The position numbers and the translations under genes are program-made. A stretch of 64,000 bases of DNA from Phycisphaerae bacterium (lineage in GTDB: Bacteria > Planctomycetota > Phycisphaerae > UBA1845), in assembly GCA_963666835.2 (NCBI GenBank), contig CAXXGO010000006.1:2304001-2368000 (forward strand), in the 5' to 3' direction. The notes under the pieces are model-generated. The model saw only the letters and a program-made list of their open reading frames with translations, made no database searches and was not told the origin of the DNA. Positions 1-64,000 of this stretch are shown piece after piece (within the stretch, counting starts at the first letter, position 1; each line of letters begins with the position of its first letter).

Positions 1-1
1 T

Positions 2-721
2 CGTTACATCCGTCGCTCGGGTTCCGCGCCACCGGCCAATATCGGTGGCATCATCGCCGAGTCGGAGAACGTCTACGCTGAGCAGAGGAGCATGGTTGAG
101 GAGACTTTCGGCTGTCGATACCTTTCCTGTTACGGCCACAGCGAGAAGCTGGTCGGTGGCGCGGAGTGCGAACACTCGACAGACTATCATATATGGCCCA
201 CGTACGGTTTCTTTGAGCTGTTAGACAGTAACGGTGATCCCGTGACCACACCCGGCGAACGCGGCGAGATTGTCGGCACGGGGTTCATCAACACCGTGAT
301 GCCGTTCATCCGATATCGAACGGGTGACTTCGCCACGTACATGGGCGACCGCTGCCCGGCCTGTGGGCGAGAGCAGGTCATCATCGCCGACATCCGCGGC
401 CACAACACGCAGGAGTTCCTGATTGCGCAAGACGGCTCCGCGATCTCTTGGACCGCGCTGAATATGCACGATGACACGTTCGCTAATGTCCGGCAGTTTC
501 AGTTCCATCAGGAGGCTCCGGGACAAGCGACCCTTCGTGTCGTACCGGCCGAGCGTTTCGGAGATCGTGACAGCACGCGGATCCAGCAGGGTATGCGACG
601 CAAACTTGCCGATCGCGTAGAGGTCAGTATCGAGCTCGCCGAGGTAATCCCATTGTCGCCGATGGGTAAAATGATCTACGTTGATCAGGAATTACCGGCG
701 GCCGAGCCAAGCCGCGAGTGA
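2..721 (+). CDS. Phenylacetate-CoA ligase / CapK-like adenylate-forming protein (5' truncated)
   Basis: Frame is open from base 2; motifs YGHSE, GEIVGT and MPFIRYRTGD are typical of the PaaK/CapK family. Confidence 0.85.
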   Translation, partial: RYIRRSGSAPPANIGGIIAESENVYAEQRSMVEETFGCRYLSCYGHSEKLVGGAECEHSTDYHIWPTYGFFELLDSNGDPVTTPGERGEIVGTGFINTVMPFIRYRTGDFATYMGDRCPACGREQVIIADIRGHNTQEFLIAQDGSAISWTALNMHDDTFANVRQFQFHQEAPGQATLRVVPAERFGDRDSTRIQQGMRRKLADRVEVSIELAEVIPLSPMGKMIYVDQELPAAEPSRE

Positions 722-729
722 TCTAAACG

Positions 730-2085
730 ATGCGCGTCTACGCTCTATACCTTGCAGTTGCATTCCTGTCGATCTACGCCTATCGACATTGGTATCGCTC
801 GCTTTGCGGCTTGATCCTCCTTATGGCGGTCATTGAGCACCCTGACATGCCGAGGGGGATTATGGGCGTGCAGGGTCTAAGCCCGTGGAACGTGTTGTTG
901 ATCAGCGTCCTCGTTGGATGGGCCATTAACCGCCGACGTGAGCGCCTCGTGTGGGATATGCCGAGGCATATGAACATCCTGCTACTGATGTATGCTCTCG
1001 TGGTCGTGGTGGGTTTCTTTCGGATGATCGTTGACCGCGAGCATCTTGAGGAGTTTGCGGCGATTGACCTGGTCAGCGAGCATCTTATCAACACGGTCAA
1101 ATGGGTAATCCCTGGTTTGTTGCTTTTTGAAGGGAGTCGCTCGCGGCGTCGAGTGTTGCTGGGATTGGCGTCGGTGCTGGTTGTGTACCTGCTGCTCGCC
1201 GTCCAAGTGATTCGCTGGATGCCTCCGAGTGCAGCAGGTAGTGCGGCAAGCCTGTCTTCGCGGAGCAACAAGATCATTCAGAATGAAATAGGTTACTCCC
1301 GGGTCAACATGTCCAGAATATTGGCCGGAGGCTCTTGGGCTTTTCTGGCGGTACTTCCGATGGCCCGACGGACGTGGCACCGGAGTGCGACCGTCGGGTT
1401 GTTTCTGCTGATTGCGTATGCGCAGGCGTTGACCGGCGGACGGATGGGGTATGTAACTTGGGGAGCTGTGGGTTTGGCGATGTGCTTGTTACGCTGGCGC
1501 CGGTATGTGTTTCTGTTCCCCGTGGTAGCGGTGGGCATTGGATTGACCCTGCCAGGGGTGGTTGAGCGTACGCTGCAAGGGTTCGGGACGACGGACGTTG
1601 CCGGGGAGACATTCACCGATGACTATGTGGTGACAGCAGGGCGCACTCTCGCGTGGCCGCTCGTGCTGGAACAGATTGCCGCGTCGCCGCTAGTAGGGCA
1701 CGGTCGAGAGGCAATGGTGCGCTCGGGCGTGACGGAGTACATGCGCCAAGAGTATGGCGCGGCGGACGCGTTTCCGCACCCGCATAATGCATACTTGGAG
1801 CTGGTTCTCGACAACGGGATTATTGGGTTTGGCGTGGTCGTGCCGTTGTTCTGTCTGGTTTTGAGCCGTGCGGCGCTTCTGTTTAAGAACGACCGCGATC
1901 CAATGGGAGTCGCAGTTGGAGGCGTCGGGGGGGCATTGATCCTTGCTTTGCTCGTGGCCGGTATGGGCAGCCAGACGTTCTACCCGAGAGAAGCGGAAGT
2001 CGCCATGTGGGGCGCGATCGGGCTCGTGCTGCGTCTGTGGGTAGAGCGGCGAAATAGACGATACGGTTGCAGTCCTGTGGGCTGA
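730..2085 (+). CDS. O-antigen ligase/polymerase family membrane protein
   Basis: Multi-TM protein with LTGGRMG, GRxxxW and HPHNAYLE..DNGIIG (Wzy_C) motifs. Confidence 0.85.
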   Translation: MRVYALYLAVAFLSIYAYRHWYRSLCGLILLMAVIEHPDMPRGIMGVQGLSPWNVLLISVLVGWAINRRRERLVWDMPRHMNILLLMYALVVVVGFFRMIVDREHLEEFAAIDLVSEHLINTVKWVIPGLLLFEGSRSRRRVLLGLASVLVVYLLLAVQVIRWMPPSAAGSAASLSSRSNKIIQNEIGYSRVNMSRILAGGSWAFLAVLPMARRTWHRSATVGLFLLIAYAQALTGGRMGYVTWGAVGLAMCLLRWRRYVFLFPVVAVGIGLTLPGVVERTLQGFGTTDVAGETFTDDYVVTAGRTLAWPLVLEQIAASPLVGHGREAMVRSGVTEYMRQEYGAADAFPHPHNAYLELVLDNGIIGFGVVVPLFCLVLSRAALLFKNDRDPMGVAVGGVGGALILALLVAGMGSQTFYPREAEVAMWGAIGLVLRLWVERRNRRYGCSPVG

Positions 2086-2326
2086 TCTAGGAAGCGGTGA
2101 CAAGCAGTTTGGTTGCAGCCGGCGTCCTTGGTCTCTTTGGCCGGGAGAACGACGGCGGGGGGCGTTGCAGGCGGTGGGTGACATTTGCACCGGAGAGGCT
2201 TCGGGATGAGCGAACGAGTGACGGTAGCATGCTACGGGGAGCGTGAGAATGCAGGGGAAGCATACGGGCGGCAGTATGTCGTTGGTGCCTGCCGTCACGG
2301 AGAGATATATTACAGGAGGAGAGCTC

Positions 2327-3466
2327 ATGGCGGATTCGGGGCGCGAAAGGCAATCGCCTGAAGGTAAACTGCCCGAGGAAGGCGCGAGTGGAGAAGTGGC
2401 TGGTGAGCCCATAAGATTGTCGTGGAAGCGGCGGCTGCTTTATGTGAGTGTGGTCCTCGTGGTTCTTTCGACATGTCTGGTAATCGGCGCCGAGTGGGCT
2501 TTGAGGTGTTTTGCGCCGCAGCCGCTCATTCCAAGGTACGTTACGGATTCGGGATTTGGAATTCGCGTTCACTGTTCGAACATCGCGATACACCATACGA
2601 CCGCGGATTACCGCATAAGCGTTCGTACGAATTCCATTGGCAGCCGTGCGGACCGTGAGTTTACGTATGCGAAACCGCCAGATGTGTTGCGGATTGTCGG
2701 CCTGGGAGACTCGTTTACCTTCGGGTATGGTGTCTCTGTGGAAGATACGTATTTGGCGCGCCTGGAGCGCCTTCTGCGAGCGGACGGGCTGAATGTGGAG
2801 GTGATCAATCTCGGTGTGTCCGGTCACGGCACGGCGGAGGAGCTTATCATGCTCGGGCAGCGCGGTTTGAAGTTCTCGCCGGACCTTGTAATAGTAGGAT
2901 ACTGTACAAACGACATTGGTGATAACGTCCGATCGATGTTGTATGGGCTTGACGAGCGAGGCGATCTTGCGCGAAGGAATAGCGAGTACCTCCCCGCAGT
3001 GGGTGTCCGAGACCGGCTTTACTCGATGGCAGCCTACCGTTTTCTGGCGGAACGTTCGCATCTGCTGTACTTTGTGCGCCGGAACCTGTCCGAGCTCGTG
3101 CAGAAACGTCTCCATCGAGATCATGCTGTGGCCGAGGGGTTGGACGGTGATGGGGAACAGCGTTTGACTGGGGCTCTTCTCGATGAGATTAAACGGACAT
3201 GCACGGAGAGGGGTGTTGGTTTTTGTCTACTGGATATCCCTGACGCGCACCGGATCGAAAGCAACCTGCCGCTTGCATACATGCACGGTGTTTCGGAGGA
3301 GGATGTTGTGGATGTTCGGCCGGCCCTCAAGGCGCGATTGCCCAAAGAAGAGGTTTATTGGAGGCGGTCTGATGGCCATTGGACACCAGCGGGACACGAG
3401 ATCGCAGCGAACGCGCTCCACGACTGGATCCGCAAAGCGGGCGGCCCGCTGTGCGGCGGTGGTTGA
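2327..3466 (+). CDS. SGNH/GDSL hydrolase with N-terminal TM anchor (polysaccharide acylation-related)
   Basis: Blocks GDSFTFG, NLGVSG, ND and DGHW; AGGAG RBS before ATG 2327. Confidence 0.85.
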   Translation: MADSGRERQSPEGKLPEEGASGEVAGEPIRLSWKRRLLYVSVVLVVLSTCLVIGAEWALRCFAPQPLIPRYVTDSGFGIRVHCSNIAIHHTTADYRISVRTNSIGSRADREFTYAKPPDVLRIVGLGDSFTFGYGVSVEDTYLARLERLLRADGLNVEVINLGVSGHGTAEELIMLGQRGLKFSPDLVIVGYCTNDIGDNVRSMLYGLDERGDLARRNSEYLPAVGVRDRLYSMAAYRFLAERSHLLYFVRRNLSELVQKRLHRDHAVAEGLDGDGEQRLTGALLDEIKRTCTERGVGFCLLDIPDAHRIESNLPLAYMHGVSEEDVVDVRPALKARLPKEEVYWRRSDGHWTPAGHEIAANALHDWIRKAGGPLCGGG

Positions 3467-3595
3467 TTCACGGTTCTAACGGTTGTGGCATGTTGTCATG
3501 TAGCGAGGGCAACTGCGCATACCTCATGTTCGTCCGGTGAGTTGGCATCCCGCGCGTATCCGTGCTGTCTGACATCTGCGCCCTGGCCGAGGGAA

Positions 3596-6500
3596 TCACT
3601 CGTACGCACCAGCATCCGTGGCCATGCCGGTAGTCCGCGGGGCGCCATCGTTGTCCACGGCAATACTAATGCCGTAGCGTGTGAGAAACTCAGTATAGAC
3701 GTACTCAGCCATTCCAATATCGATTGCAGGGCTGTTGGATTGCAGATGGAAATCCAGGCCCTGGGCGTCAAGGAACCGGGGATCTGCGTCAACACAGCCG
3801 GCTGCACGGTCAATCGCTTGTAGCTGCGGTAGACTGTAGACGTTATTCCGCCAGCGGACCGACGCATAGTCTCCGCCCTGATATAGGAGCGAGTTGTCCA
3901 GGCTCCACGTTGTTGTACCTGCTGGATCTTCAATAAAAACATGATTACCCTCGGGCTCGGTGAGGTTGGCGATCAGGTTGTTGGCCATGCTGTATTGCCC
4001 GCCGCCTGGGCCATTAAGGCCAGCATCGACATCATAAATGGTGTTGTTCACGATGTACCTGTTGACGCCACCCGCAAGCATGATCCCTGCCTGCGACCAC
4101 GCCGTGCTCGGCGTATACGATCCAATGTGGTGAATACTGTGGATGACATTGCCGACGATGTACGCGTCTTGGCCAAAACCGCCACTGCTGTTGCTGCCCG
4201 CGTAGATGCCGTACTCACAGTTGTAGACTGTGTTGTGAAGGAACCAGACACGCTCCGGTTGGTACTGGAAGCCAAGCCCGATACTCGGGTTCCATGATGT
4301 CTTGACAATATCATGGACGTCATTCTGTGAGAATATCACGTCGACGGCTTGCTTTGAGTAGATACCCCCCTGGCGACACGAGTACACGTGGTTGCGGCCG
4401 GCATAGATGTGGTGCGTCGTCGGCATCGAGCCGATATTTCCCGCGTTAACGATTACGCCATCTCCGCTGTTGTTGTACAGCTCGCTATCCAGAATCGAGA
4501 CGTTGGACGCCCCCTTCGCGACGCCGACGGCGTTGTGGTCATCATCATTAGGCGATGCCATATCACCGTTATCGTGGACCGTGCAGTTGAAGATGACTAT
4601 GTGTGCGGCCAAGTCAGCGCCGAATGAGCCGATCATGACGCACGATCCCATTCGATGATGGAGATCGCTGTTTCTGAGCGCGATGTGTTCACATGGGGCG
4701 ATGATCTCAAAACCGGCATAGTCATTCACAGTACCGTCTACATCGAGGTTCTCGAAGACCATGTACGTTGCGTTATTCGACACCGAGAACTTCCAGCCGA
4801 ACCGTGGTGGGTCTAGCGGATTACCGGTGATGAAGATCGGATTCGATGCAGTTCCGTTGCCGTTGAAGGAGCGGTATCCCCCATTGCCATATGTTCCGCC
4901 ATGGATGTAGATTAGAGTGCCGGCCTGGAGGCCAGTGGTACTGGGTAGGCTGGCCCGGGGTGTGTCGGGCGATCCATTGGGGTTTCCACTGTCTGTGGCG
5001 CTTGGATGAGAATTGTCGACGTAGTAATGGAGCGGGTTGGCCGCGTTGTAGGGCGGCGCTACCTCTTTAATCCCAAACTCCGGACCCGGGATGCCGATGG
5101 GGGCGGTCCAGGCGGTGAAATCCTGGTTGCTCAGGCCGCTGCCGGGGACGGAGGAGACGGACAGTGTCTCCGGAGTCAAAAAGACGCGGCTGGGGTCTTC
5201 GGCTTCGATGGTGCCGGTCCAACCTTCGGGCACGCCGCGGACGTACGTGCCGTCCACGTCGGTGAGGGCCAGATAGTCCTCGCCGGCGGAGCTTCCGGTA
5301 CCGGTGAAGATCAGACCGTGCTGGCCAATCGGAGGCCTGGCGCCAACGGTATCGACCAGGGTAATGGTGCCGGACACGAACGCTCCGGTGGCGGTGCCGA
5401 CGAAATCCTGGTCGGTTTGAGCAGAAGTCACGTCCGTGTAGTCAACCGAGGCCGGTGCGAAGGTGAACATCGCGTGAGTCGGCGTGACCGTGCCGGACCA
5501 TCCGCTGGAAACCGAAAGCGCGTACTCGCCGTCGCCGTCAGTCGAAGCTGAGCCGCCGCCGTTGTCGGCCACCACCTGCACACTCGAAATCACCGTTCCC
5601 AGGTCATCAGTTATCACGCCCGAGATAGTCACCGACGGCTCGCCGGTGGCTTCGCACTCGCCGTTGGCCGGATTGCAGGCCTGTCCGGTGGGGCAGTCGA
5701 CCGGCGTGTTCTCACACACGGTATCCACGCACGCATCGACAGTACAAGCGTCGCCGTCGTCGCAATCGGCCGCGCCGGTGCATTCGGGCTCTTCACCGCC
5801 TGCGGACTCAAGCCTTGGGAGGATACCGGCATCCGAGCTGCCCGCGTCCACATTGTGAAGTTCGATAGCCAAGATGTTCGTGCCGGTCTCAAGCAGGCCC
5901 GGCGTGACCGTGATCGTGAACTCCTCCTCAGGATCTTCCTCGTCGTGGCCGGCCGTGGTGAGCGTGTCGTAGTCGACCGGATCCACCATGTTGTCGCTAC
6001 GGGCGACCTCCTGACCGTTGATGTAGGCGATGAAGCCATCGTCGTAGACGGCGCCTAAGGTCAAGGCGGCGTGTTCGCTCGGGTCGGCGACAGTGAATGC
6101 CCGCCTCATGAACACACTGACGTAATTGTCGGACATGTCATCCAGCTCGGTTGCGTAGCTGATGTCACTGCTATAACCGATACCGGTGGGCCCGCTCAGC
6201 CAAGCGCCGTCTGAGAAATCGGCATCCGCCCAGTTCGCCGGTGGAGCGGTGGTTCCCTTGAAGTAGCGCCATGTGTCGCCAACCGCTATCCACTCATCCT
6301 CGACAGGGCCTGCCGGCTCGCAGGTGTCGGCATCCTCATCACAAGTCTCGTCGACCTGGCACGGGTCTCCGCTCGACACGCAGTTATTAACCGCGTCACA
6401 GCTCTCCGTACCGTTGCAGTACAAGCCGTCGTCCGGGCAATTCGCATCGTTGGCGACATTATCACACGAGTCGGTAGCTTCGTTGCACGAGTCGTCGGTG

Positions 6501-8521
6501 CAGCCGACGCCGTCGTCACAGTTGACCGGCGTTCCGGACTGACAGTCCAGCGTGGCGTCGCACGTCTCCACCCCGTCGCAGTATAGCCCGTTGTCACAGT
6601 TGGCGTTGTTGGCGATGTTATCGCACGAGTCAGTAGCTTCATTGCACGAGTCATCGGTGCATCCGACGCCGTCATCACAGTCTACCGGCAACGTGGACCG
6701 ACAGCCCAAGATCGTGTGGCAGATCTCCGCTCCATCGCAGTACAACCCGTTGTCACAATTGGCGTTGTTGGCGATGTTGTCGCACGACTCGGTGGTCTCG
6801 TTGCACGAATCATCCGTGCACGCTACGCCGTCGTCACAATCGGGGGCCGTGCCGGCTATACAGACTCCGCCGGAACAGGTCTCGGCACCGTTGCACCACA
6901 GACCATCGTCACAGTCTTCCGGTCCGGTACAATCGACCGGCACGCAGGTGTCGTTGTTTTCGTCACAGTCTTCGGCCGGGCAAGGATCGCTTCCGGGCTG
7001 GCAGCCCAACGACAGGCTACACACCTCCGCGCCGTCGCAGAACAGTCCGTTGTCGCACAGAGAGTCGTTGGGGATGTTATCGCATTCGTCGGTGGTCTCG
7101 TTACACGAATCTGCAGTGCACGCTATGCCATCGTCGCAATCGACCGGTGTACCCGGCTGGCAGTCCAGCGTAGCGTCACATGTTTCCACGCCGTTGCAGT
7201 ACAAGCCGTCATCACAGTTGGAATCCACCGCCACGCTATCGCACGAGTCGGTGGCTTCGTTGCACGAATCGACCGTGCAGGCTACGCCGTCGTCGCAATC
7301 GGGGGCGGTGCCGGCCACGCAATCTCCGCCAATACACCGCTCAGCTCCGTTGCACCAAAGGCCGTCGTCGCACTCGGCGGAGCCGGTGCATCCTATGGGC
7401 ACGACGGCCGTGCAGGTTCCGGAATCCTCCGAGCAAACCTGTCCCGGGCACGGATTGCTGCCGGGCTGGCAGCCAAGCTCAGGATCGCACACTTCAACGC
7501 CATCGCAGAACAACCCATTATCGCAAACGCTGTGGTCGGGCACATGTTCGCAGGTGTTGTTCTCCTCGTCGCACGAATCCACGGTGCAATCGATGCCATC
7601 GTCGCAGGGTGACATCGAGGTTACGCAGTTTCCGTCAATGCACAGCGCCACTCCGGTGCAATGAAGACCGTCGTCACAGTCCTCGTCGGTCTCGCATGCA
7701 CCAGATTCCGCTATGCTGATCTCTTCGTCAATTGCAGTGAAGGACTCGGTCCGGTTGGTCCGCACATCGGAGAACCGCTTCTCGGATGGACTGAACTCAT
7801 GATCGATGTGCTGGACGCTGATCATGCCGTCCCAGCCGAAGGTGACGTAAACCTCGAAGGACCCATCGCTGTCCGTTACGTCCGTAGTGCCCCCCGCGCT
7901 TGCCGCGACGGTCACGTCGGCAATGCCGTTGCCGTCCGCGTCCGTGACCTTGCCGGTAATCCTCGGCCACACGGTGACCTGTTGTTCCAGGTCACCCGTC
8001 TGAGTGGTGGTGCAATCCACCGTAGCACCCGCCACGGCCAGCGAGAGCATGATCGTGTGGATCCCCGCCTTCGTAAAAACGTTGGTCCTCTCCCGGAAGG
8101 CTGCCATCTTTCCCGACTCCGAAACCCCGTCCACCGTCCAGGTGAGTACTGCATCAGCCGGCAGATCGTCAGCGATGCTAACGAACGTGCTGGTCACCCT
8201 CAAGGGCGGCGGACCATCGAATTCGTCCGCTGGTTCGGCGGCGCCCTCAAAGTGGACAGTGAACTCGCAGGCCGGGGCAGTCACTTCGGCCACGCCGATC
8301 AAGTCAGAGTCGCTGTTGATGTCGAGAGGATCTTCTACCTCGGAGATTATCGTTGAGCCAAGCGTCTCCCGCTCGCTGTCTCCGGGCAACTCGCTACCGG
8401 GTGTTGTTACGGTTCCTTCCCCGCAACCAGCGACGGTCAGGAGTAAGGCCCAACAAAGCGAAAGGACGGTATACGGATGACGATTCCGGGATACGCGGCG
8501 AGACCACAAGAAGAATGACAT
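3596..8521 (-). CDS. Large surface lipoprotein: Ig/CarboxypepD-like domains, Cys-rich CDDG-CT-DSC repeats, jelly-roll domain, right-handed beta-helix with choice-of-anchor-Q-like tail
   Basis: Lipobox LTVAGC; repeated DCDDGVACTxDSCNE / CDNGLYCDG; beta-helix periodicity; tail DFHLQSNSPAIDIG...DAGAYE. Start may be 8539. Confidence 0.75.
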   Translation of the reverse strand: MSFFLWSRRVSRNRHPYTVLSLCWALLLTVAGCGEGTVTTPGSELPGDSERETLGSTIISEVEDPLDINSDSDLIGVAEVTAPACEFTVHFEGAAEPADEFDGPPPLRVTSTFVSIADDLPADAVLTWTVDGVSESGKMAAFRERTNVFTKAGIHTIMLSLAVAGATVDCTTTQTGDLEQQVTVWPRITGKVTDADGNGIADVTVAASAGGTTDVTDSDGSFEVYVTFGWDGMISVQHIDHEFSPSEKRFSDVRTNRTESFTAIDEEISIAESGACETDEDCDDGLHCTGVALCIDGNCVTSMSPCDDGIDCTVDSCDEENNTCEHVPDHSVCDNGLFCDGVEVCDPELGCQPGSNPCPGQVCSEDSGTCTAVVPIGCTGSAECDDGLWCNGAERCIGGDCVAGTAPDCDDGVACTVDSCNEATDSCDSVAVDSNCDDGLYCNGVETCDATLDCQPGTPVDCDDGIACTADSCNETTDECDNIPNDSLCDNGLFCDGAEVCSLSLGCQPGSDPCPAEDCDENNDTCVPVDCTGPEDCDDGLWCNGAETCSGGVCIAGTAPDCDDGVACTDDSCNETTESCDNIANNANCDNGLYCDGAEICHTILGCRSTLPVDCDDGVGCTDDSCNEATDSCDNIANNANCDNGLYCDGVETCDATLDCQSGTPVNCDDGVGCTDDSCNEATDSCDNVANDANCPDDGLYCNGTESCDAVNNCVSSGDPCQVDETCDEDADTCEPAGPVEDEWIAVGDTWRYFKGTTAPPANWADADFSDGAWLSGPTGIGYSSDISYATELDDMSDNYVSVFMRRAFTVADPSEHAALTLGAVYDDGFIAYINGQEVARSDNMVDPVDYDTLTTAGHDEEDPEEEFTITVTPGLLETGTNILAIELHNVDAGSSDAGILPRLESAGGEEPECTGAADCDDGDACTVDACVDTVCENTPVDCPTGQACNPANGECEATGEPSVTISGVITDDLGTVISSVQVVADNGGGSASTDGDGEYALSVSSGWSGTVTPTHAMFTFAPASVDYTDVTSAQTDQDFVGTATGAFVSGTITLVDTVGARPPIGQHGLIFTGTGSSAGEDYLALTDVDGTYVRGVPEGWTGTIEAEDPSRVFLTPETLSVSSVPGSGLSNQDFTAWTAPIGIPGPEFGIKEVAPPYNAANPLHYYVDNSHPSATDSGNPNGSPDTPRASLPSTTGLQAGTLIYIHGGTYGNGGYRSFNGNGTASNPIFITGNPLDPPRFGWKFSVSNNATYMVFENLDVDGTVNDYAGFEIIAPCEHIALRNSDLHHRMGSCVMIGSFGADLAAHIVIFNCTVHDNGDMASPNDDDHNAVGVAKGASNVSILDSELYNNSGDGVIVNAGNIGSMPTTHHIYAGRNHVYSCRQGGIYSKQAVDVIFSQNDVHDIVKTSWNPSIGLGFQYQPERVWFLHNTVYNCEYGIYAGSNSSGGFGQDAYIVGNVIHSIHHIGSYTPSTAWSQAGIMLAGGVNRYIVNNTIYDVDAGLNGPGGGQYSMANNLIANLTEPEGNHVFIEDPAGTTTWSLDNSLLYQGGDYASVRWRNNVYSLPQLQAIDRAAGCVDADPRFLDAQGLDFHLQSNSPAIDIGMAEYVYTEFLTRYGISIAVDNDGAPRTTGMATDAGAYE
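6330..7700 (-). repeat. Intragenic tandem Cys-rich repeats (~53-aa unit)
   Basis: Near-identical units such as CDDGVGCTDDSCNEATDSCDN, visible at DNA and protein level. Confidence 0.85.
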
Positions 8522-9169
8522 ACGCCCCCCCTTCCCCATGCTGCCTAAACCCCCGAGGTTAACATCCCGGTTTAGCGTACGATTCGGGGAGGGTTAGGGG
8601 CAAAAAATAACGCATGAGCCCTTTCTCATGGTCTGAATAATGGACCCGGGACGTCGGCTCGTGCCGATAAGCGGCGACCATCTGCGGCTTCGGTTTCGCC
8701 CGGTGCTACGTCGCGCTGGGTTCTCGGATGTGCCACCGCATTTGAGCAAAGCGGGAACCGGACGCGGTGCGGATTGGACCCGTAGCTCCACGGGTCGTGA
8801 TGCGCAAGCCTGTTTGCCGGTGTTCAATCGAAGCGCCGATAACACGAAGAACGGGGTCGGGAGCTGTCTGGGCGTCGCTCACCGTGAGCAGTAGTAGTAG
8901 TGACACTTCGTGTCACCGCGCGGGTTATCGCGCTTGGTGCCGCGGGTGGTTTGGTTCTTAGCGGTGTGTCTTCCAGATCATCGCGACACTTATGGCCGTG
9001 CGGCATGGGCGGGCACAGGATGGGCTGGACGACGTGGCGCTTCTGCAATGCGGCAGGTGGTGCGGAAGGGACGCACAGCATCTCGCGAAGGCCCGGTCCG
9101 CTGGAGGTGGGCTACGCGGGGCAGCGAAGAGGGGAATCAGGGGGGCGTGTCTTTCAGCAGGCTGATCGA

Positions 9170-10492
9170 CTATATCAGCCACAGCGCTGTCAGCCAGAAG
9201 ATCAAAAGGCATGGGGGAAGAACGAGGCCGGTGTACGCCTGAGCGCGTGCGGCGCCGCGCAGGTGCTTCTGCCAAGCTTCGTGGAGCTTGTCCATTTCAT
9301 AGTCATCCCCGCATTCAGGGCAGAGGTGAACTTCCGGCAGGCCGCGGAGGTCGTAGCCGCAGCCGTAGCACACAGAGTAATCCGCGGCAAGGACTCTTCG
9401 CTTTAGCCGTATGTGACGCGAGTACGTCAGATAACCGTCGACAATGAACAGCGTCAAGAGCAGCCCGGTGGCCAGGGACGACCATGTTCCAGTCATGCCG
9501 GTTAACATCATCGCGAGAAACGCGAAAGCCGCCAGGCTGGTGACCCAGGATCCCCCCGGCTTTGCGAATCGAGGAAACTGCTCTCGGGCCAGCGCCGCTC
9601 TTTTCTTCTTCGTGGCAAAGAAGAAAACGATGAAGAGGGCACAAAACCCGAAAAGGACCCAGGTGATCCAGGGGGAGTCGTAGTGCACTCCAAACCAAGT
9701 GCTCTGGAGGAGGCCGCGAAAGCCGTCGAGAGGCGGGGGATCGTACGCTAGCCGGTCCGCGGGCACCGGCACGTTGATTTGTGGATTACGATTGGTGGTT
9801 GTGACCTCGTGGCCGAAGAGGCGGTTGACTTGCTCCGTGCGTCGAATGAGCAGACGTTCCTTCTCGACCCACAAGGTCATCTTCATGCCGGTAAAATCTG
9901 TGCCCTGCAGGCAATAACAGGGAACGCTGTCGATGGCCTCGTCCGGCCGCCGCGTGAGCGATCTGAAGTGTTTGCTCTTGGTGGTGGCGAAGGCCGACGG
10001 GAGTAGCAGGCGGATAACGATCGAAGAGGCGCCGCCTGTGCCGACGCTGACCATCCTGCCGGCCGCTGACAGGTCCGGGTGGGTCCGTTCTCCGACTTTG
10101 GCGCCGGCTACCTGGCCCCAACTGAGGATCTTCCGGCCGGCCGTCCAAACGATCTCCGGCCGGTAGTTGCAGTCGGGCAGGCCGTGCCGGTAATGGTATT
10201 GGCTCGGGCGAACGAACGCGGTCGAGAAGACAAGGTCGCTATCGGAACTGTAACCCGCGCTTCGGTGTACTTTCCTGATACTCCCCTCGTCCAAATACGA
10301 TTCCGCCGTCGAATACACCACGGCCATCTGTTCCATGATCTGCGCGGCCGTGAGCTCGTCCGCCTCGACCGCTTCTTTGGTCATGACGGTGTGATTACCT
10401 TGGACCGGGTGGGCAGGCTCTGGAGGTCCGAGCAGCGGCCGGCCCAACGTACAGAGAATGCAAACGACCTGTACCGCAGTCCAAGTCATCAT
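9170..10492 (-). CDS. Membrane protein with LolA/DUF2092-like exported domain, 3 TM helices and Zn ribbon
   Basis: Signal-like N terminus; YSTAESY..FVRPSQY..LWVEKERLLIRR; CYGCGYDLRG..CPECG. Confidence 0.6.
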   Translation of the reverse strand: MMTWTAVQVVCILCTLGRPLLGPPEPAHPVQGNHTVMTKEAVEADELTAAQIMEQMAVVYSTAESYLDEGSIRKVHRSAGYSSDSDLVFSTAFVRPSQYHYRHGLPDCNYRPEIVWTAGRKILSWGQVAGAKVGERTHPDLSAAGRMVSVGTGGASSIVIRLLLPSAFATTKSKHFRSLTRRPDEAIDSVPCYCLQGTDFTGMKMTLWVEKERLLIRRTEQVNRLFGHEVTTTNRNPQINVPVPADRLAYDPPPLDGFRGLLQSTWFGVHYDSPWITWVLFGFCALFIVFFFATKKKRAALAREQFPRFAKPGGSWVTSLAAFAFLAMMLTGMTGTWSSLATGLLLTLFIVDGYLTYSRHIRLKRRVLAADYSVCYGCGYDLRGLPEVHLCPECGDDYEMDKLHEAWQKHLRGAARAQAYTGLVLPPCLLIFWLTALWLI

Positions 10493-10937
10493 GTTGCTCT
10501 ACACGGCGTCGCCCGGACCCGCATCCGCCCCGGGCGCCCGAAAGTTGTTAATGTGGACGTGTCGGCCCCACTCCGTAGGCGGCCAGCATAGGGGTAAGCG
10601 TAGGGGATTCGGGCCGAGGTGTCAATGCAATTGCGATGGAGGCAGGCTCTCCGGCGTGGGGAGCGACTGAACGACGTTGTGGCCTGGGCGAACGAGCCTC
10701 CGAACCCGGGAGTGTAGTTTACGCTCGAGAGTCGCATGCCGTCAGCGGACAGACAACTCATCGATTTGACTGGGACCCTCGCCGCATGGTTGGTCAAGGC
10801 GGAGCGAAGGCGCCATCCCCCCGATGCCGGTGTGTCCCATGATCTTCGGGACATTGAGTCCTGGGCTCGCTATAATGGGATACGGTCGAGCCATCCAAAC
10901 CCGGGATGACAGGCACGTGTGGTCCGCCGAGACAGGT

Positions 10938-11525
10938 ATGGAGAACGCACAGGAACAACCTCATTGCCGCAATTGCGGATACGATTTGAGAGGAAGTCAC
11001 GACGGCAAGTGGTGCCCGGAATGTGCGTGGCCGATCGGGATGCCTCGCGTCTATGGTCGACAGCCCTTGTTGTTCGACACCTCACTATTGGTCGCGTTGT
11101 TGGCCTGCAGTGTAACGGCTATCCCCTTTCAGCTTTTCGTGTTTAGCATGGGTTATCATTGGAGGGCCTTGACGGGTCCCGAAGATCCCATGCATTCGAT
11201 GTTCTGGGCTTACCCGTGGAATGTGATTACGTGCGTTCAAGGTGTTGGTGCGATGGCGGCGATTGCGCTGGTCATCATCCTGTGCAGAAGACCCGCCCGA
11301 ATGCCCAGACTCGGGCTCGTGCTATCGACGCTTGGCGCCTGCTGTGCCTTGTTCGGTGCGATTGCGAGGTCTTACATGCAGGCACGACATCACCCGGCAG
11401 ACCCAGCGCTGGCATTTTTCTGCACGGCAGTATTCGTCCTGGTCAGATGTAAGTTCGCGGCGGAGTCTCGGAGGTCTAAAGGTCCTGGCGACGACCTCGT
11501 GAACGATTCACCGGACGATGTGTGA
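10938..11525 (+). CDS. Zn-ribbon + 4-TM membrane protein
   Basis: CRNCGYDLRG...CPECAW followed by hydrophobic helices; TATAAT at 10871. Confidence 0.65.
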   Translation: MENAQEQPHCRNCGYDLRGSHDGKWCPECAWPIGMPRVYGRQPLLFDTSLLVALLACSVTAIPFQLFVFSMGYHWRALTGPEDPMHSMFWAYPWNVITCVQGVGAMAAIALVIILCRRPARMPRLGLVLSTLGACCALFGAIARSYMQARHHPADPALAFFCTAVFVLVRCKFAAESRRSKGPGDDLVNDSPDDV

Positions 11526-11700
11526 CCGATGGTTCCGCAGGGACGTCGGATTCGATGTTCCGGGGCTGTTCCTGTGTCGTCGCCGGGCGGCGGGAAGGCT
11601 GGGCAAAGTGGCCATTCGTGGCGGGGCGAGCTGGCCGGTGGTGAATATGCGAGCGGTCTTACAGGGACTCGGTCTCGGTTTTGTCCGGGAGTGTGACTGA

Positions 11701-12522
11701 ATGGCTTGGTGGTGTCTCTGGTGTCTAACCAGCGTCCTGGGCGGTGCGCTTGTCAGCGGTGTTTCCTGGAGTACAGCGTGCTTGCGCTATGGCTATGCTC
11801 CGACATTTGACTTTGGCTTTCCCGCACTTGTTGGCGGGATGGTTGGAGGGCTGCTCTCGTTCGTTACGGGGGCTTGTCTTCGTGGATTCAGCCGGGTCTG
11901 GTGGGCGCAAGCCGCGGGCTTTGGTGCTGCGGGTGTACTCGCGGCTGCGGCCGCTCATTTCTTGCATATTCTTGCTACCGCACCGGTGGCGATCGCCGCG
12001 TATGTACTGCTCCTGGGCGTTGTGGCTCGGCGAGACGGGCGAGGGCTACGCGAGTACCAGTGCGCGTTCTGTGAGTGCGATCTGCGTGGAAGTGAATCGG
12101 GCTCTTGTCCGGGGTGCGGCGCGCCGACTTCGAAGGCCGGGCTTGGCGTGCCGCAAGGAGCTCGATGTCGAGAGTGCGGGTACTTGTTGGTGCTGCTTCC
12201 TGAAAGTCGCTGCCCCGAATGTTTCACGGAGTTCGACGCAGACGATCCCGAGACGTTTATTGTACCCGACGGCGGTAGAGTGGGTCTTGAACCATGGCTC
12301 TTGTTGTGCTTTTGCTTGTTGGTATCTGCCTTCTCGATTGCCGCCCGCGACGTGAGCAACCTCGCGTGGTTAGTGGGCTCGGTATTCCAGGGCGCCGTTG
12401 CCGTGTTGGCGGCCATTCGTCTGCGGCGCAGTTGTCCGAACGCAACGGTTTTGTATTGGCTCTCACTCGTAGTTGCTGTTGGAGCCGCTATGTTTGCGGT
12501 AATGTTTCCGCGCCTTTACTGA
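11701..12522 (+). CDS. Membrane protein with two tandem Zn ribbons
   Basis: CAFCECDLRG..CPGCG and CRECGYLL..CPECF between TM blocks. Confidence 0.65.
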   Translation: MAWWCLWCLTSVLGGALVSGVSWSTACLRYGYAPTFDFGFPALVGGMVGGLLSFVTGACLRGFSRVWWAQAAGFGAAGVLAAAAAHFLHILATAPVAIAAYVLLLGVVARRDGRGLREYQCAFCECDLRGSESGSCPGCGAPTSKAGLGVPQGARCRECGYLLVLLPESRCPECFTEFDADDPETFIVPDGGRVGLEPWLLLCFCLLVSAFSIAARDVSNLAWLVGSVFQGAVAVLAAIRLRRSCPNATVLYWLSLVVAVGAAMFAVMFPRLY

Positions 12523-12580
12523 CGACAGTGAGTAGACGATTCAATATCCGCGATCCTTTCGACTCCGTCCGATGGACGCG

Positions 12581-12676
12581 ACCCCGGTTGGGGTCGAAGA
12601 GAACCAGGGTCTACGCGTCCCCAGGGTAGCCGCTTCGCGGCAACCCTGGGCTGTAGGGCGAAACGCCTTTGGCGTA
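12581..12676. repeat. Half copy of the palindromic MITE/REP-like element at 23719-23932
   Basis: 12620-12652 is the exact 33-bp reverse complement of 23743-23775; ends in aacgcctttggcgta. Confidence 0.85.
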
Positions 12677-12812
12677 CTCTCGCGAGCAGTGTGTATTCTC
12701 GTGACCGTCACTTGAGATGCCGAGAGGGGACCGCGCTGCCGATGCACAAAGGTCGGCGATTGACCATCTCGGGGGGGCAAGCGCTATCCTGGCCCGGAAG
12801 AAGCAGATGAGA

Positions 12813-13415
12813 TCAAAACCCCTTCTGGTAGATCATCATGCCGCGGCAGTCTTTGGTAAGGAAACGGAGGCAGTGTTGGTGGACGGCGGCGAACTCGCGG
12901 CCTACGAGGTTCACCCCCACGGCAATGCAGTTGGCGTTCTCGAAGTCGTCCAGCCAAAGGTAGCCGCCCGGGCGGAGGATGGCCTCAAAGATCAGCAGGT
13001 CCATTCGCGCCGTGTCCGTATCGTGCCCGCCGTCGACGATCGCTAAGTCGAGAGTGGCATCGTCGTTCGAGCTGATCGCTTGGGCGAGGGTTGGGGCGAG
13101 AGTCTGTTTCGTGTCTCCGAGGATCAGGTGGAACTGCGGATATTTCGCTTTGACGATCTCGGCGGCTTTGTGCGTGGCCTCGTGCTTGCCGATGTCGAAC
13201 GACAGCAAGGTCCCACCGCCGTAGGTCTCCATTGCGCGGAGGATGACACAGGCGCTGTGGCCGGCGTTGAATCCGGTCTCGGCCACAACCCGCGGCTGCG
13301 TCAGGCGGATGAAGGCGTAAAGAAACTCGGCCTGAGCCGGAGTGATGTAACCTTCCGGGGTCTCCGGGAGGCGGAGCATCAGGTCGTGCAATTCGGGATC
13401 GATGTCCGGTAGCAT
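12813..13415 (-). CDS. Class I SAM-dependent methyltransferase (Methyltransf_24-like)
   Basis: VAETGFNAGHS, LSFDI, IVDGGH and LRPGGYLWLDD motifs. Confidence 0.85.
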   Translation of the reverse strand: MLPDIDPELHDLMLRLPETPEGYITPAQAEFLYAFIRLTQPRVVAETGFNAGHSACVILRAMETYGGGTLLSFDIGKHEATHKAAEIVKAKYPQFHLILGDTKQTLAPTLAQAISSNDDATLDLAIVDGGHDTDTARMDLLIFEAILRPGGYLWLDDFENANCIAVGVNLVGREFAAVHQHCLRFLTKDCRGMMIYQKGF

Positions 13416-13559
13416 CGCGATGCACTCCGACGGCGAATAGAGCCAGCTTCCTCTAATCGATCGACCGGATTGTCCTTCGGGCTGGATCCTTTTCCTTGGG
13501 AAGGGGGTGGTTGCATCATTGGCGCTGGGCCGGTCTTGGTGGTGTTGACCGCTGACCGC

Positions 13560-13722
13560 GGCAGGTCTCGTTCCTCGACGCTGCCCTACAGGAATCCCGC
13601 TTCGAGCTGAAGCGGCCGAGCATCGGGGGCCGGCCTTGTTCGCGTAGCGCAGGCATCCTGCCTGCAGCGTGGCGGGCAACGTACAGAGTCACGGCAGGTC
13701 TCGTTCCTCGACGCTGCCCTAC
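13560..13722 (-). repeat. Two REP copies of the GTAG-GGCAG family (13560-13589, 13693-13722) flanking a GTAGCGCAGGC-type REP (13644-13665)
   Basis: ggcaggtctcgttcctcgacgctgccctac occurs twice; same family as 22832-24185. Confidence 0.8.
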
Positions 13723-14023
13723 GGGAACCCCGCGTTTTCGGGCGGAAGTGGCCGGGAATCGGGGCTCAAGTTGCCGAAAGGCCGATCTCGACCCCTTGGG
13801 CTTGGCAGGGATGGGGATTCGTCGTTATTGTACGCATCGCCGTTGCGACGCGAGTGGACCTTGCACTATGCGGGTCCGGGCTCGGGCGCTCACACGCGGA
13901 GGCCCCAAAGGTGGGCCGGCGGTCGGGGCGGGCGGCTAAGGTGTTTACTCAACATGACGACTGCGGCCTTCGGACGCGGGTAATCGCTGAGGTCGGCGCA
14001 GTCCGGCCAGAAAGGACTGACTG

Positions 14024-15586
14024 ATGGAAGTTGTACTCAACGGGAACTCGCTATCGATTGAGAAGCTCTGCGCGGTGGCGCGGGACGGGGCGACGGTCTC
14101 GGTTGCGCCGGATGCCAAGGTCAAGATGCAGCGTTCGCGCGAGGTGATCGAGCGCGGTGTGGCGGAAGGAACGGCAATTTACGGCGTGACCACGGGGATC
14201 GGTGAGTTTGCCCGCATTCGAATCTCCGCCGAGCAGAGCGCCGAACTCCAGCGGAGGATCATCTATAGCCATTCGGCCGGGACGGGTGATCCGCAGCCGG
14301 AGGACGTGGTCCGCGCCGGTATGACCATTCGGGCCAACACGCTCTCAAAGGGATACTCGGGTGTCCGATTGTGCCTGCTCGATACGGTCTTGGAGATGAT
14401 CAACAAGGGCGTCGTACCTTTCATCAACGAGAAGGGCTCGGTGGGTACCAGCGGAGATCTGTCTCCGCTTTCGCAGTTTGCGGAAGTTGCCATCGGTGAA
14501 GGGCGGGCGTTCTATAAGGGTGAGCTCATGAGCGGGGCCGAGGCGATGAAGCGCGCCGGAGTCAAGCCCACGGACCTGACCTACAAAGAAGGGCTGGGGC
14601 TAATCAACGGTTCGCAGATCATGACGGCCGGTACGGCTCTGTTGGTGTATGACTCTGAGCGGATTCTGAAGAACGCCATGATTGCCAGCGCTATGACACT
14701 CGACGCCCTGCGCGCCGTGCCGCGGGCCTTCAATCGCCTGGTGCATCGCGTGCGGCCTTATCCGGGTCAGAATGCGGTGGCGGAGGCTCTGCCTCGGCTG
14801 TTCGCCGACAGTGAGATCATGGCCAACCAGAGCGGCAAGGTCCAGGACGGCTACAGTATGCGGTGTACGCCGCAGATTCTCGGCCCGTCTCTCGACACCG
14901 TGCAGCACGTTCGCAGGATCGTCAACATCGAGATGAATTCCGCCGCGGACAACCCGCTCTTCTTCGGGGATGAAGGCGAGTACTTCGCAGCCGGGAACTT
15001 CCATGGGCAGGGCGTGGGCATGGCGGCCGACTTCTTGTGCATTGCCATGTCGGAAGTGGCCAACCTCTCGGAACGCCACACGAACCGGCTGCTGAACCCG
15101 ACGCTATCCGGGCTGCCGGACTTCTTGGTCGAGGGGAAAGGGCTCAACTCCGGGTTGATGGTGGCACAGTACACCGCGGCCGCTCTCGTTTCGGAGAACA
15201 AGGTCCTGTCTCATCCTGCTTCGGTAGACTCAATCAGCGTTTCCGCGGACCAGGAGGACCACGTGAGTATGGGCCCGATAGCGGTCCGCAAAGGCACCGA
15301 GATCCTCAAGAACGTTCGCACGGTTCTGGCTATCGAGATGATGTCGGCCGCCCAGGCCTTCGAGTTCCACGAGGGACGCCGGCCGGGCAAGGCGACCGGG
15401 ATTGCGTACGACATAATCCGCAAGAGAGTGCCGAAACTCGTCGACGATCGTGTGTTGTATCCCGACATCGAGGCGATTCGACAAATGGTCGAGGACTGCT
15501 CGATCCTGGACGCGGTGGAGGCGGAGATCGGTCCGCTGAAGCTCGCCAGGGACATGGACCTTCCCCAGCCGGACGTGCCGGCGTAG
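14024..15586 (+). CDS. hutH: Histidine ammonia-lyase (aromatic amino acid lyase family), TSG MIO variant
   Basis: YGVTTG, SH specificity motif (IIYSHSAG), GSVGTSGDL, QDGYSMRC, GNFHG, QEDHVSMG. Confidence 0.8.
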   Translation: MEVVLNGNSLSIEKLCAVARDGATVSVAPDAKVKMQRSREVIERGVAEGTAIYGVTTGIGEFARIRISAEQSAELQRRIIYSHSAGTGDPQPEDVVRAGMTIRANTLSKGYSGVRLCLLDTVLEMINKGVVPFINEKGSVGTSGDLSPLSQFAEVAIGEGRAFYKGELMSGAEAMKRAGVKPTDLTYKEGLGLINGSQIMTAGTALLVYDSERILKNAMIASAMTLDALRAVPRAFNRLVHRVRPYPGQNAVAEALPRLFADSEIMANQSGKVQDGYSMRCTPQILGPSLDTVQHVRRIVNIEMNSAADNPLFFGDEGEYFAAGNFHGQGVGMAADFLCIAMSEVANLSERHTNRLLNPTLSGLPDFLVEGKGLNSGLMVAQYTAAALVSENKVLSHPASVDSISVSADQEDHVSMGPIAVRKGTEILKNVRTVLAIEMMSAAQAFEFHEGRRPGKATGIAYDIIRKRVPKLVDDRVLYPDIEAIRQMVEDCSILDAVEAEIGPLKLARDMDLPQPDVPA

Positions 15587-15590
15587 GGAT

Positions 15591-18359
15591 TCAGGGGGAC
15601 CGGTTCGGCTTACGGCGGGCGCCGAACGTGCGCAACAGAGCCGGCAGAAGCAACAGGGTTGCGGCGAAGCACCCGGTTATGCTCAACACGACCAAGCCGG
15701 CCAGGCGGGCGTTGGCCGGAACCTGCGACAGCATCAATACGCCGAAGCCCAAAGCGACTGCCAGGGCATCGATCAAGATGGCAGGCCCGGTAGCGGCAAC
15801 GGCGTCGATGATTGCCTTCTCGGCATCGTTGGTGCTCTGCCGCGCGCGCTGGTAACGCTCCAGAAGGTGGATAGCGTAATCGACGCCGATCCCCAGCGTC
15901 ATGCCGGCGAACATGGACGTGGCCACGCCCAACGGCACGCCGGCGATTCCCATAACTGCGAAGTTGACCAGCACTGCGGCAGCGCACGGCAATACGCAGA
16001 GCAGCCCCCAACGAATCGACCGCCCGAGAATGGTCGTGACCGCCAGGACGCCGACCAGAGAAAGCAGAAGCGAACGAATCTGGGTAGTGACAATCGCATC
16101 GATGAGCGTCTGGCTGACGGCCACGTCACCGGCGAATTCCAGAGACACTCCGCGAGGCCTCAATCGGGTACTCTCGTAACCGCGGATGTCGGCCATAAGG
16201 TGTTTCGTGTCGACGAAGTTGGCGTCCTTCATGAAAACGGTGACCAGGGCTCGTGCATAGTCTGAGTCAACTACCTGTTGCCGGCGGTCCTTGCCGCGGA
16301 TGCGTTCGTATTGTGACCACACCCATTTGATGCCTTCGGATTCGTCCGGGATTCGACGTTGGTCCTCGCGCAAACCGCGAGCCATTAGGTTCGCCGTCTT
16401 GATCAGATCGGCCGTGCCGATCGCGCCCCCGACGGCGTCGTCCCGATGTGACTCCACGAAATCTTCCAACTCTTCCACGAGCGTCAGGGTCTCCGGACGC
16501 ATGAAGCGGTAGGGCGCGATTTCGTAACGCAGCTCCACGTCCGCCGACGTCCGCAGCGCGATCCGGGGTGATCCGGATTTGCGGTTGACCGTAATAAGGA
16601 TCCCCTCGGGGACGCGCTCGGCCGACTCGATCCACGAGACCCAATCTCGCCATGCCCGAGGTACGCGGTCCGGCGAGGTCGGCTGAGGGGGGGCACCCTG
16701 ACGAGATAGGCGGACCTGTTGACCGACGATCCGCTCGGCATTGGCGATCGCGTCGGACGGGAGGAGTATGGTGTGATGGTCTATGGCCGCCCCCGGCAGC
16801 GTGCCGGAGAGCTTCGTGTGGTGCGTATCCAGGCAGAGCAGCAGAATATGGCTGCCGAGGAACTGCTGATTGAAGTAATCCGTCGCCTGGAAGAACTCGC
16901 TGTCGGGGGCGAAGCCGTCGATCCAACTGTCTTGAATGACAATCCGCTTCACCCCCAGCGGCGCCGCGGCCATGATAACGCCGGCGAGTGCAAGCACGGC
17001 GTAACGGTATCTGATCATCGACGCCGCGAATCGGCCGAAACGGGAATCTCGCCGTGACTGACTATTGACGGCCGCATCGAGCTGAAGTTCCCTGAGGAAG
17101 CGGCGGGGGGGCAGCAGGGTCAAACACGCTGGGATGACGGAAAGCGACCAGAGCATGCAGAAGATGATGCCGATGGCCGTGAAGATGCCGAACGCTTGAA
17201 CCGGGCCGATCGGGGAGAGCGCGAACGAAAGGAACCCGACTGCCGTGGTGACCGAGGTCTTCACGACCGGACCGGTCATTTCCTCCATGGTTGCCAGGAC
17301 GGCGTTGCGATGGTCGTCGTAAGTTCGGGCTCGAAGCTCCTCAATGTAGCGAGCGGTGATGTGGATCTCGTCGGCCACTCCGATAGCGGTGAGAATCACC
17401 GGCAGCACTGCGATGGTGAGATAGACCGGCACCCCAATCCAGCCCATCAGACCGAACACGACCGCCAGGCATGCTCCCACCTCCACAAGAGGTAACGCGA
17501 CCCCGATTACGCTCCGAAAGCTGACCAGAAAAACGAATGCCATGATCGCGATGGCCACGGGCACCAGTCCAACGTGACGTCCAATGAACACGCGAAGTTC
17601 GTAGAGGCTGCGGGGAACGCGCCATTCGTCCGCCGATCCGTCGGATCGGGTCCGGTAGCCGAGCACCACGGAGGGAACTCCCAGATCTTCGAGAATGTGA
17701 GTGCCCAGAAGCGCCTCGGCCACGGGAGCGCCGATTATGTCGATCCGTTCCGGGAGTTCGCCTTGGGCTCGCACGATGTCGCGGATCTTCCGCACCAACC
17801 CGGTCCGATCGGCATCAGCAGGTACTCCGATCATGATGGCGGTGGCGTTCTCGTCCAGTGAAACCAGCGTACCGGTGAAGAGCTCGATGGCTCGCAGGTC
17901 ATCACGGAGAGTCTGGAGCGCTTCCGCAGTATCCGGGAGGGGTTCGAGCAAACGACGGACGTGCAGAGTGCCGGGTCGAACTCGGTGCCCGTATTCGGTA
18001 GCCAGTGAAAACAGATCTGTCGGGCGAACACCTTCGAGCTCTCGAAATGCGCCGGTCAGGGCCTCAACGAGAGCGACGGTATGAGCGTTGAAGATGCCGT
18101 CGGGGTGGTCCGCCCGGATGAGAACGACCACGGGGTCCTCAGTGGCGAACTCATCTCTGATTGCTCGGTCGAGGCGGATCTCGGGAGCTAGCTTGGGCAC
18201 CAGGGCGTGCCCGTCGGTGCGAATCTGCAGCCGCAATACCCCCGGGGCGATTGCCAGCGTGATAAACAACGCAACAGCGATCACCGTTTTCGGATGTTGT
18301 GTCGAATATCGGTATAGCCAGACCAAGATCTTACCGCCGGAAGAGCTTTCCGCAGTCAC
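15591..18359 (-). CDS. MMPL/RND family exporter
   Basis: Two TM halves with AIGVADEIH and GIGVDYAIH motifs and large periplasmic loops; start estimated (GTG 18359). Confidence 0.85.
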   Translation of the reverse strand: MTAESSSGGKILVWLYRYSTQHPKTVIAVALFITLAIAPGVLRLQIRTDGHALVPKLAPEIRLDRAIRDEFATEDPVVVLIRADHPDGIFNAHTVALVEALTGAFRELEGVRPTDLFSLATEYGHRVRPGTLHVRRLLEPLPDTAEALQTLRDDLRAIELFTGTLVSLDENATAIMIGVPADADRTGLVRKIRDIVRAQGELPERIDIIGAPVAEALLGTHILEDLGVPSVVLGYRTRSDGSADEWRVPRSLYELRVFIGRHVGLVPVAIAIMAFVFLVSFRSVIGVALPLVEVGACLAVVFGLMGWIGVPVYLTIAVLPVILTAIGVADEIHITARYIEELRARTYDDHRNAVLATMEEMTGPVVKTSVTTAVGFLSFALSPIGPVQAFGIFTAIGIIFCMLWSLSVIPACLTLLPPRRFLRELQLDAAVNSQSRRDSRFGRFAASMIRYRYAVLALAGVIMAAAPLGVKRIVIQDSWIDGFAPDSEFFQATDYFNQQFLGSHILLLCLDTHHTKLSGTLPGAAIDHHTILLPSDAIANAERIVGQQVRLSRQGAPPQPTSPDRVPRAWRDWVSWIESAERVPEGILITVNRKSGSPRIALRTSADVELRYEIAPYRFMRPETLTLVEELEDFVESHRDDAVGGAIGTADLIKTANLMARGLREDQRRIPDESEGIKWVWSQYERIRGKDRRQQVVDSDYARALVTVFMKDANFVDTKHLMADIRGYESTRLRPRGVSLEFAGDVAVSQTLIDAIVTTQIRSLLLSLVGVLAVTTILGRSIRWGLLCVLPCAAAVLVNFAVMGIAGVPLGVATSMFAGMTLGIGVDYAIHLLERYQRARQSTNDAEKAIIDAVAATGPAILIDALAVALGFGVLMLSQVPANARLAGLVVLSITGCFAATLLLLPALLRTFGARRKPNRSP

Positions 18360-18567
18360 CTGCAGAGCGGCCGATGCTACGGGAGCCGCGGTCGGCAGGC
18401 AAACGGGCCAATCTGCAGGAATTGCGCAACCAAAAGTGGCTTGCAGCCAGACTGGCAGCCTTGAGCGAGGTCGCCCTTTGTTGACTCGCCGTGTGGGTTT
18501 GGGGGCGATGAAACGGGCCGTGAGGCTCTGTCGATAGCCGATTTCCTTCTTGTCTGGGGCTCCGCCG

Positions 18568-18576
18568 TGGTATAAT
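18568..18576 (+). promoter_or_regulatory. Extended -10 promoter (TGnTATAAT) for the DUF1702-ACP-KS-KS operon
   Basis: Perfect TGGTATAAT in a GC-rich intergenic region ~200 nt before the operon. Confidence 0.55.
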
Positions 18577-18771
18577 CGGAGTGACACTAGCATAAGCACG
18601 CGAGGCTAAGCCTGCAGATCGTATCGCTGCCGGTTCTGTTTGGGTTGCGCAGAGGCTTGGCCGGCGGGTGAGCCGCAGCATGGTGGATTCGGCTTGCGTT
18701 CTGGCGCTGGTTGGCTCCGCGGATGGCGTGCTGGGTGTTCGGGCCGAAGCGACCGGGTTGGGTCGATTGAC

Positions 18772-19854
18772 ATGGGATATGGGATGTACATCACGCTGGT
18801 GATCGCAGCGGCGCTGGTCGTATGCCTTGGCACAGGTTGGTGGCGTGTGGGGTTCACGCCCTTTGCGATTCCCGCCCGTAAGATGACCGTCGAGCGGCTG
18901 GGACTTTGTGTCGCCGGACCGGAGGACGCGAAGCGGGTGAATGGGATTCTGGCGAGTTTCGCGGGCGGTTTCAATGCCATGATCGCGGCACGACGAATGA
19001 AGGCCGTGCGAGCCCATTGCGAGTCGATCGGTCCGCTGTATCGCTCGTTTGCGGAAGAGGGTATGGCGATGGGCTACACCCTCCGCCGCCTTTTCCGTTA
19101 CGATCCGGCCTCCTTTGAATCGCAGATTATCGAACAAGGCCCCGGTTTCCGATACCTCTACTACGTCGGCTTGGGCTTCTGGTCGGGGATCCGGAACCAC
19201 TCCGGGCAGCGTTTGACGGGCATTACGCAGGGGTTGGATCCGCTTCATCGATTCTTGTGCTTCGATGGCTACGGGTTCAACTACGCGTTTTTTGAGTACG
19301 GCAAGGACCCCGAGGTGCTTCGCCGGCTGGACGGCCTGGACGGGTACGCGCGTCACGCGGCGTATCAAGGGGTCGGGCGGGCATTCTGGTTCCTCTTCTC
19401 GGGCGACCCCGAGCGGCTTATCGAGCACGCCGCGCGGTTCGGGGAATATTCCGGAGATATTGCGGCCGGCGTCGGATTGGCGTCGGTGTTTGTCAATCCC
19501 GATCGGTTGGACACCGCCCGGGATCTGGCTAACAAGATGCCGCAAGAGTGGCACGATGACTTCCATCTGGGAATGTGTTTCGGGCTCAAAGCCCGTTCGA
19601 TTAATGATCCGGACGAGTATGCGCGAAATCTGGGGCTGCTGGATGCCGGAGGGCGTGAGGCGGTAACGGCTTCGATTCGAGAGTGTGATCGGGTCGAGGC
19701 GGCGGTTCGGGGAGAGATGGGCGAGGATGGATACCGGCGTTGGCGCGAGCAGGTAACGGCATGGATGGCTTCGAATGTTTCCTATCCGTTGACTGGAGTC
19801 GCGACGACTTCGCCGTCGGCATCGGGCCTGCCGACCGCAGTCGAAACGGCATAG
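18772..19854 (+). CDS. DUF1702 family protein (enediyne UnbL-like) with N-terminal TM
   Basis: FAEEGMAMG, YYVGLG, DGYGF..AFF, YQGVGRAFWF and GVGLA motifs. Confidence 0.75.
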   Translation: MGYGMYITLVIAAALVVCLGTGWWRVGFTPFAIPARKMTVERLGLCVAGPEDAKRVNGILASFAGGFNAMIAARRMKAVRAHCESIGPLYRSFAEEGMAMGYTLRRLFRYDPASFESQIIEQGPGFRYLYYVGLGFWSGIRNHSGQRLTGITQGLDPLHRFLCFDGYGFNYAFFEYGKDPEVLRRLDGLDGYARHAAYQGVGRAFWFLFSGDPERLIEHAARFGEYSGDIAAGVGLASVFVNPDRLDTARDLANKMPQEWHDDFHLGMCFGLKARSINDPDEYARNLGLLDAGGREAVTASIRECDRVEAAVRGEMGEDGYRRWREQVTAWMASNVSYPLTGVATTSPSASGLPTAVETA

Positions 19855-19866
19855 AGGAGGAGCGCA

Positions 19867-20115
19867 ATGAAAGGTTATGAGGCTGCCAAAGACGAGATTC
19901 TCGAGTGGATTAGCGAGGCGATTCAGGTTCCGGTTGCGGAGATTGACCTGGATAAACCGCTCACGGACATCGGTCTCGACTCGCTCGATGCCGTGCACAT
20001 GATCGCCACAATCGAGTCCATCATTCAGAAGGAACTGCCCGAGGACATCATTCAGCGCGTAAGCTGCCTTAACGACATGCTCGATATGATGCGGGAGAAG
20101 ATGGCTGCCGCCTGA
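19867..20115 (+). CDS. Acyl carrier protein
   Basis: 82 aa, acidic, GLDSL phosphopantetheine site; GAGGAG RBS. Confidence 0.9.
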   Translation: MKGYEAAKDEILEWISEAIQVPVAEIDLDKPLTDIGLDSLDAVHMIATIESIIQKELPEDIIQRVSCLNDMLDMMREKMAAA

Positions 20116-20157
20116 GTTCGGTTCCAACGTGATCCGCAAGGTCGAGCGAGGAGTCGT

Positions 20158-21342
20158 ATGGCTGAAGACGTCGTCATTACCGGTCTGGGGATAGTCTCTT
20201 CCTTGGGCTGCGGGGAGCAGCGCTTCTGGGATGCGCTCTATCACGGCCGGTCCGGGGCCTCGCCGGTTGATCTTATGGATACGTCCGATCTGTCACGGAC
20301 TATCGCGTGCCAGGTACGTGACCCTATAGACGTCGAAGGGGATATGGGCAGAGCCGCCCGTCTTTCCGTTTCCGCCGCCCGCCAGGCGGTGGCTTCCGCC
20401 GGAATCGCTTCGGCCGACCTGGCGGGCAGGCACGTGGTTACGACCATCGGCACGACGATGGGTGAGACGGAGTTCATCGAAGATCGTCTTACTTCACCGA
20501 ACGCAGACTGGCTCTCGCCTCAGCACACACAGCGGATTCTTCACGGCCGGCCCGGCTCGATTGCCGAGCATGTGCGGACCGACCTTCGAATCCACGGCCC
20601 GGCCGCCGATCTGTATGGGGCGTGCGCGGCCGGCAATATGGCGATCCAATCCGCCCGACGCCGGCTGCTGGCCGGTGAAGGAGATTTTGCCCTCGCCGGC
20701 GGGGCTGATGGTTTCAGTCGATTGGCCTTCATCGGTTTCATGCGTCTGCGCGTGATGGCGGCAGAGGTTTGCCGGCCTTTCGACGAACAACGTGACGGTT
20801 TGCTCGTCGGCGAAGGGGCGGCGGTGTTCGTGTTGGAGCGAGAGTCGTCGGCGCGGGCTCGCGGAGCGCCGATCAGAGCGCGAGTTGTAGGGGGGGCGGT
20901 CACGTGTGAGGACTATCACCCGACTCGCCCGCACCCCGAGGGCGATGGGTTGAGCCGGTCGACCACCGCGGCGTTGCGCGACGCCGGGATTGCTCCCGAA
21001 GACGTGGACTATGTCTGTGCTCACGGTACGGGAACGCCGCACAACGACGCCATCGAGGTGAAGGTGATGCAGAGTTGCTTCCCACGCGGCGTGGCCTTCA
21101 GCTCGATCAAGGCGCTGACCGGGCACCCGATGGGGGCGGCCGCGGCTATGGAGGCGGCGTGTTGCGCGCTCAGCCTCGAGGCTCAGACCCTCATCCCGAC
21201 CTGGCACTTGGAGAACACGCTGCAACCCTGCATGCTGGACGCGATTCAAGGGGCGCCGCGCGCGGCGCGTGTGCGCTACGTGGTCAACAACTCCGCCGGG
21301 TTCGGTGGTTACAACAGCAGCATTGTCTTGGCGGCGGCGTAG
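20158..21342 (+). CDS. Beta-ketoacyl-ACP synthase (FabF-like, KS1)
   Basis: VVITGLG, GACAAG (Cys), AHGTGT, KALTGH, GFGG. Confidence 0.9.
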   Translation: MAEDVVITGLGIVSSLGCGEQRFWDALYHGRSGASPVDLMDTSDLSRTIACQVRDPIDVEGDMGRAARLSVSAARQAVASAGIASADLAGRHVVTTIGTTMGETEFIEDRLTSPNADWLSPQHTQRILHGRPGSIAEHVRTDLRIHGPAADLYGACAAGNMAIQSARRRLLAGEGDFALAGGADGFSRLAFIGFMRLRVMAAEVCRPFDEQRDGLLVGEGAAVFVLERESSARARGAPIRARVVGGAVTCEDYHPTRPHPEGDGLSRSTTAALRDAGIAPEDVDYVCAHGTGTPHNDAIEVKVMQSCFPRGVAFSSIKALTGHPMGAAAAMEAACCALSLEAQTLIPTWHLENTLQPCMLDAIQGAPRAARVRYVVNNSAGFGGYNSSIVLAAA

Positions 21343-21442
21343 TAGCCCTTCGAGTAAGCAGGACGCCGCGGCCGGTGGTTTCGCCGGGTTTCTCGGGCCA
21401 GGCTCTGGGCACGCCTACGTTCCCTGGCTATAAAGTCAGTCT

Positions 21443-22711
21443 ATGGACTCGTACCCAAGACGTGTAGTGGTTACCGGGGTCGGGCCGGTGACTTCGATCG
21501 GCACCGGTTGTGATGACCTGTGGGCGTCCCTCGACGCCGGGCGTTCGAACGTTCAGACTCGCATGCTTCCGTCGGACGTCGCTTGCGGGGCGGAGTTGCC
21601 GATTGCCGCGATGCCCGCGGTTGAGGATGTGCCGGGCCTTGCCCGTCACGTCGATTTCCTGACCGGGCAAGACTGCGCACCTTATCGCGAATTGGCGTAT
21701 GCACTTCTGGCCATCGAGCTTGCCCTGGATGATGCGGGGCTCGATCCGGGGGACAATGGCAAGCGCGTGGGGGCGGTGCAGGTCTTTGAAGCGCCCGGCG
21801 TGGAGGGAACGGTGAGCCATCTGTTCCGGCTCATGTCGATGCCGCCGCCGCCCGGAGCGCCGCCGAAGCTGTACGACCATCTGGCCTCCTACTTCTACAG
21901 CATGCAGCCGTTTCATTTCGTCCATTTAATGGGTAAAGCGTTTGGGCTGCACGGTTTTTCAACGAGTGTGCACAATGCGTGTTCATCCGGGTTGTTTGCG
22001 ATGGAAATAGCCGCCCAGCAGATTCGCGCGGGTAACGCCGACGCCATGATCGTCGTCGGCGGGGAGGCATTTGAAACCGCCGTTCGCCTGGAGTGGTTCC
22101 GCCGGCTGGAGATGTACGCTTCGGATACGTGCATGCGCCCGTTCGATGCCGAGTCTTGTGGGTTCTACGTGGGGGAGGGGGCCGGGGCCATTGTGCTGGA
22201 AGCGGAGGAACTCGCCGCCCGGCGCGGGGCGAAGCCGTACGCCGCCTACCTTGGCGGGGCTCATGCCCAGCAAGCGTGGAAGCAGACGATCCCCGACGTT
22301 CGGGCGTTGAGGCTCCGCGATGTCATCACCGAGGCATTAACCCGAGCTTCGGTCTCGCCCGCGGATCTGGACCTGATTGTGCCGCACGGAGCCGGGACGA
22401 TGCTGTGTGATGGGTATGAAGCTTCATGCCTGGCCGGGGCACTTGGCGACGCCCAGACCTCGGCAGTGGCTACCGTGTTCAAGCCGAACCTGGGTCACAT
22501 GCTGGCGGCCAGCGGGATTACCGAGACCATTTGTGCTATGCTGGCCATGAAGCACGGTCGCGTGCCCGCCACCCTCGGCTCCCGCGCCGACCGGGTGAAG
22601 CTGGCCGTGCCCCTGGTGACCGAATCCGTGACCCACCCCATACGCTTTATTCTCAAAATGTCGACCGGCTTCACCGGCCACGATGCGGCGGGTGTTCTTG
22701 GTGAGGTATGA
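21443..22711 (+). CDS. Beta-ketoacyl-ACP synthase (divergent, KS2)
   Basis: VVVTGVG, NACSSG, GEGAG, PHGAGT, KPNLGH. Confidence 0.85.
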   Translation: MDSYPRRVVVTGVGPVTSIGTGCDDLWASLDAGRSNVQTRMLPSDVACGAELPIAAMPAVEDVPGLARHVDFLTGQDCAPYRELAYALLAIELALDDAGLDPGDNGKRVGAVQVFEAPGVEGTVSHLFRLMSMPPPPGAPPKLYDHLASYFYSMQPFHFVHLMGKAFGLHGFSTSVHNACSSGLFAMEIAAQQIRAGNADAMIVVGGEAFETAVRLEWFRRLEMYASDTCMRPFDAESCGFYVGEGAGAIVLEAEELAARRGAKPYAAYLGGAHAQQAWKQTIPDVRALRLRDVITEALTRASVSPADLDLIVPHGAGTMLCDGYEASCLAGALGDAQTSAVATVFKPNLGHMLAASGITETICAMLAMKHGRVPATLGSRADRVKLAVPLVTESVTHPIRFILKMSTGFTGHDAAGVLGEV

Positions 22712-23249
22712 TCCTCCTTCGGTGCGGCCCCTCCCTTGGCCAATCCACGCCGATTCGTCGACCCCCTGCGGCCACTCCCTGACGGTCGGCGGTCCAACAA
22801 GTTTCCTCATGACACCGATCTGGCACCACCCGTAGGGCAGGTCGAGGTACGAGACCTGCCGCAACGGCTGTCACCACCCGTAGGGCAGGTCGAGGTACGA
22901 GACCTGCCGCAATAACGCGCATCGCGCGAAGACTATGGCAGGTCTCGTACCTCGACCATGCCCTACAACCTGCCGTTAGTACGGTGAGCGTAAGCGACCC
23001 GCCCCGGGCCAATGCGCGGCCACTCGTCGACCGGCTACAGCCACTCCCTGACCGTGGGTGGGCCAGTAAGTCCATCCATGACACCGACCTGGCACCACCC
23101 GTAGGGCAAATCGAAGCACGAGGCCTGCCGCAATAATGCGCATCGCGCGAAGACTATGGCAGGTCTCGTGCCTCGACCATGCCCCGCGAGATCGTCGCGT
23201 GACGCGCGCTGTTGTGGCAAGTTTCGTACGTTGACCGTGTCGTAAGCGA

Positions 23250-23515
23250 AGCCCCTTGGGGCGGCAGGTCCTTTAGCCCCACGGCGTAAGCCTGGGGAAA
23301 CCGTGAGAACGCTTCGCGCCAAGCCCCCTCGGGGGCGGCAGAGGGCATCGAGATTCGAATCGGACACCGGTAATTCAACATCGTAGGGAAGCACGTTGGC
23401 GACCGCCGGGAGCATTTCGATCATCGAAGTGCCGCCCCTGGGGGCTTGGGTTGACGTGTGACGCGATCCCGCGGCTTACGCCGCGGGCTTGGAAGAGCTG
23501 CCGCCCTGACGGGCT
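23250..23515. repeat. Composite inverted-repeat (MITE/REP-like) element
   Basis: Ends agcccc..ggggcggcag / ctgccgccc..gggct with mirrored internal hairpins. Confidence 0.65.
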
Positions 23516-23718
23516 GGTCCCGCGAGCCACGTGGGTGGCACATATTCGTGCGACTCACACCATTGCGCCCTTGGTAGCAGGTCTCGTGCCTCGACCGTGC
23601 CCTACAATCTGCGCGAGTATTCATGATTGAAGGCTCCTACCCTCCTCGCCACCGCGCGGGAATGCGCTGCCGTGCGAGAATACGCCGCCGTGTGGGAGAA
23701 TGCGCTCCCGCGCCCAAA

Positions 23719-23932
23719 TACGCCGAAGGCGTTGCGCCCCTAAGCCCAGGGTTGCCGCGAAGCGGCTACCCTGGGATCACGATCACATTGAAGATCAACC
23801 CCAACGGGGTTGCGTCGGTGTTCAACCCACTTCGGGGTTGGTGCGGAAGAGGGCCCGGTGACCCAGGGTGGCACTGAAGCGGCTACGCCGCTTCGTTTAC
23901 CCTGGGCTTTGCTGTTTAACGCCTTCGGCGTA
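23719..23932. mobile_element. MITE-like non-autonomous element with 15-bp terminal inverted repeats
   Basis: tacgccgaaggcgtt / aacgccttcggcgta perfect IR; inner aagcccagggt / accctgggctt; partial copy at 12581-12676. Confidence 0.65.
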
Positions 23933-24340
23933 CGTTCGGAAAAAGCGTCCCGCGCGAGAACCCGGCGCCACCCGTAGCCCGTAGGGCAGGTCGAGGCACG
24001 AGACCTGCCGCAATGGTGCCCATCGCGCGAAGACTCAGCCCCTTCCTTACGGTGCGTGGGCCGGCAAGTTGACCCATGCCGCCGACCTGGCACCACCCGT
24101 AGGGCAGGTCGAGGTACGAGACCTGCCGCAATGGCGCGCGTCGCGCGAAGACTATGGCAGGTCTCGTGCCTCGACCGTGCCCTACAGCCTGCGCGGGCAT
24201 TCTTGATTGGGGAACCCGCAGGTAAGTCCATTGAACTGCGGCCAGAGAGAGAGTACCATTCAAAGGTGAGGCGGCGAACGATATGGAAACCACGAGATGG
24301 TACGCCTCGGTATGCCGTTTGGTCGATGCGGAGGGACACG

Positions 24341-24751
24341 ATGTCGGAATCGCAGACTGAGCCGCGCGTCTGCTGCCCGTCGTGCAGCTTCTCGCTGACG
24401 CAGGAGGCGCAACGGGATTGCGTGTGCGATAACTGTGGCACAGCGCTGGACGCGGAGTATCTGCGGTGTAGACGAGAGGAGCTGATTACCAAGGACGCCC
24501 ACGATCGACGCGTGTTGGCTTGCGAGCGGACTGCCGCCGTGGTCGGTGCAATCATGTTGGCGTCGGGCGCGGCAATGGTCGCCAAGTATGCCCCACTTAT
24601 GATGGTCAGCGGAAGAGCCTCCGGGGTATTCTTGATCGGCACTCTGATCGCCGTTGGCTGGCGCTGGCACAATCGTGATCCGATGTGGCCGGTGCTGGCG
24701 CCACTCGGGTTGTTCTGGTTTCTGTTCGGCTTGTTTTGCGCAGCGTGCTGA
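24341..24751 (+). CDS. Small Zn-ribbon + TM membrane protein
   Basis: CPSC...CDNCG then 3 TM; GGAGG RBS before ATG 24341. Confidence 0.6.
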   Translation: MSESQTEPRVCCPSCSFSLTQEAQRDCVCDNCGTALDAEYLRCRREELITKDAHDRRVLACERTAAVVGAIMLASGAAMVAKYAPLMMVSGRASGVFLIGTLIAVGWRWHNRDPMWPVLAPLGLFWFLFGLFCAAC

Positions 24752-25155
24752 AGTCGGCTATCCCGGATTGTCTATGACGTTCGCACAAATGCGCGTAACT
24801 TACTGTGGCCTCACCCATGTGGGTGACACCACTGAAACACAGCGCGCTTCCACGCCAGGGACAAGCCCTGGAGCTACACTTGGATCACGGCCTCTTGTTC
24901 GTTTGTGCGAGTAGTCAGCACCAAGGCGATGGGGACTGTGTTGCTGGAATTAGTCGACTCGGAGCAGATGTTCGTGACGCCTGGGCATCGGCTCTAGGCC
25001 GTGTTGCCGGCCGGGACGTGTAGCGGGCTCAGCAACACAAGGGGGACCTCCCGGCCGATGATTCTGTCAGGGTCTCTCCCGTGGTCGGTAATCCGCACGT
25101 CCGCACGTCCGCAGGTCGCGGAAGCCGGATGGCCGGTTCCCTGGCTTGCGTCCTG

Positions 25156-25164
25156 TGGTATAAT
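25156..25164 (+). promoter_or_regulatory. Extended -10 promoter for the RAPP leader / heme operon
   Basis: TGGTATAAT ending 32 nt upstream of ATG 25197. Confidence 0.6.
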
Positions 25165-25196
25165 CTCGGGAGAGAAGCTGTCAGTTTCGGTGGGCC

Positions 25197-25727
25197 ATGC
25201 GTAACAAGAGCAACAACGATCATGAGGGTCGTGCCGGGGTGTTCAGTCGCCTGTTCTGGGGACTGATGATCCTGGCGCATGCTCCGGGTCTGATTGCCGC
25301 GGGGCGTGCCGGGCTTATGAACGGGTTCGGGGTGGAGCTACTCAGCGGGTCCGTCCTGCTGGTTGCCTCCATGGTGTTCTTCGTTCTGAAGATCCGGGGC
25401 GTTCCCTGGCTGCGGCTGCAAACCAATCGCCGGTCTGTTATTGCGGTTTGCCTGGTGGTCATGCTGATCCACCTGGAGTGCATCAGGCCCGGCCTGCGCG
25501 GCGAATTGCTATCCCAATGCACCGTTGTTCTGGTGACGACTTCGCTGGTTTTCGCCGTGCCGCGGGGGGTGCGAAGGGTCCGCTCCTCGTTGGCAAGCAG
25601 GCATTCTTCTTCAAGCTTGCGGAGTTTCGATGACCGCCCGACCGGCGTCATCTGGCTCGACTCATACCGCCCACGTTGTTGGGTCCTCGTTCTTTCCCTG
25701 CTGCGGCTGCGCGCGCCTCCTGCGTAG
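25197..25727 (+). CDS. 4-TM membrane protein ending LRAPPA; putative ribosome-arrest leader
   Basis: Four hydrophobic helices, His28 and His92 in TM1 and TM3, C-terminal RAPP immediately before the last residue, directly upstream of the heme operon. Confidence 0.65.
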   Translation: MRNKSNNDHEGRAGVFSRLFWGLMILAHAPGLIAAGRAGLMNGFGVELLSGSVLLVASMVFFVLKIRGVPWLRLQTNRRSVIAVCLVVMLIHLECIRPGLRGELLSQCTVVLVTTSLVFAVPRGVRRVRSSLASRHSSSSLRSFDDRPTGVIWLDSYRPRCWVLVLSLLRLRAPPA

Positions 25728-25891
25728 CCGACGAGGGCGTTCCGGTCCGGATTGCGTGGACTTGGGCAACGCCTCTCTCCGATTCGATTCGTTCTTGTCT
25801 TCCGACTGAGGTCTGGTTGTTAATAGCCGTAAGTGAGCCGGCACGCGGGTGCCGGAGGCTCCAAGCGGAGCCGTGGGAGGCATGGCATCAA

Positions 25892-28249
25892 ATGCTCTCG
25901 TTAAAACCGACCAGAGAATCCACCGGCGGGGGAGCCGGGGAATCGATCTCCACGTTATCGGCCACCAAGGGTGTGCTGCTCATCAACCTCGGGACTCCGG
26001 ACGCCCCCGATGTCGAATCGGTGCGCCGGTACCTGGCGGAGTTTCTGGGTGATCCCGAAGTGATCCAACTTCCGCGTGGGCTCAAGTGGCTCAATGGCCC
26101 GCTGGGGCGATTCATCGCCAGACGCCGGGCCCCTAAGTCCGCAAAGTCGTACGAGCAGATCTGGACCGAACGGGGCTCGCCCCTCGGTTCGATCAGCGCG
26201 GAACAGGCCGCGTCCCTGCAGTCGGCGATGCCCTCGGATTGGCAGGTCTTCCATGCCATGCGCTATGGGAAGCCGACGATCGCCGAGACACTCCGGCGGG
26301 TTGAGGATTCGGGGGTCGAGGAACTCGTCGTTATCCCGATGTATCCTCAGTTCAGCGGACCGACTACCGGCACGGCGCTGCGGGCGCTATACGGCAGCCT
26401 CAAGAGAGGCGGCCACCGTCTTAACGTAGCGACGCGTAACTCGTGGTACGACGACGGCGGATACCTGCACGCGCAGGCCAAGCTGATCGCCGATTACGCT
26501 CGACTGCACGGGTTGAGCCCGGAAGATACTCATCTCGTGTTCTCTGCCCATGGGCTGCCGGTGTCCTACGTGGAACGCGGCGACCCGTATCCGGATCACG
26601 TGAACCGCACGGTGGAGTTGGTCGCACAACGCCTCGGCTGGCCCGAAGAGCGCCGGACCTTGGCCTTCCAAAGCCGCGTGGGTCCGACGGCATGGCTGAC
26701 GCCGAATACCGAAGACGTGCTCAGGGAGTTGGGCGATCGCGGGGAACGGCGGGTTCTGGTTTGCTCGGTCAGTTTCACTACCGATTGCCTCGAGACTCTC
26801 GAGGAGATCGATCTGAAGTACCGAGAGATGTTCGAGCGTGACGGCCGGGAGATGTTCCTCTGTCCCGCGTTGAACACCAGCCGCGATTTCATCGCGGCCC
26901 TCAAGAACCTGGCGCTTCGGGGTCCTCAGGCGGTCAAGTCGTGGGGAGCGCGAATGCACCCGTTGTTGAAACCGGCGGCACAGCCCCTTTCGGCTTCTGA
27001 GCATGTCGACTCGCTCGTGTTTGTCGGCGTATCGATGAAGAGCCGGGTCGGTGACGGCAGCGGTCCGGAGCTGATTCACGAAGACGAGCGCGGTCTCGAG
27101 AAACTCAAGAAACCACACGATGAGATCCCCGGGATTCTCCAGGGAATCTGCGGTCGCCGCGGCGCGCGGGAGGCGTTCGTGTGGAACACCTGCTATCGGT
27201 TCGAGTTCTACGGCTGGGAGAGTGATTCCGCGGCCGGGCCCGACGATTGCGTGGTGGCCCGCGTCTGTCAGCAAGTGTTCGCCGGCGACATTCCGGAGGA
27301 TGTCTCGGTGAACGTCCTTCGCGGTCGGGAGGCGTGGCATCATCTGGTGCGCACGGCGGCGGGCCTCAACAGCGGTCTGGCGGGGGATCATGACGTCGTC
27401 GAGCAGCTTCGCACTGCGCACAACCTTGCTCAGCGCGCGGGGACTGCGGGGGTGTTGACCGATCGTCTGGTCAGCGAGGTTACCGAGTTGGAGCGCCGCC
27501 TGCGCAGCGAGACTGCGTGGGGTCGGTTCGACCCCGGCTATTGCTACGCGGCCATGTCCCGGCTTTTGGAGTCAGATGGAATCGACCTTCGCGAGAGTCG
27601 CATACTGGTTGTCGGTGGCTCAACGACGTCGCGATCCGTGCTATCGGCGCTGATTGATCGGTTCGGTGTGCCGGAGCGGCAGTTGACGTTGGCCTATCGT
27701 GGCCACGGCGGCGGGCAGATCAAACTTCTGCGCAGGGCGATTCGCGGCGGACGGCGCCTGCGGGTGCAGTCGTACGGTGAGCCGCAATTGGTGCAGGCGG
27801 TGGCGGAGGCGGATGTGGTGATCTTCGGGATCGATCGCGACGAGCCGGTGCTCGATGCGGGGGCGATCCGGGAGATGCGTGATTTCGCGGATCGGCCTTT
27901 GTTTGTGGTAGACTTCAACACTTTCGGCTCGACCCGCGGATGGGAGGCGGTGTCGGGAGTAACCGTTGTTGATGCGAACCGGCTGGCACAGACGGTTGTA
28001 GATTATACGAACGCAATGTGGACGGACGCGGAGTTTGCCGGAGCTCTGCGGGAGGCAGAGGATTGGATCGCGGAGCACCTGCCGCCGTCTGTCGAAGTGG
28101 ACAAACGCCCGCCGGGCTGCCCCGGCAGTATGGAAGCCGCGGCCGACTCCGGATTGTTGGGGCCGCGGGAGCGTTGGCTACGGTGCGTGCAATGTGTCGG
28201 GAACCGTTCGGTCGACGAGCGAGTTTCGGTCAGGAGCGGAGTATCATGA
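25892..28249 (+). CDS. hemH: Ferrochelatase fused to a divergent glutamyl-tRNA reductase-like domain (HemH-HemA)
   Basis: N-half: GVLLINLGTP, AMRYG, PMYPQFS, FSAHGLP, FQSRVG, DCLETLEEI. C-half: NTCYRFE, HLVRTAAGLNS, Rossmann ILVVGG. No internal stop. Confidence 0.85.
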   Translation: MLSLKPTRESTGGGAGESISTLSATKGVLLINLGTPDAPDVESVRRYLAEFLGDPEVIQLPRGLKWLNGPLGRFIARRRAPKSAKSYEQIWTERGSPLGSISAEQAASLQSAMPSDWQVFHAMRYGKPTIAETLRRVEDSGVEELVVIPMYPQFSGPTTGTALRALYGSLKRGGHRLNVATRNSWYDDGGYLHAQAKLIADYARLHGLSPEDTHLVFSAHGLPVSYVERGDPYPDHVNRTVELVAQRLGWPEERRTLAFQSRVGPTAWLTPNTEDVLRELGDRGERRVLVCSVSFTTDCLETLEEIDLKYREMFERDGREMFLCPALNTSRDFIAALKNLALRGPQAVKSWGARMHPLLKPAAQPLSASEHVDSLVFVGVSMKSRVGDGSGPELIHEDERGLEKLKKPHDEIPGILQGICGRRGAREAFVWNTCYRFEFYGWESDSAAGPDDCVVARVCQQVFAGDIPEDVSVNVLRGREAWHHLVRTAAGLNSGLAGDHDVVEQLRTAHNLAQRAGTAGVLTDRLVSEVTELERRLRSETAWGRFDPGYCYAAMSRLLESDGIDLRESRILVVGGSTTSRSVLSALIDRFGVPERQLTLAYRGHGGGQIKLLRRAIRGGRRLRVQSYGEPQLVQAVAEADVVIFGIDRDEPVLDAGAIREMRDFADRPLFVVDFNTFGSTRGWEAVSGVTVVDANRLAQTVVDYTNAMWTDAEFAGALREAEDWIAEHLPPSVEVDKRPPGCPGSMEAAADSGLLGPRERWLRCVQCVGNRSVDERVSVRSGVS

Positions 28250-29667
28250 GCGCGAGTATTTCAGACGCAGACTTGGCGATTTTTCGCAGATATGCCGGGC
28301 TGTCGCTGCCTCGTCATGTGTCGTACCCGATGCCAACTTGGTGGCAGGATGTTGATGAGACCGAGGCGGCGGCGCTGTACGAGGTGAGCCGGGGAGAACC
28401 GGCCAATGACCTGTCCCTGTACGTGCACGTTCCGTTTTGCGAGAAGCTGTGCAAGTTCTGCGCTTGTACCCGAGTGGTTCTACCCAAGGATAAGTCCGGA
28501 GCGACCGAGCGGGTCGAGGCTTATCTGGCGGCGATGGAACGAGAAATCGCGTGCCGGGCGGATCTGGCGGGTGATGGGCGCGCGTTGCGGCAAGTCCACT
28601 GGGGCGGAGGAAGCCCGCTGTATCTGACCTCAGAGCAGATGAGCAGGATTCAGAATGCCATCAGCAAGGCATTCTCATTGGCTCCGGATGCCGAGATCGC
28701 CGTCGAGATCGATCCGCGTCAGGCTACTCGGGAGCGAATCGAAGGGCTCCGCCGCTTGGGTTTCAACCGTATCTCGCTGGGCGTGCAGGATTTCAACGAG
28801 CAAGTCCAGGAACACGTGCATCGCGTCCAGCCTTTCGAGTTGGTTCGCGACACGGTCGAGGCCTGCCGCGCGGCGGGCTTCGCAAGTGTCAACTTCGATC
28901 TGATCTACGGCCTTCCGTACCAGACCGTCGAGACGGTGCGCGATGCCGTTGAACGATCCATCGGCTTGTCCCCGGATCGTGTCGCCTACTACCACTATGC
29001 CCAGATTCCCGAGAAGATCGCCACGCAACGGGGGATGGACTATACGAAACTCCCCGATAGCGACACCAAGCTGGAGATGTTCCTTTCCGGCGTGAGTCAG
29101 TTCGAGGAGGCCGGGTACGAGTTCGTCGGGCTGGACCATCTGGCTAAGCCGGACGAATCTCTGGCCCGGGCTCGTGCGGAAGGCACCCTTCAGCGCAACT
29201 TCCAGGGTATGACGACTGGGGGCGGTTTGGATCTCATCGCTGTTGGAGCGTCATCCATCAGTCATCTGGCGGGCGTGGGGTTTCTTCAGAACACCCGGGA
29301 TATTGCGGCATACGTGGAGAGCCTGGAGAACGGGAAAGGGCCGATTCACCGGGGGAAGCGTTTCACTCGTGATGATCTGATCCGTCAGGCCGTGCTCGCC
29401 GACCTCTACTGCCTGACTGAGGTTCGCGCTGATCGTATCGAGCGGCAGTTCGGCATTGTCTTCGGCGAATACTTCGCTCGGGAGCTCAAGATTCTAGAAG
29501 AGCTGGAGAAGGATGGGCTGATCGTGCGTGGCGCGGACGAGACGATTCGGGTAACTTACCCTCTCGGACGGGTGCTCCTTCGCAATATTGCGGCCGTGTT
29601 CGATGCGTATCTTGCTCCGGATGCATACCGCGCCGGAGAGCGCGAGTGCTTTTCCGCCAACGCCTAG
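28246..29667 (+). CDS. hemN: Oxygen-independent coproporphyrinogen III dehydrogenase (radical SAM)
   Basis: PRHVSYP, LYVHVPFCEKLCKFC, HWGGGSP, RNFQG; ATGA overlap with upstream gene. Confidence 0.93.
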   Translation: MSASISDADLAIFRRYAGLSLPRHVSYPMPTWWQDVDETEAAALYEVSRGEPANDLSLYVHVPFCEKLCKFCACTRVVLPKDKSGATERVEAYLAAMEREIACRADLAGDGRALRQVHWGGGSPLYLTSEQMSRIQNAISKAFSLAPDAEIAVEIDPRQATRERIEGLRRLGFNRISLGVQDFNEQVQEHVHRVQPFELVRDTVEACRAAGFASVNFDLIYGLPYQTVETVRDAVERSIGLSPDRVAYYHYAQIPEKIATQRGMDYTKLPDSDTKLEMFLSGVSQFEEAGYEFVGLDHLAKPDESLARARAEGTLQRNFQGMTTGGGLDLIAVGASSISHLAGVGFLQNTRDIAAYVESLENGKGPIHRGKRFTRDDLIRQAVLADLYCLTEVRADRIERQFGIVFGEYFARELKILEELEKDGLIVRGADETIRVTYPLGRVLLRNIAAVFDAYLAPDAYRAGERECFSANA

Positions 29668-29785
29668 TGCTGCGCCACACCCAGGGTCTCGGGTGTGCCT
29701 GCTCGTGAGCAGTGCATGGACGGGACGAGGTGTGGATTGCCCCCGGACCTTTACACATGGCCAAACGCCGGTAGAAGCTTCCAAC

Positions 29786-30820
29786 ATGAAGAACGACCTT
29801 CTGCTCCGAGCAGCGCGGCGCGAGCGTACCGTGCGAACGCCCGTCTGGTTGATGCGCCAAGCCGGCCGGTTCGATCCGCGCTACGGCGAGATTCGTCGGA
29901 AGTACGACTTGCCGCTTGAAGAGCTCTTTCGAAGACCTGATGCCGCGGCGGAGATCTCACTACTTCCCCGGCGATTGGGCGTTGACGCCATAATCTTCTT
30001 CCAGGATATCCTCACGCCGCTGGCGCCGATGGGGGCGGAGTTCGTGTTTCGACCCGGTCCCGTATTGGAAACGCCCTTGCGCGAGCCAAGTGATGTCGAA
30101 GCCCTCCGGCCGTACGATGTTGATTCGCATCTCGGTTTCGTTACCGAGACGCTCAAACTGGTTGCCGGGGCTTTGGATGGAGAGTTGCCGTTGCTCGGTT
30201 TTGCGGGAGCCCCGCTGACTCTGGCGTTCTTCCTCATCGAGGGACGTAGCCCTGGTGTAGAAGCCGATCGTGCATTGGGTATGATGCGATCGGACCCGAG
30301 CACCTTCCGCAGGCTGCTTCGTTTGTTGACGGACATGACCGTTGACTATCTGGCGTTGCAGATTGAAGCTGGGGTTGATGCTGTTCAGTTGTTTGAATCA
30401 TTGGCCGATCGGGTCTCGCCGGAGGAGTATTCTGAGTTTGCCCTGCCCTGCCAGGTTGAGATATTCTCAAGACTGGGGTCGCGGGTTCCGCGTATCCTGT
30501 TTGCGAAGGACCTTCCGTCGGTGGACCCGATGGCCGCCTCGGGAGCGGATGTGTTGAGCATAGGGTCCCGGTTGGACTTGGCTGAGGCCGGAAGACGGTA
30601 TGGTGATCGATTCGCACTTCAAGGCAATGTCGATAACTACCTTCTCAGGGACGGTAGTCTGGAGGAGATCGCCGCAGCGGTGCGAGCCTGCGTCGAAGCC
30701 GGTGGGAATACGGGCCACATCCTCAACCTCGGACATGGGATTCTCAAAGATACGCCGTTCGAGAATGTGCGTCAGTTCATCGAAACTGCTAGAATGGATG
30801 CCAACGACTCTGGGGGTTAA
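29786..30820 (+). CDS. hemE: Uroporphyrinogen decarboxylase
   Basis: PVWLMRQAGR, GFAGAP, LQGNVD, NLGHG. Confidence 0.95.
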   Translation: MKNDLLLRAARRERTVRTPVWLMRQAGRFDPRYGEIRRKYDLPLEELFRRPDAAAEISLLPRRLGVDAIIFFQDILTPLAPMGAEFVFRPGPVLETPLREPSDVEALRPYDVDSHLGFVTETLKLVAGALDGELPLLGFAGAPLTLAFFLIEGRSPGVEADRALGMMRSDPSTFRRLLRLLTDMTVDYLALQIEAGVDAVQLFESLADRVSPEEYSEFALPCQVEIFSRLGSRVPRILFAKDLPSVDPMAASGADVLSIGSRLDLAEAGRRYGDRFALQGNVDNYLLRDGSLEEIAAAVRACVEAGGNTGHILNLGHGILKDTPFENVRQFIETARMDANDSGG

Positions 30821-30843
30821 CCGGTGCTAAGGGCGGAGAGGCT

Positions 30844-32276
30844 ATGACGGACACCTTGCGAGACGTCATCGTCGTTGGCGGTGGGATCAGCGGTCTGACC
30901 ACGGCATGGTACCTGAAGCACGCCGACGTCGATGTCTGCCTGCTCGAGGCCGGCGATTATGCCGGCGGGGTCACGCGCACGGAGCGGCGCGACGGCTTCC
31001 TGCTGGAGAAAGGCCCGTTCAACGTCATAGTCCGAGATCCGGATTTCGAGACGTTGCTCGAGGGGGTCAGTGACGAGACTGACGTTGTCTCGGCGAGTCG
31101 GGCAGCCCGGGCGCGGTATCTGTACCGGAAAGGGCGCCTCTCGGCGGTGCCGACCAATCCGGTGGCGCTGGCGACCACGCCGCTGTTGAGCTTCGGGGCG
31201 AAATGCCGACTTGTGCGTGGATTGTTGGGCAGCCGGCGTTCGACTCGGATTGAGGAGACCATCGAACAGGTTGGGGCGCGACGCTTCGGGACCGAAGTAT
31301 CCGACACGATGATCAGTGCGGTCATCTCGGGGATATTCGCGGGGGACATTCGGCAGTTGAGTCTCAAAGCGTGTTTCCCGAGTGTCGCCCGGATCGACGG
31401 ACGAGCCCGAAGTCTGGTCGCCTACGGCCTGACTTCCCCATTCCGCCGCAAACGCTCTTCTCCGGAATCTCAACCCAGGCGGTGGCGGGGACTGGTGAGT
31501 CTTAAGGGTGGTCTGGGGACTTGACCCAGGCGCTGGCCCGCACGCTTGGTGACGATTGCATGACCGGTTGCCGGATCGACGAGATCCACGCGACCGATCA
31601 GGGCTATCAAGTAGTGTACAGCGATCGTGAAGGGGCGGTCGGTTCGGCGTACTGCCGCCGGTTGGTTTTGGGAACGGCCGCGTCGGAAGCCGCGCGCTTG
31701 CTCGGTCCGGTCGTGCCGGATGCTGCGGAACAGCTCATGACGATCGAGAGCGTTCCGATGCTCGTGTTGAACCTCGGTTTCAGGCGGGCGGACATCGGTC
31801 ATCCTCTTAAGGGTTTCGGTTTCCTGGTTCCGCGGAACGAGCCGGAGTACCCCTTGATGGGCATTCTCTGGGCCAACAGCATTTTCCCACACCATGCTCC
31901 GCCGGACCACTGCCTGATCCGCGTGTTTATTGGCGGCAGCCGTGATCCGAATGCCATCGAACGCAGCGATGACGAGTTGCTGGCGTCGGCGATGGATGCC
32001 TCGCGCGGGTTGCTGTCCATCTCCGGCGATCCGGTATTGACCGATATCTGCAGGTGGCCGGCTGCGATTCCCCAGTATGGGCTCGGTTACCTCGACAAGA
32101 TTGCGCGGCTTAATGCGGTGGTCGCTGCCCAACCGAACTTGTATCTGATTGGCAACTACATGGAAGGCGTGTCCCTGAATGATTGTGTTCGTTGTGCCAC
32201 GCGCGCGGCAAACGAGCTCATTCGCACGACGGAGCCGATGTACGCATCGTCGTCCCGGGCACTGGCGGCATCGTAG
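30844..32276 (+). pseudogene. hemY: Protoporphyrinogen/coproporphyrinogen oxidase (HemY-type), split by a 1-nt frameshift at ~31515-31522
   Basis: ORF 30844-31524 (VGGGISGL FAD motif, EKGP) plus ORF 31521-32276 (GFGFLVP, AIPQY, GNY..GVSLNDC); one extra base joins them into ~477 aa. Confidence 0.8.
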
Positions 32277-32286
32277 GGCGAACATC

Positions 32287-33309
32287 ATGGATGGATCACA
32301 AGAGTGGTTGCCGCCGGTTCGGCGGCCCCGCCGACTTCGCCGCAGCGAGACGATCCGCCGCCTGGTGCGTGAGACGCGCCTGACGCCGGATCGGTTGATT
32401 CTCCCGCAGTTCGTGATCGAAGGTACGGACCGCACCGAGCCGATCGCAGCCATGCCGGGGCGAGCCCGGCTTACGATTGACCGAACTCTGGCTGAGTGTG
32501 AAGAGGCCGCAATGCTCGGCGTTCGGTCGTTTGCTCTTTTTCCGGCGACCGATCCGGCGCTGAAGACCCCCGAGGCTAAGGAGGCACTCAATCTGGACAA
32601 CTTGCTTTGTCGGGCGGTGCGGGCGTTGAAGGAGGCGATGCCGGAAAGCTGCGTGATTACCGACATCGCCCTGGATCCCTATTCAAGCCTCGGGCACGAT
32701 GGTCTGATCAAAGATGGTGTGGTGGTCAACGATGAGACCGTAGAGGTCCTGGCCAAGATGGCCGTGGTGCAAGCTGGCGCCGGGGCGGACCTCGTAGCCC
32801 CGTCGGATATGATGGACGGGCGCGTGGATGCCATCAGAACGGCACTTGATGAGGCGGGTCATCAGGATGTCGGAATCCTCAGTTACACCGCCAAGTACGC
32901 ATCCAGCTTCTACGGCCCGTTTCGAGAGGCTCTGGACTCGGCTCCGGTTGACGCGCCGGACGTACCCAAGGACAAGAAGACCTACCAAATGGACCCGGCC
33001 AACGCCCGCGAAGCGCTGATCGAAGCTGCGCTCGACGAGGCGGAGGGGGCCGATGTTCTGATGGTCAAGCCGGCACTGCCCTATCTCGACATCATTGCTC
33101 GGCTCCGGGCGGTCACCGAGATGCCGATCGCGGCCTACCACGTCAGCGGCGAGTATGCGATGATCAAGGCCGCGGCCGAGCACGGGTGGTTGGATGAGCG
33201 AGCCTGCATGACGGAATCGCTGATGGCGATTGCCCGGGCGGGGGCGGACATGATTCTCACTTATGCCGCTTTGAGCTACGCCCGCTGGTGGCGCGATTCG
33301 TGGGCTTGA
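32287..33309 (+). CDS. hemB: Porphobilinogen synthase (Asp-rich, Zn-independent type)
   Basis: RPRRLR, DIALDPYSSLGHDG, APSDMMDGR, YQMD, MVKP, YHVSGEY. Confidence 0.95.
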   Translation: MDGSQEWLPPVRRPRRLRRSETIRRLVRETRLTPDRLILPQFVIEGTDRTEPIAAMPGRARLTIDRTLAECEEAAMLGVRSFALFPATDPALKTPEAKEALNLDNLLCRAVRALKEAMPESCVITDIALDPYSSLGHDGLIKDGVVVNDETVEVLAKMAVVQAGAGADLVAPSDMMDGRVDAIRTALDEAGHQDVGILSYTAKYASSFYGPFREALDSAPVDAPDVPKDKKTYQMDPANAREALIEAALDEAEGADVLMVKPALPYLDIIARLRAVTEMPIAAYHVSGEYAMIKAAAEHGWLDERACMTESLMAIARAGADMILTYAALSYARWWRDSWA

Positions 33310-33950
33310 TCGGCGATTGCGGCTGCCAGCGATTCGAAGCTTCGCTGCGGGGCTTCGACCCACGGCTCAATGCCCAGTTTCCGCAGGGCCGCACTGGTCG
33401 GCGGTCCGATGCTGGCGAAGGGTAGGTCGACCCTGCCGATGGCTTCGACCGCCGACGCGCTGGCTACTGCTGCCACGTCGACGCGATCGGTGATGCTCCG
33501 ATCGAAGGATCTAGCAACGGTTTCGTAGAGCACCGGGCTGACCAAGTTGACCCCGGCCCACGCCCGCGGAGGCGGCACCCGTGCCGATCGGGGATAACAG
33601 ACCGTTCCATGTGTTGCGATTGCCTTGAGTTCCGCAAACAGACTCTCCCCGGTCCCCTCGCGGCTGACCAGCTCGACCCGAAACCCCCGATCCTTGGCCG
33701 CCCTCCGAGAGGGCTCTGCAACCACGGCCAATCGCGGCACCCGAGCGGGCGCCGCTGCCACGGCCGCGATAGCGTAGGGGCTCGTCAATACGAGCCAATC
33801 ATCCGGACCGAGTCTGCTAATGGCCTCGGCGGCATCGTCGAGCACGCGGCGAGAAAGGACCGGCTCAAGAACGGCTTCCAGCCCGCAAGCCCGCAGGGCG
33901 GATGTCAGGGGCCCGTTATTGGCTTCGTCGCGTGTTACCCAGACTTTCAC
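33276..33950 (-). CDS. hemD: Uroporphyrinogen-III synthase
   Basis: VWVTR, WLVLTSP, LYET, ASASAV, SIGPPT; coupled to hemC. Confidence 0.85.
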   Translation of the reverse strand: MKVWVTRDEANNGPLTSALRACGLEAVLEPVLSRRVLDDAAEAISRLGPDDWLVLTSPYAIAAVAAAPARVPRLAVVAEPSRRAAKDRGFRVELVSREGTGESLFAELKAIATHGTVCYPRSARVPPPRAWAGVNLVSPVLYETVARSFDRSITDRVDVAAVASASAVEAIGRVDLPFASIGPPTSAALRKLGIEPWVEAPQRSFESLAAAIADQAHESRHQRA

Positions 33951-34837
33951 GAGGTTTCCTTCAGCTCACTGAGCAGCCGTTCGGCCAGGCGTCGGCCCAC
34001 CGCCGGAGCGTCGTCGCCGGTCTCCACCCCCTCTGCCAAGCGGTTTCCGTCGTCGCTAAAAAGCTGGGCATGTAAGGAAACGCCGCGGGAGTCTATCGTC
34101 GCCAGAGATCCTACGGGGACATGGCAACCGGCGTTGATTCCGCCCAGGAAGCTCCGCTCCGCTGCCACTGTGCGCCGGGACGGCTCATCGTCAAGAGCCG
34201 CGAGCAGCTCGACCGCGCGGTCCCCGTCGCGAGCCTGGATAGCCAAGGCACCCTGGGCCGGCGCGGGAACGAACCGGTCCGTCGGCAGATCGACTACGTT
34301 CGGCGGGTTGAGACCCAGGCGCCTGACCCCGGCGGCAGCGAGCACCACCCCGTCGAGCCCTTCCCGTTCCATCTTGGCAATACGGGTCGGCACGTTGCCG
34401 CGAATCGGCACGGTCTCCACGTCGCCCAAACGTCTGAACTGGGCGATACGGCGGGGGCTGCTCGTGCCCAGCCGAAAACCGGCTCGCAGGTTGTCTAGAT
34501 CCACCGGCTCCGCAGTAACCAGAATGTCGTGTACGACCTCGCGCGCTGGCACGGCCGCAATCACCAAGCCGGGCGTTTCTGCGGTTTGAAGATCCTTATA
34601 ACTATGAACCGCGAAGTCGATCTGATCACCCGCCAGCGCTTGCTCGATTGCCCCGACGAACCCCCCGACCGGCCAGTCGGCGTCGAACAACTGCTGGGTG
34701 GCGGTGTCCCCGTGGGTCTTGATGATTACTTCTTCGATGGTGAGCGAAGGATGCGCTTCGCGCAGCCGATCACACACCCAGCGCGTCTGCCAGATTGCCA
34801 GGTCGCTTCCCCGAGTACCCACCCGCAACGTGGTCAC
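33947..34837 (-). CDS. hemC: Hydroxymethylbilane synthase
   Basis: GTRGSDLA, AVHSYKD, GTSSPRR, RGNVPTR, PAPAQGAL, GCHVP. Confidence 0.93.
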   Translation of the reverse strand: MTTLRVGTRGSDLAIWQTRWVCDRLREAHPSLTIEEVIIKTHGDTATQQLFDADWPVGGFVGAIEQALAGDQIDFAVHSYKDLQTAETPGLVIAAVPAREVVHDILVTAEPVDLDNLRAGFRLGTSSPRRIAQFRRLGDVETVPIRGNVPTRIAKMEREGLDGVVLAAAGVRRLGLNPPNVVDLPTDRFVPAPAQGALAIQARDGDRAVELLAALDDEPSRRTVAAERSFLGGINAGCHVPVGSLATIDSRGVSLHAQLFSDDGNRLAEGVETGDDAPAVGRRLAERLLSELKETS

Positions 34838-36132
34838 GACGCGATACTCCTGAACGACTCTTCCGCCGCAGCGATGATCTGAGCGATCGACTCGTCATCA
34901 TGGGCCGATGAAACGAACATCGCCTCATACCCCGACGGCGGTAGCCACACTCCTCGATCCAGCATGGCGTGAAAGAGCTTCGCGTAGAGGTCGTGATTGC
35001 AGGCCTGCGCGTCGTCAAAGTTGTCCACGCGCTTGTTAGACAACGCCAGGCCGAACATCCCGCCGCAGTAACCGGTTTGCACCGGAACCCCCGACACCGA
35101 GCGCAACCCGTCCGTTAGGCGACGGACCTTCGCAGTCAAAGACTCATAGAATCCCTCGCCGTGGCAAATTCGCAGCGTGGCGGCACCGGCGGCCATGCCG
35201 ATCGGGTTCCCGCTCAGAGTGCCGGCCTGGTACATCGGCCCTAACGGGCTGACCTTCTCCATAAGGCTCTTCGGACCGCCGTATGCGGCCACGGGCATCC
35301 CGCCGCCGATGACCTTGCCAAGGCACGTCAGGTCGGGGCGAACTCCGCATATATTCTGGTAACCGCCCCACGCAGTGCGAAAACCGGTCATGACCTCGTC
35401 GAAGACCAGCAGGCTCCCGTGTTTGTCACAGAGGGAACGCAGGCCCTCGAGGAAGCCCGCCATCGGTAGAACGAGCCCCATGTTGCCTGCGATCGGCTCC
35501 ACCAGGATGGCCGCGATGTCGTCGGCGTGGGCGGCCATGAGCTGCTCGACGACTTCGAGGTTATTGTATGGGGCGAGCATTGTGGACTCGGCTATCCCCG
35601 CCGGTACTCCGGCCGAATCGGGGACGCCGAACGTGGCCGCCCCGGAGCCCGCCGCCACCAGTAGAGAGTCGACGTGTCCGTGGTAGCAGCCGAGGAACTT
35701 GACCACGCGCGTCCGCTTGGTCGCTGCCCGGGCCAGGCGGATTGCGCTCATGGTCGCTTCGGTGCCGCTGTTCACGAATCGAACGAGATCTACTGAGGCA
35801 AACGCCCCGGCAATTATCTCGGCCAGCTCGGCCTCGGCCGGGCAGCAGGCTCCGAAGCTGAGCCCCTTACCGGCGGCGACGCGAACGGCGTCGACGACTT
35901 CGGGGTGAGCGTGACCGACAATGGCCGGGCCCCACGTACCCACCAGATCCACATAACGGTTGCCGTCGACATCGAAGATGTACGGTCCTTCCGCCCGTTC
36001 GACGAAGACCGGCTTGCCGCCTACGGCTCGAAACGCCCGGACGGGGCTGTTCACCCCGCCCACCAAGGTCGCACATGCCCGGTCAAAGAGCGCGGCCGAG
36101 CGGCCCCGCGACGACTTTGTTTCTACGCTCAT
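34834..36132 (-). CDS. hemL: Glutamate-1-semialdehyde 2,1-aminomutase
   Basis: GGVNSPVRAF, NSGTEA, YHGH, FDEVMTGFR, GKVIGGG, YQAGTLSGNP. Confidence 0.95.
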   Translation of the reverse strand: MSVETKSSRGRSAALFDRACATLVGGVNSPVRAFRAVGGKPVFVERAEGPYIFDVDGNRYVDLVGTWGPAIVGHAHPEVVDAVRVAAGKGLSFGACCPAEAELAEIIAGAFASVDLVRFVNSGTEATMSAIRLARAATKRTRVVKFLGCYHGHVDSLLVAAGSGAATFGVPDSAGVPAGIAESTMLAPYNNLEVVEQLMAAHADDIAAILVEPIAGNMGLVLPMAGFLEGLRSLCDKHGSLLVFDEVMTGFRTAWGGYQNICGVRPDLTCLGKVIGGGMPVAAYGGPKSLMEKVSPLGPMYQAGTLSGNPIGMAAGAATLRICHGEGFYESLTAKVRRLTDGLRSVSGVPVQTGYCGGMFGLALSNKRVDNFDDAQACNHDLYAKLFHAMLDRGVWLPPSGYEAMFVSSAHDDESIAQIIAAAEESFRSIAS

Positions 36133-36210
36133 TATGGTCCTATACCTCCTGTTGCTTGCCGGACCCATTACAACACGGCCGCAGGCACTTGTCACGGTTA
36201 CCGGCCGGCA

Positions 36211-36289
36211 GTAACGCAAGCTTCCAGCCTGCCACCCTGTAACACAGGCTTCCAGCCTGCCTTCCTGTAGCGAAGGCTTCCAGCCTGCC
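36211..36289 (+). repeat. Three tandem REP units GTA(A/G)CGCAGGCTTCCAGCCTGCC, 28-bp period
   Basis: Copies at 36211, 36239, 36267; same family at 37800, 39967, 39994, 49370, 49409. Confidence 0.85.
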
Positions 36290-36422
36290 GCCAGGGCAAG
36301 GCGGAGGATCAGTGGCCACGGTCCGGGCACCATCCACACCGTGCCCCGTCCCTGCACTGCTCAAGAGCAGTGGCACGCCCGCCGCATCAGTTTCTCGGCC
36401 GATTAACGCCCGCCGACAGACG

Positions 36423-36450
36423 TTGACCGATCGTATCGAAACCGTATATT
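36423..36450 (+). promoter_or_regulatory. Sigma70-type promoter of the tRNA
   Basis: TTGACC-N16-TATATT ending 18 nt upstream of the tRNA. Confidence 0.6.
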
Positions 36451-36468
36451 CAATCTTGGGAGTACTAA

Positions 36469-36543
36469 GGCGGCGTAGCTCAGATTGGTTAGAGCGTGGG
36501 ATTCATAACCCCAAGGTCCCCGGTTCGATCCCGGGCGCCGCTA
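36469..36543 (+). tRNA. tRNA-Met (CAT), probably elongator; CCA not encoded
   Basis: GGCGGCG/CGCCGCT acceptor stem, TAGCTCAG..TGGTTAGAGC D-arm, anticodon loop TTCATAA, GGTTCGATCC T-arm. Confidence 0.92.
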
Positions 36544-36552
36544 TTCCGGAAG

Positions 36553-36590
36553 AACCGCATTGGCGCTAGCGCTAAGGCGGTTTTTTGTTT
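36553..36590 (+). terminator. Intrinsic terminator after the tRNA
   Basis: Hairpin aaccgc..ttggcgc-ta-gcgctaa..gcggtt followed by a T run. Confidence 0.8.
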
Positions 36591-36752
36591 GCCCAGGGCG
36601 TGGACGCGGGCAGGGATGCCGATCAGCCGCGGAACGAAGTCCAGGTCGCTACGTCGAAATCACCGTGCGACAGACCGTGGCTGTGGCGAATCGGTTACCA
36701 TTCGAAACTCGGAGTATTGCCGTCGGTAGGGCATGACTGGAGGAACGAGCCC

Positions 36753-37835
36753 GTGGCAGAGCCTTGCCCGAGGTCCTTTTCGAAGGTGGCGATCGTCGGT
36801 GCGACCGGTGCGGTTGGCCGGGAGCTCGTCGATATTCTCGGGCAGCGCCGGTGGCGGTCGAGAGACTATGTTCTATTGGCGTCGGCGCGTAGCGCGGGCC
36901 GGAAGCTGAGCTTGCTCGGGGCCGAACTGACAGTGCAGGAATTGGGCGAGAGTTCTTTCGCCGGGGTGGATCTCGCTCTGTTCTCGGCCGGTGGCGGAGC
37001 GAGCCGGCGTTTTGTGCCGATTGCGGTGAATGCCGGAGCGGTGGTGGTAGACAACTCCTCCGCGTTTCGTATGGATCCGCACGTCCCGCTGGTGGTCCCG
37101 GAGATCAACCCCGGCGATGTGACCGGTCACCAGGGGATCATCGCTAACCCGAACTGCTCGACGATAATCATGGCGACCGTGGTTGGACCGTTGCACCGGG
37201 CTAACCGGGTCAGCCGGATAGTCGTCAGTACATACCAATCAGCCAGCGGCGCCGGTCAACGCGCTATGGAAGAACTGAAAGCGCAGACCCGCGATGTGCT
37301 CGACGGCAAGCCGGTCCGCCCCGAGGTTCTGCCGGTTCGCAGCGCGTTCAACGTCTTTTCGCACAACTCACCGATTGACGAATCCGGGTACAACACGGAA
37401 GAACGCAAGATGGCTGCGGAGACCCGCAAGATCTTCCACGATGAGACTATCCAGATAACGGCTACGTGCATCCGTGTTCCCGTCCTGCGTGCCCACAGTG
37501 AGTCGGTTAACCTCACGTTTGAGGAACCGATCACTCCGGCCGAAGTCCGTGAGATTCTGCGACATGCTCCCGGGGCGCGCGTGGTGGACCAGGTAGACCC
37601 GCAGCACTTTCCGATGCCGATCGAGGCTGACGGCGGAGACGACGTTCTGGTAGGTCGCATCCGCCAGGACATGTCCCAGCCCGACGGTCGAGGCATAGAC
37701 CTGTTCCTCAGTGGCGACCAGCTCCGCAAAGGTGCGGCGTTGAACGCCATTCAGATTGCGGAGTTGCTGGCAGGATCGCACGCTTCCAGCCCGCCCCAAG
37801 TAACGCAGGCTTCCAGCCTGCCGGACGGGCGGTGA
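36753..37835 (+). CDS. asd: Aspartate-semialdehyde dehydrogenase
   Basis: GATGAVG, DNSSAFRM, ANPNCST, STYQSASGAG, DQLRKGAALNA; GGAGG before GTG. Confidence 0.95.
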   Translation: MAEPCPRSFSKVAIVGATGAVGRELVDILGQRRWRSRDYVLLASARSAGRKLSLLGAELTVQELGESSFAGVDLALFSAGGGASRRFVPIAVNAGAVVVDNSSAFRMDPHVPLVVPEINPGDVTGHQGIIANPNCSTIIMATVVGPLHRANRVSRIVVSTYQSASGAGQRAMEELKAQTRDVLDGKPVRPEVLPVRSAFNVFSHNSPIDESGYNTEERKMAAETRKIFHDETIQITATCIRVPVLRAHSESVNLTFEEPITPAEVREILRHAPGARVVDQVDPQHFPMPIEADGGDDVLVGRIRQDMSQPDGRGIDLFLSGDQLRKGAALNAIQIAELLAGSHASSPPQVTQASSLPDGR

Positions 37836-37948
37836 ACTAACGATGTTTTTGACGATGCAGACAAGATGTCTGCGTTACGACTGCGAGGAAGAGCCTGATC
37901 GGCCTTTGGGGAGATGGTACCAAGGCATCGGTGTTTGCCGTGACCAGG

Positions 37949-38737
37949 TCACTCGGCGACGAATCTCAGCCCGTCATAGGCCAGCGACATTCGTTCCGGC
38001 AGATTCTCTTCGGTGGCTTCGTGCCCGAGATGGTGGGTGATGTGTGTGAAATACGTGTGCTCCGCGCCGATTCGGTGGGCCATCTCCACGGCTTCGTCCA
38101 AACTGAAATGAGCCGGGTGAGGCCTGGGCAGCGGGGCGTCCAACATCAGGACCGCGAGATCTTCCAGCAGTCTCAGCGAATCGTCCGGGATTTCGTTGCA
38201 GTCAGTGCAGAAAGCAAACCGACCGAAACGGAAGCCCAGGATCGGCAGCGGGCCGTGCATCAGTGGGATCGGGGTGATGGTTGCATCGCCGATGGTCAGG
38301 GGCTTGGAATCGATCGGAAACAGTTGCAGCTCGGGTCTGCTGTGCGGTGAATCGGGGGCGGGCTTGAACGCGTAGGAGAACATCCGGGCCAGACTATCTA
38401 AGGTCCGCTGATTGCCGTAGCAGGGGATCGGTCCCCTCATCAGCCAGTTGAAACGCCGCAGATCGTCGATGCCGGCCACGTGGTCGGCGTGATGGTGGGT
38501 GAACAGCACGGCGTCAACTGCGTCGATGTCGTTGCTAATACATTGCAGACGCAGTTCCGGCGAGACATCTACGAGCAGGTGCGTGTTCGCGATGCGTACC
38601 CAGATGCTTGTGCGGGTCCGCCGGTCACGCGGGTCGCTTGATGTGCAAACCGCGCATCGGCAGCCGATCATCGGCACGCCATACGACGTTCCGGACCCCA
38701 GTACGGCTACTTCAACAGGGGGCGTGCTGGGGTTCAT
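37949..38737 (-). CDS. MBL-fold metallo-hydrolase (PhnP-like phosphodiesterase)
   Basis: LGSGTSYGVP..CRCAVC, THHHADHVAG, THITH. Confidence 0.9.
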   Translation of the reverse strand: MNPSTPPVEVAVLGSGTSYGVPMIGCRCAVCTSSDPRDRRTRTSIWVRIANTHLLVDVSPELRLQCISNDIDAVDAVLFTHHHADHVAGIDDLRRFNWLMRGPIPCYGNQRTLDSLARMFSYAFKPAPDSPHSRPELQLFPIDSKPLTIGDATITPIPLMHGPLPILGFRFGRFAFCTDCNEIPDDSLRLLEDLAVLMLDAPLPRPHPAHFSLDEAVEMAHRIGAEHTYFTHITHHLGHEATEENLPERMSLAYDGLRFVAE

Positions 38738-38920
38738 GGTGACTTCCGTGTATCGGTCGCTGGCAACCGCGCGAAAGCGATCATACATCTAACCACTGGG
38801 CGACGCCACCGCAACTCGCAAGGGGCGTGGTGCGTTGACCGGGCGTAAACGCCGTGCTACGGTCGCCTTGCGACGTGGATTACTGCAACGGGGACCGTGG
38901 GCACCCCGAGGGAGAGTATC

Positions 38921-39970
38921 GTGTTACGACTAAACGCCTCTCTGCTGTTGGCGGTCTGTATGGGATGCTCGTCGCCGGGACCAACCGGCAACACCTCGAT
39001 GGGACACGCGTGGCGGGAGCAGGTTCGTAGTGAATCTCGACCGGATGGTGCGACAGCCGAAACCGAACCTGTGGGGGAAGGGGGTGCGTCGCAAACGGTG
39101 CGGCCTGTTCCGGTTGCCACGGTCAATGGCAGGCCGATCGCGCGTGATCGTCTTGTAGATCTGACTCTGCGGGCATGTGGGGCGAGAGTGCTGGAGCAGC
39201 TTGCCGTGCTCGAGTTGGCAGAGCAGTTGGCCGCAGAGCAGGGGATTACGGTAACGTCTGCCGACGATGATCGAGAGTACGAGACGTCCTTGCGTCTGTT
39301 GGTGGATCCGCTGTCGAGCGTTACACCGGAACGGTTCGATCGTGATGAGGCCGAGCGGGTGCTAGCTGCCGTCCTCGCTCGGCGGAGTGTGTCGCACGAG
39401 GAGTTTCGCTTAGGGGTGCGGTTGAATGCCTGCCTGCGCCGGATCGCCGAATCTGAGCTTACGATCACCGAGGATCAACTTGCAGACGAGTTCGACCGAC
39501 GATACGGCCGGAAGGCGAGAGTGCGGCACATTCAGTTGCCCACTCCGGGGGCTGCGGAGCGCTCTGCAGAGCGGCTGACGAATGGGGAGGAGTTCAGCAC
39601 CGTCGCGGCGCGTGAAAGCGCTAACGAAGCCAGTGCGTCCGTGGGCGGGTTGCTGGAGCCGTTTTCCGCCGGTGATGAGGGCGTTCCCGTACTGATGCGC
39701 GAGGTGGCCTTCGGCCTCGAACCTGGGGAGGTGTCGGATCCGATACGTTTGGGCGACTGGTACCATCTGGTCCAGTTGGTCGAGTTCATTCCGCCGCAGC
39801 CGGTGGATCGGGATCTAATCCGTGATGACCTGGAGCGAGGCGTTAAACTCCGCTTAGCGGAGCCGGTTATGCAGGACTTGTACACAGCTATTTGGGAGCA
39901 GGCTGATCTTCGGATCTACGATCCAGTTGTGCGTGAGCTGTTCGAGGGAAAACGCCAGCAGAACGAGTAA
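38921..39970 (+). CDS. Parvulin-type peptidyl-prolyl isomerase lipoprotein (PrsA/SurA-like)
   Basis: Lipobox-like CMGC; VATVNG; VRHIQ; F..VA..ES..GGLL; GEVSDPI..YHLV. Confidence 0.8.
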   Translation: MLRLNASLLLAVCMGCSSPGPTGNTSMGHAWREQVRSESRPDGATAETEPVGEGGASQTVRPVPVATVNGRPIARDRLVDLTLRACGARVLEQLAVLELAEQLAAEQGITVTSADDDREYETSLRLLVDPLSSVTPERFDRDEAERVLAAVLARRSVSHEEFRLGVRLNACLRRIAESELTITEDQLADEFDRRYGRKARVRHIQLPTPGAAERSAERLTNGEEFSTVAARESANEASASVGGLLEPFSAGDEGVPVLMREVAFGLEPGEVSDPIRLGDWYHLVQLVEFIPPQPVDRDLIRDDLERGVKLRLAEPVMQDLYTAIWEQADLRIYDPVVRELFEGKRQQNE

Positions 39971-40016
39971 CGCAGGCTTCCAGCCTGCCCCACGTAGCGC
40001 GGGCTTCCAGCCTGCC
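39967..40016 (+). repeat. REP pair (GTAA/GTAG CGCAGGCTTCCAGCCTGCC family)
   Basis: Copies at 39967 and 39994. Confidence 0.85.
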
Positions 40017-40385
40017 CGCCGGTGGGCCACTGCGTTTGAGCAATTGAAGGGCGGGGCACGGTGTGGATAGAACCCGAGTCTGCACGTGTGGCAAAGCACC
40101 AGTGGTGTTTCAAAAAGGTGGCCGCGGTTCCTTTTCATTTGACTGCTAAGCAAGGGCTGGAGAGGTTTTCTCCCCCGTTGTTCGGCAAGTGGCGAAGGAC
40201 CTTGCCGAGGGCCATCCGGGGCTGTGCTGCGGGCCTCATCCGCGGTGCCTAGCGCTGGCGTCGGGGTGGTTCCGGCGTTAAGATATCTTGAGATTCGGTG
40301 TGGTGCCGAGATTGTCTCTCGGCAGGTGTGGCTCGGTGGGTGACACCGGCGGGCGTGCGTTTGTAGGCGTAATGAGGAGGCCGAC

Positions 40386-40994
40386 GTGGCTGGAACGAAT
40401 CGCTATCCGGTAATTCTGATGTTTGGTGGTCCGGGGTCCGGGAAGGGAACGCAGGGCGTGGTCATCGGGCAGATGCCGAACCTGGTGCATCTGGCGATGG
40501 GAGACATCTTCCGCGCAATCGATCCGGATTCGGATATCGGGAAGGAGTTCCTCTCCTACTCGACCAAGGGGCAGCTTGCTCCGGATGAGTTCACCGTGCG
40601 CCTGTTCACGCATCACGTTAGCCAGAAGGTCGAGGCCGGCACCATCGATCCGGAGTATCACACGCTGATTCTCGACGGAATTCCTCGTACGGTTGCCCAG
40701 GTCGAGGCGCTCGCGGACGTTATCGATGTCAAACGAATCATCCACTTGGTAATGGATGATCGCGATGCCCTGATCGCCCGGCTGGCCGCGCGGGCCACCA
40801 AGTCCGGCCGCCCGGATGACGCCGATCGTAGCGTGATCGAGAACCGTATTGAGGTTTACGAGCGCGAGACGCGTCCGGTCCTTGAAGCTTACCCGAAGAA
40901 GCTGATCGCGCGAGTCAATGGCGATCAGCCGCCGCTGGCTGTGCTGCGCGACGTGGCGGACTGCCTGGTTGGAGTAGTCTCTGCGAAGATTTAG
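40386..40994 (+). CDS. adk: Adenylate kinase (short LID)
   Basis: GGPGSGKGTQ, GDIFR, LDGIPRT, R.DD. Confidence 0.9.
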   Translation: MAGTNRYPVILMFGGPGSGKGTQGVVIGQMPNLVHLAMGDIFRAIDPDSDIGKEFLSYSTKGQLAPDEFTVRLFTHHVSQKVEAGTIDPEYHTLILDGIPRTVAQVEALADVIDVKRIIHLVMDDRDALIARLAARATKSGRPDDADRSVIENRIEVYERETRPVLEAYPKKLIARVNGDQPPLAVLRDVADCLVGVVSAKI

Positions 40995-41021
40995 GAGGAA
41001 CGGCGGCTTCAGCACGCCCGA

Positions 41022-41276
41022 TTGTCGAAGAAGCACGGTTTCAGTTTGCAGGGCCAGATTGCAATGGCTATGGAAGGTACGCAGATACGACTTTGGAAAC
41101 GTGTGACCAAGAGCGGCAAGGTCTACCTGACCGGCTCGATGAGCAAGGTCACGCGACTTGTCGTGGTTATGAACGATCGCAAGAAGGACGGTGACACTCA
41201 GAGTCCCGACTACTTCGCATACATCGTACCGAACCGTGGGACCGGCCACGTCAATACCCAGGTCGATGATCTCTAG
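41022..41276 (+). CDS. Small basic beta-rich protein, DUF736-like
   Basis: Pattern LWKRVTKSGKVYLTG...NDRKK...PDY. Confidence 0.5.
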   Translation: MSKKHGFSLQGQIAMAMEGTQIRLWKRVTKSGKVYLTGSMSKVTRLVVVMNDRKKDGDTQSPDYFAYIVPNRGTGHVNTQVDDL

Positions 41277-41431
41277 CTCTGGTTCCGGAGCAATTTCCGA
41301 GGGGCTCTCTCTTTGCGCTCAGGTTGCGGATCGCGGATTAGCGTTCGGGGCGGTTTCTCGGATCTGCGGCCTATGCGGAAGCCGAGGCGCAACCCTGCGG
41401 GGGGAGGTGCTGGTGAGCGGGGACGCAGCGG

Positions 41432-41662
41432 TCACGCCATGACTGAGAACAACGCCCATAGGCCCACGCCGACTCCGTACATGCCAAGGACGATTGTCAC
41501 CCAGAGCACGATGGCGGCTAAAGGAATGTCACGAAGATCGTCGCACCGCGTCGTTTTGTAAACGACCGCAATGCTCAGGCAAAGGGGGAACATCAGGAGG
41601 GCGTGCTGTCCTCCGGTCATCGCGGTCGTGGCCAAGAGCAGCCCTGCCGTTATCCCACTCAT
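41432..41662 (-). CDS. Small membrane protein
   Basis: 76 aa with hydrophobic helices, PLCLSIAVVYK; ATGA overlap with upstream gene. Confidence 0.65.
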   Translation of the reverse strand: MSGITAGLLLATTAMTGGQHALLMFPLCLSIAVVYKTTRCDDLRDIPLAAIVLWVTIVLGMYGVGVGLWALFSVMA

Positions 41663-42120
41663 TTGCCACCTTTGACTTCTTGCGCGCGCCCGGATTCCCT
41701 GGAGCCTGAACCGTCGGCGCGGGCCATAGCGTCAAGTATTACGAGCAGATTAAGCAGGCCGGCTATTCCCGTGTAGTGAACGCCTACATCGGCCGACAGC
41801 CAATGGCCGAGAAACGGGGAGTCCTCCGCGGGAGCCGGGGTCAACCGGCGGAGCGTACTCGCCGTCAACGCGTACGCGGCCAACGTGTTACCACCGGTGC
41901 CGAGCTGTGCGATGAACCACGCCTTTCTGCTGTGCGGATTCACCGTTGCCGCGCTCCCGCCGATGAAGATGCCCGTCCAGAACGTAGCGCATATCGTGAT
42001 CAGCAGTATCAGTCCGCGAGCACGGTGGCCAAGGTACAGATGTCCAAGCCCCGGCAGGATCCAAGACAGTAGCCCCGCCAGGGGCATTTGGACAGCCGCA
42101 TGTTCTTGGGCTTTCGCCAA
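41659..42120 (-). CDS. DUF6677-like membrane protein
   Basis: SWILPGLGHLYLG..RG; YTGIAGLLNLLVILDA; AGGAG before TTG. Confidence 0.7.
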   Translation of the reverse strand: MAKAQEHAAVQMPLAGLLSWILPGLGHLYLGHRARGLILLITICATFWTGIFIGGSAATVNPHSRKAWFIAQLGTGGNTLAAYALTASTLRRLTPAPAEDSPFLGHWLSADVGVHYTGIAGLLNLLVILDAMARADGSGSRESGRAQEVKGGK

Positions 42121-42131
42121 CGGGCTCACTC

Positions 42132-42371
42132 CTATGCGGAAGACCGGGGGCAACCGCCGCCCCCGTCGCAACATGAATCACACGCACCGCCGGAAGTGGC
42201 GCACGGGGGCAAAGAAGGGTTTCCTGCCCGAGCTGCAAACCGGCTCATTTGCCGGGTGACCTCCGCACCGCCACAGGCCGGGCACGCAGGACGCCTCGGT
42301 TGACGTCCCGAGCGGATCAGCTCCTCAAACGAGTGCTCGCACGATGCGCAGATGTATTCGTAAATCGGCAC
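42132..42371 (-). CDS. FmdB family zinc-ribbon protein
   Basis: MPIYEYIC..C.H.FE...CPACG; Cys-rich tail. Confidence 0.9.
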   Translation of the reverse strand: MPIYEYICASCEHSFEELIRSGRQPRRPACPACGGAEVTRQMSRFAARAGNPSLPPCATSGGACDSCCDGGGGCPRSSA

Positions 42372-42635
42372 CAGTTACAAGTTCCAGTAGAAGTCGACTA
42401 GCTCGGTCCCTTTCGTAGCCGGAGTATAGAGCCCCGGCATGCCGGTCGCAACGTGCCTTGCCCGAAGAGATGTTCTCGTTCTCAGGTCCCCGGCGTTGAC
42501 GTCTGCGCTGATGGGCGGAGCGCTCGTGTCGTTTGCCGCGAATCGACGTTGTTGACACATCGAAAGACATTGCCGAAAACCCCGGCGGTGCCGAGAACGG
42601 GGGGCGTGGCCTCCCTTGGGGAGCTGGGGAAGTCC

Positions 42636-43394
42636 ATGAACGGGATCATCAACCTTGATAAGCCGGTGGGGATAACGTCCGCCAAGGCGGTCTACAAGGT
42701 CCGCGCCATCACCGCCCAGCGGAAAAGCGGCCACGCCGGCACTCTCGATCCGGGAGCCAGTGGCGTGTTGGTGGTCTGCCTGGGTAAGGCGACAAAGCTG
42801 GTTGAACTCGTCATGGATCAGCCCAAGGTGTACCGGGCGACGGCCCGCTTGGATGTCACCAGCGCGAGCCTCGATGCCGATCGCCCGATGGAGCCGGTTG
42901 ACGTCGCGGTGATCCCGGCATTTGCCGCGGTCAGTCGAGTTTGTGGATCGTTCGAGGGATTGATCGAGCAGGTGCCGCCGCAGGTAAGCGCTTTGAAGGT
43001 CGGCGGTGTGCCGGCGTACAAGCTGGCGAAGAAGGGCAGTTCCATCAAACTGGCACCACGGCGTGTGCAAGTCTATTGGATGCACGTGCATCGGTACGAG
43101 TGGCCGGAGATTGACTTTGAGGTGGCTTGCGGTCGAGGAACATACGTTCGTGCTCTGATCCGTGATATCGGTGTGAAGCTCGACACCGGGGGCTGCCTGA
43201 CGTCCTTGAGCCGAAAGCAGATCGGCCCTTTTTTGAGCCGAGACGGCTGGTCGTTCGAGCGACTGAGCGCGGCGGACGGACCGGGTGAGTTCCTGATTGA
43301 GTTGGACCGGGCTCGAGATCTGTTGTCCGCGGAGCGCGTAGAAATACCCTCGCGACCTGAACAAACTCCCGCCTCGGAATCTCAGGACGATTGA
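42636..43394 (+). CDS. truB: tRNA pseudouridine(55) synthase
   Basis: LDKPVGITS, GHAGTLDP, PP..SALK, GTYVRAL. Confidence 0.93.
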   Translation: MNGIINLDKPVGITSAKAVYKVRAITAQRKSGHAGTLDPGASGVLVVCLGKATKLVELVMDQPKVYRATARLDVTSASLDADRPMEPVDVAVIPAFAAVSRVCGSFEGLIEQVPPQVSALKVGGVPAYKLAKKGSSIKLAPRRVQVYWMHVHRYEWPEIDFEVACGRGTYVRALIRDIGVKLDTGGCLTSLSRKQIGPFLSRDGWSFERLSAADGPGEFLIELDRARDLLSAERVEIPSRPEQTPASESQDD

Positions 43395-43558
43395 CGCGAG
43401 GATGTGAACGCCCCGGTGGCTACGGAACATCGGCCGGCCCGGCAGCGGTCCGGCTTGACAAGAACGCCGAATACGTCGACCGTGCGCGTCGGCATCAGAG
43501 CCCGCGAACGACCGGCGGAACGGTTGTGGGGCTTGCCGAGTTGCAGCGTGAGAACCGA

Positions 43559-44050
43559 ATGGACGCGGTGGTTTGTGGGATTGACCCCGGACTGGGCACG
43601 ACCGGGTATGCGGTAGTGCGCACGGGAAGCAACCGAGGTGTGATCGATGCCGGGGTCTGCCGGTTCGACGGGAGCCGCCCCCTGGCCGAGCGGCTCGCGG
43701 CGGTCGATCATGACATCTCCGCCATTCTGAGCGAGCATCATCCCGACGTCGTAGCCGTAGAGCAATTGTACTCGCACTATGCTCACCCCCGCACGGCGAT
43801 CCTGATGGGCCATGCCCGCGGGGTCATTCTAGCGGCGGCGGCCCGGCTCGAAATCGAGGTTCGGAGTTTCGCCGCAACCCAGATTAAGCGACATCTCACC
43901 GGTAACGGGCGAGCGACCAAGGTTCAAATGCAGCGCGCCGTGAAAACGACTCTCGGGCTTGCCGTGCTGCCTGAGCCGGCCGACGTGGCCGACGCTCTCG
44001 CGATTGCTCTGTGTTGCGGGGCTCATTGCTCCGCGGAGGTGATCTCGTGA
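43559..44050 (+). CDS. ruvC: Holliday junction resolvase
   Basis: GIDPG..TGY, AVE, HARG, GNGRATK.Q, DVADALAIA. Confidence 0.95.
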   Translation: MDAVVCGIDPGLGTTGYAVVRTGSNRGVIDAGVCRFDGSRPLAERLAAVDHDISAILSEHHPDVVAVEQLYSHYAHPRTAILMGHARGVILAAAARLEIEVRSFAATQIKRHLTGNGRATKVQMQRAVKTTLGLAVLPEPADVADALAIALCCGAHCSAEVIS

Positions 44051-44679
44051 TTGTCCGCCTTACCGGTACGATGATCGAAGTTACGGAGGAATCCGTGGTT
44101 GTTGAGCGCGAAGGGGTGGCTCGTGAGGTCCTGATTCCGAGCTTTGCGGTGGCGGAACTTGCAGCATACCGCGGGCAGGTCGTAACCCTCCATACGATCG
44201 AGTTCTTCGAAGGTAATCAGGCATCCGGGCAGTTGGTCCCGCGGATTCTCGGGTTCCTTCACGAGGAGGATCGGTTATTCTTCACCCGGTTCGTTGCGGT
44301 GAAGGGCATCGGTCCGCGGAAAGCCTTGAAGGCTCTGGCGGAGCCGGTGAGACGGATCGCTACGTGGATCGAGTCGGGCGATGCGAAGGCCATGGTCCGG
44401 CTGCCGGGAATCGGAAAACGCGCGGCGGAACTGATTGTGGCGTCGTTGCGGGGGAAGATGGACGATCTGGCGCTGCCTGCGGAGGAGGACAGCGTTACCG
44501 AGGCCGTCCAACTGAGCCGGTCGCAACGCGACGCTCTGGAGATCCTGGTGGCGTGGGGCGACTCACGCAATGACTCTGAAAGATGGCTGCAACGTGCTGC
44601 CCAGCTTCATCCGGATGTCGAGACCGCCGACGAATGGGTCCGTGCTGCGTATCGGATCAAGACCGGCTCCGAAGGATGA
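44047..44679 (+). CDS. ruvA: Holliday junction branch migration protein RuvA
   Basis: VKGIGPRKA and LPGIGKRAAE HhH motifs; between ruvC and ruvB. Confidence 0.9.
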   Translation: MIVRLTGTMIEVTEESVVVEREGVAREVLIPSFAVAELAAYRGQVVTLHTIEFFEGNQASGQLVPRILGFLHEEDRLFFTRFVAVKGIGPRKALKALAEPVRRIATWIESGDAKAMVRLPGIGKRAAELIVASLRGKMDDLALPAEEDSVTEAVQLSRSQRDALEILVAWGDSRNDSERWLQRAAQLHPDVETADEWVRAAYRIKTGSEG

Positions 44680-44800
44680 GTGATGGCTGCCGTGCGCGGA
44701 ACGATTCGTTTCGGAGCCGGCATCCGCGATGTGGCTCCGGGCAGTCGAGGTTCGGTTGCGGGTGCTCTTGTTCCACCGAATGAGCGTTTAGTGTGAGCTA

Positions 44801-45844
44801 ATGGCCAGAGACCGCTTGATATCCGGCGATAGTCGCGAGGTGGATAGGCCGATTGACGCGGCGCTGCGCCCCCAGAGGATTGCCGATATGGTGGGGCAGC
44901 GCGCGGTGCTCGACAAGCTCGACATCGCCATGGCGGCCGCCAGGAAACGCGGGGAGCCGCTGGAGCACATCCTGCTCGACGGTCCTCCCGGACTGGGCAA
45001 AACTACGTTGGCGAACGTGGTCGCCCGGGAGATGGTAGGCAAGCCGGCACGGGTGACGTCCGGCCCGTCGTTGGCCAAGCAGGCGGACCTGATGACCCTG
45101 TTGACCAACCTCGAAGAAGGCGACGTTCTGTTCATCGACGAGGTACACCGCCTGCCGACCGTGGTAGAGGAGTTCCTATATCCGGCGATGGAGGACTTTC
45201 GAGTCGATTTTACGATCGAAGGCGGCTTGAGTGGTCGCGTGGTCAACTTCGCCCTGCGGCGGTATACCCTGATCGGGGCGACGACCCGGGCGGGAATGCT
45301 CAGCGGGGCGATGCGGGATCGGTTCGGACACCGTTATCACCTGGAGTTCTACTCCACGAAGGACCTGGCCGAGATTCTGCACCGGTCGGCCGCGAAGCTG
45401 CAACTTGAATCGGAAGCGGGAGCGCTGGAGTTGATCGCGGCGCGGAGCCGCGGCACCCCCCGGGTGGCGAACCGTCTGCTCAAGCGCGTTCGCGATTATG
45501 CTCAGGTGCGGGCCGACGGGGTATTGGCCGGCACGGTCGTCGAGGAAGCGCTTGAGATTCAACAGGTTGACCACTTGGGGTTGGACGAGCTTGACCGCAG
45601 TTTCCTGACCACGCTCATCAAGATCTACGATGGAGGACCCGCCGGTATCGAGGCCCTCGCTGCGACGATGGGGCAGGAGCGGGACACTCTGGAGGATATG
45701 GTCGAGCCTTATCTGCTGCAGATCGGCTTTGTCATCCGGACGCGTCAAGGGCGGCAGGCAACGCGAGATGCCTACGCGCATCTCGGTTTGCCGCTGGACT
45801 GCAAGAAGGGGCCAGATCCGGCGGATCAGCAGACCTTGTTCTGA
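44801..45844 (+). CDS. ruvB: Holliday junction helicase RuvB
   Basis: LRP, GPPGLGKTTLA, FIDEVHR, LYPAMED, RGTPR. Confidence 0.97.
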   Translation: MARDRLISGDSREVDRPIDAALRPQRIADMVGQRAVLDKLDIAMAAARKRGEPLEHILLDGPPGLGKTTLANVVAREMVGKPARVTSGPSLAKQADLMTLLTNLEEGDVLFIDEVHRLPTVVEEFLYPAMEDFRVDFTIEGGLSGRVVNFALRRYTLIGATTRAGMLSGAMRDRFGHRYHLEFYSTKDLAEILHRSAAKLQLESEAGALELIAARSRGTPRVANRLLKRVRDYAQVRADGVLAGTVVEEALEIQQVDHLGLDELDRSFLTTLIKIYDGGPAGIEALAATMGQERDTLEDMVEPYLLQIGFVIRTRQGRQATRDAYAHLGLPLDCKKGPDPADQQTLF

Positions 45845-45972
45845 TCGTCTGGGTGCCCTGGTGAGGGTTTGGTGAGATGTTGTTCACCGGGGTTGTCTGC
45901 CTGATGGCACTGAGTTCACCGAGTGGGGGAGGTTGGACGGTGGGGATTCTGCAGACAGCCGGGAATTCGCGT

Positions 45973-46815
45973 ATGAAAGTCAAGGTCGCCAGCTCGTACG
46001 GTTTCTGCATTGGGGTCAAGGATGCCATCCGGATTGCCGAGGCTGCGGTGCACGAGCGCGGTCACGGGCGGGTAGTGGCCTTGGGGCCGGTTATTCACAA
46101 TCCACAGGTTGTGAAGAGGTTGGAGGATGCCGGATTGGACCAGTCGGGCGATCTGGAGACCGTGGCCCCTTCGCAGGCGGTGCTGGTGCGTTCGCACGGT
46201 GCGTCCCCGGAGACCTTCCGGCGAGCCAAGGCGCGAGGTCTGGAGATCATCGACGCAACGTGCGCGCTTGTGCGGCGAGCTCAAGCGGTGGTGGGGCAAC
46301 TGCACCAGGAGGGATATCGGGTGGTGATGATCGGGGATCCCAACCACCCGGAGGTCCGTGGGGTTGTGGGGTACGCTCCGAACGTGACCGTGTTGGATCG
46401 AGGCACGGATTTCGAGGAGGCTCTCCCGCGCAAGGGGAAGCTGGGAATCGTCGCGCAGACGACTCACTCGCCGGAGCACGTGGCGGAGGTGATATCTGAG
46501 ATCCTCAAGCGTCCTTATCGTGAGGTGAAGATCGTCAACACCCTTTGCCGGGAGGTCACGCGTCGGCAGGAAGCGGCCGCAGTTCTCGCCCGGGAGGTGG
46601 ACGTGATGTTCGTTCTCGGCGGGCTTCGGTCGGCCAATACGAGAGAGATGGCGCGCCTGTGCCGTGAGACGGGCTGTGCAACGTATCACCTGGAGACATG
46701 GCAGCAGTTTGAGCCGGAGATGGTTCAAGGGCGGAGTACCGCCGGAGTGTCGGCAGGGACGTCTACGCCGGATGACGTGATCGACGAGTTCGTCTGTAAC
46801 CTCGAAGCCCTCTGA
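45973..46815 (+). CDS. ispH: 4-hydroxy-3-methylbut-2-enyl diphosphate reductase
   Basis: GFCIGV, HNP, RSHG, DATC, HPEV, QTT, NTLC, SANT, AGTSTP. Confidence 0.95.
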   Translation: MKVKVASSYGFCIGVKDAIRIAEAAVHERGHGRVVALGPVIHNPQVVKRLEDAGLDQSGDLETVAPSQAVLVRSHGASPETFRRAKARGLEIIDATCALVRRAQAVVGQLHQEGYRVVMIGDPNHPEVRGVVGYAPNVTVLDRGTDFEEALPRKGKLGIVAQTTHSPEHVAEVISEILKRPYREVKIVNTLCREVTRRQEAAAVLAREVDVMFVLGGLRSANTREMARLCRETGCATYHLETWQQFEPEMVQGRSTAGVSAGTSTPDDVIDEFVCNLEAL

Positions 46816-46962
46816 ATCATCCTTCGAACAACCGTAGCGCGGGGGCGGTTCGGAATCGGAAAAGGGGGCCGCGTTCCTTTTCCATCGCGGCGCGGTATCA
46901 TTCGTGGGGTATCCGAGAGTATCGGACCGATTGGACGCACGCTACGTGGGGATGCGCACGCA

Positions 46963-48465
46963 TTGCTGAGCCAAACGTTCACAACACTCTGGTGGCTGGG
47001 CTTCTGGACGGCAGTTGGCTTGTGCGTGGGCAGCTTTCTCAACGTGGTGATCTACCGCCTGCCGCGCAATAAGTCGTTGCGTAAGCCGTTGTGGTCGGCT
47101 TGTCCGCACTGTCATCACCGGATCCGCTGGTACGACAACCTCCCCATCTTCAGCTTCGTGGCTCTGCGCGGCAGGTGCCGGGACTGCAAGATGCCGATCT
47201 CCACGCGTTACCTGGTGATCGAAGGGGCGATGGCGATCATCGCGTTGATGTTGCTCGACGCGTTCTTCGTCGGTCAGACTCGTCCGGGGCTGAGCCTGAG
47301 CGAGTTCGGTCTGACGGACAAGCTCGCGACCGACTGGCCCATCCTGGTCGCCCACCTGATTCTGTTTGCATGTTTGGTATCGATGTCGGCTATCGACCTC
47401 GAGCATTACTGGGTCGACGTTCGCTTCACCAATCTCGCGACGATTGCCGGGTTCGTGTTGCACGCCATCTGGACGCCCCGACACAGTGAGGCCTGGATTC
47501 GGCCGGACGACGCGACGGCGGTCGGGGCGCTGTTTGCGGTCTTCGGGCTTGGTGTGGTCTGGATGATCCTGATATGCCAGCCACACGTTGATCAGGAAGA
47601 CTGCGGTGAGTCCGAGCCGGGATCGGAAGAGCACGAGGAACCACCCGAGCCGCCCGCGACGGATCCGCGGCTGCTAATGGACGCACCGTCGCGCTGGTCG
47701 GGATGGGCTACCATGTTGGTCCTGGGCATGCTGTTGTTCTTTATGTCCTTGGTTTTGACCGGACATCCGTCGCTTCGCCACGGTTTGCGGGCCGGGCTGC
47801 CGCTATTCCTGTTCTTCCTGGTAATCGTGCGCGAGAGCATGGTGAACCGAGTGTCGGATCAGGAGATCGTCGACACCATCCAGGAGGAGCGTTTCGATGC
47901 TCGTCGCACCGTGCTCGCCGAGCTGGCGGTGCTGCTTCCGGCCGCGGTCCTCGGGGCGGTGGGGGTGTGGCTGATGCTCGGAAACGAAGGGTTCGCATCG
48001 CGCGTGAGTGAGGCCCTCCATCGTAACGTCGGTACCTGGGGTATTGCCCTGTTTCGCCATTGGACCCCGCTGCAGGGGATCGGCACGGCGGCGGCTGGAT
48101 ACGTGATTGCCGGAGCGTTGGGCTGGATCGTGCGGATTGTATTCACGCTGGTTTTCGGCAAGGAGGCCTTCGGAGTCGGCGACATCCACTTGATGGCGGC
48201 CGCGGGTTGTATCGCCGGCTGGCCGGTCGTGTTGCTGGGGTTCTTCGGGGCGTGCGGGTTTGCCCTGGTCGGCTGGTTGCTTGCGCTTCCGATCAAGCGT
48301 GCCCGAGCCTTGCCGCTGGGCCCTTGGCTGTGTTTGTCCTTCTTGACTGTGATCCTCTTCCTAGGCCCGATCCTCGATAGCTCAACCATAAGGAACGTGT
48401 TGAGCGTGATCGACATGTTGTTTTATGATAACTCACAGGTGTGGGTCCCCGGTCTGATCTTCTGA
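46963..48465 (+). CDS. Prepilin peptidase (A24) with large internal insertion
   Basis: GSFLNVVIYRLP, CPHC..GRCRDC, AIDLE, FGVGD, PLGPWL. Confidence 0.85.
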   Translation: MLSQTFTTLWWLGFWTAVGLCVGSFLNVVIYRLPRNKSLRKPLWSACPHCHHRIRWYDNLPIFSFVALRGRCRDCKMPISTRYLVIEGAMAIIALMLLDAFFVGQTRPGLSLSEFGLTDKLATDWPILVAHLILFACLVSMSAIDLEHYWVDVRFTNLATIAGFVLHAIWTPRHSEAWIRPDDATAVGALFAVFGLGVVWMILICQPHVDQEDCGESEPGSEEHEEPPEPPATDPRLLMDAPSRWSGWATMLVLGMLLFFMSLVLTGHPSLRHGLRAGLPLFLFFLVIVRESMVNRVSDQEIVDTIQEERFDARRTVLAELAVLLPAAVLGAVGVWLMLGNEGFASRVSEALHRNVGTWGIALFRHWTPLQGIGTAAAGYVIAGALGWIVRIVFTLVFGKEAFGVGDIHLMAAAGCIAGWPVVLLGFFGACGFALVGWLLALPIKRARALPLGPWLCLSFLTVILFLGPILDSSTIRNVLSVIDMLFYDNSQVWVPGLIF

Positions 48466-48661
48466 GTCTTGCATCCGTCGCCTGCGCAGCCTATCTTCAC
48501 ATGCGTAATATTCCGTGTTTGGTGATTGCCTGACACTGGGTATCGGAGGGGAGCGTTGTGGACGGCGCGTCTGTCATGGGGCGGTTCAGGGTGGCCGGGG
48601 ACGAGCCGGACGAGTGCGACACGGCGGTGGCTCTATCGACCATGCGGTGAAGGAGAAGAGG

Positions 48662-49333
48662 ATGATCAAGCGACGGATTACTACGGTGGCTCTCGGGTTG
48701 CTCGTGACGGTGGCTTCGGTCGGGTGCGCGAACCGCGCCCAGGACCGCATCGCCATGCTGGAGCAGGCCAACTATGAACTGACCGAACGCGTCAACGAAG
48801 GACGATCCGAGATAGACGCTGCGCTCGGCGAACGGGACGATCTCTATCAGCGCCTTGAGGCTGCCCTTCGCGAGCTGGACGATCTGAATGCTCAACTGGC
48901 CGCGATGCCGGAACCGGGGGCACAGGCACCCGGATGGACGGCGGTTCCCGGCGGAGCCATGATCGCTATCGAAGGGGAGATCCTCTTTCGATCAGGTAAG
49001 ACGACTGTGCGCGAGGAGGCCCGGCGAGCACTCGACGCGATCGTAAGCGCCGTGCAGGGCGACTACGCGGGTAAGCAGGTGTTTGTCTTCGGGCATACCG
49101 ATGACACTCCGATCAAAAAGAGCGGTTGGAAGGATAACTGGCAACTGAGTACGGAGCGGGCCCTGGCGGTGGCGCGTCATCTGCGGGACCAAGGGGTCGC
49201 GCCGGGGCGAATAGTGGCCTGCGGCTGCGGCGAGTATCGGCCCCGCATCGAGAACAGCTCCGGGCCCAACCGGGCCCGCAATCGCCGCGTGGAGATTTTT
49301 GCGATCGATCCGACGATATTAGGTGACATGTAG
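48662..49333 (+). CDS. OmpA/MotB-family lipoprotein with coiled coil
   Basis: SVGC lipobox; GHTD, NWQLSTERA, NRRVEI. Confidence 0.88.
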   Translation: MIKRRITTVALGLLVTVASVGCANRAQDRIAMLEQANYELTERVNEGRSEIDAALGERDDLYQRLEAALRELDDLNAQLAAMPEPGAQAPGWTAVPGGAMIAIEGEILFRSGKTTVREEARRALDAIVSAVQGDYAGKQVFVFGHTDDTPIKKSGWKDNWQLSTERALAVARHLRDQGVAPGRIVACGCGEYRPRIENSSGPNRARNRRVEIFAIDPTILGDM

Positions 49334-49369
49334 CTGTCATTAGGTGGCATGTGGCTGTTGCGAATCCCC

Positions 49370-49431
49370 GTAACGCAGGCTTCCAGCCTGCCTCCCGGGT
49401 GCGTCCCCGTAGCGCAGGCTTCCAGCCTGCC
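49370..49431 (+). repeat. REP pair (GTAA/GTAG CGCAGGCTTCCAGCCTGCC family)
   Basis: Copies at 49370 and 49409. Confidence 0.85.
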
Positions 49432-49568
49432 TCCTGGTACACGGGCTCGGCTCCCGGGGAAAGATCTTGACCGACCTTCCGGGCAGCCGCCCCGGCCCAC
49501 GTTCTTATAGATGGGGTACTCGTGTTGGTTCGCGCGTTGGGCGACAAACCGCACGCAGGATGCCTATG

Positions 49569-50327
49569 CTACGCGAAGGCGTCCGGCGGGGGATCGCGAA
49601 GATCGACGTCCCAGGTGTCGGGGATTCTCTGCTCGATAATCTCCGCCGCCAGGTTGAACCAGATCGGACACCGGTCGAGGATTGCGGAATCGCTGGTCGC
49701 AACCGGTTCGGAGCATGTAGACAAAACGCGATCGGGACTATCCACCAGTTCAACGACCCAGATCGGCTGAGCTTTTCCCGTGGCGTTACGTTGCTCAGCC
49801 AGCTCGCCCATGAGCGTCTTCAGCCGTCCGCTGTTTGACACCGGGCGGTCAAGATACCAGTACACACGGGCGACACCGAGCAACGAGAGATAGTCGGCGA
49901 TTACAGAAACAGCCGGAACGGTCTCTGCGACCGCGCGGTACGTGCCGTGAACGCTGGCCAGATCGCGACAGCAGCCGTCACGCCCCCGGAGCACCAATCC
50001 GCCCGAAAGGGCGCTTTCGATCGTGATGAGCACGTTGTATCCGTCAATCCGAACGGTTCTTCCGCGGCATTTGTCGACTGCCATCCGGGTAGTAGTCCGA
50101 TGGGCCAGCGCCTGATCCGAACAGGACGACCGCATCACCGCCTGCCTCTGGCGTACGGCCAAACCGTGCCGGTCGCCGACGATCTTCAATCCGGACTCCA
50201 CGGCGTAACCCCTGGTCAGCAGCCAGGAGTACTCGGCCACGGCCAGCCGCAGCTTGCGGTGATTGACCTCCCCGAAAAGGCGATCGTCGTTCGGGTGTTT
50301 GCCTCTATGTCGACGTCGGTCCGGCAT
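49569..50327 (-). CDS. DUF434 domain-containing protein (PIN-like C-terminal part)
   Basis: RHRG.HP.D, LLTRGY, VGDRH.L..RQR, IDGYNVLIT.E, RDLA, SNSGRL. Confidence 0.8.
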   Translation of the reverse strand: MPDRRRHRGKHPNDDRLFGEVNHRKLRLAVAEYSWLLTRGYAVESGLKIVGDRHGLAVRQRQAVMRSSCSDQALAHRTTTRMAVDKCRGRTVRIDGYNVLITIESALSGGLVLRGRDGCCRDLASVHGTYRAVAETVPAVSVIADYLSLLGVARVYWYLDRPVSNSGRLKTLMGELAEQRNATGKAQPIWVVELVDSPDRVLSTCSEPVATSDSAILDRCPIWFNLAAEIIEQRIPDTWDVDLRDPPPDAFA

Positions 50328-50718
50328 TACCTGGCAACCTATGGGCGATCGGCCACCGGAGGCGCAATCGGCTGGTTCGATGCCACCCATCATATCCGAA
50401 ACCTGTGCGCGGTTCCGTCTCCCGGGAGTCGTTCGCCATACTCAGCTTACGAAGGGGGACAAAGAGGGCGATCGCAAGGCGAGGATCGCTCCAACGTCCC
50501 GACACGCCGGAGTCTACGGGCTTTGCGAGGAAGCGCATGGACATGCGATGCTGGTGGCATCGCCGGTCTACCCGGGAATTCCGATGCTGTCCCTTTCACG
50601 CGCGCTCGCCATCGGCGAAAATCAATACGTCAGGCGGCCCACGCGCGCCGATGAACATCATAGAGAGTACCCCGGTATAACCGGGTCTGGGTGGCGTAAA
50701 TCAAGTGATTTTGAAAGC

Positions 50719-51828
50719 ATGCAAACCGCGATGAAAAGAGCTCATTTCGGCGTCCGTTTGGTGGCTGCAGGTGTTGTGCTCGTTGGGTCGACCATTGCGA
50801 TTGGGCAAGAACCCAAGCGCGCGGCAGCCGCACGCCGGTTGACCGAGGCCGAGTTGATTGAGCGGATCGAGCGGGGAGCCGAAGCAAAGGACAATGTCTC
50901 GGCCGAGGCTCGGCTGATGTTGCACGGAATGCGGATTCACTCGGTCAACGCGCTGCTGGAGGCTTATCCTAAATCCGAGTACCGAGCCCGAGCCCTCGCG
51001 GCTAAGCTAGAAGCTCTGGCATCCCTGGCTCGCCTGCAACCGCAGTATCTCGAACAACTTCTCAAACTTACCGAGGAGATCAGCGCGGGCGATCCAAAGG
51101 AACCGCTCGCTTCCGAGAATGCCTTCTATGCCATACAGGCTTTCGTCGCCGCCGCGCGATTGGAGAAGATGCCGCAGGATCGCCGGAATTACGGCTCGAT
51201 CGAACGCTACAACGCGTTTCTTGCGGACCATCCATCCTCCGAGCACCGCCCGATTATCTGGGCCAGTCTGATTCGCTCGTTGATAGAGGTTGGTAATACG
51301 GAACGGGCTGCTGCCGAGCTGGTGAGATTCACTGCTGAGTATCCCGAGCACCCGGCCATGACCCGCGCTCGCGGAGAGGTCAACCGGGTTCGGTCCGTCG
51401 GGAAGCCATTCAAGACCCAGCTTGATGCGTTCAGCGGGGCGAAGATCGACACCGGCGATTACCTGGGCAAGGTGGTCGTCATCTACTTCCGACTGGACCG
51501 CGGCGACGCGGCCGTGGAAGACCTTGCGGTACTTCGTGCCCTTCACGAGAAGTACGCCAAGCGCGGGTTGCGTTTGGTCGGGGTTCATGTCGTCGCTGAC
51601 AAGAGTTTGTTGAACCAGTCGTTTCCTGCTACCGATGATCTGCCCTGGCCACACCATCGTGCGGAGAAAGGTCTGCAAAGCGAAGTGCTTATCCGGTTTG
51701 GGGTCAGCAGGTTCCCGGCGTATTACGTTGTGGATCGGCGCGGAGTTCTGCGCACTACCGATCCCGGTGAGGGACTTTCCGACCTGATCGAGAAACTCCT
51801 GGCCGAGCCGGCCGCCGATGCGGGGTAG
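50719..51828 (+). CDS. Exported helical/TPR-like protein with a TlpA-type thioredoxin fold lacking CxxC
   Basis: Signal peptide; GKVVVIYF; FGVSRFPAYYVVDRRG. Confidence 0.7.
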   Translation: MQTAMKRAHFGVRLVAAGVVLVGSTIAIGQEPKRAAAARRLTEAELIERIERGAEAKDNVSAEARLMLHGMRIHSVNALLEAYPKSEYRARALAAKLEALASLARLQPQYLEQLLKLTEEISAGDPKEPLASENAFYAIQAFVAAARLEKMPQDRRNYGSIERYNAFLADHPSSEHRPIIWASLIRSLIEVGNTERAAAELVRFTAEYPEHPAMTRARGEVNRVRSVGKPFKTQLDAFSGAKIDTGDYLGKVVVIYFRLDRGDAAVEDLAVLRALHEKYAKRGLRLVGVHVVADKSLLNQSFPATDDLPWPHHRAEKGLQSEVLIRFGVSRFPAYYVVDRRGVLRTTDPGEGLSDLIEKLLAEPAADAG

Positions 51829-51852
51829 ACCTCCTTTGGTCTTATTGCTCTT

Positions 51853-53430
51853 CTATTGTCTATCAAAGACGTGAATCACGCCAATCTGGGGCACGTACTC
51901 GGACCGGTCGGTTCGCCGGTGAGTGCCGGGTGACGGATTCTGAGTTCCTTCCATGCGAGGGGATACGACCACAATCCGATCGTAGGACGCCATCTGCCGA
52001 GTCAGCATATCGTCGGGGTGATCGCGTAGCAGCACCACGGGAGTGGTTTCGGCGTGTTCCAGTTGGCTAAGGTAGTACGACACGTCGTAGTACATCTGCG
52101 ATACCCAGAACGGCTGCCAGTCGATCGCGTCGAACACCAGCAGACTCGATGAGTTCAGGCGGTCTTCGATCTCCAGCGCGGCAACTCGGCTATGAGGATT
52201 TGACTGGGTGGGCAGTCGTAACGTGGCAACGACCGCGAACATCAATGCCACCATTATGGCAATGCGCGCCGGCCTGGCGAAAGCCGAACCGGCCAGGACC
52301 AGCATGCCGACCAGCCCGGGTGCCAATACAGAGGCATATCTAATGTGCTGCAGCGTTCCCCGAAGCGTTGCTAGATCCAGGGCAATCAACCCCGCCAGGC
52401 CGACGAGATACCATGCGGCGAAGATGGAAGTTCCTGCTACGCGTTGCCGACAGAGAATCCCCAACGTGCCGGTTAGAAGAACCGCGCCGGCAAGCGATCG
52501 GGTGACGCTGACGCTGAACGGCTCGTGCATCAGCAAGAGTCGGATCGGCAGGTCGGCTGCGCGCAGCAACGTCCGCCACACGTGGTCGGGCTGCCCGTCC
52601 AGCAACCACGTGTGCGCCGACGTCAACGCAAGCTGGGCACCGATCGAGCTTCCCCAGGTGATAGCATACACCGCGGCGGCTGCGACGGTTGCCACGCACC
52701 ACGTGCGCAAGACCGGCCCACGAACGCGCCAGGCAACGTAGACCGCCTGGCCAACCAACGGCAGCACGGTGAAGTAATGAGTGAGCAGGGCAAGGTAACA
52801 CGCCAGACCGTGGACGGTTGCCCAGATAACTCGTCGGCGCGGGTCATAAACAGGACCGCAATGGTTCATTCTCACGACGGACCAGAAGCTGATTCCCACC
52901 AGCAGCATACCGAGGCTGTAGGGTCGACACTGCTGCGCCATGTGAATGTGCGAGAAGCTGACGGCCAACACCGCCGCCGCCGCGATGCCGGCGCCTTTGT
53001 GACCGTACGTCTGCAACATTAGCGCGATGGGCAGGACGGACAGGATCGAGAACAACGCCGCAGGGAGTCTGGTTAGAAACTCTGTGTCCCCCGCGATCCT
53101 CCGCCAGCCCTGATGGAGCATGAAGAACAACGGGGGGTGGCTGTCATCGCGCATACCGCGCCAGACGTCCGCCGCTCCGGTGCCCGGCGACAGGTCCGTG
53201 AAACGTGTTACCGCGGGGAGAATGACGCCGTGGGGGAGAGCTTCGGCAGCGGCGCGTTTGGCGGCCGTGGCGGTCAGCGTGTGGATCTCGTCCAGCCAGA
53301 GATCTTCATCGCCAAGCCCGTATAGACGAACGCCCACGGCCAAGAGCAGGACGGCCACTATCGCCAGGGTCGCGTGAAGACGCTCATCGTGGCGGTCCGG
53401 GGCAGATAGGGCGGGGCGAGGTTCAGACAT
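51853..53430 (-). CDS. GT-C glycosyltransferase (family 39/83, PMT/ArnT-like)
   Basis: LWLDE, HPPLFF, RLPAA, RPYSL, THYF; many TM helices. Confidence 0.85.
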   Translation of the reverse strand: MSEPRPALSAPDRHDERLHATLAIVAVLLLAVGVRLYGLGDEDLWLDEIHTLTATAAKRAAAEALPHGVILPAVTRFTDLSPGTGAADVWRGMRDDSHPPLFFMLHQGWRRIAGDTEFLTRLPAALFSILSVLPIALMLQTYGHKGAGIAAAAVLAVSFSHIHMAQQCRPYSLGMLLVGISFWSVVRMNHCGPVYDPRRRVIWATVHGLACYLALLTHYFTVLPLVGQAVYVAWRVRGPVLRTWCVATVAAAAVYAITWGSSIGAQLALTSAHTWLLDGQPDHVWRTLLRAADLPIRLLLMHEPFSVSVTRSLAGAVLLTGTLGILCRQRVAGTSIFAAWYLVGLAGLIALDLATLRGTLQHIRYASVLAPGLVGMLVLAGSAFARPARIAIMVALMFAVVATLRLPTQSNPHSRVAALEIEDRLNSSSLLVFDAIDWQPFWVSQMYYDVSYYLSQLEHAETTPVVLLRDHPDDMLTRQMASYDRIVVVSPRMEGTQNPSPGTHRRTDRSEYVPQIGVIHVFDRQ

Positions 53431-53552
53431 GTCGCGTACTCGATGACTGCATTGATCGGCTGGCCCGTCGGGGGATTGCGAGGGATGGCGAGTCCGTCCG
53501 ATCAGATGTTCCATGCTCCTTGCGCGGAAGAGAAGGGGGGAGAATGCGCGGA

Positions 53553-54179
53553 TCACGGAACATCATCTTTGCCGATACTCCCGTCGGAACCATCGTGTAG
53601 TAAGCTCTCCAGCAACTCCGTCAGTCGCTTGTGCAGTTGGTCATCACTGGTGACAACGTGATCTGCCCGGCTACGCTTCGTCGCAATAGGCATCTGCGTG
53701 GCCTCTCGGCGGGCCAGCTCTTGTTCGTCCCACCCCCGTGGACGCACTCGCGCGAGCCGGGTGGCAAGATCCGCGTCAAGAAAGACGACGCAGTCGCACA
53801 CCGCATCCAAACCGGCCTCGAGGAGCATCGGGGCGTCAATGGCCAGAGCGCACCCTGCATTGCGCGCCGTGGCAATGCTGAGTTGGCGTTCGACCGCCGC
53901 CAGGACCCTTGGCCAGAGCAACCCTTCCAGCCGCCCAAGGAGCCGAGGGTCTCCAAACACCTGTTTGGCCAACGTCTTGCGGTCAACTTGGCCGTTTACG
54001 ACGGTTCCCGGCCACCATTGCCCGATCATCTCAACGACTGCGGCCGTCGCCAGCTCTTGATGCACGATGGCGTCGGCATCGATAACTTCCACGCCGAGGT
54101 CCCGGAGGATTCCGGCGGCCGTTGACTTCCCGGCGCCGATTCCGCCGACCAGACCGATGATGGGCTTCTTACGAGTCAC
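53553..54179 (-). CDS. coaE: Dephospho-CoA kinase
   Basis: IGLVGGIGAGKST, IDAD, VDRK.L, DAPMLLE. Confidence 0.93.
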   Translation of the reverse strand: MTRKKPIIGLVGGIGAGKSTAAGILRDLGVEVIDADAIVHQELATAAVVEMIGQWWPGTVVNGQVDRKTLAKQVFGDPRLLGRLEGLLWPRVLAAVERQLSIATARNAGCALAIDAPMLLEAGLDAVCDCVVFLDADLATRLARVRPRGWDEQELARREATQMPIATKRSRADHVVTSDDQLHKRLTELLESLLHDGSDGSIGKDDVP

Positions 54180-54774
54180 CCGACAGCACTCCAATCTCGC
54201 GGTTCAGATTACTCCGGGCTCTTTTCTCGAAGCGCTCGTGCAGCAGCGGAGTCCGGAAGATCGAATCACGGCTGAGAAACCTGCGCAACACCGCCAGCCG
54301 CCCGGCTCGATACTCGTCATCCCCCACGAAGTGGAACTCCTCGCGGATCTGGCTCGCGTACTCGTCGTATCGGCTCGGCACACTACCGAGGATCGCCAGA
54401 TCAACATCGACTATCAGGCGTTCGTCGCCCTCCACATCTTCGCGGTTGTGCTCGGTGGCTATGATCATCCGTTTTACCGGTTCAGCCAAGGGCTCCTCGC
54501 CGAGCTCCTTTAGCATCATACCGGCCATCTGGGCGCTTCGCCGCTCACAATCCCCTTGGGTGGGATGGTAGACAATGTCGTGCAGCCAGATGGCAAACTC
54601 CAGCGCTCGAGGCGATCGGGCTGATTCGGCGATTTCGTCGAAGAGGGCGAGGCACTCGCCGATATGACGGAGATTGTGGTGCCCAGGCCGGTCATACAAT
54701 CGGTGGATTCGCACGAAGCATCCTCTGGCGATTTCGTCGCTCCGACCGCAGAGCCTGAGCCATCTATCTTCCAT
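54169..54774 (-). CDS. HD-superfamily metal-dependent phosphohydrolase (COG4339-like)
   Basis: HNLRHI, WLHDIVY, ATEH, DVDLAILG, IREE. Confidence 0.8.
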   Translation of the reverse strand: MEDRWLRLCGRSDEIARGCFVRIHRLYDRPGHHNLRHIGECLALFDEIAESARSPRALEFAIWLHDIVYHPTQGDCERRSAQMAGMMLKELGEEPLAEPVKRMIIATEHNREDVEGDERLIVDVDLAILGSVPSRYDEYASQIREEFHFVGDDEYRAGRLAVLRRFLSRDSIFRTPLLHERFEKRARSNLNREIGVLSGDS

Positions 54775-55291
54775 GATGCTCCACCAAATACTCGAAGACA
54801 CACCCAGGCAGATACCGGCTAACGACCTCAGGCCATCCCTTGGGGCCTATCATCCCCTTGACCACGCTCGAGCTGACCTCGCAGAGTTCGCGCGGCGGCA
54901 TTAGAAAGACCGTGCCGATTCCCGCGTGCAGGTCGGCGTTTATATGCCTCATCGTTCGCTCGTAAGTGTAATCCGTTTCATTCCGAATGCCGCGCAACAT
55001 CACGGACCCGCCGATGGACTCAGTATACTGGGCCAAAAAGAGATTCTCGAACGTGTCGACTCGGACTTCGGGAGTTCGTCCGGCACCGTTCGACAGCTCG
55101 GCAACCACGTCCTCGACAATCTTGCCGAGCCATTCAACGCGCTGTTCAACCGGAAAGGTGCATCGCTTCTCTGCGTTCAACCCCACCGAGACCACGAGTC
55201 GGTTGAACAGCTTAGCCCCTTCACGGATCATCCAGATGTGCCCGTTAGTGGGCGGGTCGAAACTTCCGGCATACACCGCCAGTCCGGACAT
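54764..55291 (-). CDS. coaD: Pantetheine-phosphate adenylyltransferase
   Basis: AVYAGSFDPPTNGH, RGIR..D..YE, VSSSVVK; AGGAG RBS. Confidence 0.95.
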   Translation of the reverse strand: MSGLAVYAGSFDPPTNGHIWMIREGAKLFNRLVVSVGLNAEKRCTFPVEQRVEWLGKIVEDVVAELSNGAGRTPEVRVDTFENLFLAQYTESIGGSVMLRGIRNETDYTYERTMRHINADLHAGIGTVFLMPPRELCEVSSSVVKGMIGPKGWPEVVSRYLPGCVFEYLVEHHGR

Positions 55292-55633
55292 CGCTATGCT
55301 CCTGCTCCGCGTCCGTCTAAGGCCAAGAATCAAACTCCGATGAGGCCGAATCGCCTTCAACGCAATCCAGCATACCGCCTGCCGATCAGCTTCGGAAGCG
55401 CCGGGTGTCGGGTGCCGGGTGCCATGGCCCACGCTTGCGTGGCCATGAAGGTCTGCGATTTCCGCTACGCGCAATGGTTCTGATCCTGGCAGGCAACCGT
55501 GCCGTAATCCGTCCCGAGGGGACGTAAGCACGTAGCTACGGGTGGAGTGCAACGGAACCTGTGGGTAGGGTCCGCCGCCGCAGGCCTCCCATCCCCTTGT
55601 CGCCGGCGCCGAATCCATCTAAGCTCGCCGTTG

Positions 55634-57163
55634 ATGTTACGGCGTCGAAAGATACTCGTTGCGGTGTGCGTTGCGCTCATTCCAGGGTCGATTGCCGCGG
55701 CGCTGGGGTTTGCTCTGCACCTGCGCAGCGCTTCCTATCGAGAGTCTCTGGCCGCGAGGCTCAGCGAGCGACTGGGCATGTCGGTGGAGATCGGTCGCAT
55801 CCGCCCGCTTTCGCTGCAGAGTAAGGCCTTGGAACGCGTTTCCGTGTCGTTGGGCAACGGAGGCGATCAAGTCTTCGCCGGTAATCGTGTGGTCTGGAGT
55901 ACGATGGAGGGGCGAGGCTCCCGGCGGTACGTCCTCGACCTGGCCGACGGCTGGCTGAAGGTCGGTAGCCGGGCTTGGACCGCGATTGAGTACCAACGTC
56001 TGCTGTCCGGCGGGTTCCGACACGATTTCGTGACGATGGGCCTTGCGGAGGTCCGTCTCAAAGATATCGATCTGCGTTTCACGCATCCCTCCATGGACTT
56101 TCGGGCGGGCGGGAGCTCCGGGCTCGTTCTGTTCGAAGAGGACGGCACCGGACAGGCCGCGCTCAACTGCACCCGTCTCAACGGTGTACAAGTTGCTGAA
56201 CCGATCAACATCGCGGCACGTTTCATTCCCGGCGAGCAATGGAAGATGCAGGAGATCCGTCTTGCGGTGCCGACCATCGCGGTCGGGGCTCTCGGGATTG
56301 AGAACCTCCTGCGCCACGAGGTCTCTTCCGGCGAGTTCGCCGGATCGGTGGTCTGCCGCGAGACGCCCGGCGGAACCGTGCTGAGCGTTGAGGGGGCCTT
56401 GCTCGGGGCGAAACTCGACGATTTTACCACCCAACTGCCCGGCGGTCCGTACCATGGAACGCTTGACATTGATGTGGACGAGGCCGTGATTGCCCGACGC
56501 GCGCTTCGGAAACTGGATGCCCACGGTCGGCTCTCCGGGGTGCGTCTCGACCAGGTTCTACCGCGGCTGGCCCGGGCGGCAACTGCCGCTCCGTTGACCG
56601 TGCAGGTGGATCAGGTGCGCGTGCTGGACGGCCGCCTGGCGTATCTCAGCGCCCGGGCCCAGTGCAACGATGTTCCCACGGAAGCGCTATCGACGTTACT
56701 GGGGCACGGGACGATTACCGGTTCCGCCCGACTCAACGTGGCATCGTTGACGGTCGTCGACGAGGTTCTACGTTACGCCGACGTCACAATTGCGGTTGTA
56801 CCCCCGCCCGATGCTCCGGGGCTGATCGATCGCCAGCTAATCGGCAAAGCCGCCCAGGCGTGGCTGGGCATGGACGTGGCCGCGGCCTTCCCTGAGCAGG
56901 TTGAATACACTCAGCTCGGTGTACGTTTGGTTCTTGACGAAGGTGAGCTGGAGGTGCTCGGAACGCACGGGTTGCAGGGGCGGGCGATACTCACGATCAA
57001 GCTCCTCGGCCGCGAATGGGAGGCCGTTTCGCAGCCCGATCAGACATTTGAGGTGCCGGACCTGCTGGCCCTGCTACGTAGCCGAGCGGAGGATCTGGAG
57101 TTAGAGGAGGTTCGCTCGTGGTGGGAGTGGCTGCACGCCGAGGATTCGTCCACCCCCGAATAA
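55634..57163 (+). CDS. Hypothetical membrane-anchored beta-rich protein (possibly AsmA-like)
   Basis: N-terminal TM followed by alternating beta-strand pattern; no diagnostic motif. Confidence 0.5.
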   Translation: MLRRRKILVAVCVALIPGSIAAALGFALHLRSASYRESLAARLSERLGMSVEIGRIRPLSLQSKALERVSVSLGNGGDQVFAGNRVVWSTMEGRGSRRYVLDLADGWLKVGSRAWTAIEYQRLLSGGFRHDFVTMGLAEVRLKDIDLRFTHPSMDFRAGGSSGLVLFEEDGTGQAALNCTRLNGVQVAEPINIAARFIPGEQWKMQEIRLAVPTIAVGALGIENLLRHEVSSGEFAGSVVCRETPGGTVLSVEGALLGAKLDDFTTQLPGGPYHGTLDIDVDEAVIARRALRKLDAHGRLSGVRLDQVLPRLARAATAAPLTVQVDQVRVLDGRLAYLSARAQCNDVPTEALSTLLGHGTITGSARLNVASLTVVDEVLRYADVTIAVVPPPDAPGLIDRQLIGKAAQAWLGMDVAAAFPEQVEYTQLGVRLVLDEGELEVLGTHGLQGRAILTIKLLGREWEAVSQPDQTFEVPDLLALLRSRAEDLELEEVRSWWEWLHAEDSSTPE

Positions 57164-57497
57164 CGAGCTATCCAGCTCCAGGGTTTCTCATTCGATTGTC
57201 GCCCGCACGCGCGCCGGACCGCCACTTTGGGCTGGATAATCCGCCCCACGGAAATTCCCTTATATTGAACGCGACATCCTTCCGTGAATGGCCGATAAAC
57301 ACGACGCCAAGATGTATCGGTGAAGGGTAGGTAGGTGGAACGGGAGTATCCGAATCGGAGGACGCCTAAGTCTCCGATTGTGATGCGGCCGGTGGATACC
57401 GCCTTCCGATCGAAGGTGGCCTCCCCGTCGTCCCTCTTTCACTGCTACGAACCTGCACCGCGGTCGGTCATAACCTCCATACCACGAAAGCGCGAAG

Positions 57498-58982
57498 ATG
57501 GAATCACAAGGTGATTCGGTCAGGAGAGCCCTACGGTGGGCGGAGTGGTGCGGTGGCGTTACGGCTGTGCTGTTCACCGTGCTGGGCAACCCGATGGAAT
57601 GGGGGGGCGTCGTTCTGATTCTCTGCAGCGGCGTTGCATTTGTGGGGATGTGCCGGGCTCTGCGCAGTCGCATCGATGCAAAGGCCATCGCGGAACGCTC
57701 CAACCAGATGTTGGTCGATGCGCTCCGCGAGGCGTTGCGGGTGGAGCAGTGTCTGGTAGAGGACCTGAAGGAGGCCCGAGCCGAAGCGGAGCAGGTTGCC
57801 CGATTCAAAGACGAGTTCCTGGCCAACATGAGCCATGAAATCCGCACGCCGATGACTGCTATCCTCGGTTTCTCCGAAGCCCTGCTCGACCCCACCTCGT
57901 CCGACCTCGAGAGGTTGGAGGCCAGCAGGACGATCCATCGCAACGGGCGGCATTTGCTGACGCTGGTTAACGATATTCTCGACCTCTCCAAGATCGAGGC
58001 GGGGCGATTGGAGATCGAACGGACGATATGCTACCCGCGGCGGATCCTCCGCGACGTGCGCGACCTGTTAGGACCGCGCGCCGACCGGAAGAACCTCACG
58101 CTCGCCGTGGAACTGGCGACGCCCATACCGGAGTACATCCAGAGCGACCCGGTGCGGATCAGGCAGGCCTTGGTCAACTTGACGTCCAACGCCGTGAAGT
58201 TTACCGAGTGCGGCACAGTGCGTGTTGTCGCCCAAAGCGACCCCGCCAGGGAGACGCTTACCTTCAGGGTAATTGACGAGGGAATCGGTCTGTCATCCGA
58301 ACAGATCAGCCGTCTCTTTCAGCCGTTCGTTCAAGCGGACGCAGCTACCGCGCGAAAGCACGGCGGCACCGGACTCGGGCTCGCAATTACGAAACGCCTT
58401 GCCGAACTCCTCGGCGGGGGCGTGACCGTAGAGAGCGAGCCGGGCAAAGGTAGTGTGTTTGTTATGACCATTTCAACCGGTCCGCTGGACGGGGTCGAGA
58501 TGATCGACAGGATCGAGGACCGGCACATGTCGGTCGGGTCCTCGGAAGATCGCGATCCTCTGCCGGCTCTGGTGGGGCGCGTGCTCCTCGTCGAAGATAG
58601 CTGCGATATTCAACGGCTTATCGCCCTGGTGCTGCGAAAGGCCGGAGCGGAAGTGACCGTCGTCGAGAATGGGAAGCTCGGGGTCGACGCGGCTCTGGCG
58701 GCGCGCGCGGACGAGTGCCCGTTTGATGTCATTCTCATGGACATGCAGATGCCGGTTATGGACGGCTACACGGCCGCGCGGGCGTTACGCGAAAACGAAT
58801 ACGAGGGTCAGATCATCGCGTTAACGGCTCGCGCCATGAAAGGTGAGTGCGAAGAATGCCTGGCGGCCGGTTGTGACCATTACCTGTCAAAGCCGATTGA
58901 CCGCAAACTCCTGGTTCGCGAGATCGCAGCCCGGTTGGGACGAGTGTCGACGAACACGCCGAGTTCGTGCTGTCTCCAATAA
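57498..58982 (+). CDS. Hybrid sensor histidine kinase/response regulator
   Basis: ANMSHEIRTPM, NAVKFT, DEGIG, GGTGLGL, receiver ILMDMQMPVMDG. Confidence 0.95.
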   Translation: MESQGDSVRRALRWAEWCGGVTAVLFTVLGNPMEWGGVVLILCSGVAFVGMCRALRSRIDAKAIAERSNQMLVDALREALRVEQCLVEDLKEARAEAEQVARFKDEFLANMSHEIRTPMTAILGFSEALLDPTSSDLERLEASRTIHRNGRHLLTLVNDILDLSKIEAGRLEIERTICYPRRILRDVRDLLGPRADRKNLTLAVELATPIPEYIQSDPVRIRQALVNLTSNAVKFTECGTVRVVAQSDPARETLTFRVIDEGIGLSSEQISRLFQPFVQADAATARKHGGTGLGLAITKRLAELLGGGVTVESEPGKGSVFVMTISTGPLDGVEMIDRIEDRHMSVGSSEDRDPLPALVGRVLLVEDSCDIQRLIALVLRKAGAEVTVVENGKLGVDAALAARADECPFDVILMDMQMPVMDGYTAARALRENEYEGQIIALTARAMKGECEECLAAGCDHYLSKPIDRKLLVREIAARLGRVSTNTPSSCCLQ

Positions 58983-59115
58983 GCCGAAAAGGAAAGGGAT
59001 GGTCCCCCAGCCACCCCGAGAATCGTCCTTCTCCCGCTGCGTCCCCCACGTTGTTCTACACATCGTTCGACGCATCCACCAACTGTAACCGTTCGACTTT
59101 CGATCTCGATTATCC

Positions 59116-59420
59116 AGCCCGAAGGGCTCAAATGAAGTAGCCGGGGGCAAGTCCGCCATCGGCGGACGCCGCCCCCGGACGCGCTCCCCGCAACCAGTCT
59201 GACCCTGAAAGGGTCAAGTGCCTTCGGCGAATGTGCTTTGCGAGGCCGCCACGCCTTTCGACGCATTTTGAAACAGCCCGGGTAGCTGAAACAAACGCGC
59301 GGTTCATAGACGCCGTCTCTTTCACCCTGTCAGGGTGATTGGGATTGTTGGGACCCCACCCGGGGGCGGCGGCCGCTACGCGGCCTTGCCCCCGGCTACT
59401 GTCTTACAGGCTTTCAGCCT
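59116..59420. mobile_element. MITE/REP-like composite inverted-repeat element
   Basis: gtagccgggggcaag (59137) / cttgcccccggctac (59385) perfect 15-bp IR, nested 12-bp IR, short terminal hairpins. Confidence 0.65.
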
Positions 59421-59681
59421 GAAGAATGAGCCGGCCTGCAGCTTGCCAGGCTGGGGAATGCGTCGCCGCGCAGTCGGACGACTACGCTCGTCTTGCCCGG
59501 CAAAGATTTATAGCCGGGTGCCCCATCCATCCCGGCGTTTGCCGGACTGGAACAGCAGCGCCGACTCGCCGCCGGGATGGGTGGGGAAGGGACAATAACC
59601 CGAGGGGGATTCGCATTTCGCAGTCGACTTCCCACCCTTTGTCTGAGGCCTGAACCGTGTGCCGTCCCTTTGCCCCCTTGC

Positions 59682-60338
59682 TTAATCCGACGGCAACCCG
59701 CTCAGGCTCTCGTTCGAGCCCACGAGAACCAGGATGTCATCAGCCAGAATGGCCGTGTTGGCGGCGGGGACGATGATCGTCGGTTTCTCGTCCGTGCGCC
59801 GCTCAATCGCGATCAGGTTGACCCCGTATTCGTTCCGCAGATCGAGCTGTTTGAGCGTTTTATCGTGGAACCGGCTGGGGGCGGACGCGTAGATCATGCT
59901 GTGCTCGTCGCCGAGTTCAATATACCTCGTCAGGTTCGGCAGCATCAGACGATGAGCCCATCTGAACGCAGACTCTCGTTCGGGGAGCGCAACTTCGTCG
60001 GCACCGACCCGTGTGAGGATCTTGGCCTGGATGTCGGTCTGGGCGCGGGCGATGATTCTCCGCACACCGAGTTCCTTCAGTGTGGCCACCGTCAACGCGG
60101 CATCTTCGAAATCCTCGCCGATGCCGGCGATGGCGACGTCGACATCCGCGATTCCGTGCATCTTGAGAGCTTCGCTGTCGGTACTATCGAGGCGCACGGC
60201 CAGAGTCACTTCGTCGCGAATCTGTTCTACGAGCTGCGCATCGCGATCTATGGCGATTACTTCGGCGTCGGCCGCAGTGAGCGCCCTTGCGAGACGTTGG
60301 CCGAATCTGCCCAACCCTATTACGGCAAATCGCTGCAT
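59682..60338 (-). CDS. ktrA: Ktr/Trk K+ uptake regulatory subunit (RCK)
   Basis: FAVIGLGRFG, IIARA, GAD.V..PE, LDLR..YGVN. Confidence 0.88.
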   Translation of the reverse strand: MQRFAVIGLGRFGQRLARALTAADAEVIAIDRDAQLVEQIRDEVTLAVRLDSTDSEALKMHGIADVDVAIAGIGEDFEDAALTVATLKELGVRRIIARAQTDIQAKILTRVGADEVALPERESAFRWAHRLMLPNLTRYIELGDEHSMIYASAPSRFHDKTLKQLDLRNEYGVNLIAIERRTDEKPTIIVPAANTAILADDILVLVGSNESLSGLPSD

Positions 60339-60368
60339 GATAGTATCACCTAATCAGAGCGTCCGCTT

Positions 60369-62213
60369 CTATCCGATTCCCACATGCTCCGTCGGGAAGT
60401 CGTAGCAGGATGTTCGCGTAGACCCGGCCAACGCAATCAACACGGTCAACGGTCCGAGTCGCCCGGCGAACATTGCTATCATGATGACGAGTCTACCGGT
60501 GACCGTCAAATCGGGCGTTAAGCCTGTGGACAAGCCTACCGTGCCACACGCTGACACCGACTCGAACCATGCCTCGCGCAAGGAAGTCGATTCCGTGTAA
60601 CAAAGCACTACGGTGGAGAGCGCAACGGTCGCAAACATCAACACCGTTACGACGGCCGCCCGCCTGACGACAATGTCGGGAATCGTCCGCCCGAAAGCCT
60701 CGACATTGCGCCGCCCGCGAAGGGTCGACCAGACGCCGAGCAGCAGAACAGCTAAGCCTACGGTCTTGATTCCGCCGGCGGTCGAGGCCGGAGACCCGCC
60801 GATGAACATCAAGATCCCGCTGAGGAAATGGGTACCCGGCGAAAGGGACTCACTGTCCATCAGCACGGTATTGAACCCGGCCGTTCGACACGTAACGGAG
60901 AGGAACAGAGCGTCCAGAAACCTGCCCGGAGCCGATGCCGACGGACCCGCCGGTTCCAGGAGGAGGAACCCCAGAGTGGGCAGGACGATCAGCCACGCCG
61001 TGGTGACCAGCACAAGCTTCGTGTGCAGGGTGAATCGGTAGGGCGTCAACGCTGTGGAAGTGAGGGCAATCCCGCGGCGCTGAGCCAGTCGGCGGCGGAT
61101 TCCGGCTAGAATAGCGCGCTGCAGATCGCTGAGAACCGGGAACCCCAGCCCGCCCACGATAATCAACGGCATGATTGAACCATACACTTGCCATGAGCGG
61201 TTAAATGTCACCATGCTGTCGGAAGGGAGGGCGAACCCCGCGTTGCAGAAAGCGCTGACCGCGTGAAACACGCTCTGATACACACGCTGTCCGGGGGGAA
61301 GAGACCCATCCCACATTGAATACAAGACCAACGCACCGATTGCCTCCGCTGCGAAAGTGAACACCACGATGAAAACGATCAGCGTTCGCATCTGACCGAG
61401 GGTGCGATGGCTGAGGGCATCTTGCAGGACTAACGACTGCCGCAAAGACAACTGCCGGCCGACCAGCAGCCCCAGAACACTGCCGAAGATCATTATGCCC
61501 AGCCCCCCGGCTTGGATCAGAACCAGAATCACGATCTGTCCGAACAGGGTGTAGTCGTTTCCGGTGTCGTACACGACCAGGCCGGTAACGCATGTCGCAC
61601 TAGTGGCAGTGAAGAAGCTGTTCAGGATGTGCTGCGGGACCGAGGCGGCGTGGGCCCGCGCGCGCGGATGGGTCGCCTTCGGCAACGATAGGGCGAGCCC
61701 GCCCAGGACGATCAGGATGATGAACGTGATTGCTAAAGAACGTGCCGGGTGCAGCCGGCTGCGCGACAACATCAGGTTGAGTCGCGCGGCCGCTATCAAC
61801 AGTCGACTCACCAGGAGAATCTGCATTGCGGCCACGTACGATGCGGAGACCTTCAACGCCGGAGTCGCGACCCGGTCCGACCCGACGGCCAGGAGGAACA
61901 CTACGCCGAGCAGCAACAAGCCGTCCGCCCAACAGGCCCGCAACGCCCGCCACCGCTTGCCGGATGTGATGATCGTGTAACCTCGGGAGACCGCGTAGAC
62001 GACAATTGCAGAGGTCTGCACTGCTACCAACACACCAATCGGCAACGGTGGCTCGTCGTACCCGAATTCCAGAGCCAGGGAGATTACGGCCATTAGCGCG
62101 AACACCACGACTGCTACCGTCAGGCTCTTGTGACGTCGTACGCGCGCCCGGGCCGCGGCCGAGTTATCTCGCCGACCGGGAAGGGGGGGCAACTTGGTTG
62201 AGGTCCGATCCAT
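60369..62213 (-). CDS. ktrB: Ktr/Trk K+ uptake membrane subunit with N-terminal TM extension
   Basis: Four P-loops SATCVTGL, SAFCNAGF, RTAGF, GTVGLS; MFIGGSPASTAGGIK. Confidence 0.88.
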   Translation of the reverse strand: MDRTSTKLPPLPGRRDNSAAARARVRRHKSLTVAVVVFALMAVISLALEFGYDEPPLPIGVLVAVQTSAIVVYAVSRGYTIITSGKRWRALRACWADGLLLLGVVFLLAVGSDRVATPALKVSASYVAAMQILLVSRLLIAAARLNLMLSRSRLHPARSLAITFIILIVLGGLALSLPKATHPRARAHAASVPQHILNSFFTATSATCVTGLVVYDTGNDYTLFGQIVILVLIQAGGLGIMIFGSVLGLLVGRQLSLRQSLVLQDALSHRTLGQMRTLIVFIVVFTFAAEAIGALVLYSMWDGSLPPGQRVYQSVFHAVSAFCNAGFALPSDSMVTFNRSWQVYGSIMPLIIVGGLGFPVLSDLQRAILAGIRRRLAQRRGIALTSTALTPYRFTLHTKLVLVTTAWLIVLPTLGFLLLEPAGPSASAPGRFLDALFLSVTCRTAGFNTVLMDSESLSPGTHFLSGILMFIGGSPASTAGGIKTVGLAVLLLGVWSTLRGRRNVEAFGRTIPDIVVRRAAVVTVLMFATVALSTVVLCYTESTSLREAWFESVSACGTVGLSTGLTPDLTVTGRLVIMIAMFAGRLGPLTVLIALAGSTRTSCYDFPTEHVGIG

Positions 62214-62332
62214 CGCTGTTTGGGTGCCGCCGAAAGCGACCCCCTTCACAGAGGACGCTCGTATCGAGCGGCTGCCCGTTTATGCTCCCAACGTCATCGG
62301 CGGCCCCCCGGTCCCTTTTCCTCAGCAGCCTG

Positions 62333-64000
62333 CTAGGCGACATTCCACAGGCGCAGGCTATCAGCGTAGTCCCGCAGCACCGCTCTCCGCAAGGCCGTGT
62401 GCTCGGCTCGCTCCAGCCTGGGGTCCTGCCTCAGCAGGTCCGCTGCGTCATCTCGGGCTTGTTCCAGCAAATCTAGATCCTCGACCAGATCCGCAACCTT
62501 GAATTCGGGAAGCCCGTGCTGTCTCGTTCCCATCAGCTCACCCGGTCCGCGCAACCGGAGATCCTCTTCGGCAATACGGAAGCCATCCGTAGTGCCGCAC
62601 AAGATGCGCAGCCGTGCCAGAGCGGTCTCGCTCAACGATTCGGCAAGAAGCAGGCAGAACGACGGCTTGGATCCCCGCCCGATACGCCCGCGAAGCTGGT
62701 GCAATTGGCTCAGACCATACCGCTCGGCGTGCTGCACCAGCATGACCGTCGCGTTGGGTACGTCGACTCCAACCTCGATCACCGTTGTAGACACGAGTGC
62801 CTGTGTTTCTCCATTCCGGAATCGCTCCATGACCGCATTCTTGTCGGCGGCTCTCATCCGGCCGTGCAGAAGTCCGACGCGATAGCCGGCCAGCTCCGTC
62901 TGTGAGAGCCGCTCCGTCTCAGCTCGCGCGGCCTTCAAGGGGAGTGTCTCGGATTCCTCGACCAGCGGGCAAACGATGAACGCCTGCTCCCCGGCGTCTA
63001 GCCGCGTTCGGATTGACGTCCACGCGCTGCTTTCATTGTCGGCGGTGACCAACTCGGTTGTCACAGGCTGTCGGTCGGGCAGCGTCCCCGAGATCGTCGA
63101 GACGTCGAGATCGCCGAACACGGTCATTGCCAGCGTCCGGGGGATCGGGGTCGCCGTCAAAACGAGCACATGCGGTGCTGCTCCCTTGCGACGTAGCGAA
63201 GCCCGTTGGGCGACGCCGAATTTGTGCTGCTCGTCGATTATCGCCAGGCCGAGATCACGAAACCTGATATTCGGCTCGAGCAGGGCATGCGTTCCGATCA
63301 GCAGATCCACCTCGCCTACGTGCAAGGCGCCCAGCAGCCTGTCGCGTTGCCCCTGCGGCGTCGATCCCGCAAGGAACCCTCGTCGCACCCGGCTGCCTGC
63401 AAGATAACGCTCAGTCTTGTCCCGGTGTTGGGCTGCCAGAACCTCGGTAGGGGCGATTATCGCAACCTGCCGGCGGTTGGCGATCGCCGTCAAGGCGGCG
63501 TATACGGCTACGGCCGTCTTCCCGGCTCCGACGTCTGCCTGCAGCAGTCGGTTCATCGGCGCCGTCCGGGCAAGGTCTGCCGAGATTTCCGCAACCGCGC
63601 GATCCTGTCCCGGAGTAAGCGAAAACGGGAGCCGCCGGCGGATTCTACGGTCGATTTCCGGAGTCGTAGCGATGGGCTGGGCCGCGTCTGTGCGGCGCGC
63701 CAGCCTCCTGCTGATCTGCACGGCGAGCTGACATAACAGCAGTTCGTCATACGCCAGCCGGCGCCGGGCGACGGGCACATCCTCCAATGCCGTTGGCCGA
63801 TGATACCGCAAGATGGCCGTTCGCCGAGGCGGAAGTCCGCGACGTTTGCGGACGTCCGGCGGAACCCAATCGACGATTTGATCGAGGACATCGTCAAGAA
63901 CGTGATCGATGGCCCGAGCGATCAGCTTCGTGGGCAGTTGGGCTGTCGCCGGATAGACCGCATCATGGCGATCAGCATCGTCGGCGAACGGATCCTCCTC
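62333..64000 (-). CDS. recG: ATP-dependent DNA helicase RecG (5' truncated)
   Basis: Frame is open to the window end; [44 protein letters not shown]. Confidence 0.97.

Follow-up and report, generated by a model that had tools for sequence, protein, structure and literature searches.

The first gene of the hem operon in the window examined here (the whole 64,000-nucleotide stretch of Phycisphaerae DNA) would encode an arrest leader of the CruR kind that carries a new bis-His membrane sensor. On the sequence evidence, heme would gate ribosome stalling, and heme synthesis, or in relatives likely heme uptake, would be switched on while the ribosome is stalled. We put the probability of this reading at roughly 0.6.

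The leader ORF and its operon

The leader ORF (25197..25727, plus strand) encodes 176 amino acids with four hydrophobic helices and a C-terminal RAPP motif, ending in LRLRAPPA-stop, just as the preliminary description stated. TM1 (about residues 17-37; 25245..25307) contains Trp21, conserved in 140/141 homologues, the invariant His28 (codon 25278-80) and Pro30. TM2 (about residues 46-66; 25332..25394) ends in a conserved FFxLK, and TM3 (about residues 79-96; 25431..25484) carries the invariant His92 (codon 25470-72). TM4 (about residues 103-122; 25503..25562) is poorly conserved in sequence and is followed by an Arg-rich linker of conserved length. Lys/Arg clusters lie ahead of TM1, in the TM2-TM3 loop and past TM4. 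The AlphaFold model placed helices at residues 8-42, 46-67, 78-96 and 98-140, with a pTM of just 0.50.

Both histidines had been described as lying near the ends of their helices on the same side of the membrane. His92 is 13 residues past Arg79, while His28 is located in the mid-to-outer half of TM1, 10 residues past Arg18 and ahead of the conserved Pro30, so that the helix-end placement does not apply to it. The topology predicted from charge nevertheless puts the two on co-oriented helices at similar depth, as in bis-His cytochrome b-type membrane proteins. The RAPP codons (R172-A173-P174-P175) occupy 25710..25721, and the ribosome is predicted to stall with codon P174 (25716-18) at its P site and codon P175 (25719-21) at its A site. 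These are the codons predicted earlier (25716-21), and they match the register of ApdA/ApdP, in which the two prolines of the motif occupy the P and A sites (excerpts of PMC10951233). The distance from the end of TM4 to RAPP, given earlier as ca. 50 residues, was about 49 in the window's leader, with family medians of 48.5 and 46.

On the same strand, the leader is followed by a gene for a fusion of ferrochelatase and the glutamyl-tRNA reductase N-terminal domain (hemH-hemA, 25892..28249; PF00762, 2.9e-98; PF05201, 1.6e-19). Domain matches identified the next genes as an oxygen-independent hemN (radical SAM, HemN_C; 28243..29667), hemE (URO-D; 29786..30820) and, after a hemY-like flavin oxidase gene (30844..32276), hemB (ALAD; 32287..33309), the final gene of this operon. 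The hemY-like gene occupies two frames in the window and is a single ORF in several relatives. Its split near position 31514 probably reflects an assembly error, as one extra base is present there in the contigs of 3/4 sequencing runs. A separate, convergent hemL-hemC-hemD operon (33276..36132, minus strand) has no leader of this family ahead of it, and the genome contains one leader copy.

The in-frame ATG of hemH-hemA at 25892 leaves 164 nt after the leader stop, in agreement with the preliminary description. An out-of-frame ATG at 25882 is unlikely to be a start codon in use, because the GGAGG ahead of it is only 1 nt away. A frameshift that would move the hemH start to this ATG was discarded, because no indel was seen at that place in the main contigs from three runs (one run may be the source sample).

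Conservation of the leader family

The leader belongs to an unnamed Phycisphaerae family present in 151/251 genomes of the order. A phylum-wide sample gave three real matches in 401 genomes, and a weak partial match in genome G088 was discarded. A search of the ESM Atlas returned three unnamed clusters of possible kin, two mostly of Planctomycetota and one of Acidobacteriota. No Pfam family common to the members was found among 51 members, and there was no NCBIfam match. The Foldseek search with the leader model gave 0 matches at E<=0.001, the best hit of the VIA comparison with the same model (pTM 0.50) had a Z of 7.8 over 68 residues and consisted of generic hairpins, and the profile search of PDB sequences returned nothing for the leader. 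Modelling two copies of residues 12-127 together with heme gave a score of 0.00, which counts neither for nor against the site.

Conservation was counted in 141 loci. His28 and His92 were present in 141/141 homologues. The C-terminal motif was RAPP in 109, RGPP in 12, RPPP in 9, RSPP in 5, HAPP in 2 and RDPP in 1, with none in 3; thus R[AG]PP occurred in 121/141 and RxPP or HAPP in 138/141, counts biased upward by the inclusion of RAPP in the search profile. Synonymous codons varied at all four RAPP positions, showing that the motif is conserved as a peptide. The invariance of both histidines (141/141), together with a motif (138/141) that varies synonymously, is more than chance would give. 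An apparent His28-His92 pair in a coupling analysis was rejected as an artefact of invariance, the 141 sequences being too weak a basis.

The distance from His92 to the Arg of the motif was 71-81 residues (SD 2.0, n=44) or 77-88 residues (SD 2.3, n=93), and the linker between His92 and RAPP was only 13% identical, compared with 33% identity in the four-helix core. No further conserved Cys, Met, His, Asp, Glu or Tyr was found near the His pair except Met24 (71/141). With only two conserved ligands besides Met24, the site fits a porphyrin, for which two axial ligands are needed, better than a bare metal ion.

Two gene contexts

The preliminary description expected homologues to keep the motif, both histidines and the position upstream of hem genes. 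The first two expectations were borne out, and the third applied to a minority: 44/141 leaders head a hemH-hemA/hemN/hemE/hemY/hemB operon, and 94/141 head clusters for secreted proteins, both co-oriented with the leader and together accounting for 138/141 loci. The secreted clusters encode proteins with PEP-CTERM or dockerin tails (famA, famB and famC), and a prepilin-type gene comes next in nearly all of them. They are absent from 36/45 hem-operon genomes, and 9/45 have both. In a quick tree, the strong branches force only one switch between the contexts.

Genome content points to what the contexts share, although related genomes are not independent in the following counts. A full ferrochelatase was found in 0/86 genomes having the secreted context only, which is weak evidence alone since ferrochelatase loss is common in the order (missing in 19/24 genomes without a detected leader). 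Among secreted-context-only genomes, full ChdC was found in 0/51 and AhbA/B in 0/30, HemB was missing in 28/51, and COX1-family heme-copper oxidases were present in 51/51. Heme oxygenase was encoded in 44/51 of them versus 1/29 hem-operon genomes, and within the window's own family in 11/16 versus 0/22, respectively. It lies directly upstream of the leader at 7 loci in 3 families; of the 44 heme oxygenase genes counted in secreted-context genomes, no more than 5 adjoin the leader. Heme oxygenase and famB occur in one cluster in genome G040 and in a Sumerlaeia record.

The lack of a full ferrochelatase in genomes with heme-copper oxidases, the enrichment of heme oxygenase and the leaders located behind heme oxygenase genes make heme the likeliest shared signal. 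The incomplete linkage to hem genes speaks for the heme idea and not against it, since the secreted-context genomes have heme enzymes, are rich in heme oxygenase and have no known route to heme b.

Among the secreted proteins, the famA model was a predicted beta-barrel that matched generic 8-strand barrels only (best Z 8.8, NspA, rmsd 3.1, 150 aligned), and its modelled similarity to the hemophores HtaA (Z 4.8) and HphA (Z 4.0) was lower. The famA proteins have a conserved Tyr and no invariant His. No annotated heme-binding domain was found in the secreted cluster proteins, the ESM Atlas search with famA gave nothing usable, and the profile search of PDB sequences returned only dockerin tails for famB.

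Promoter and intergenic region

An extended -10 promoter had been proposed upstream of the leader. The element TGGTATAAT is present at 25156..25164 (plus strand), and occurs twice in the window versus 0.22 expected and 25 times in the genome; a -35/-10 scan found nothing. A strong match to the element precedes only 10/139 homologues, with about 4 expected by chance. TGGTATAAT is thus a plausible promoter of the window's leader and is not conserved across homologues.

The 164-nt intergenic region (25728..25891) is a candidate Rho loading and termination zone. Leader-to-next-gene gaps are 107-222 nt long, with medians of 149 and 201 nt. The stretch of 20 nt past the leader stop had a C>G bias of 0.20/0.22 versus -0.03 in 1888 control genes, a set that includes genes with G-rich ribosome-binding sites close behind, and the Pro codons of the leader add C ahead of the stop. 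Folding of the whole gap in the window was unremarkable (z -0.98). A predicted 10-bp hairpin covers the RAPP codons and the stop of the window's leader. It was rejected as a family feature, since mean z was +0.33 and +0.11 and z<-2 was reached by 0/44 and 5/94 loci. No Rfam riboswitch was found across 22500-37000 of the window, where the search returned only a tRNA. The genome has a rho gene. Four features, namely the gap of 107-222 nt, the lack of a conserved hairpin, the preference for C over G near the stop and the rho gene, suggest Rho attenuation of the CruR type, so that translational control, the output proposed in the preliminary description, is probably the wrong step.

Proposed mechanism

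The ribosome would stall at RAP-P, by analogy with ApdA, ApdP and CruR, by which point TM1-4 would have entered the membrane, with a linker of about 48 residues extending into the exit tunnel. When heme is scarce, the stalled ribosome would cover the C-rich stop zone and exclude Rho, and the hem genes would be transcribed. Heme b bound between His28 and His92 of the nascent four-helix domain would free the ribosome: the bundle may close and pull the tether, and Rho could then terminate transcription within the 164-nt gap. Where relatives have no known route to heme b, genome content suggests that the leader controls the secreted PEP-CTERM/dockerin-tail and prepilin-type proteins, which would likely be heme importers. 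Low heme is expected to induce both synthesis and uptake, and low iron usually drives the two in opposite directions.

Comparison with known systems

The closest parallel is CruR (Bordetella Bp2923, DUF2946/PF11162; PMC9426467), which is likewise the first ORF of its operon, carries RAPP a few residues before its C terminus, keeps constant spacing between its ligand residues and the motif (CxxC-RAPP in CruR, His92-RAPP here), and is separated from the next gene by a long gap (162 bp, versus 164 here and family medians of 149 and 201). The genes downstream of CruR supply the sensed cofactor, as those of the present family would. The two differ in that CruR is a soluble, poorly structured chain, with 45 residues to RAPP and copper as its target, whereas the leader has a four-helix membrane domain with two histidines, ca. 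80 residues from His92 to RAPP (ca. 48 from the last helix) and heme synthesis or likely uptake as its proposed target. PF11162 matched 0/51 leader members at E<=0.05, and no column had Cys in more than 30% of the 141 sequences, hence no conserved CxxC. Another leader in the same genome gave a weak PF11162 match in the Pfam search.

CutF of Rhodobacter capsulatus, as described in excerpts of 10.1101/2025.02.05.636593, is also a nascent chain that senses a ligand across the membrane through a proline-rich C-terminal stall motif. In CutF, copper induces stalling and the opening of a hairpin that covers the ribosome-binding site; no conserved hairpin was found for the present family, and the ligand is expected to release the stall. 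With ApdA, ApdP, SecM and MifM the leader shares a C-terminal RAPP/RGPP core behind membrane-targeting segments and variable residues just ahead of the core (excerpts of PMC10951233 and PMC12992588). It differs in its downstream genes, which are hemH-hemA in 44 loci or a secreted cluster in 94 rather than sec or yidC, and in an invariant His pair that suggests a ligand. HemX (PF01578) resembles the leader as a membrane protein encoded next to hemA and tied to heme feedback; it has eight helices rather than four, acts on the HemA protein level and has no arrest motif reported in the available part of PMC5801465.

In the accessible portion of PMC12992588, RSPP and RDPP are named as arrest-permissive and a RAPP-type motif alone is insufficient for arrest. 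The source table of RAPP uORFs in that study (Fujiwara et al. 2025) lists, without discussion in this portion, four apparent family members upstream of 'ferrochelatase', one being homologue P0004 and three judged by eye. DUF1559 genes, and not ferrochelatase, are in its top 30 enriched downstream classes. The main text, as far as accessible, contains no heme, porphyrin or ferrochelatase term and describes no such family, His pair or uptake link. Our literature searches, judged from listings, turned up no account of an arrest peptide that senses heme, nor of these secreted clusters.

Alternative explanations

The His pair of a RAPP arrest leader might bind iron or another metal ion, with the secreted cluster and heme oxygenase serving iron acquisition. 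The ligand-sensing RAPP leaders known so far sense metals (CruR, CutF and the His/Cys leaders of PMC12992588); FeoB ahead of one leaderless famC-famB cluster keeps iron in play, heme oxygenase frees iron, and ferrochelatase is the first regulated gene. We consider this unlikely, given that just two ligands are conserved, that the same stall logic must induce heme synthesis under iron starvation, and that the clusters track the loss of heme synthesis. Less likely still, the finished protein may be a membrane heme-handling factor, a chaperone or a HemX-like brake on HemH-HemA, with RAPP limiting only its own output. The conservation of the four-helix core (33% identity) exceeds that of most leaders, and HemX is a membrane protein controlling HemA abundance (excerpts of PMC5801465). 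Two thirds of the members, however, head non-hem genes, in genomes of which 28/51 lack HemB, and HemX never occurs without heme synthesis; the 51 members have no PF01578 match, and the leader is always first, with a long gap behind it and a fixed His-to-RAPP spacing.

A monitor of membrane insertion or secretion capacity of the SecM/MifM/ApdP type, with structural histidines, has a slighter chance again. RAPP about 48 residues past the last helix would suit release by insertion force, secreted proteins are encoded in 94/141 downstream clusters, and other RAPP-ended membrane ORFs precede secreted proteins in the same genome. Yet the next gene was never sec or yidC in the 138 classified loci, HemH-HemA is cytoplasmic, and this reading does not explain why two histidines within the membrane are invariant or why there is a link to heme oxygenase. 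The least probable of the four is the sensing of a related signal rather than the heme level: another metalloporphyrin, a porphyrin intermediate, or a redox or gas-bound state of bound heme. Sequence cannot assign a bis-His site to heme b, the operon contains the oxygen-independent HemN, and heme-copper oxidases occur in nearly all tested carriers. Against it, porphyrins that lack a metal do not bind His as an axial ligand, and the hemH-hemA fusions in the cobA/cobB neighbourhoods of two genomes (G689 and G763) have no leader.

Implications

If the heme-gated stall is correct, arrest-peptide sensing would cover an organic cofactor bound within the membrane in addition to metal ions and secretion force, and bacterial heme synthesis would have an end-product control unlike HemA proteolysis and HemX control as described in the sources available in part. 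It would also provide a defined test of a question raised in the accessible portion of PMC12992588, namely what pulls on the nascent chain in those RAPP leaders that do not belong to the Sec pathway. We tentatively propose, at somewhat under even odds, that the nascent membrane bis-His bundle of Phycisphaerae is a portable ribosomal heme switch, the protein equivalent of a heme riboswitch, which may also mark an undescribed heme-uptake system (PEP-CTERM/dockerin-tail surface proteins and a prepilin-type partner, with heme oxygenase behind) in many aerobic, heme-auxotrophic Planctomycetes. The heme-gated reading, if true, would also make heme capture the job of a class of planctomycete clusters of the PEP-CTERM and prepilin/DUF1559 type, and it suggests that the sensor domain of a RAPP leader may tell what the cluster downstream takes up.

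Conservation of the leader

The ORF at 25197-25727 (+) encodes a 176-aa product, the leader, with the C-terminal residues LRLRAPPA; a promoter-like element, TGGTATAAT, was found upstream of it (25156-64). Hydropathy and Lys/Arg clusters predicted four membrane segments with both termini inside; His28 in TM1 and His92 in TM3 would then sit in helices of the same orientation, at distances of 10 and 13 residues, respectively, from the cytoplasmic Arg of each helix. In an AlphaFold model (pTM 0.50), the helices agree with the hydropathy segments, but the packing does not. The leader stop is followed after 164 nt by a hemH-hemA fusion and then by hemN, hemE, hemY, and hemB, and hemL-hemC-hemD faces this operon on the opposite strand. 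The sequence and hydropathy thus bear out the preliminary description of a four-TM, RAPP-ended ORF 164 nt before the operon, and the predicted topology agrees with its placement of both His residues on the same membrane side.

His28, His92, R172, P174, and P175 were invariant in the 15 homologues of a first search. By profile search, 39 of 301 class genomes and 151 of 251 order genomes contain the leader family; a phylum sample gave matches in 4 of 401 genomes, one of them weak, partial, and discarded. The named relatives belong to Phycisphaerae. The analysis covered 141 loci, namely the window itself plus 40 regions from the class search, 99 from the order search (including genome G113, also in the class-search list), and one from the phylum search; outside this set were 14 listed order matches, many on short contigs, one truncated class match, and 20 unlisted matches. 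Both His residues were present in 141/141 loci and Trp21 in 140/141. The C-termini carried RAPP (109), RGPP (12), RPPP (9), RSPP (5), HAPP (2), RDPP (1), or no motif (3, one at a contig end), a count biased by the inclusion of RAPP in the search profile; several class-search matches aligned to the membrane part only, yet ended in RxPP. The conservation that the preliminary description proposed to test was found for the two His residues (141/141) and for a RAPP-like end (138/141). A full-length member with both His residues but no terminal RxPP (L047 of genome G141) is possibly a decayed or frameshifted leader. Synonymous codon variation at the motif indicates that the peptide, not the RNA, is conserved. 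Identity is 13% in the linker versus 33% in the membrane part, yet the His92-to-Arg spacing is kept: 71-81 aa ahead of hem genes (SD 2.0, n=44) and 77-88 aa in the remaining loci (SD 2.3, n=93). No Pfam family was common to the members, and an NCBIfam search gave no match. The leader is a real, strongly conserved feature.

Surroundings of the leader

The fusion (25892-28249; also in fetched loci L183 and L184) joins ferrochelatase, which catalyses the final step of heme synthesis, to glutamyl-tRNA reductase, which catalyses the first, and is typical of hem-linked leader loci; second copies in genomes G689 and G763 lie beside cobA or cobB genes without a leader. hemY (30844-32276) is split in the window, probably by an assembly error, since contigs of three public runs have one extra base near 31514. 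GC-rich dispersed repeats 53-147 nt long, inverted pairs among them, lie within 22769-24209 upstream of the leader region. The second TGGTATAAT of the window (18568-76) stands before a gene cluster (within 18568-22711) that by eye appears to encode an acyl carrier protein and a pair of ketosynthase-like proteins; a presumed large membrane transporter gene runs divergently from it.

Two downstream contexts

Control of the heme operon had been proposed, and linkage to hem genes held in part: hemH(-hemA) follows the leader in 44/141 loci, whereas 94 head a secreted cluster (L143 counted here on the strength of its prepilin gene) and three are unclassified. The cluster consists of the signal-peptide protein families famA, famB, and famC, with PEP-CTERM or dockerin-like tails, and nearly always a prepilin-type, DUF1559-like gene behind them. 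Behind the prepilin gene, small unannotated membrane proteins recur in 4-7 loci each (L141:550-1164, L046:5938-6435, L100:427-1164) and are possible inner-membrane partners of the cluster. In a quick IQ-TREE tree, 42 of the 44 hem-linked leaders fell on one branch (SH-aLRT 93) spanning several families; the context label needs four changes on this tree, of which strong branches force only one.

Heme metabolism in cluster-only genomes

No full ferrochelatase was found in the genomes in which every fetched leader precedes the cluster (0/86), with a weak partial match in one; 51 of these are 91% or more complete, and the second batch of 35 reaches down to 67%. Among the 51, HemB was missing from 28, full ChdC was found in none, and COX1-family enzymes were present in all. 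Eight of the 23 HemB regions were sampled: in four, annotation gave a siroheme cluster containing sulfite reductase and cobA-hemD, another three appear to have this layout, and one was left unclassified. AhbA/B was found in none of the 30 cluster-only genomes searched. Heme oxygenase occurred in 44/51 cluster-only versus 1/29 hem-operon genomes (chosen from 40, mostly the more complete) and, within the window's family, in 11/16 versus 0/22; related genomes among these are not independent of one another. The heme oxygenase gene directly adjoins the leader on its upstream side in genomes G148, G078, G718, G251, G812, G695, and G190. In G040 it comes directly before a famC-famB cluster that has no leader, and in a Sumerlaeia record it is the second gene after famB. 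In the latter (L207:3834-7403), a prepilin gene, famB, the gene of an MFS transporter (a candidate heme importer), and heme oxygenase stand in a row without a leader. famA occurred in 0/40 and famB in 4/40 hem-operon genomes, and five more have both leader kinds, leaving 36/45 without the cluster; the window's genome was searched and lacks it. Many near-complete Phycisphaerae genomes of the order, G099, G048, and G789 (each a single contig) among them, combine heme-copper oxidases with a lack of both HemB and ferrochelatase. Heme auxotrophy is apparently widespread in the order.

Output step and known systems

The gaps to the next gene are long (medians 149 nt for hem and 201 nt for the cluster, with heuristic starts), similar to the 162 bp of cruR (PMC9426467). 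Over the first 20 nt beyond the leader stop, the excess of C over G was 0.20 and 0.22, against -0.03 in an imperfect control set of 1888 genes. Folding analysis of the loci found no conserved hairpin near the leader end, and a rho gene is present. In the CruR model (PMC9426467), the stalled ribosome blocks Rho and the ligand releases the ribosome; the features of the leader appear consistent with such control.

The leader would work in like manner to CruR but is unlike its DUF2946 (no Pfam match, no CxxC); gene context sets it apart from Sec monitors, and HemX is a different protein. The comparison drew on PMC9426467, PMC12992588, PMC10951233, PMC5801465, PMC10991733, and the CutF preprint. 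The source table of the RAPP catalogue (PMC12992588), as far as available, has four apparent family members ahead of 'ferrochelatase', among at least five such rows, and DUF1559 genes rank within its top 30 downstream classes; its main text contains no heme terms. A literature search, largely without subscription journals, turned up neither a paper on arrest peptides that sense heme nor one on these clusters.

Other RAPP- or RGPP-ended ORFs occur in the window's genome (G000, contig C6). At 908480-911000 (L216:990-3226), a His-rich, RAPP-ended leader with CxxC and a weak DUF2946 match heads genes for a PEP-CTERM protein and then a prepilin/DUF1559 protein; this architecture is the one seen in the secreted clusters, here with a sensor of metal type. 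Two RAPP/RGPP-ended membrane ORFs near 1044000 and 759600 (L217:999-1751, L218:783-1628), with weak matches to the apolipoprotein N-acyltransferase N-terminal domain, each head an IPTL-CTERM secreted protein and are possibly a further leader family. Near 2268500 (L219:498-1157), an RGPP-ended ORF is followed by a series of genes for secreted proteins, and DUF4114 is present in the first of them.

Proposed mechanism

Several observations stand against a heme reading of the cluster: ferrochelatase is also absent in 19/24 order genomes without a detected leader, only 5/44 heme oxygenase genes adjoin a leader, FeoB lies ahead of one cluster, and the famA model is a barrel without a clear hemophore match. 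That the leader senses a metal or iron is unlikely, and that the mature protein itself handles heme is less likely again. Monitoring of membrane insertion is improbable, and sensing of a related porphyrin or redox signal has hardly more than a slight chance. Heme is preferred as the signal because only two ligands are conserved and because a shortage of heme, unlike one of iron, calls for synthesis and uptake alike.

The anatomy of the leader, its conservation and spacing, its gene contexts, and the content of the genomes were observed directly; to the heme reading as a whole, which goes beyond them, we give a probability of about 0.6. The ribosome would stall at P174/P175, heme b would bind between His28 and His92, force would release the stalled ribosome, and Rho termination would then end transcription. 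The secreted cluster would take up heme.

Follow-up and report, generated by a model that had tools for sequence, protein, structure and literature searches.

A conserved HemH–HemA fusion behind a putative arrest-peptide leader in heme operons of Phycisphaerae

The fused gene and its surroundings

The window analysed here is a 64,000-nt stretch of a Phycisphaerae genome (contig CAXXGO010000006.1, positions 2,304,001 to 2,368,000; the genome, 92% complete, is called G000). Its heme locus comprises the following features, in window coordinates:

25197..25727 (+): leader, a 176-aa membrane uORF with invariant His28, His92 and C-terminal RAPP; candidate ribosome-arrest sensor
25710..25721 (+): RAPP codons of the leader (residues 172–175), one residue ahead of its stop
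25728..25891 (+): 164-nt spacer from the leader stop to the fusion ATG; contains a Shine-Dalgarno-like GGGAGG
25892..28249 (+): hemH–hemA fusion ORF, 785 aa, a single open frame with 0 internal stops
25967..26914 (+): ferrochelatase domain, aa 26–341 (Pfam 329 bits; TIGR00109 286 bits; His220, Glu301)
27005..27526 (+): glutamyl-tRNA reductase (GluTR) catalytic domain, aa 372–545 (T433, C434, R436, H484, S494, D499, Q505)
27527..27976 (+): Rossmann domain of NADPH type; glycine motif altered to GGSTTS (575–580), R603 invariant
27977..28246 (+): short helices (696–730) and Cys tail (C743, C765xxC768), replacing the dimerisation domain
28246..29667 (+): hemN (TIGR00538, 469 bits), overlapping the fusion stop
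29786..30820 (+): hemE, start approximate (TIGR01464, 298 bits, just below the cut-off of 303)
30844..32276 (+): hemY, split in the window through an assembly slip
32287..33309 (+): hemB, start approximate
33276..36135 (−): hemL, hemC and hemD, convergent; hemD below cut-offs

As a preliminary description of this DNA had proposed, 25892–28249 (+) is open throughout its 785 codons and encodes a ferrochelatase followed by a HemA-like region, the Pfam models Ferrochelatase (aa 26–341, 329 bits, cut-off 27) and GlutR_N (aa 402–541, 70.6 bits, cut-off 27) both matching above cut-off, whereas the Shikimate_DH match that had also been expected (565–675) is sub-threshold (15.9 bits, cut-off 24.3). Of the 120 best-scoring among 205 homologues of the C-terminal half, 117 have both domains. 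The fusion protein carries the only GlutR_N and the only ferrochelatase match in G000, which bears out the remark that a separate hemA is missing, and the cluster is otherwise complete as described, with hemN, hemE, hemY, hemB, hemC, hemL and a weak hemD present. Annotation names the family just 'ferrochelatase', so that these genomes seem to lack hemA. Since all three sequencing runs that cover hemY have one more base there, its split is an assembly slip, and a pseudogene is ruled out. The best match to the ALAS model in G000 scores 282 bits (cut-off 339) and belongs to a glycine C-acetyltransferase (Kbl), and a search of the same genome for ChdC found none.

An assembly artefact at the junction is likewise ruled out, because contigs from runs X2 and X3 (one sample, from a second study) bridge 25888–33400 in one piece with ~49 letters different, and because homologues and same-order genomes share the fusion; the remaining run, X1, is possibly the one behind the window's own assembly. 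An AlphaFold model of the whole protein (pLDDT 89, pTM 0.65, with a low tail at pLDDT 39–65) matched ferrochelatases and, at E 5e-16, GluTR structures in a fold search. Counting G000, 35 of 201 genomes of the same order, in four families, have the fusion domain (E < 1e-70), with a ferrochelatase ~1.1 kb upstream in the same frame; two more genomes, outside the order, also carry the fusion, and the named homologues among the best 120 of 205 are all Phycisphaerae or Planctomycetota. We conclude that the HemH–HemA fusion is real, conserved and made of known enzymes.

The fusion is also apparently undescribed, since a full-text literature search returned no paper on it (most subscription papers lie outside the searchable text). 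That substrate channelling cannot account for such a join, as the preliminary description argued, is upheld by what is known of the pathway. The only fusion named in the accessible part of a 2026 review is CpfC–ChdC (HemH–HemQ) of Cutibacterium acnes, in which a ferrochelatase is also joined to another heme-pathway enzyme; there (PMC13564367), however, the steps are consecutive, whereas the present fusion links the first committed step to the last. JGI automatic names for a few homologues read 'protoheme ferro-lyase/glutamyl-tRNA reductase'.

The two enzyme halves

Against HemH (TIGR00109, PF00762), the N-terminal half is above cut-off (286 bits for TIGR00109, cut-off 125), keeps the catalytic His220 and Glu301, and has a similar fold, with Foldseek matches at E 1e-23 to the human and yeast enzymes (~30% identity) and a further match to Bacillus ferrochelatase (~22%). 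The operon context (hemE-hemN-hemY without chdC) also fits the protoporphyrin route. It differs from HemH in being fused and in turning into a pseudo-enzyme in copies that lie in dsr clusters.

The C-terminal half resembles canonical HemA/GtrR (TIGR01035; 1GPJ, 4N7R/5CHE/5YJL) in the sequence and fold of its catalytic and Rossmann domains, and shares with it the active-site Thr-Cys-x-Arg, His, Ser and Gln and the Arg after the second strand. In an alignment of 120 homologues of this half, the best among 205, T433, C434, R436, S494, G498 and Q505 are invariant; all but G498 map to T47, position 48, R50, S94 and Q105 of 1GPJ. H484 is kept in 110/120, the position of Glu99 is Asp in 82/120 and Glu in 38/120, and Asn49 is not conserved. 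The Thr, Cys, Arg, His, Ser, Glu and Gln positions are those we take to be the catalytic Cys and glutamate-binding set of GluTR. In the deposited 1GPJ chain, position 48 (C48) is Ser.

Several features set this half apart from canonical HemA. It scores 70.5 bits against the whole-protein equivalog TIGR01035 (cut-off 209.55) and falls under every HemA equivalog cut-off; the dimerisation domain is missing, with no match to GlutR_dimer (PF00745) in the fusion protein at E 0.1 and an alignment to E. coli HemA that stops past the first helix; the nucleotide loop reads GGSxTS for GAGEMG, and not GxGxxG/A, its second Gly being Ser in 120/120; its position is C-terminal to a ferrochelatase; and it sits on a long stem branch in trees that come from quick searches and carry long-branch warnings at the root. 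The Rossmann fold and R603 are kept despite the altered loop. The 70 bits against a cut-off of 210 and the invariant Gly-to-Ser change weigh against NADPH use; we infer that the half would bind NADPH through the Ser/Thr-rich loop and R603 and make glutamate-1-semialdehyde for HemL.

That this half probably works is indicated by its being the sole GluTR in 26 of the 35 carriers (G000 and 25 of the 34 others have no stand-alone GlutR_N), so that most carriers show no source of ALA for a full operon other than the fusion domain. G380, a single contig, exemplifies this, with no stand-alone GlutR_N and an operon containing hemL, C, D, B, Y, E and N. The other 9/34 carriers have a second, stand-alone hemA, and in the five examined this gene lies amid sulfate-assimilation/siroheme genes (four) or beside selA/selB (one). 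These extra genes, together with the incompleteness of the genomes, the sub-cut-off equivalog scores, the Ser in the nucleotide loop, the unconserved Asn49 and the frequent Asp at the Glu99 position, would suit a HemA-like half that is no longer a GluTR (dead, esterase-only or engaged in other chemistry), with ALA coming from an undetected source. We regard this as improbable in view of the invariant catalytic set, the many carriers with no other GluTR, the failure to find ALAS in G000, and the repeated recruitment of the domain next to dsrN and genes for uroporphyrinogen methyltransferase, a setting that calls for a supply of ALA. We favour instead a divergent GluTR that lacks the dimer domain and probably works; it would function like HemA, yet it departs from HemA in three of the family's membership features. 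Judged by its motifs, the family is a GluTR subtype of its own, with neither the dimer domain nor the usual glycine loop, and the subtype appears new. A related group of stand-alone GluTRs (350–378 aa) shares the short end and several motifs and keeps the glycine; its members have neither the dimer domain nor any fusion partner. The intact ferrochelatase and the divergent GluTR would then make one bifunctional enzyme, which could have originated when the two leading genes of a heme operon fused, in a single event.

Erosion and regrouping of the fusion

In ~20 of the 120 homologues the ferrochelatase His or whole segments are gone, the extremes being a C-terminal ferrochelatase remnant alone (P0143) or nothing left, although remnants of 200–300 aa stay in most eroded copies. 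Of 82 loci scored for context, 45 were retained after removal of 5 duplicates, 14 cut copies and 18 without context; among these, intact copies lie in heme operons in 20/21 cases and eroded copies adjoin dsr/siroheme genes in 22/24, kin not being independent in these or in any of the domain and leader counts. One context exception departs solely by a Glu-to-Asp change. In G338, an eroded copy follows dsrO, dsrP, dsrA and dsrB, which all exceed their NCBIfam cut-offs, as well as genes resembling dsrL and dsrN, and an intact twin fusion heads the heme operon; DsrN amidates siroheme, according to the accessible text of PMC7617358.

Erosion is uneven along the protein, eroded copies keeping 92 of the 101 positions conserved in the GluTR half of intact copies and 38 of 129 in the ferrochelatase half. 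Past residue 350, just 7 positions separate the two classes, mostly by conservative swaps. A tail with at least three Cys is found in 65/92 intact and 1/21 eroded homologues; for this contrast, as for that of genomic context, Fisher p-values come out too strong owing to kinship among the sequences. Eroded copies retain some ferrochelatase motifs specific to the family (R182, W185, D188, W250-P251 and R254), a hint that the two halves may be physically tied. In quick trees, eroded copies occupy three distinct positions among the intact fusions, and a single origin was rejected with p-AU 0.008 for a group of 18 rows, chosen after the tree had been seen, and 0.0008 for 22 rows (LG+G4, 51 rows). 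As read from these alignments and trees, at least two separate losses have stripped dsr/siroheme copies of both the ferrochelatase active site and the Cys tail, with the GluTR half kept. The same GluTR domain also occurs fused to DsrN (P0105) and is read through into HemN (P0054, P0075, L074). This erosion series and these joins show that the GluTR half is selected by itself and that the locus fuses neighbours easily. An insertion of GluTR ahead of a pre-existing ferrochelatase Cys tail was considered and is unsupported, two close stand-alone HemH proteins ending without such a tail.

These data bear on the preliminary suggestion of an intramolecular feedback device, in which heme made by or bound to the ferrochelatase half or the Cys tail would shut down or destabilise the GluTR half. 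The segregation of intact copies with heme operons and of eroded ones with siroheme/dsr genes, the rejection of one origin for the latter, the near-confinement of the Cys tail to intact copies and the persistence of some family-specific motifs are as such a device would have it. There are precedents in the accessible portions of the literature: first and last enzymes can touch in the mitochondrial metabolon, as pull-downs of ALAS and FECH indicate (PMC13564367), heme control of GluTR can pass through a partner (PMC6597238), and with HemX in Bacillota and GBP/Clp in plants the first committed step responds to heme status (PMC10991733, PMC6597238). All of these are separate proteins, however, neither covalently fused nor arrest peptides. 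The erosion series, moreover, fits simple redundancy of a second ferrochelatase as well as it fits escape from feedback, as the intact twin in G338 illustrates. The tail is missing in 27/92 intact copies, and the semi-conserved C710 is Trp in the window's protein; almost no residue of the GluTR domain is confined to copies whose ferrochelatase is intact; the same GluTR domain occurs with DsrN, with HemN or alone; and feedback could already run through a separate leader. We therefore consider the intramolecular device unlikely.

A structural role would have the ferrochelatase half stand in for the missing dimer domain, or anchor GluTR at the membrane near HemL and the late enzymes. Human and yeast ferrochelatases, to which the fold is nearer than to that of Bacillus, are dimers, and the absence of a GlutR_dimer match and the long remnants in most eroded copies are also in keeping with this role. 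We hold it to be a slim prospect all the same, since GluTR-domain members stand alone on long contigs (P0143, P0148, P0154), the 350–378-aa GluTRs manage with neither dimer domain nor partner, and ordinary hemA genes of the same order are also short at the C-terminus. Both the feedback and the structural readings are compatible with control by a leader. Whichever holds, the locus offers a covalent pair of first and last enzymes together with natural controls in its eroded, remnant-only, DsrN-fused and stand-alone forms.

The upstream leader and its distribution

To our knowledge, how heme synthesis is tuned is poorly known in most Gram-negative C5-pathway bacteria without HemX. Upstream of the fusion, the leader encodes a protein with three or four hydrophobic helices (four in the model; hydropathy peaks 1.3, 2.3 and 2.0) that ends in RAPPA and is present in one copy in G000. 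The preliminary description had passed over this conserved ORF (25197–25727), which lies outside the fusion gene. Both His28 and His92 occur in 35/35 aligned loci, which had been chosen because an ORF ahead of the fusion ends in R[AG]PP; the two are 64 residues apart in 28/30 distinct sequences and mostly 74–81 residues ahead of the Arg. R172, P174 and P175 are invariant in leader alignment A3, and a few variants read RSPP, RPPP or HAPP. The genome background for such chance endings is 0.019 per kb per strand. The leader is, in short, a small conserved ORF with a terminal R[AG]PP and a membrane segment, co-oriented upstream of a conserved target.

According to the accessible text of PMC9426467, PMC12992588 and bioRxiv 2025.02.05.636593, uORFs with RAPP ends are ligand-sensing arrest peptides; in one of them, CruR, copper relieves the stall (PMC9426467). 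As far as those texts go, the leader shares with CruR/CutF (DUF2946) and the RAPP/RGPP leaders of PMC12992588 a length under 300 aa, a membrane or export signal and putative ligand residues that are conserved and stand a constant number of positions before the terminal RAPP, and with CruR a long spacer ahead of the first gene (162 bp in CruR, 164 nt here). It differs in having a His pair in helices, where CruR/CutF have a CxxC 45 residues before RAPP, and in heading heme synthesis genes, and its arrest is putative. No DUF2946 match was found among 30 leader members at E 0.05 and a conserved CxxC is absent, which places the leader outside the CruR/CutF family; it also had no Pfam or NCBIfam match, its fold search gave generic helical matches alone (Z under 8), and an Atlas search retrieved unnamed Planctomycetota and Acidobacteriota clusters. 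The main text of the proteome-wide RAPP/RGPP uORF survey (PMC12992588), whose supplements may bear on novelty, mentions neither heme nor ferrochelatase nor hemH, and a literature search pairing heme with RAPP uORFs returned only the CruR paper.

Spacers measure 101–291 nt across 60 homologous sites. The 164-nt spacer of the window folds no better than shuffles (z −0.32), and a search for a promoter-like site found none. With a modelled stall, access to the start site went up in 24 of the 60 sites and down in 14, an inconsistent outcome that does not describe a uniform switch.

We propose that operon control is most likely exerted through this membrane leader. A ribosome would stall on the RAPP end, and a ligand held between His28 and His92 would release the stall and so turn down the downstream hem genes, in the way that copper acts on CruR. 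Judging by the His pair and the targets, we put heme forward as the ligand at even chances; iron or another metal is a less probable candidate, and sensing of membrane insertion or secretion is unlikely. The RAPP-ended membrane uORF appears a likelier feedback element than the intramolecular device. Our preferred overall reading, of a bifunctional enzyme whose halves are largely independent, that arose by fusion of operon neighbours and whose expression is gated by the leader, stands in our judgement at about evens. If it holds, the leader would be a candidate heme- or metal-sensing member of a class of arrest peptides shown so far for copper and protein localisation, and together with the erosion series it makes heme feedback in this group directly testable.

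In a profile search, the leader precedes 18/18 intact heme-operon copies that have upstream DNA and 0/22 eroded siroheme/dsr copies, the available sequence of some of the latter breaking off a short way ahead of the gene. A first look, which may miss some, places it in 119 of the 201 same-order genomes: in 33 of the 35 genomes with the fusion (the other two have eroded copies only), in none of the 29 with an unfused HemH, and in 86 others, all without ferrochelatase; 51 genomes have neither leader nor ferrochelatase. Phylum-wide, just 5/401 genomes gave a match. Among 40 further leader sites, two head the fusion and 38 head other targets, none of them heme genes. At these 38, the His pair persists, the end is RAPP-like in nearly all, and the targets are secreted proteins of PEP-CTERM, dockerin or prepilin type, in three families without known match. 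An Atlas search with a cassette protein gave nothing above 0.84. The leader points in this way to a surface cassette in relatives without a recognised heme route, and the secreted targets also fit a role as secretion monitor or metal sensor. We suggest, tentatively and at somewhat less than even probability, that Phycisphaerae of this order gate heme supply by a heme-sensing arrest leader (heme held between two helix His, stall at RAPP) that heads either the HemH–HemA operon or, in relatives unable to make heme, a new heme-scavenging surface cassette, and that the fusion may add an intramolecular layer which is shed for siroheme. Among 32 cassette genomes checked, HemE was found in 2 (weak), HemB in 18 and AhbD over its cut-off in none. 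Cytochrome c assembly genes are present in all 32, but also in 190 of all 201 same-order genomes, so heme demand does not single out the leader-bearing ones.

Fusion-derived and dimer-domain-less GluTRs

A GluTR of their own, derived from the HemH-HemA fusion, is found in dsrAB/dsrL/dsrN clusters on Phycisphaerae-like and other contigs, and genes for a uroporphyrinogen methyltransferase and a PF03601 protein often come next. The loci (L) with such clusters, with same-order genomes (G) in parentheses, are:

L068:349-10659 (G338), dsr cluster with fusion-derived GluTR
L070 (G407), likewise
L106, L108, L115, L117, L124, L141, L144 and L147, likewise

Further fusions join DsrN to GluTR (homologue P0105) and, as a triple fusion, HemH, HemA and HemN (L074:2745-6938 and homologues P0054 and P0075). 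Stand-alone GluTRs of 348-378 aa without the dimer domain (P0222, P0224, P0226, P0231, P0235 and P0237-P0242) have SYC and DFN motifs, as the fused domain does, and their composition differs. A divergent stand-alone hemA, also lacking the dimer domain, adjoins selA and selB (L079:8744-9847, genome G287).

Heme supply and genes behind the RAPP leader

Ferrochelatase was not found in 137 of the 201 same-order genomes, cytochrome c assembly genes were present in 190, and HemB was also missing from 14 of the 32 checked for it; many of these genomes may be heme auxotrophs. At loci L205-L244, in genomes without ferrochelatase, the RAPP leader, the small membrane ORF preceding the fusion in the window, is followed by secreted PEP-CTERM or dockerin proteins of three families, none known, and likewise by a prepilin-type gene. 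Examples of this cassette, a candidate heme or metal uptake system, are:

L206:3328-4569, secreted-protein cassette behind the RAPP leader
L211:852-2665, likewise

Cassette and fusion occur together in some fusion genomes (G356, G287, G088 and G348). An Atlas cluster of 206 members, mostly Acidobacteriota, resembles the leader with a score of 0.92.

Other features of the window

14024-22711, small biosynthetic cluster (upstream): aromatic amino acid lyase, MMPL/RND-like transporter, DUF1702 and two ketosynthase-like genes
22900-24400 and 24834-24880, repeated short segments
30844-32276, hemY, as two overlapping ORFs

A broken hemY was rejected: since all three covering runs carry one extra base at the split relative to the window, the gene is intact and the split is an assembly slip of the window. 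Many other contigs match the window near 24836-24880, which suggests a dispersed repeat there.
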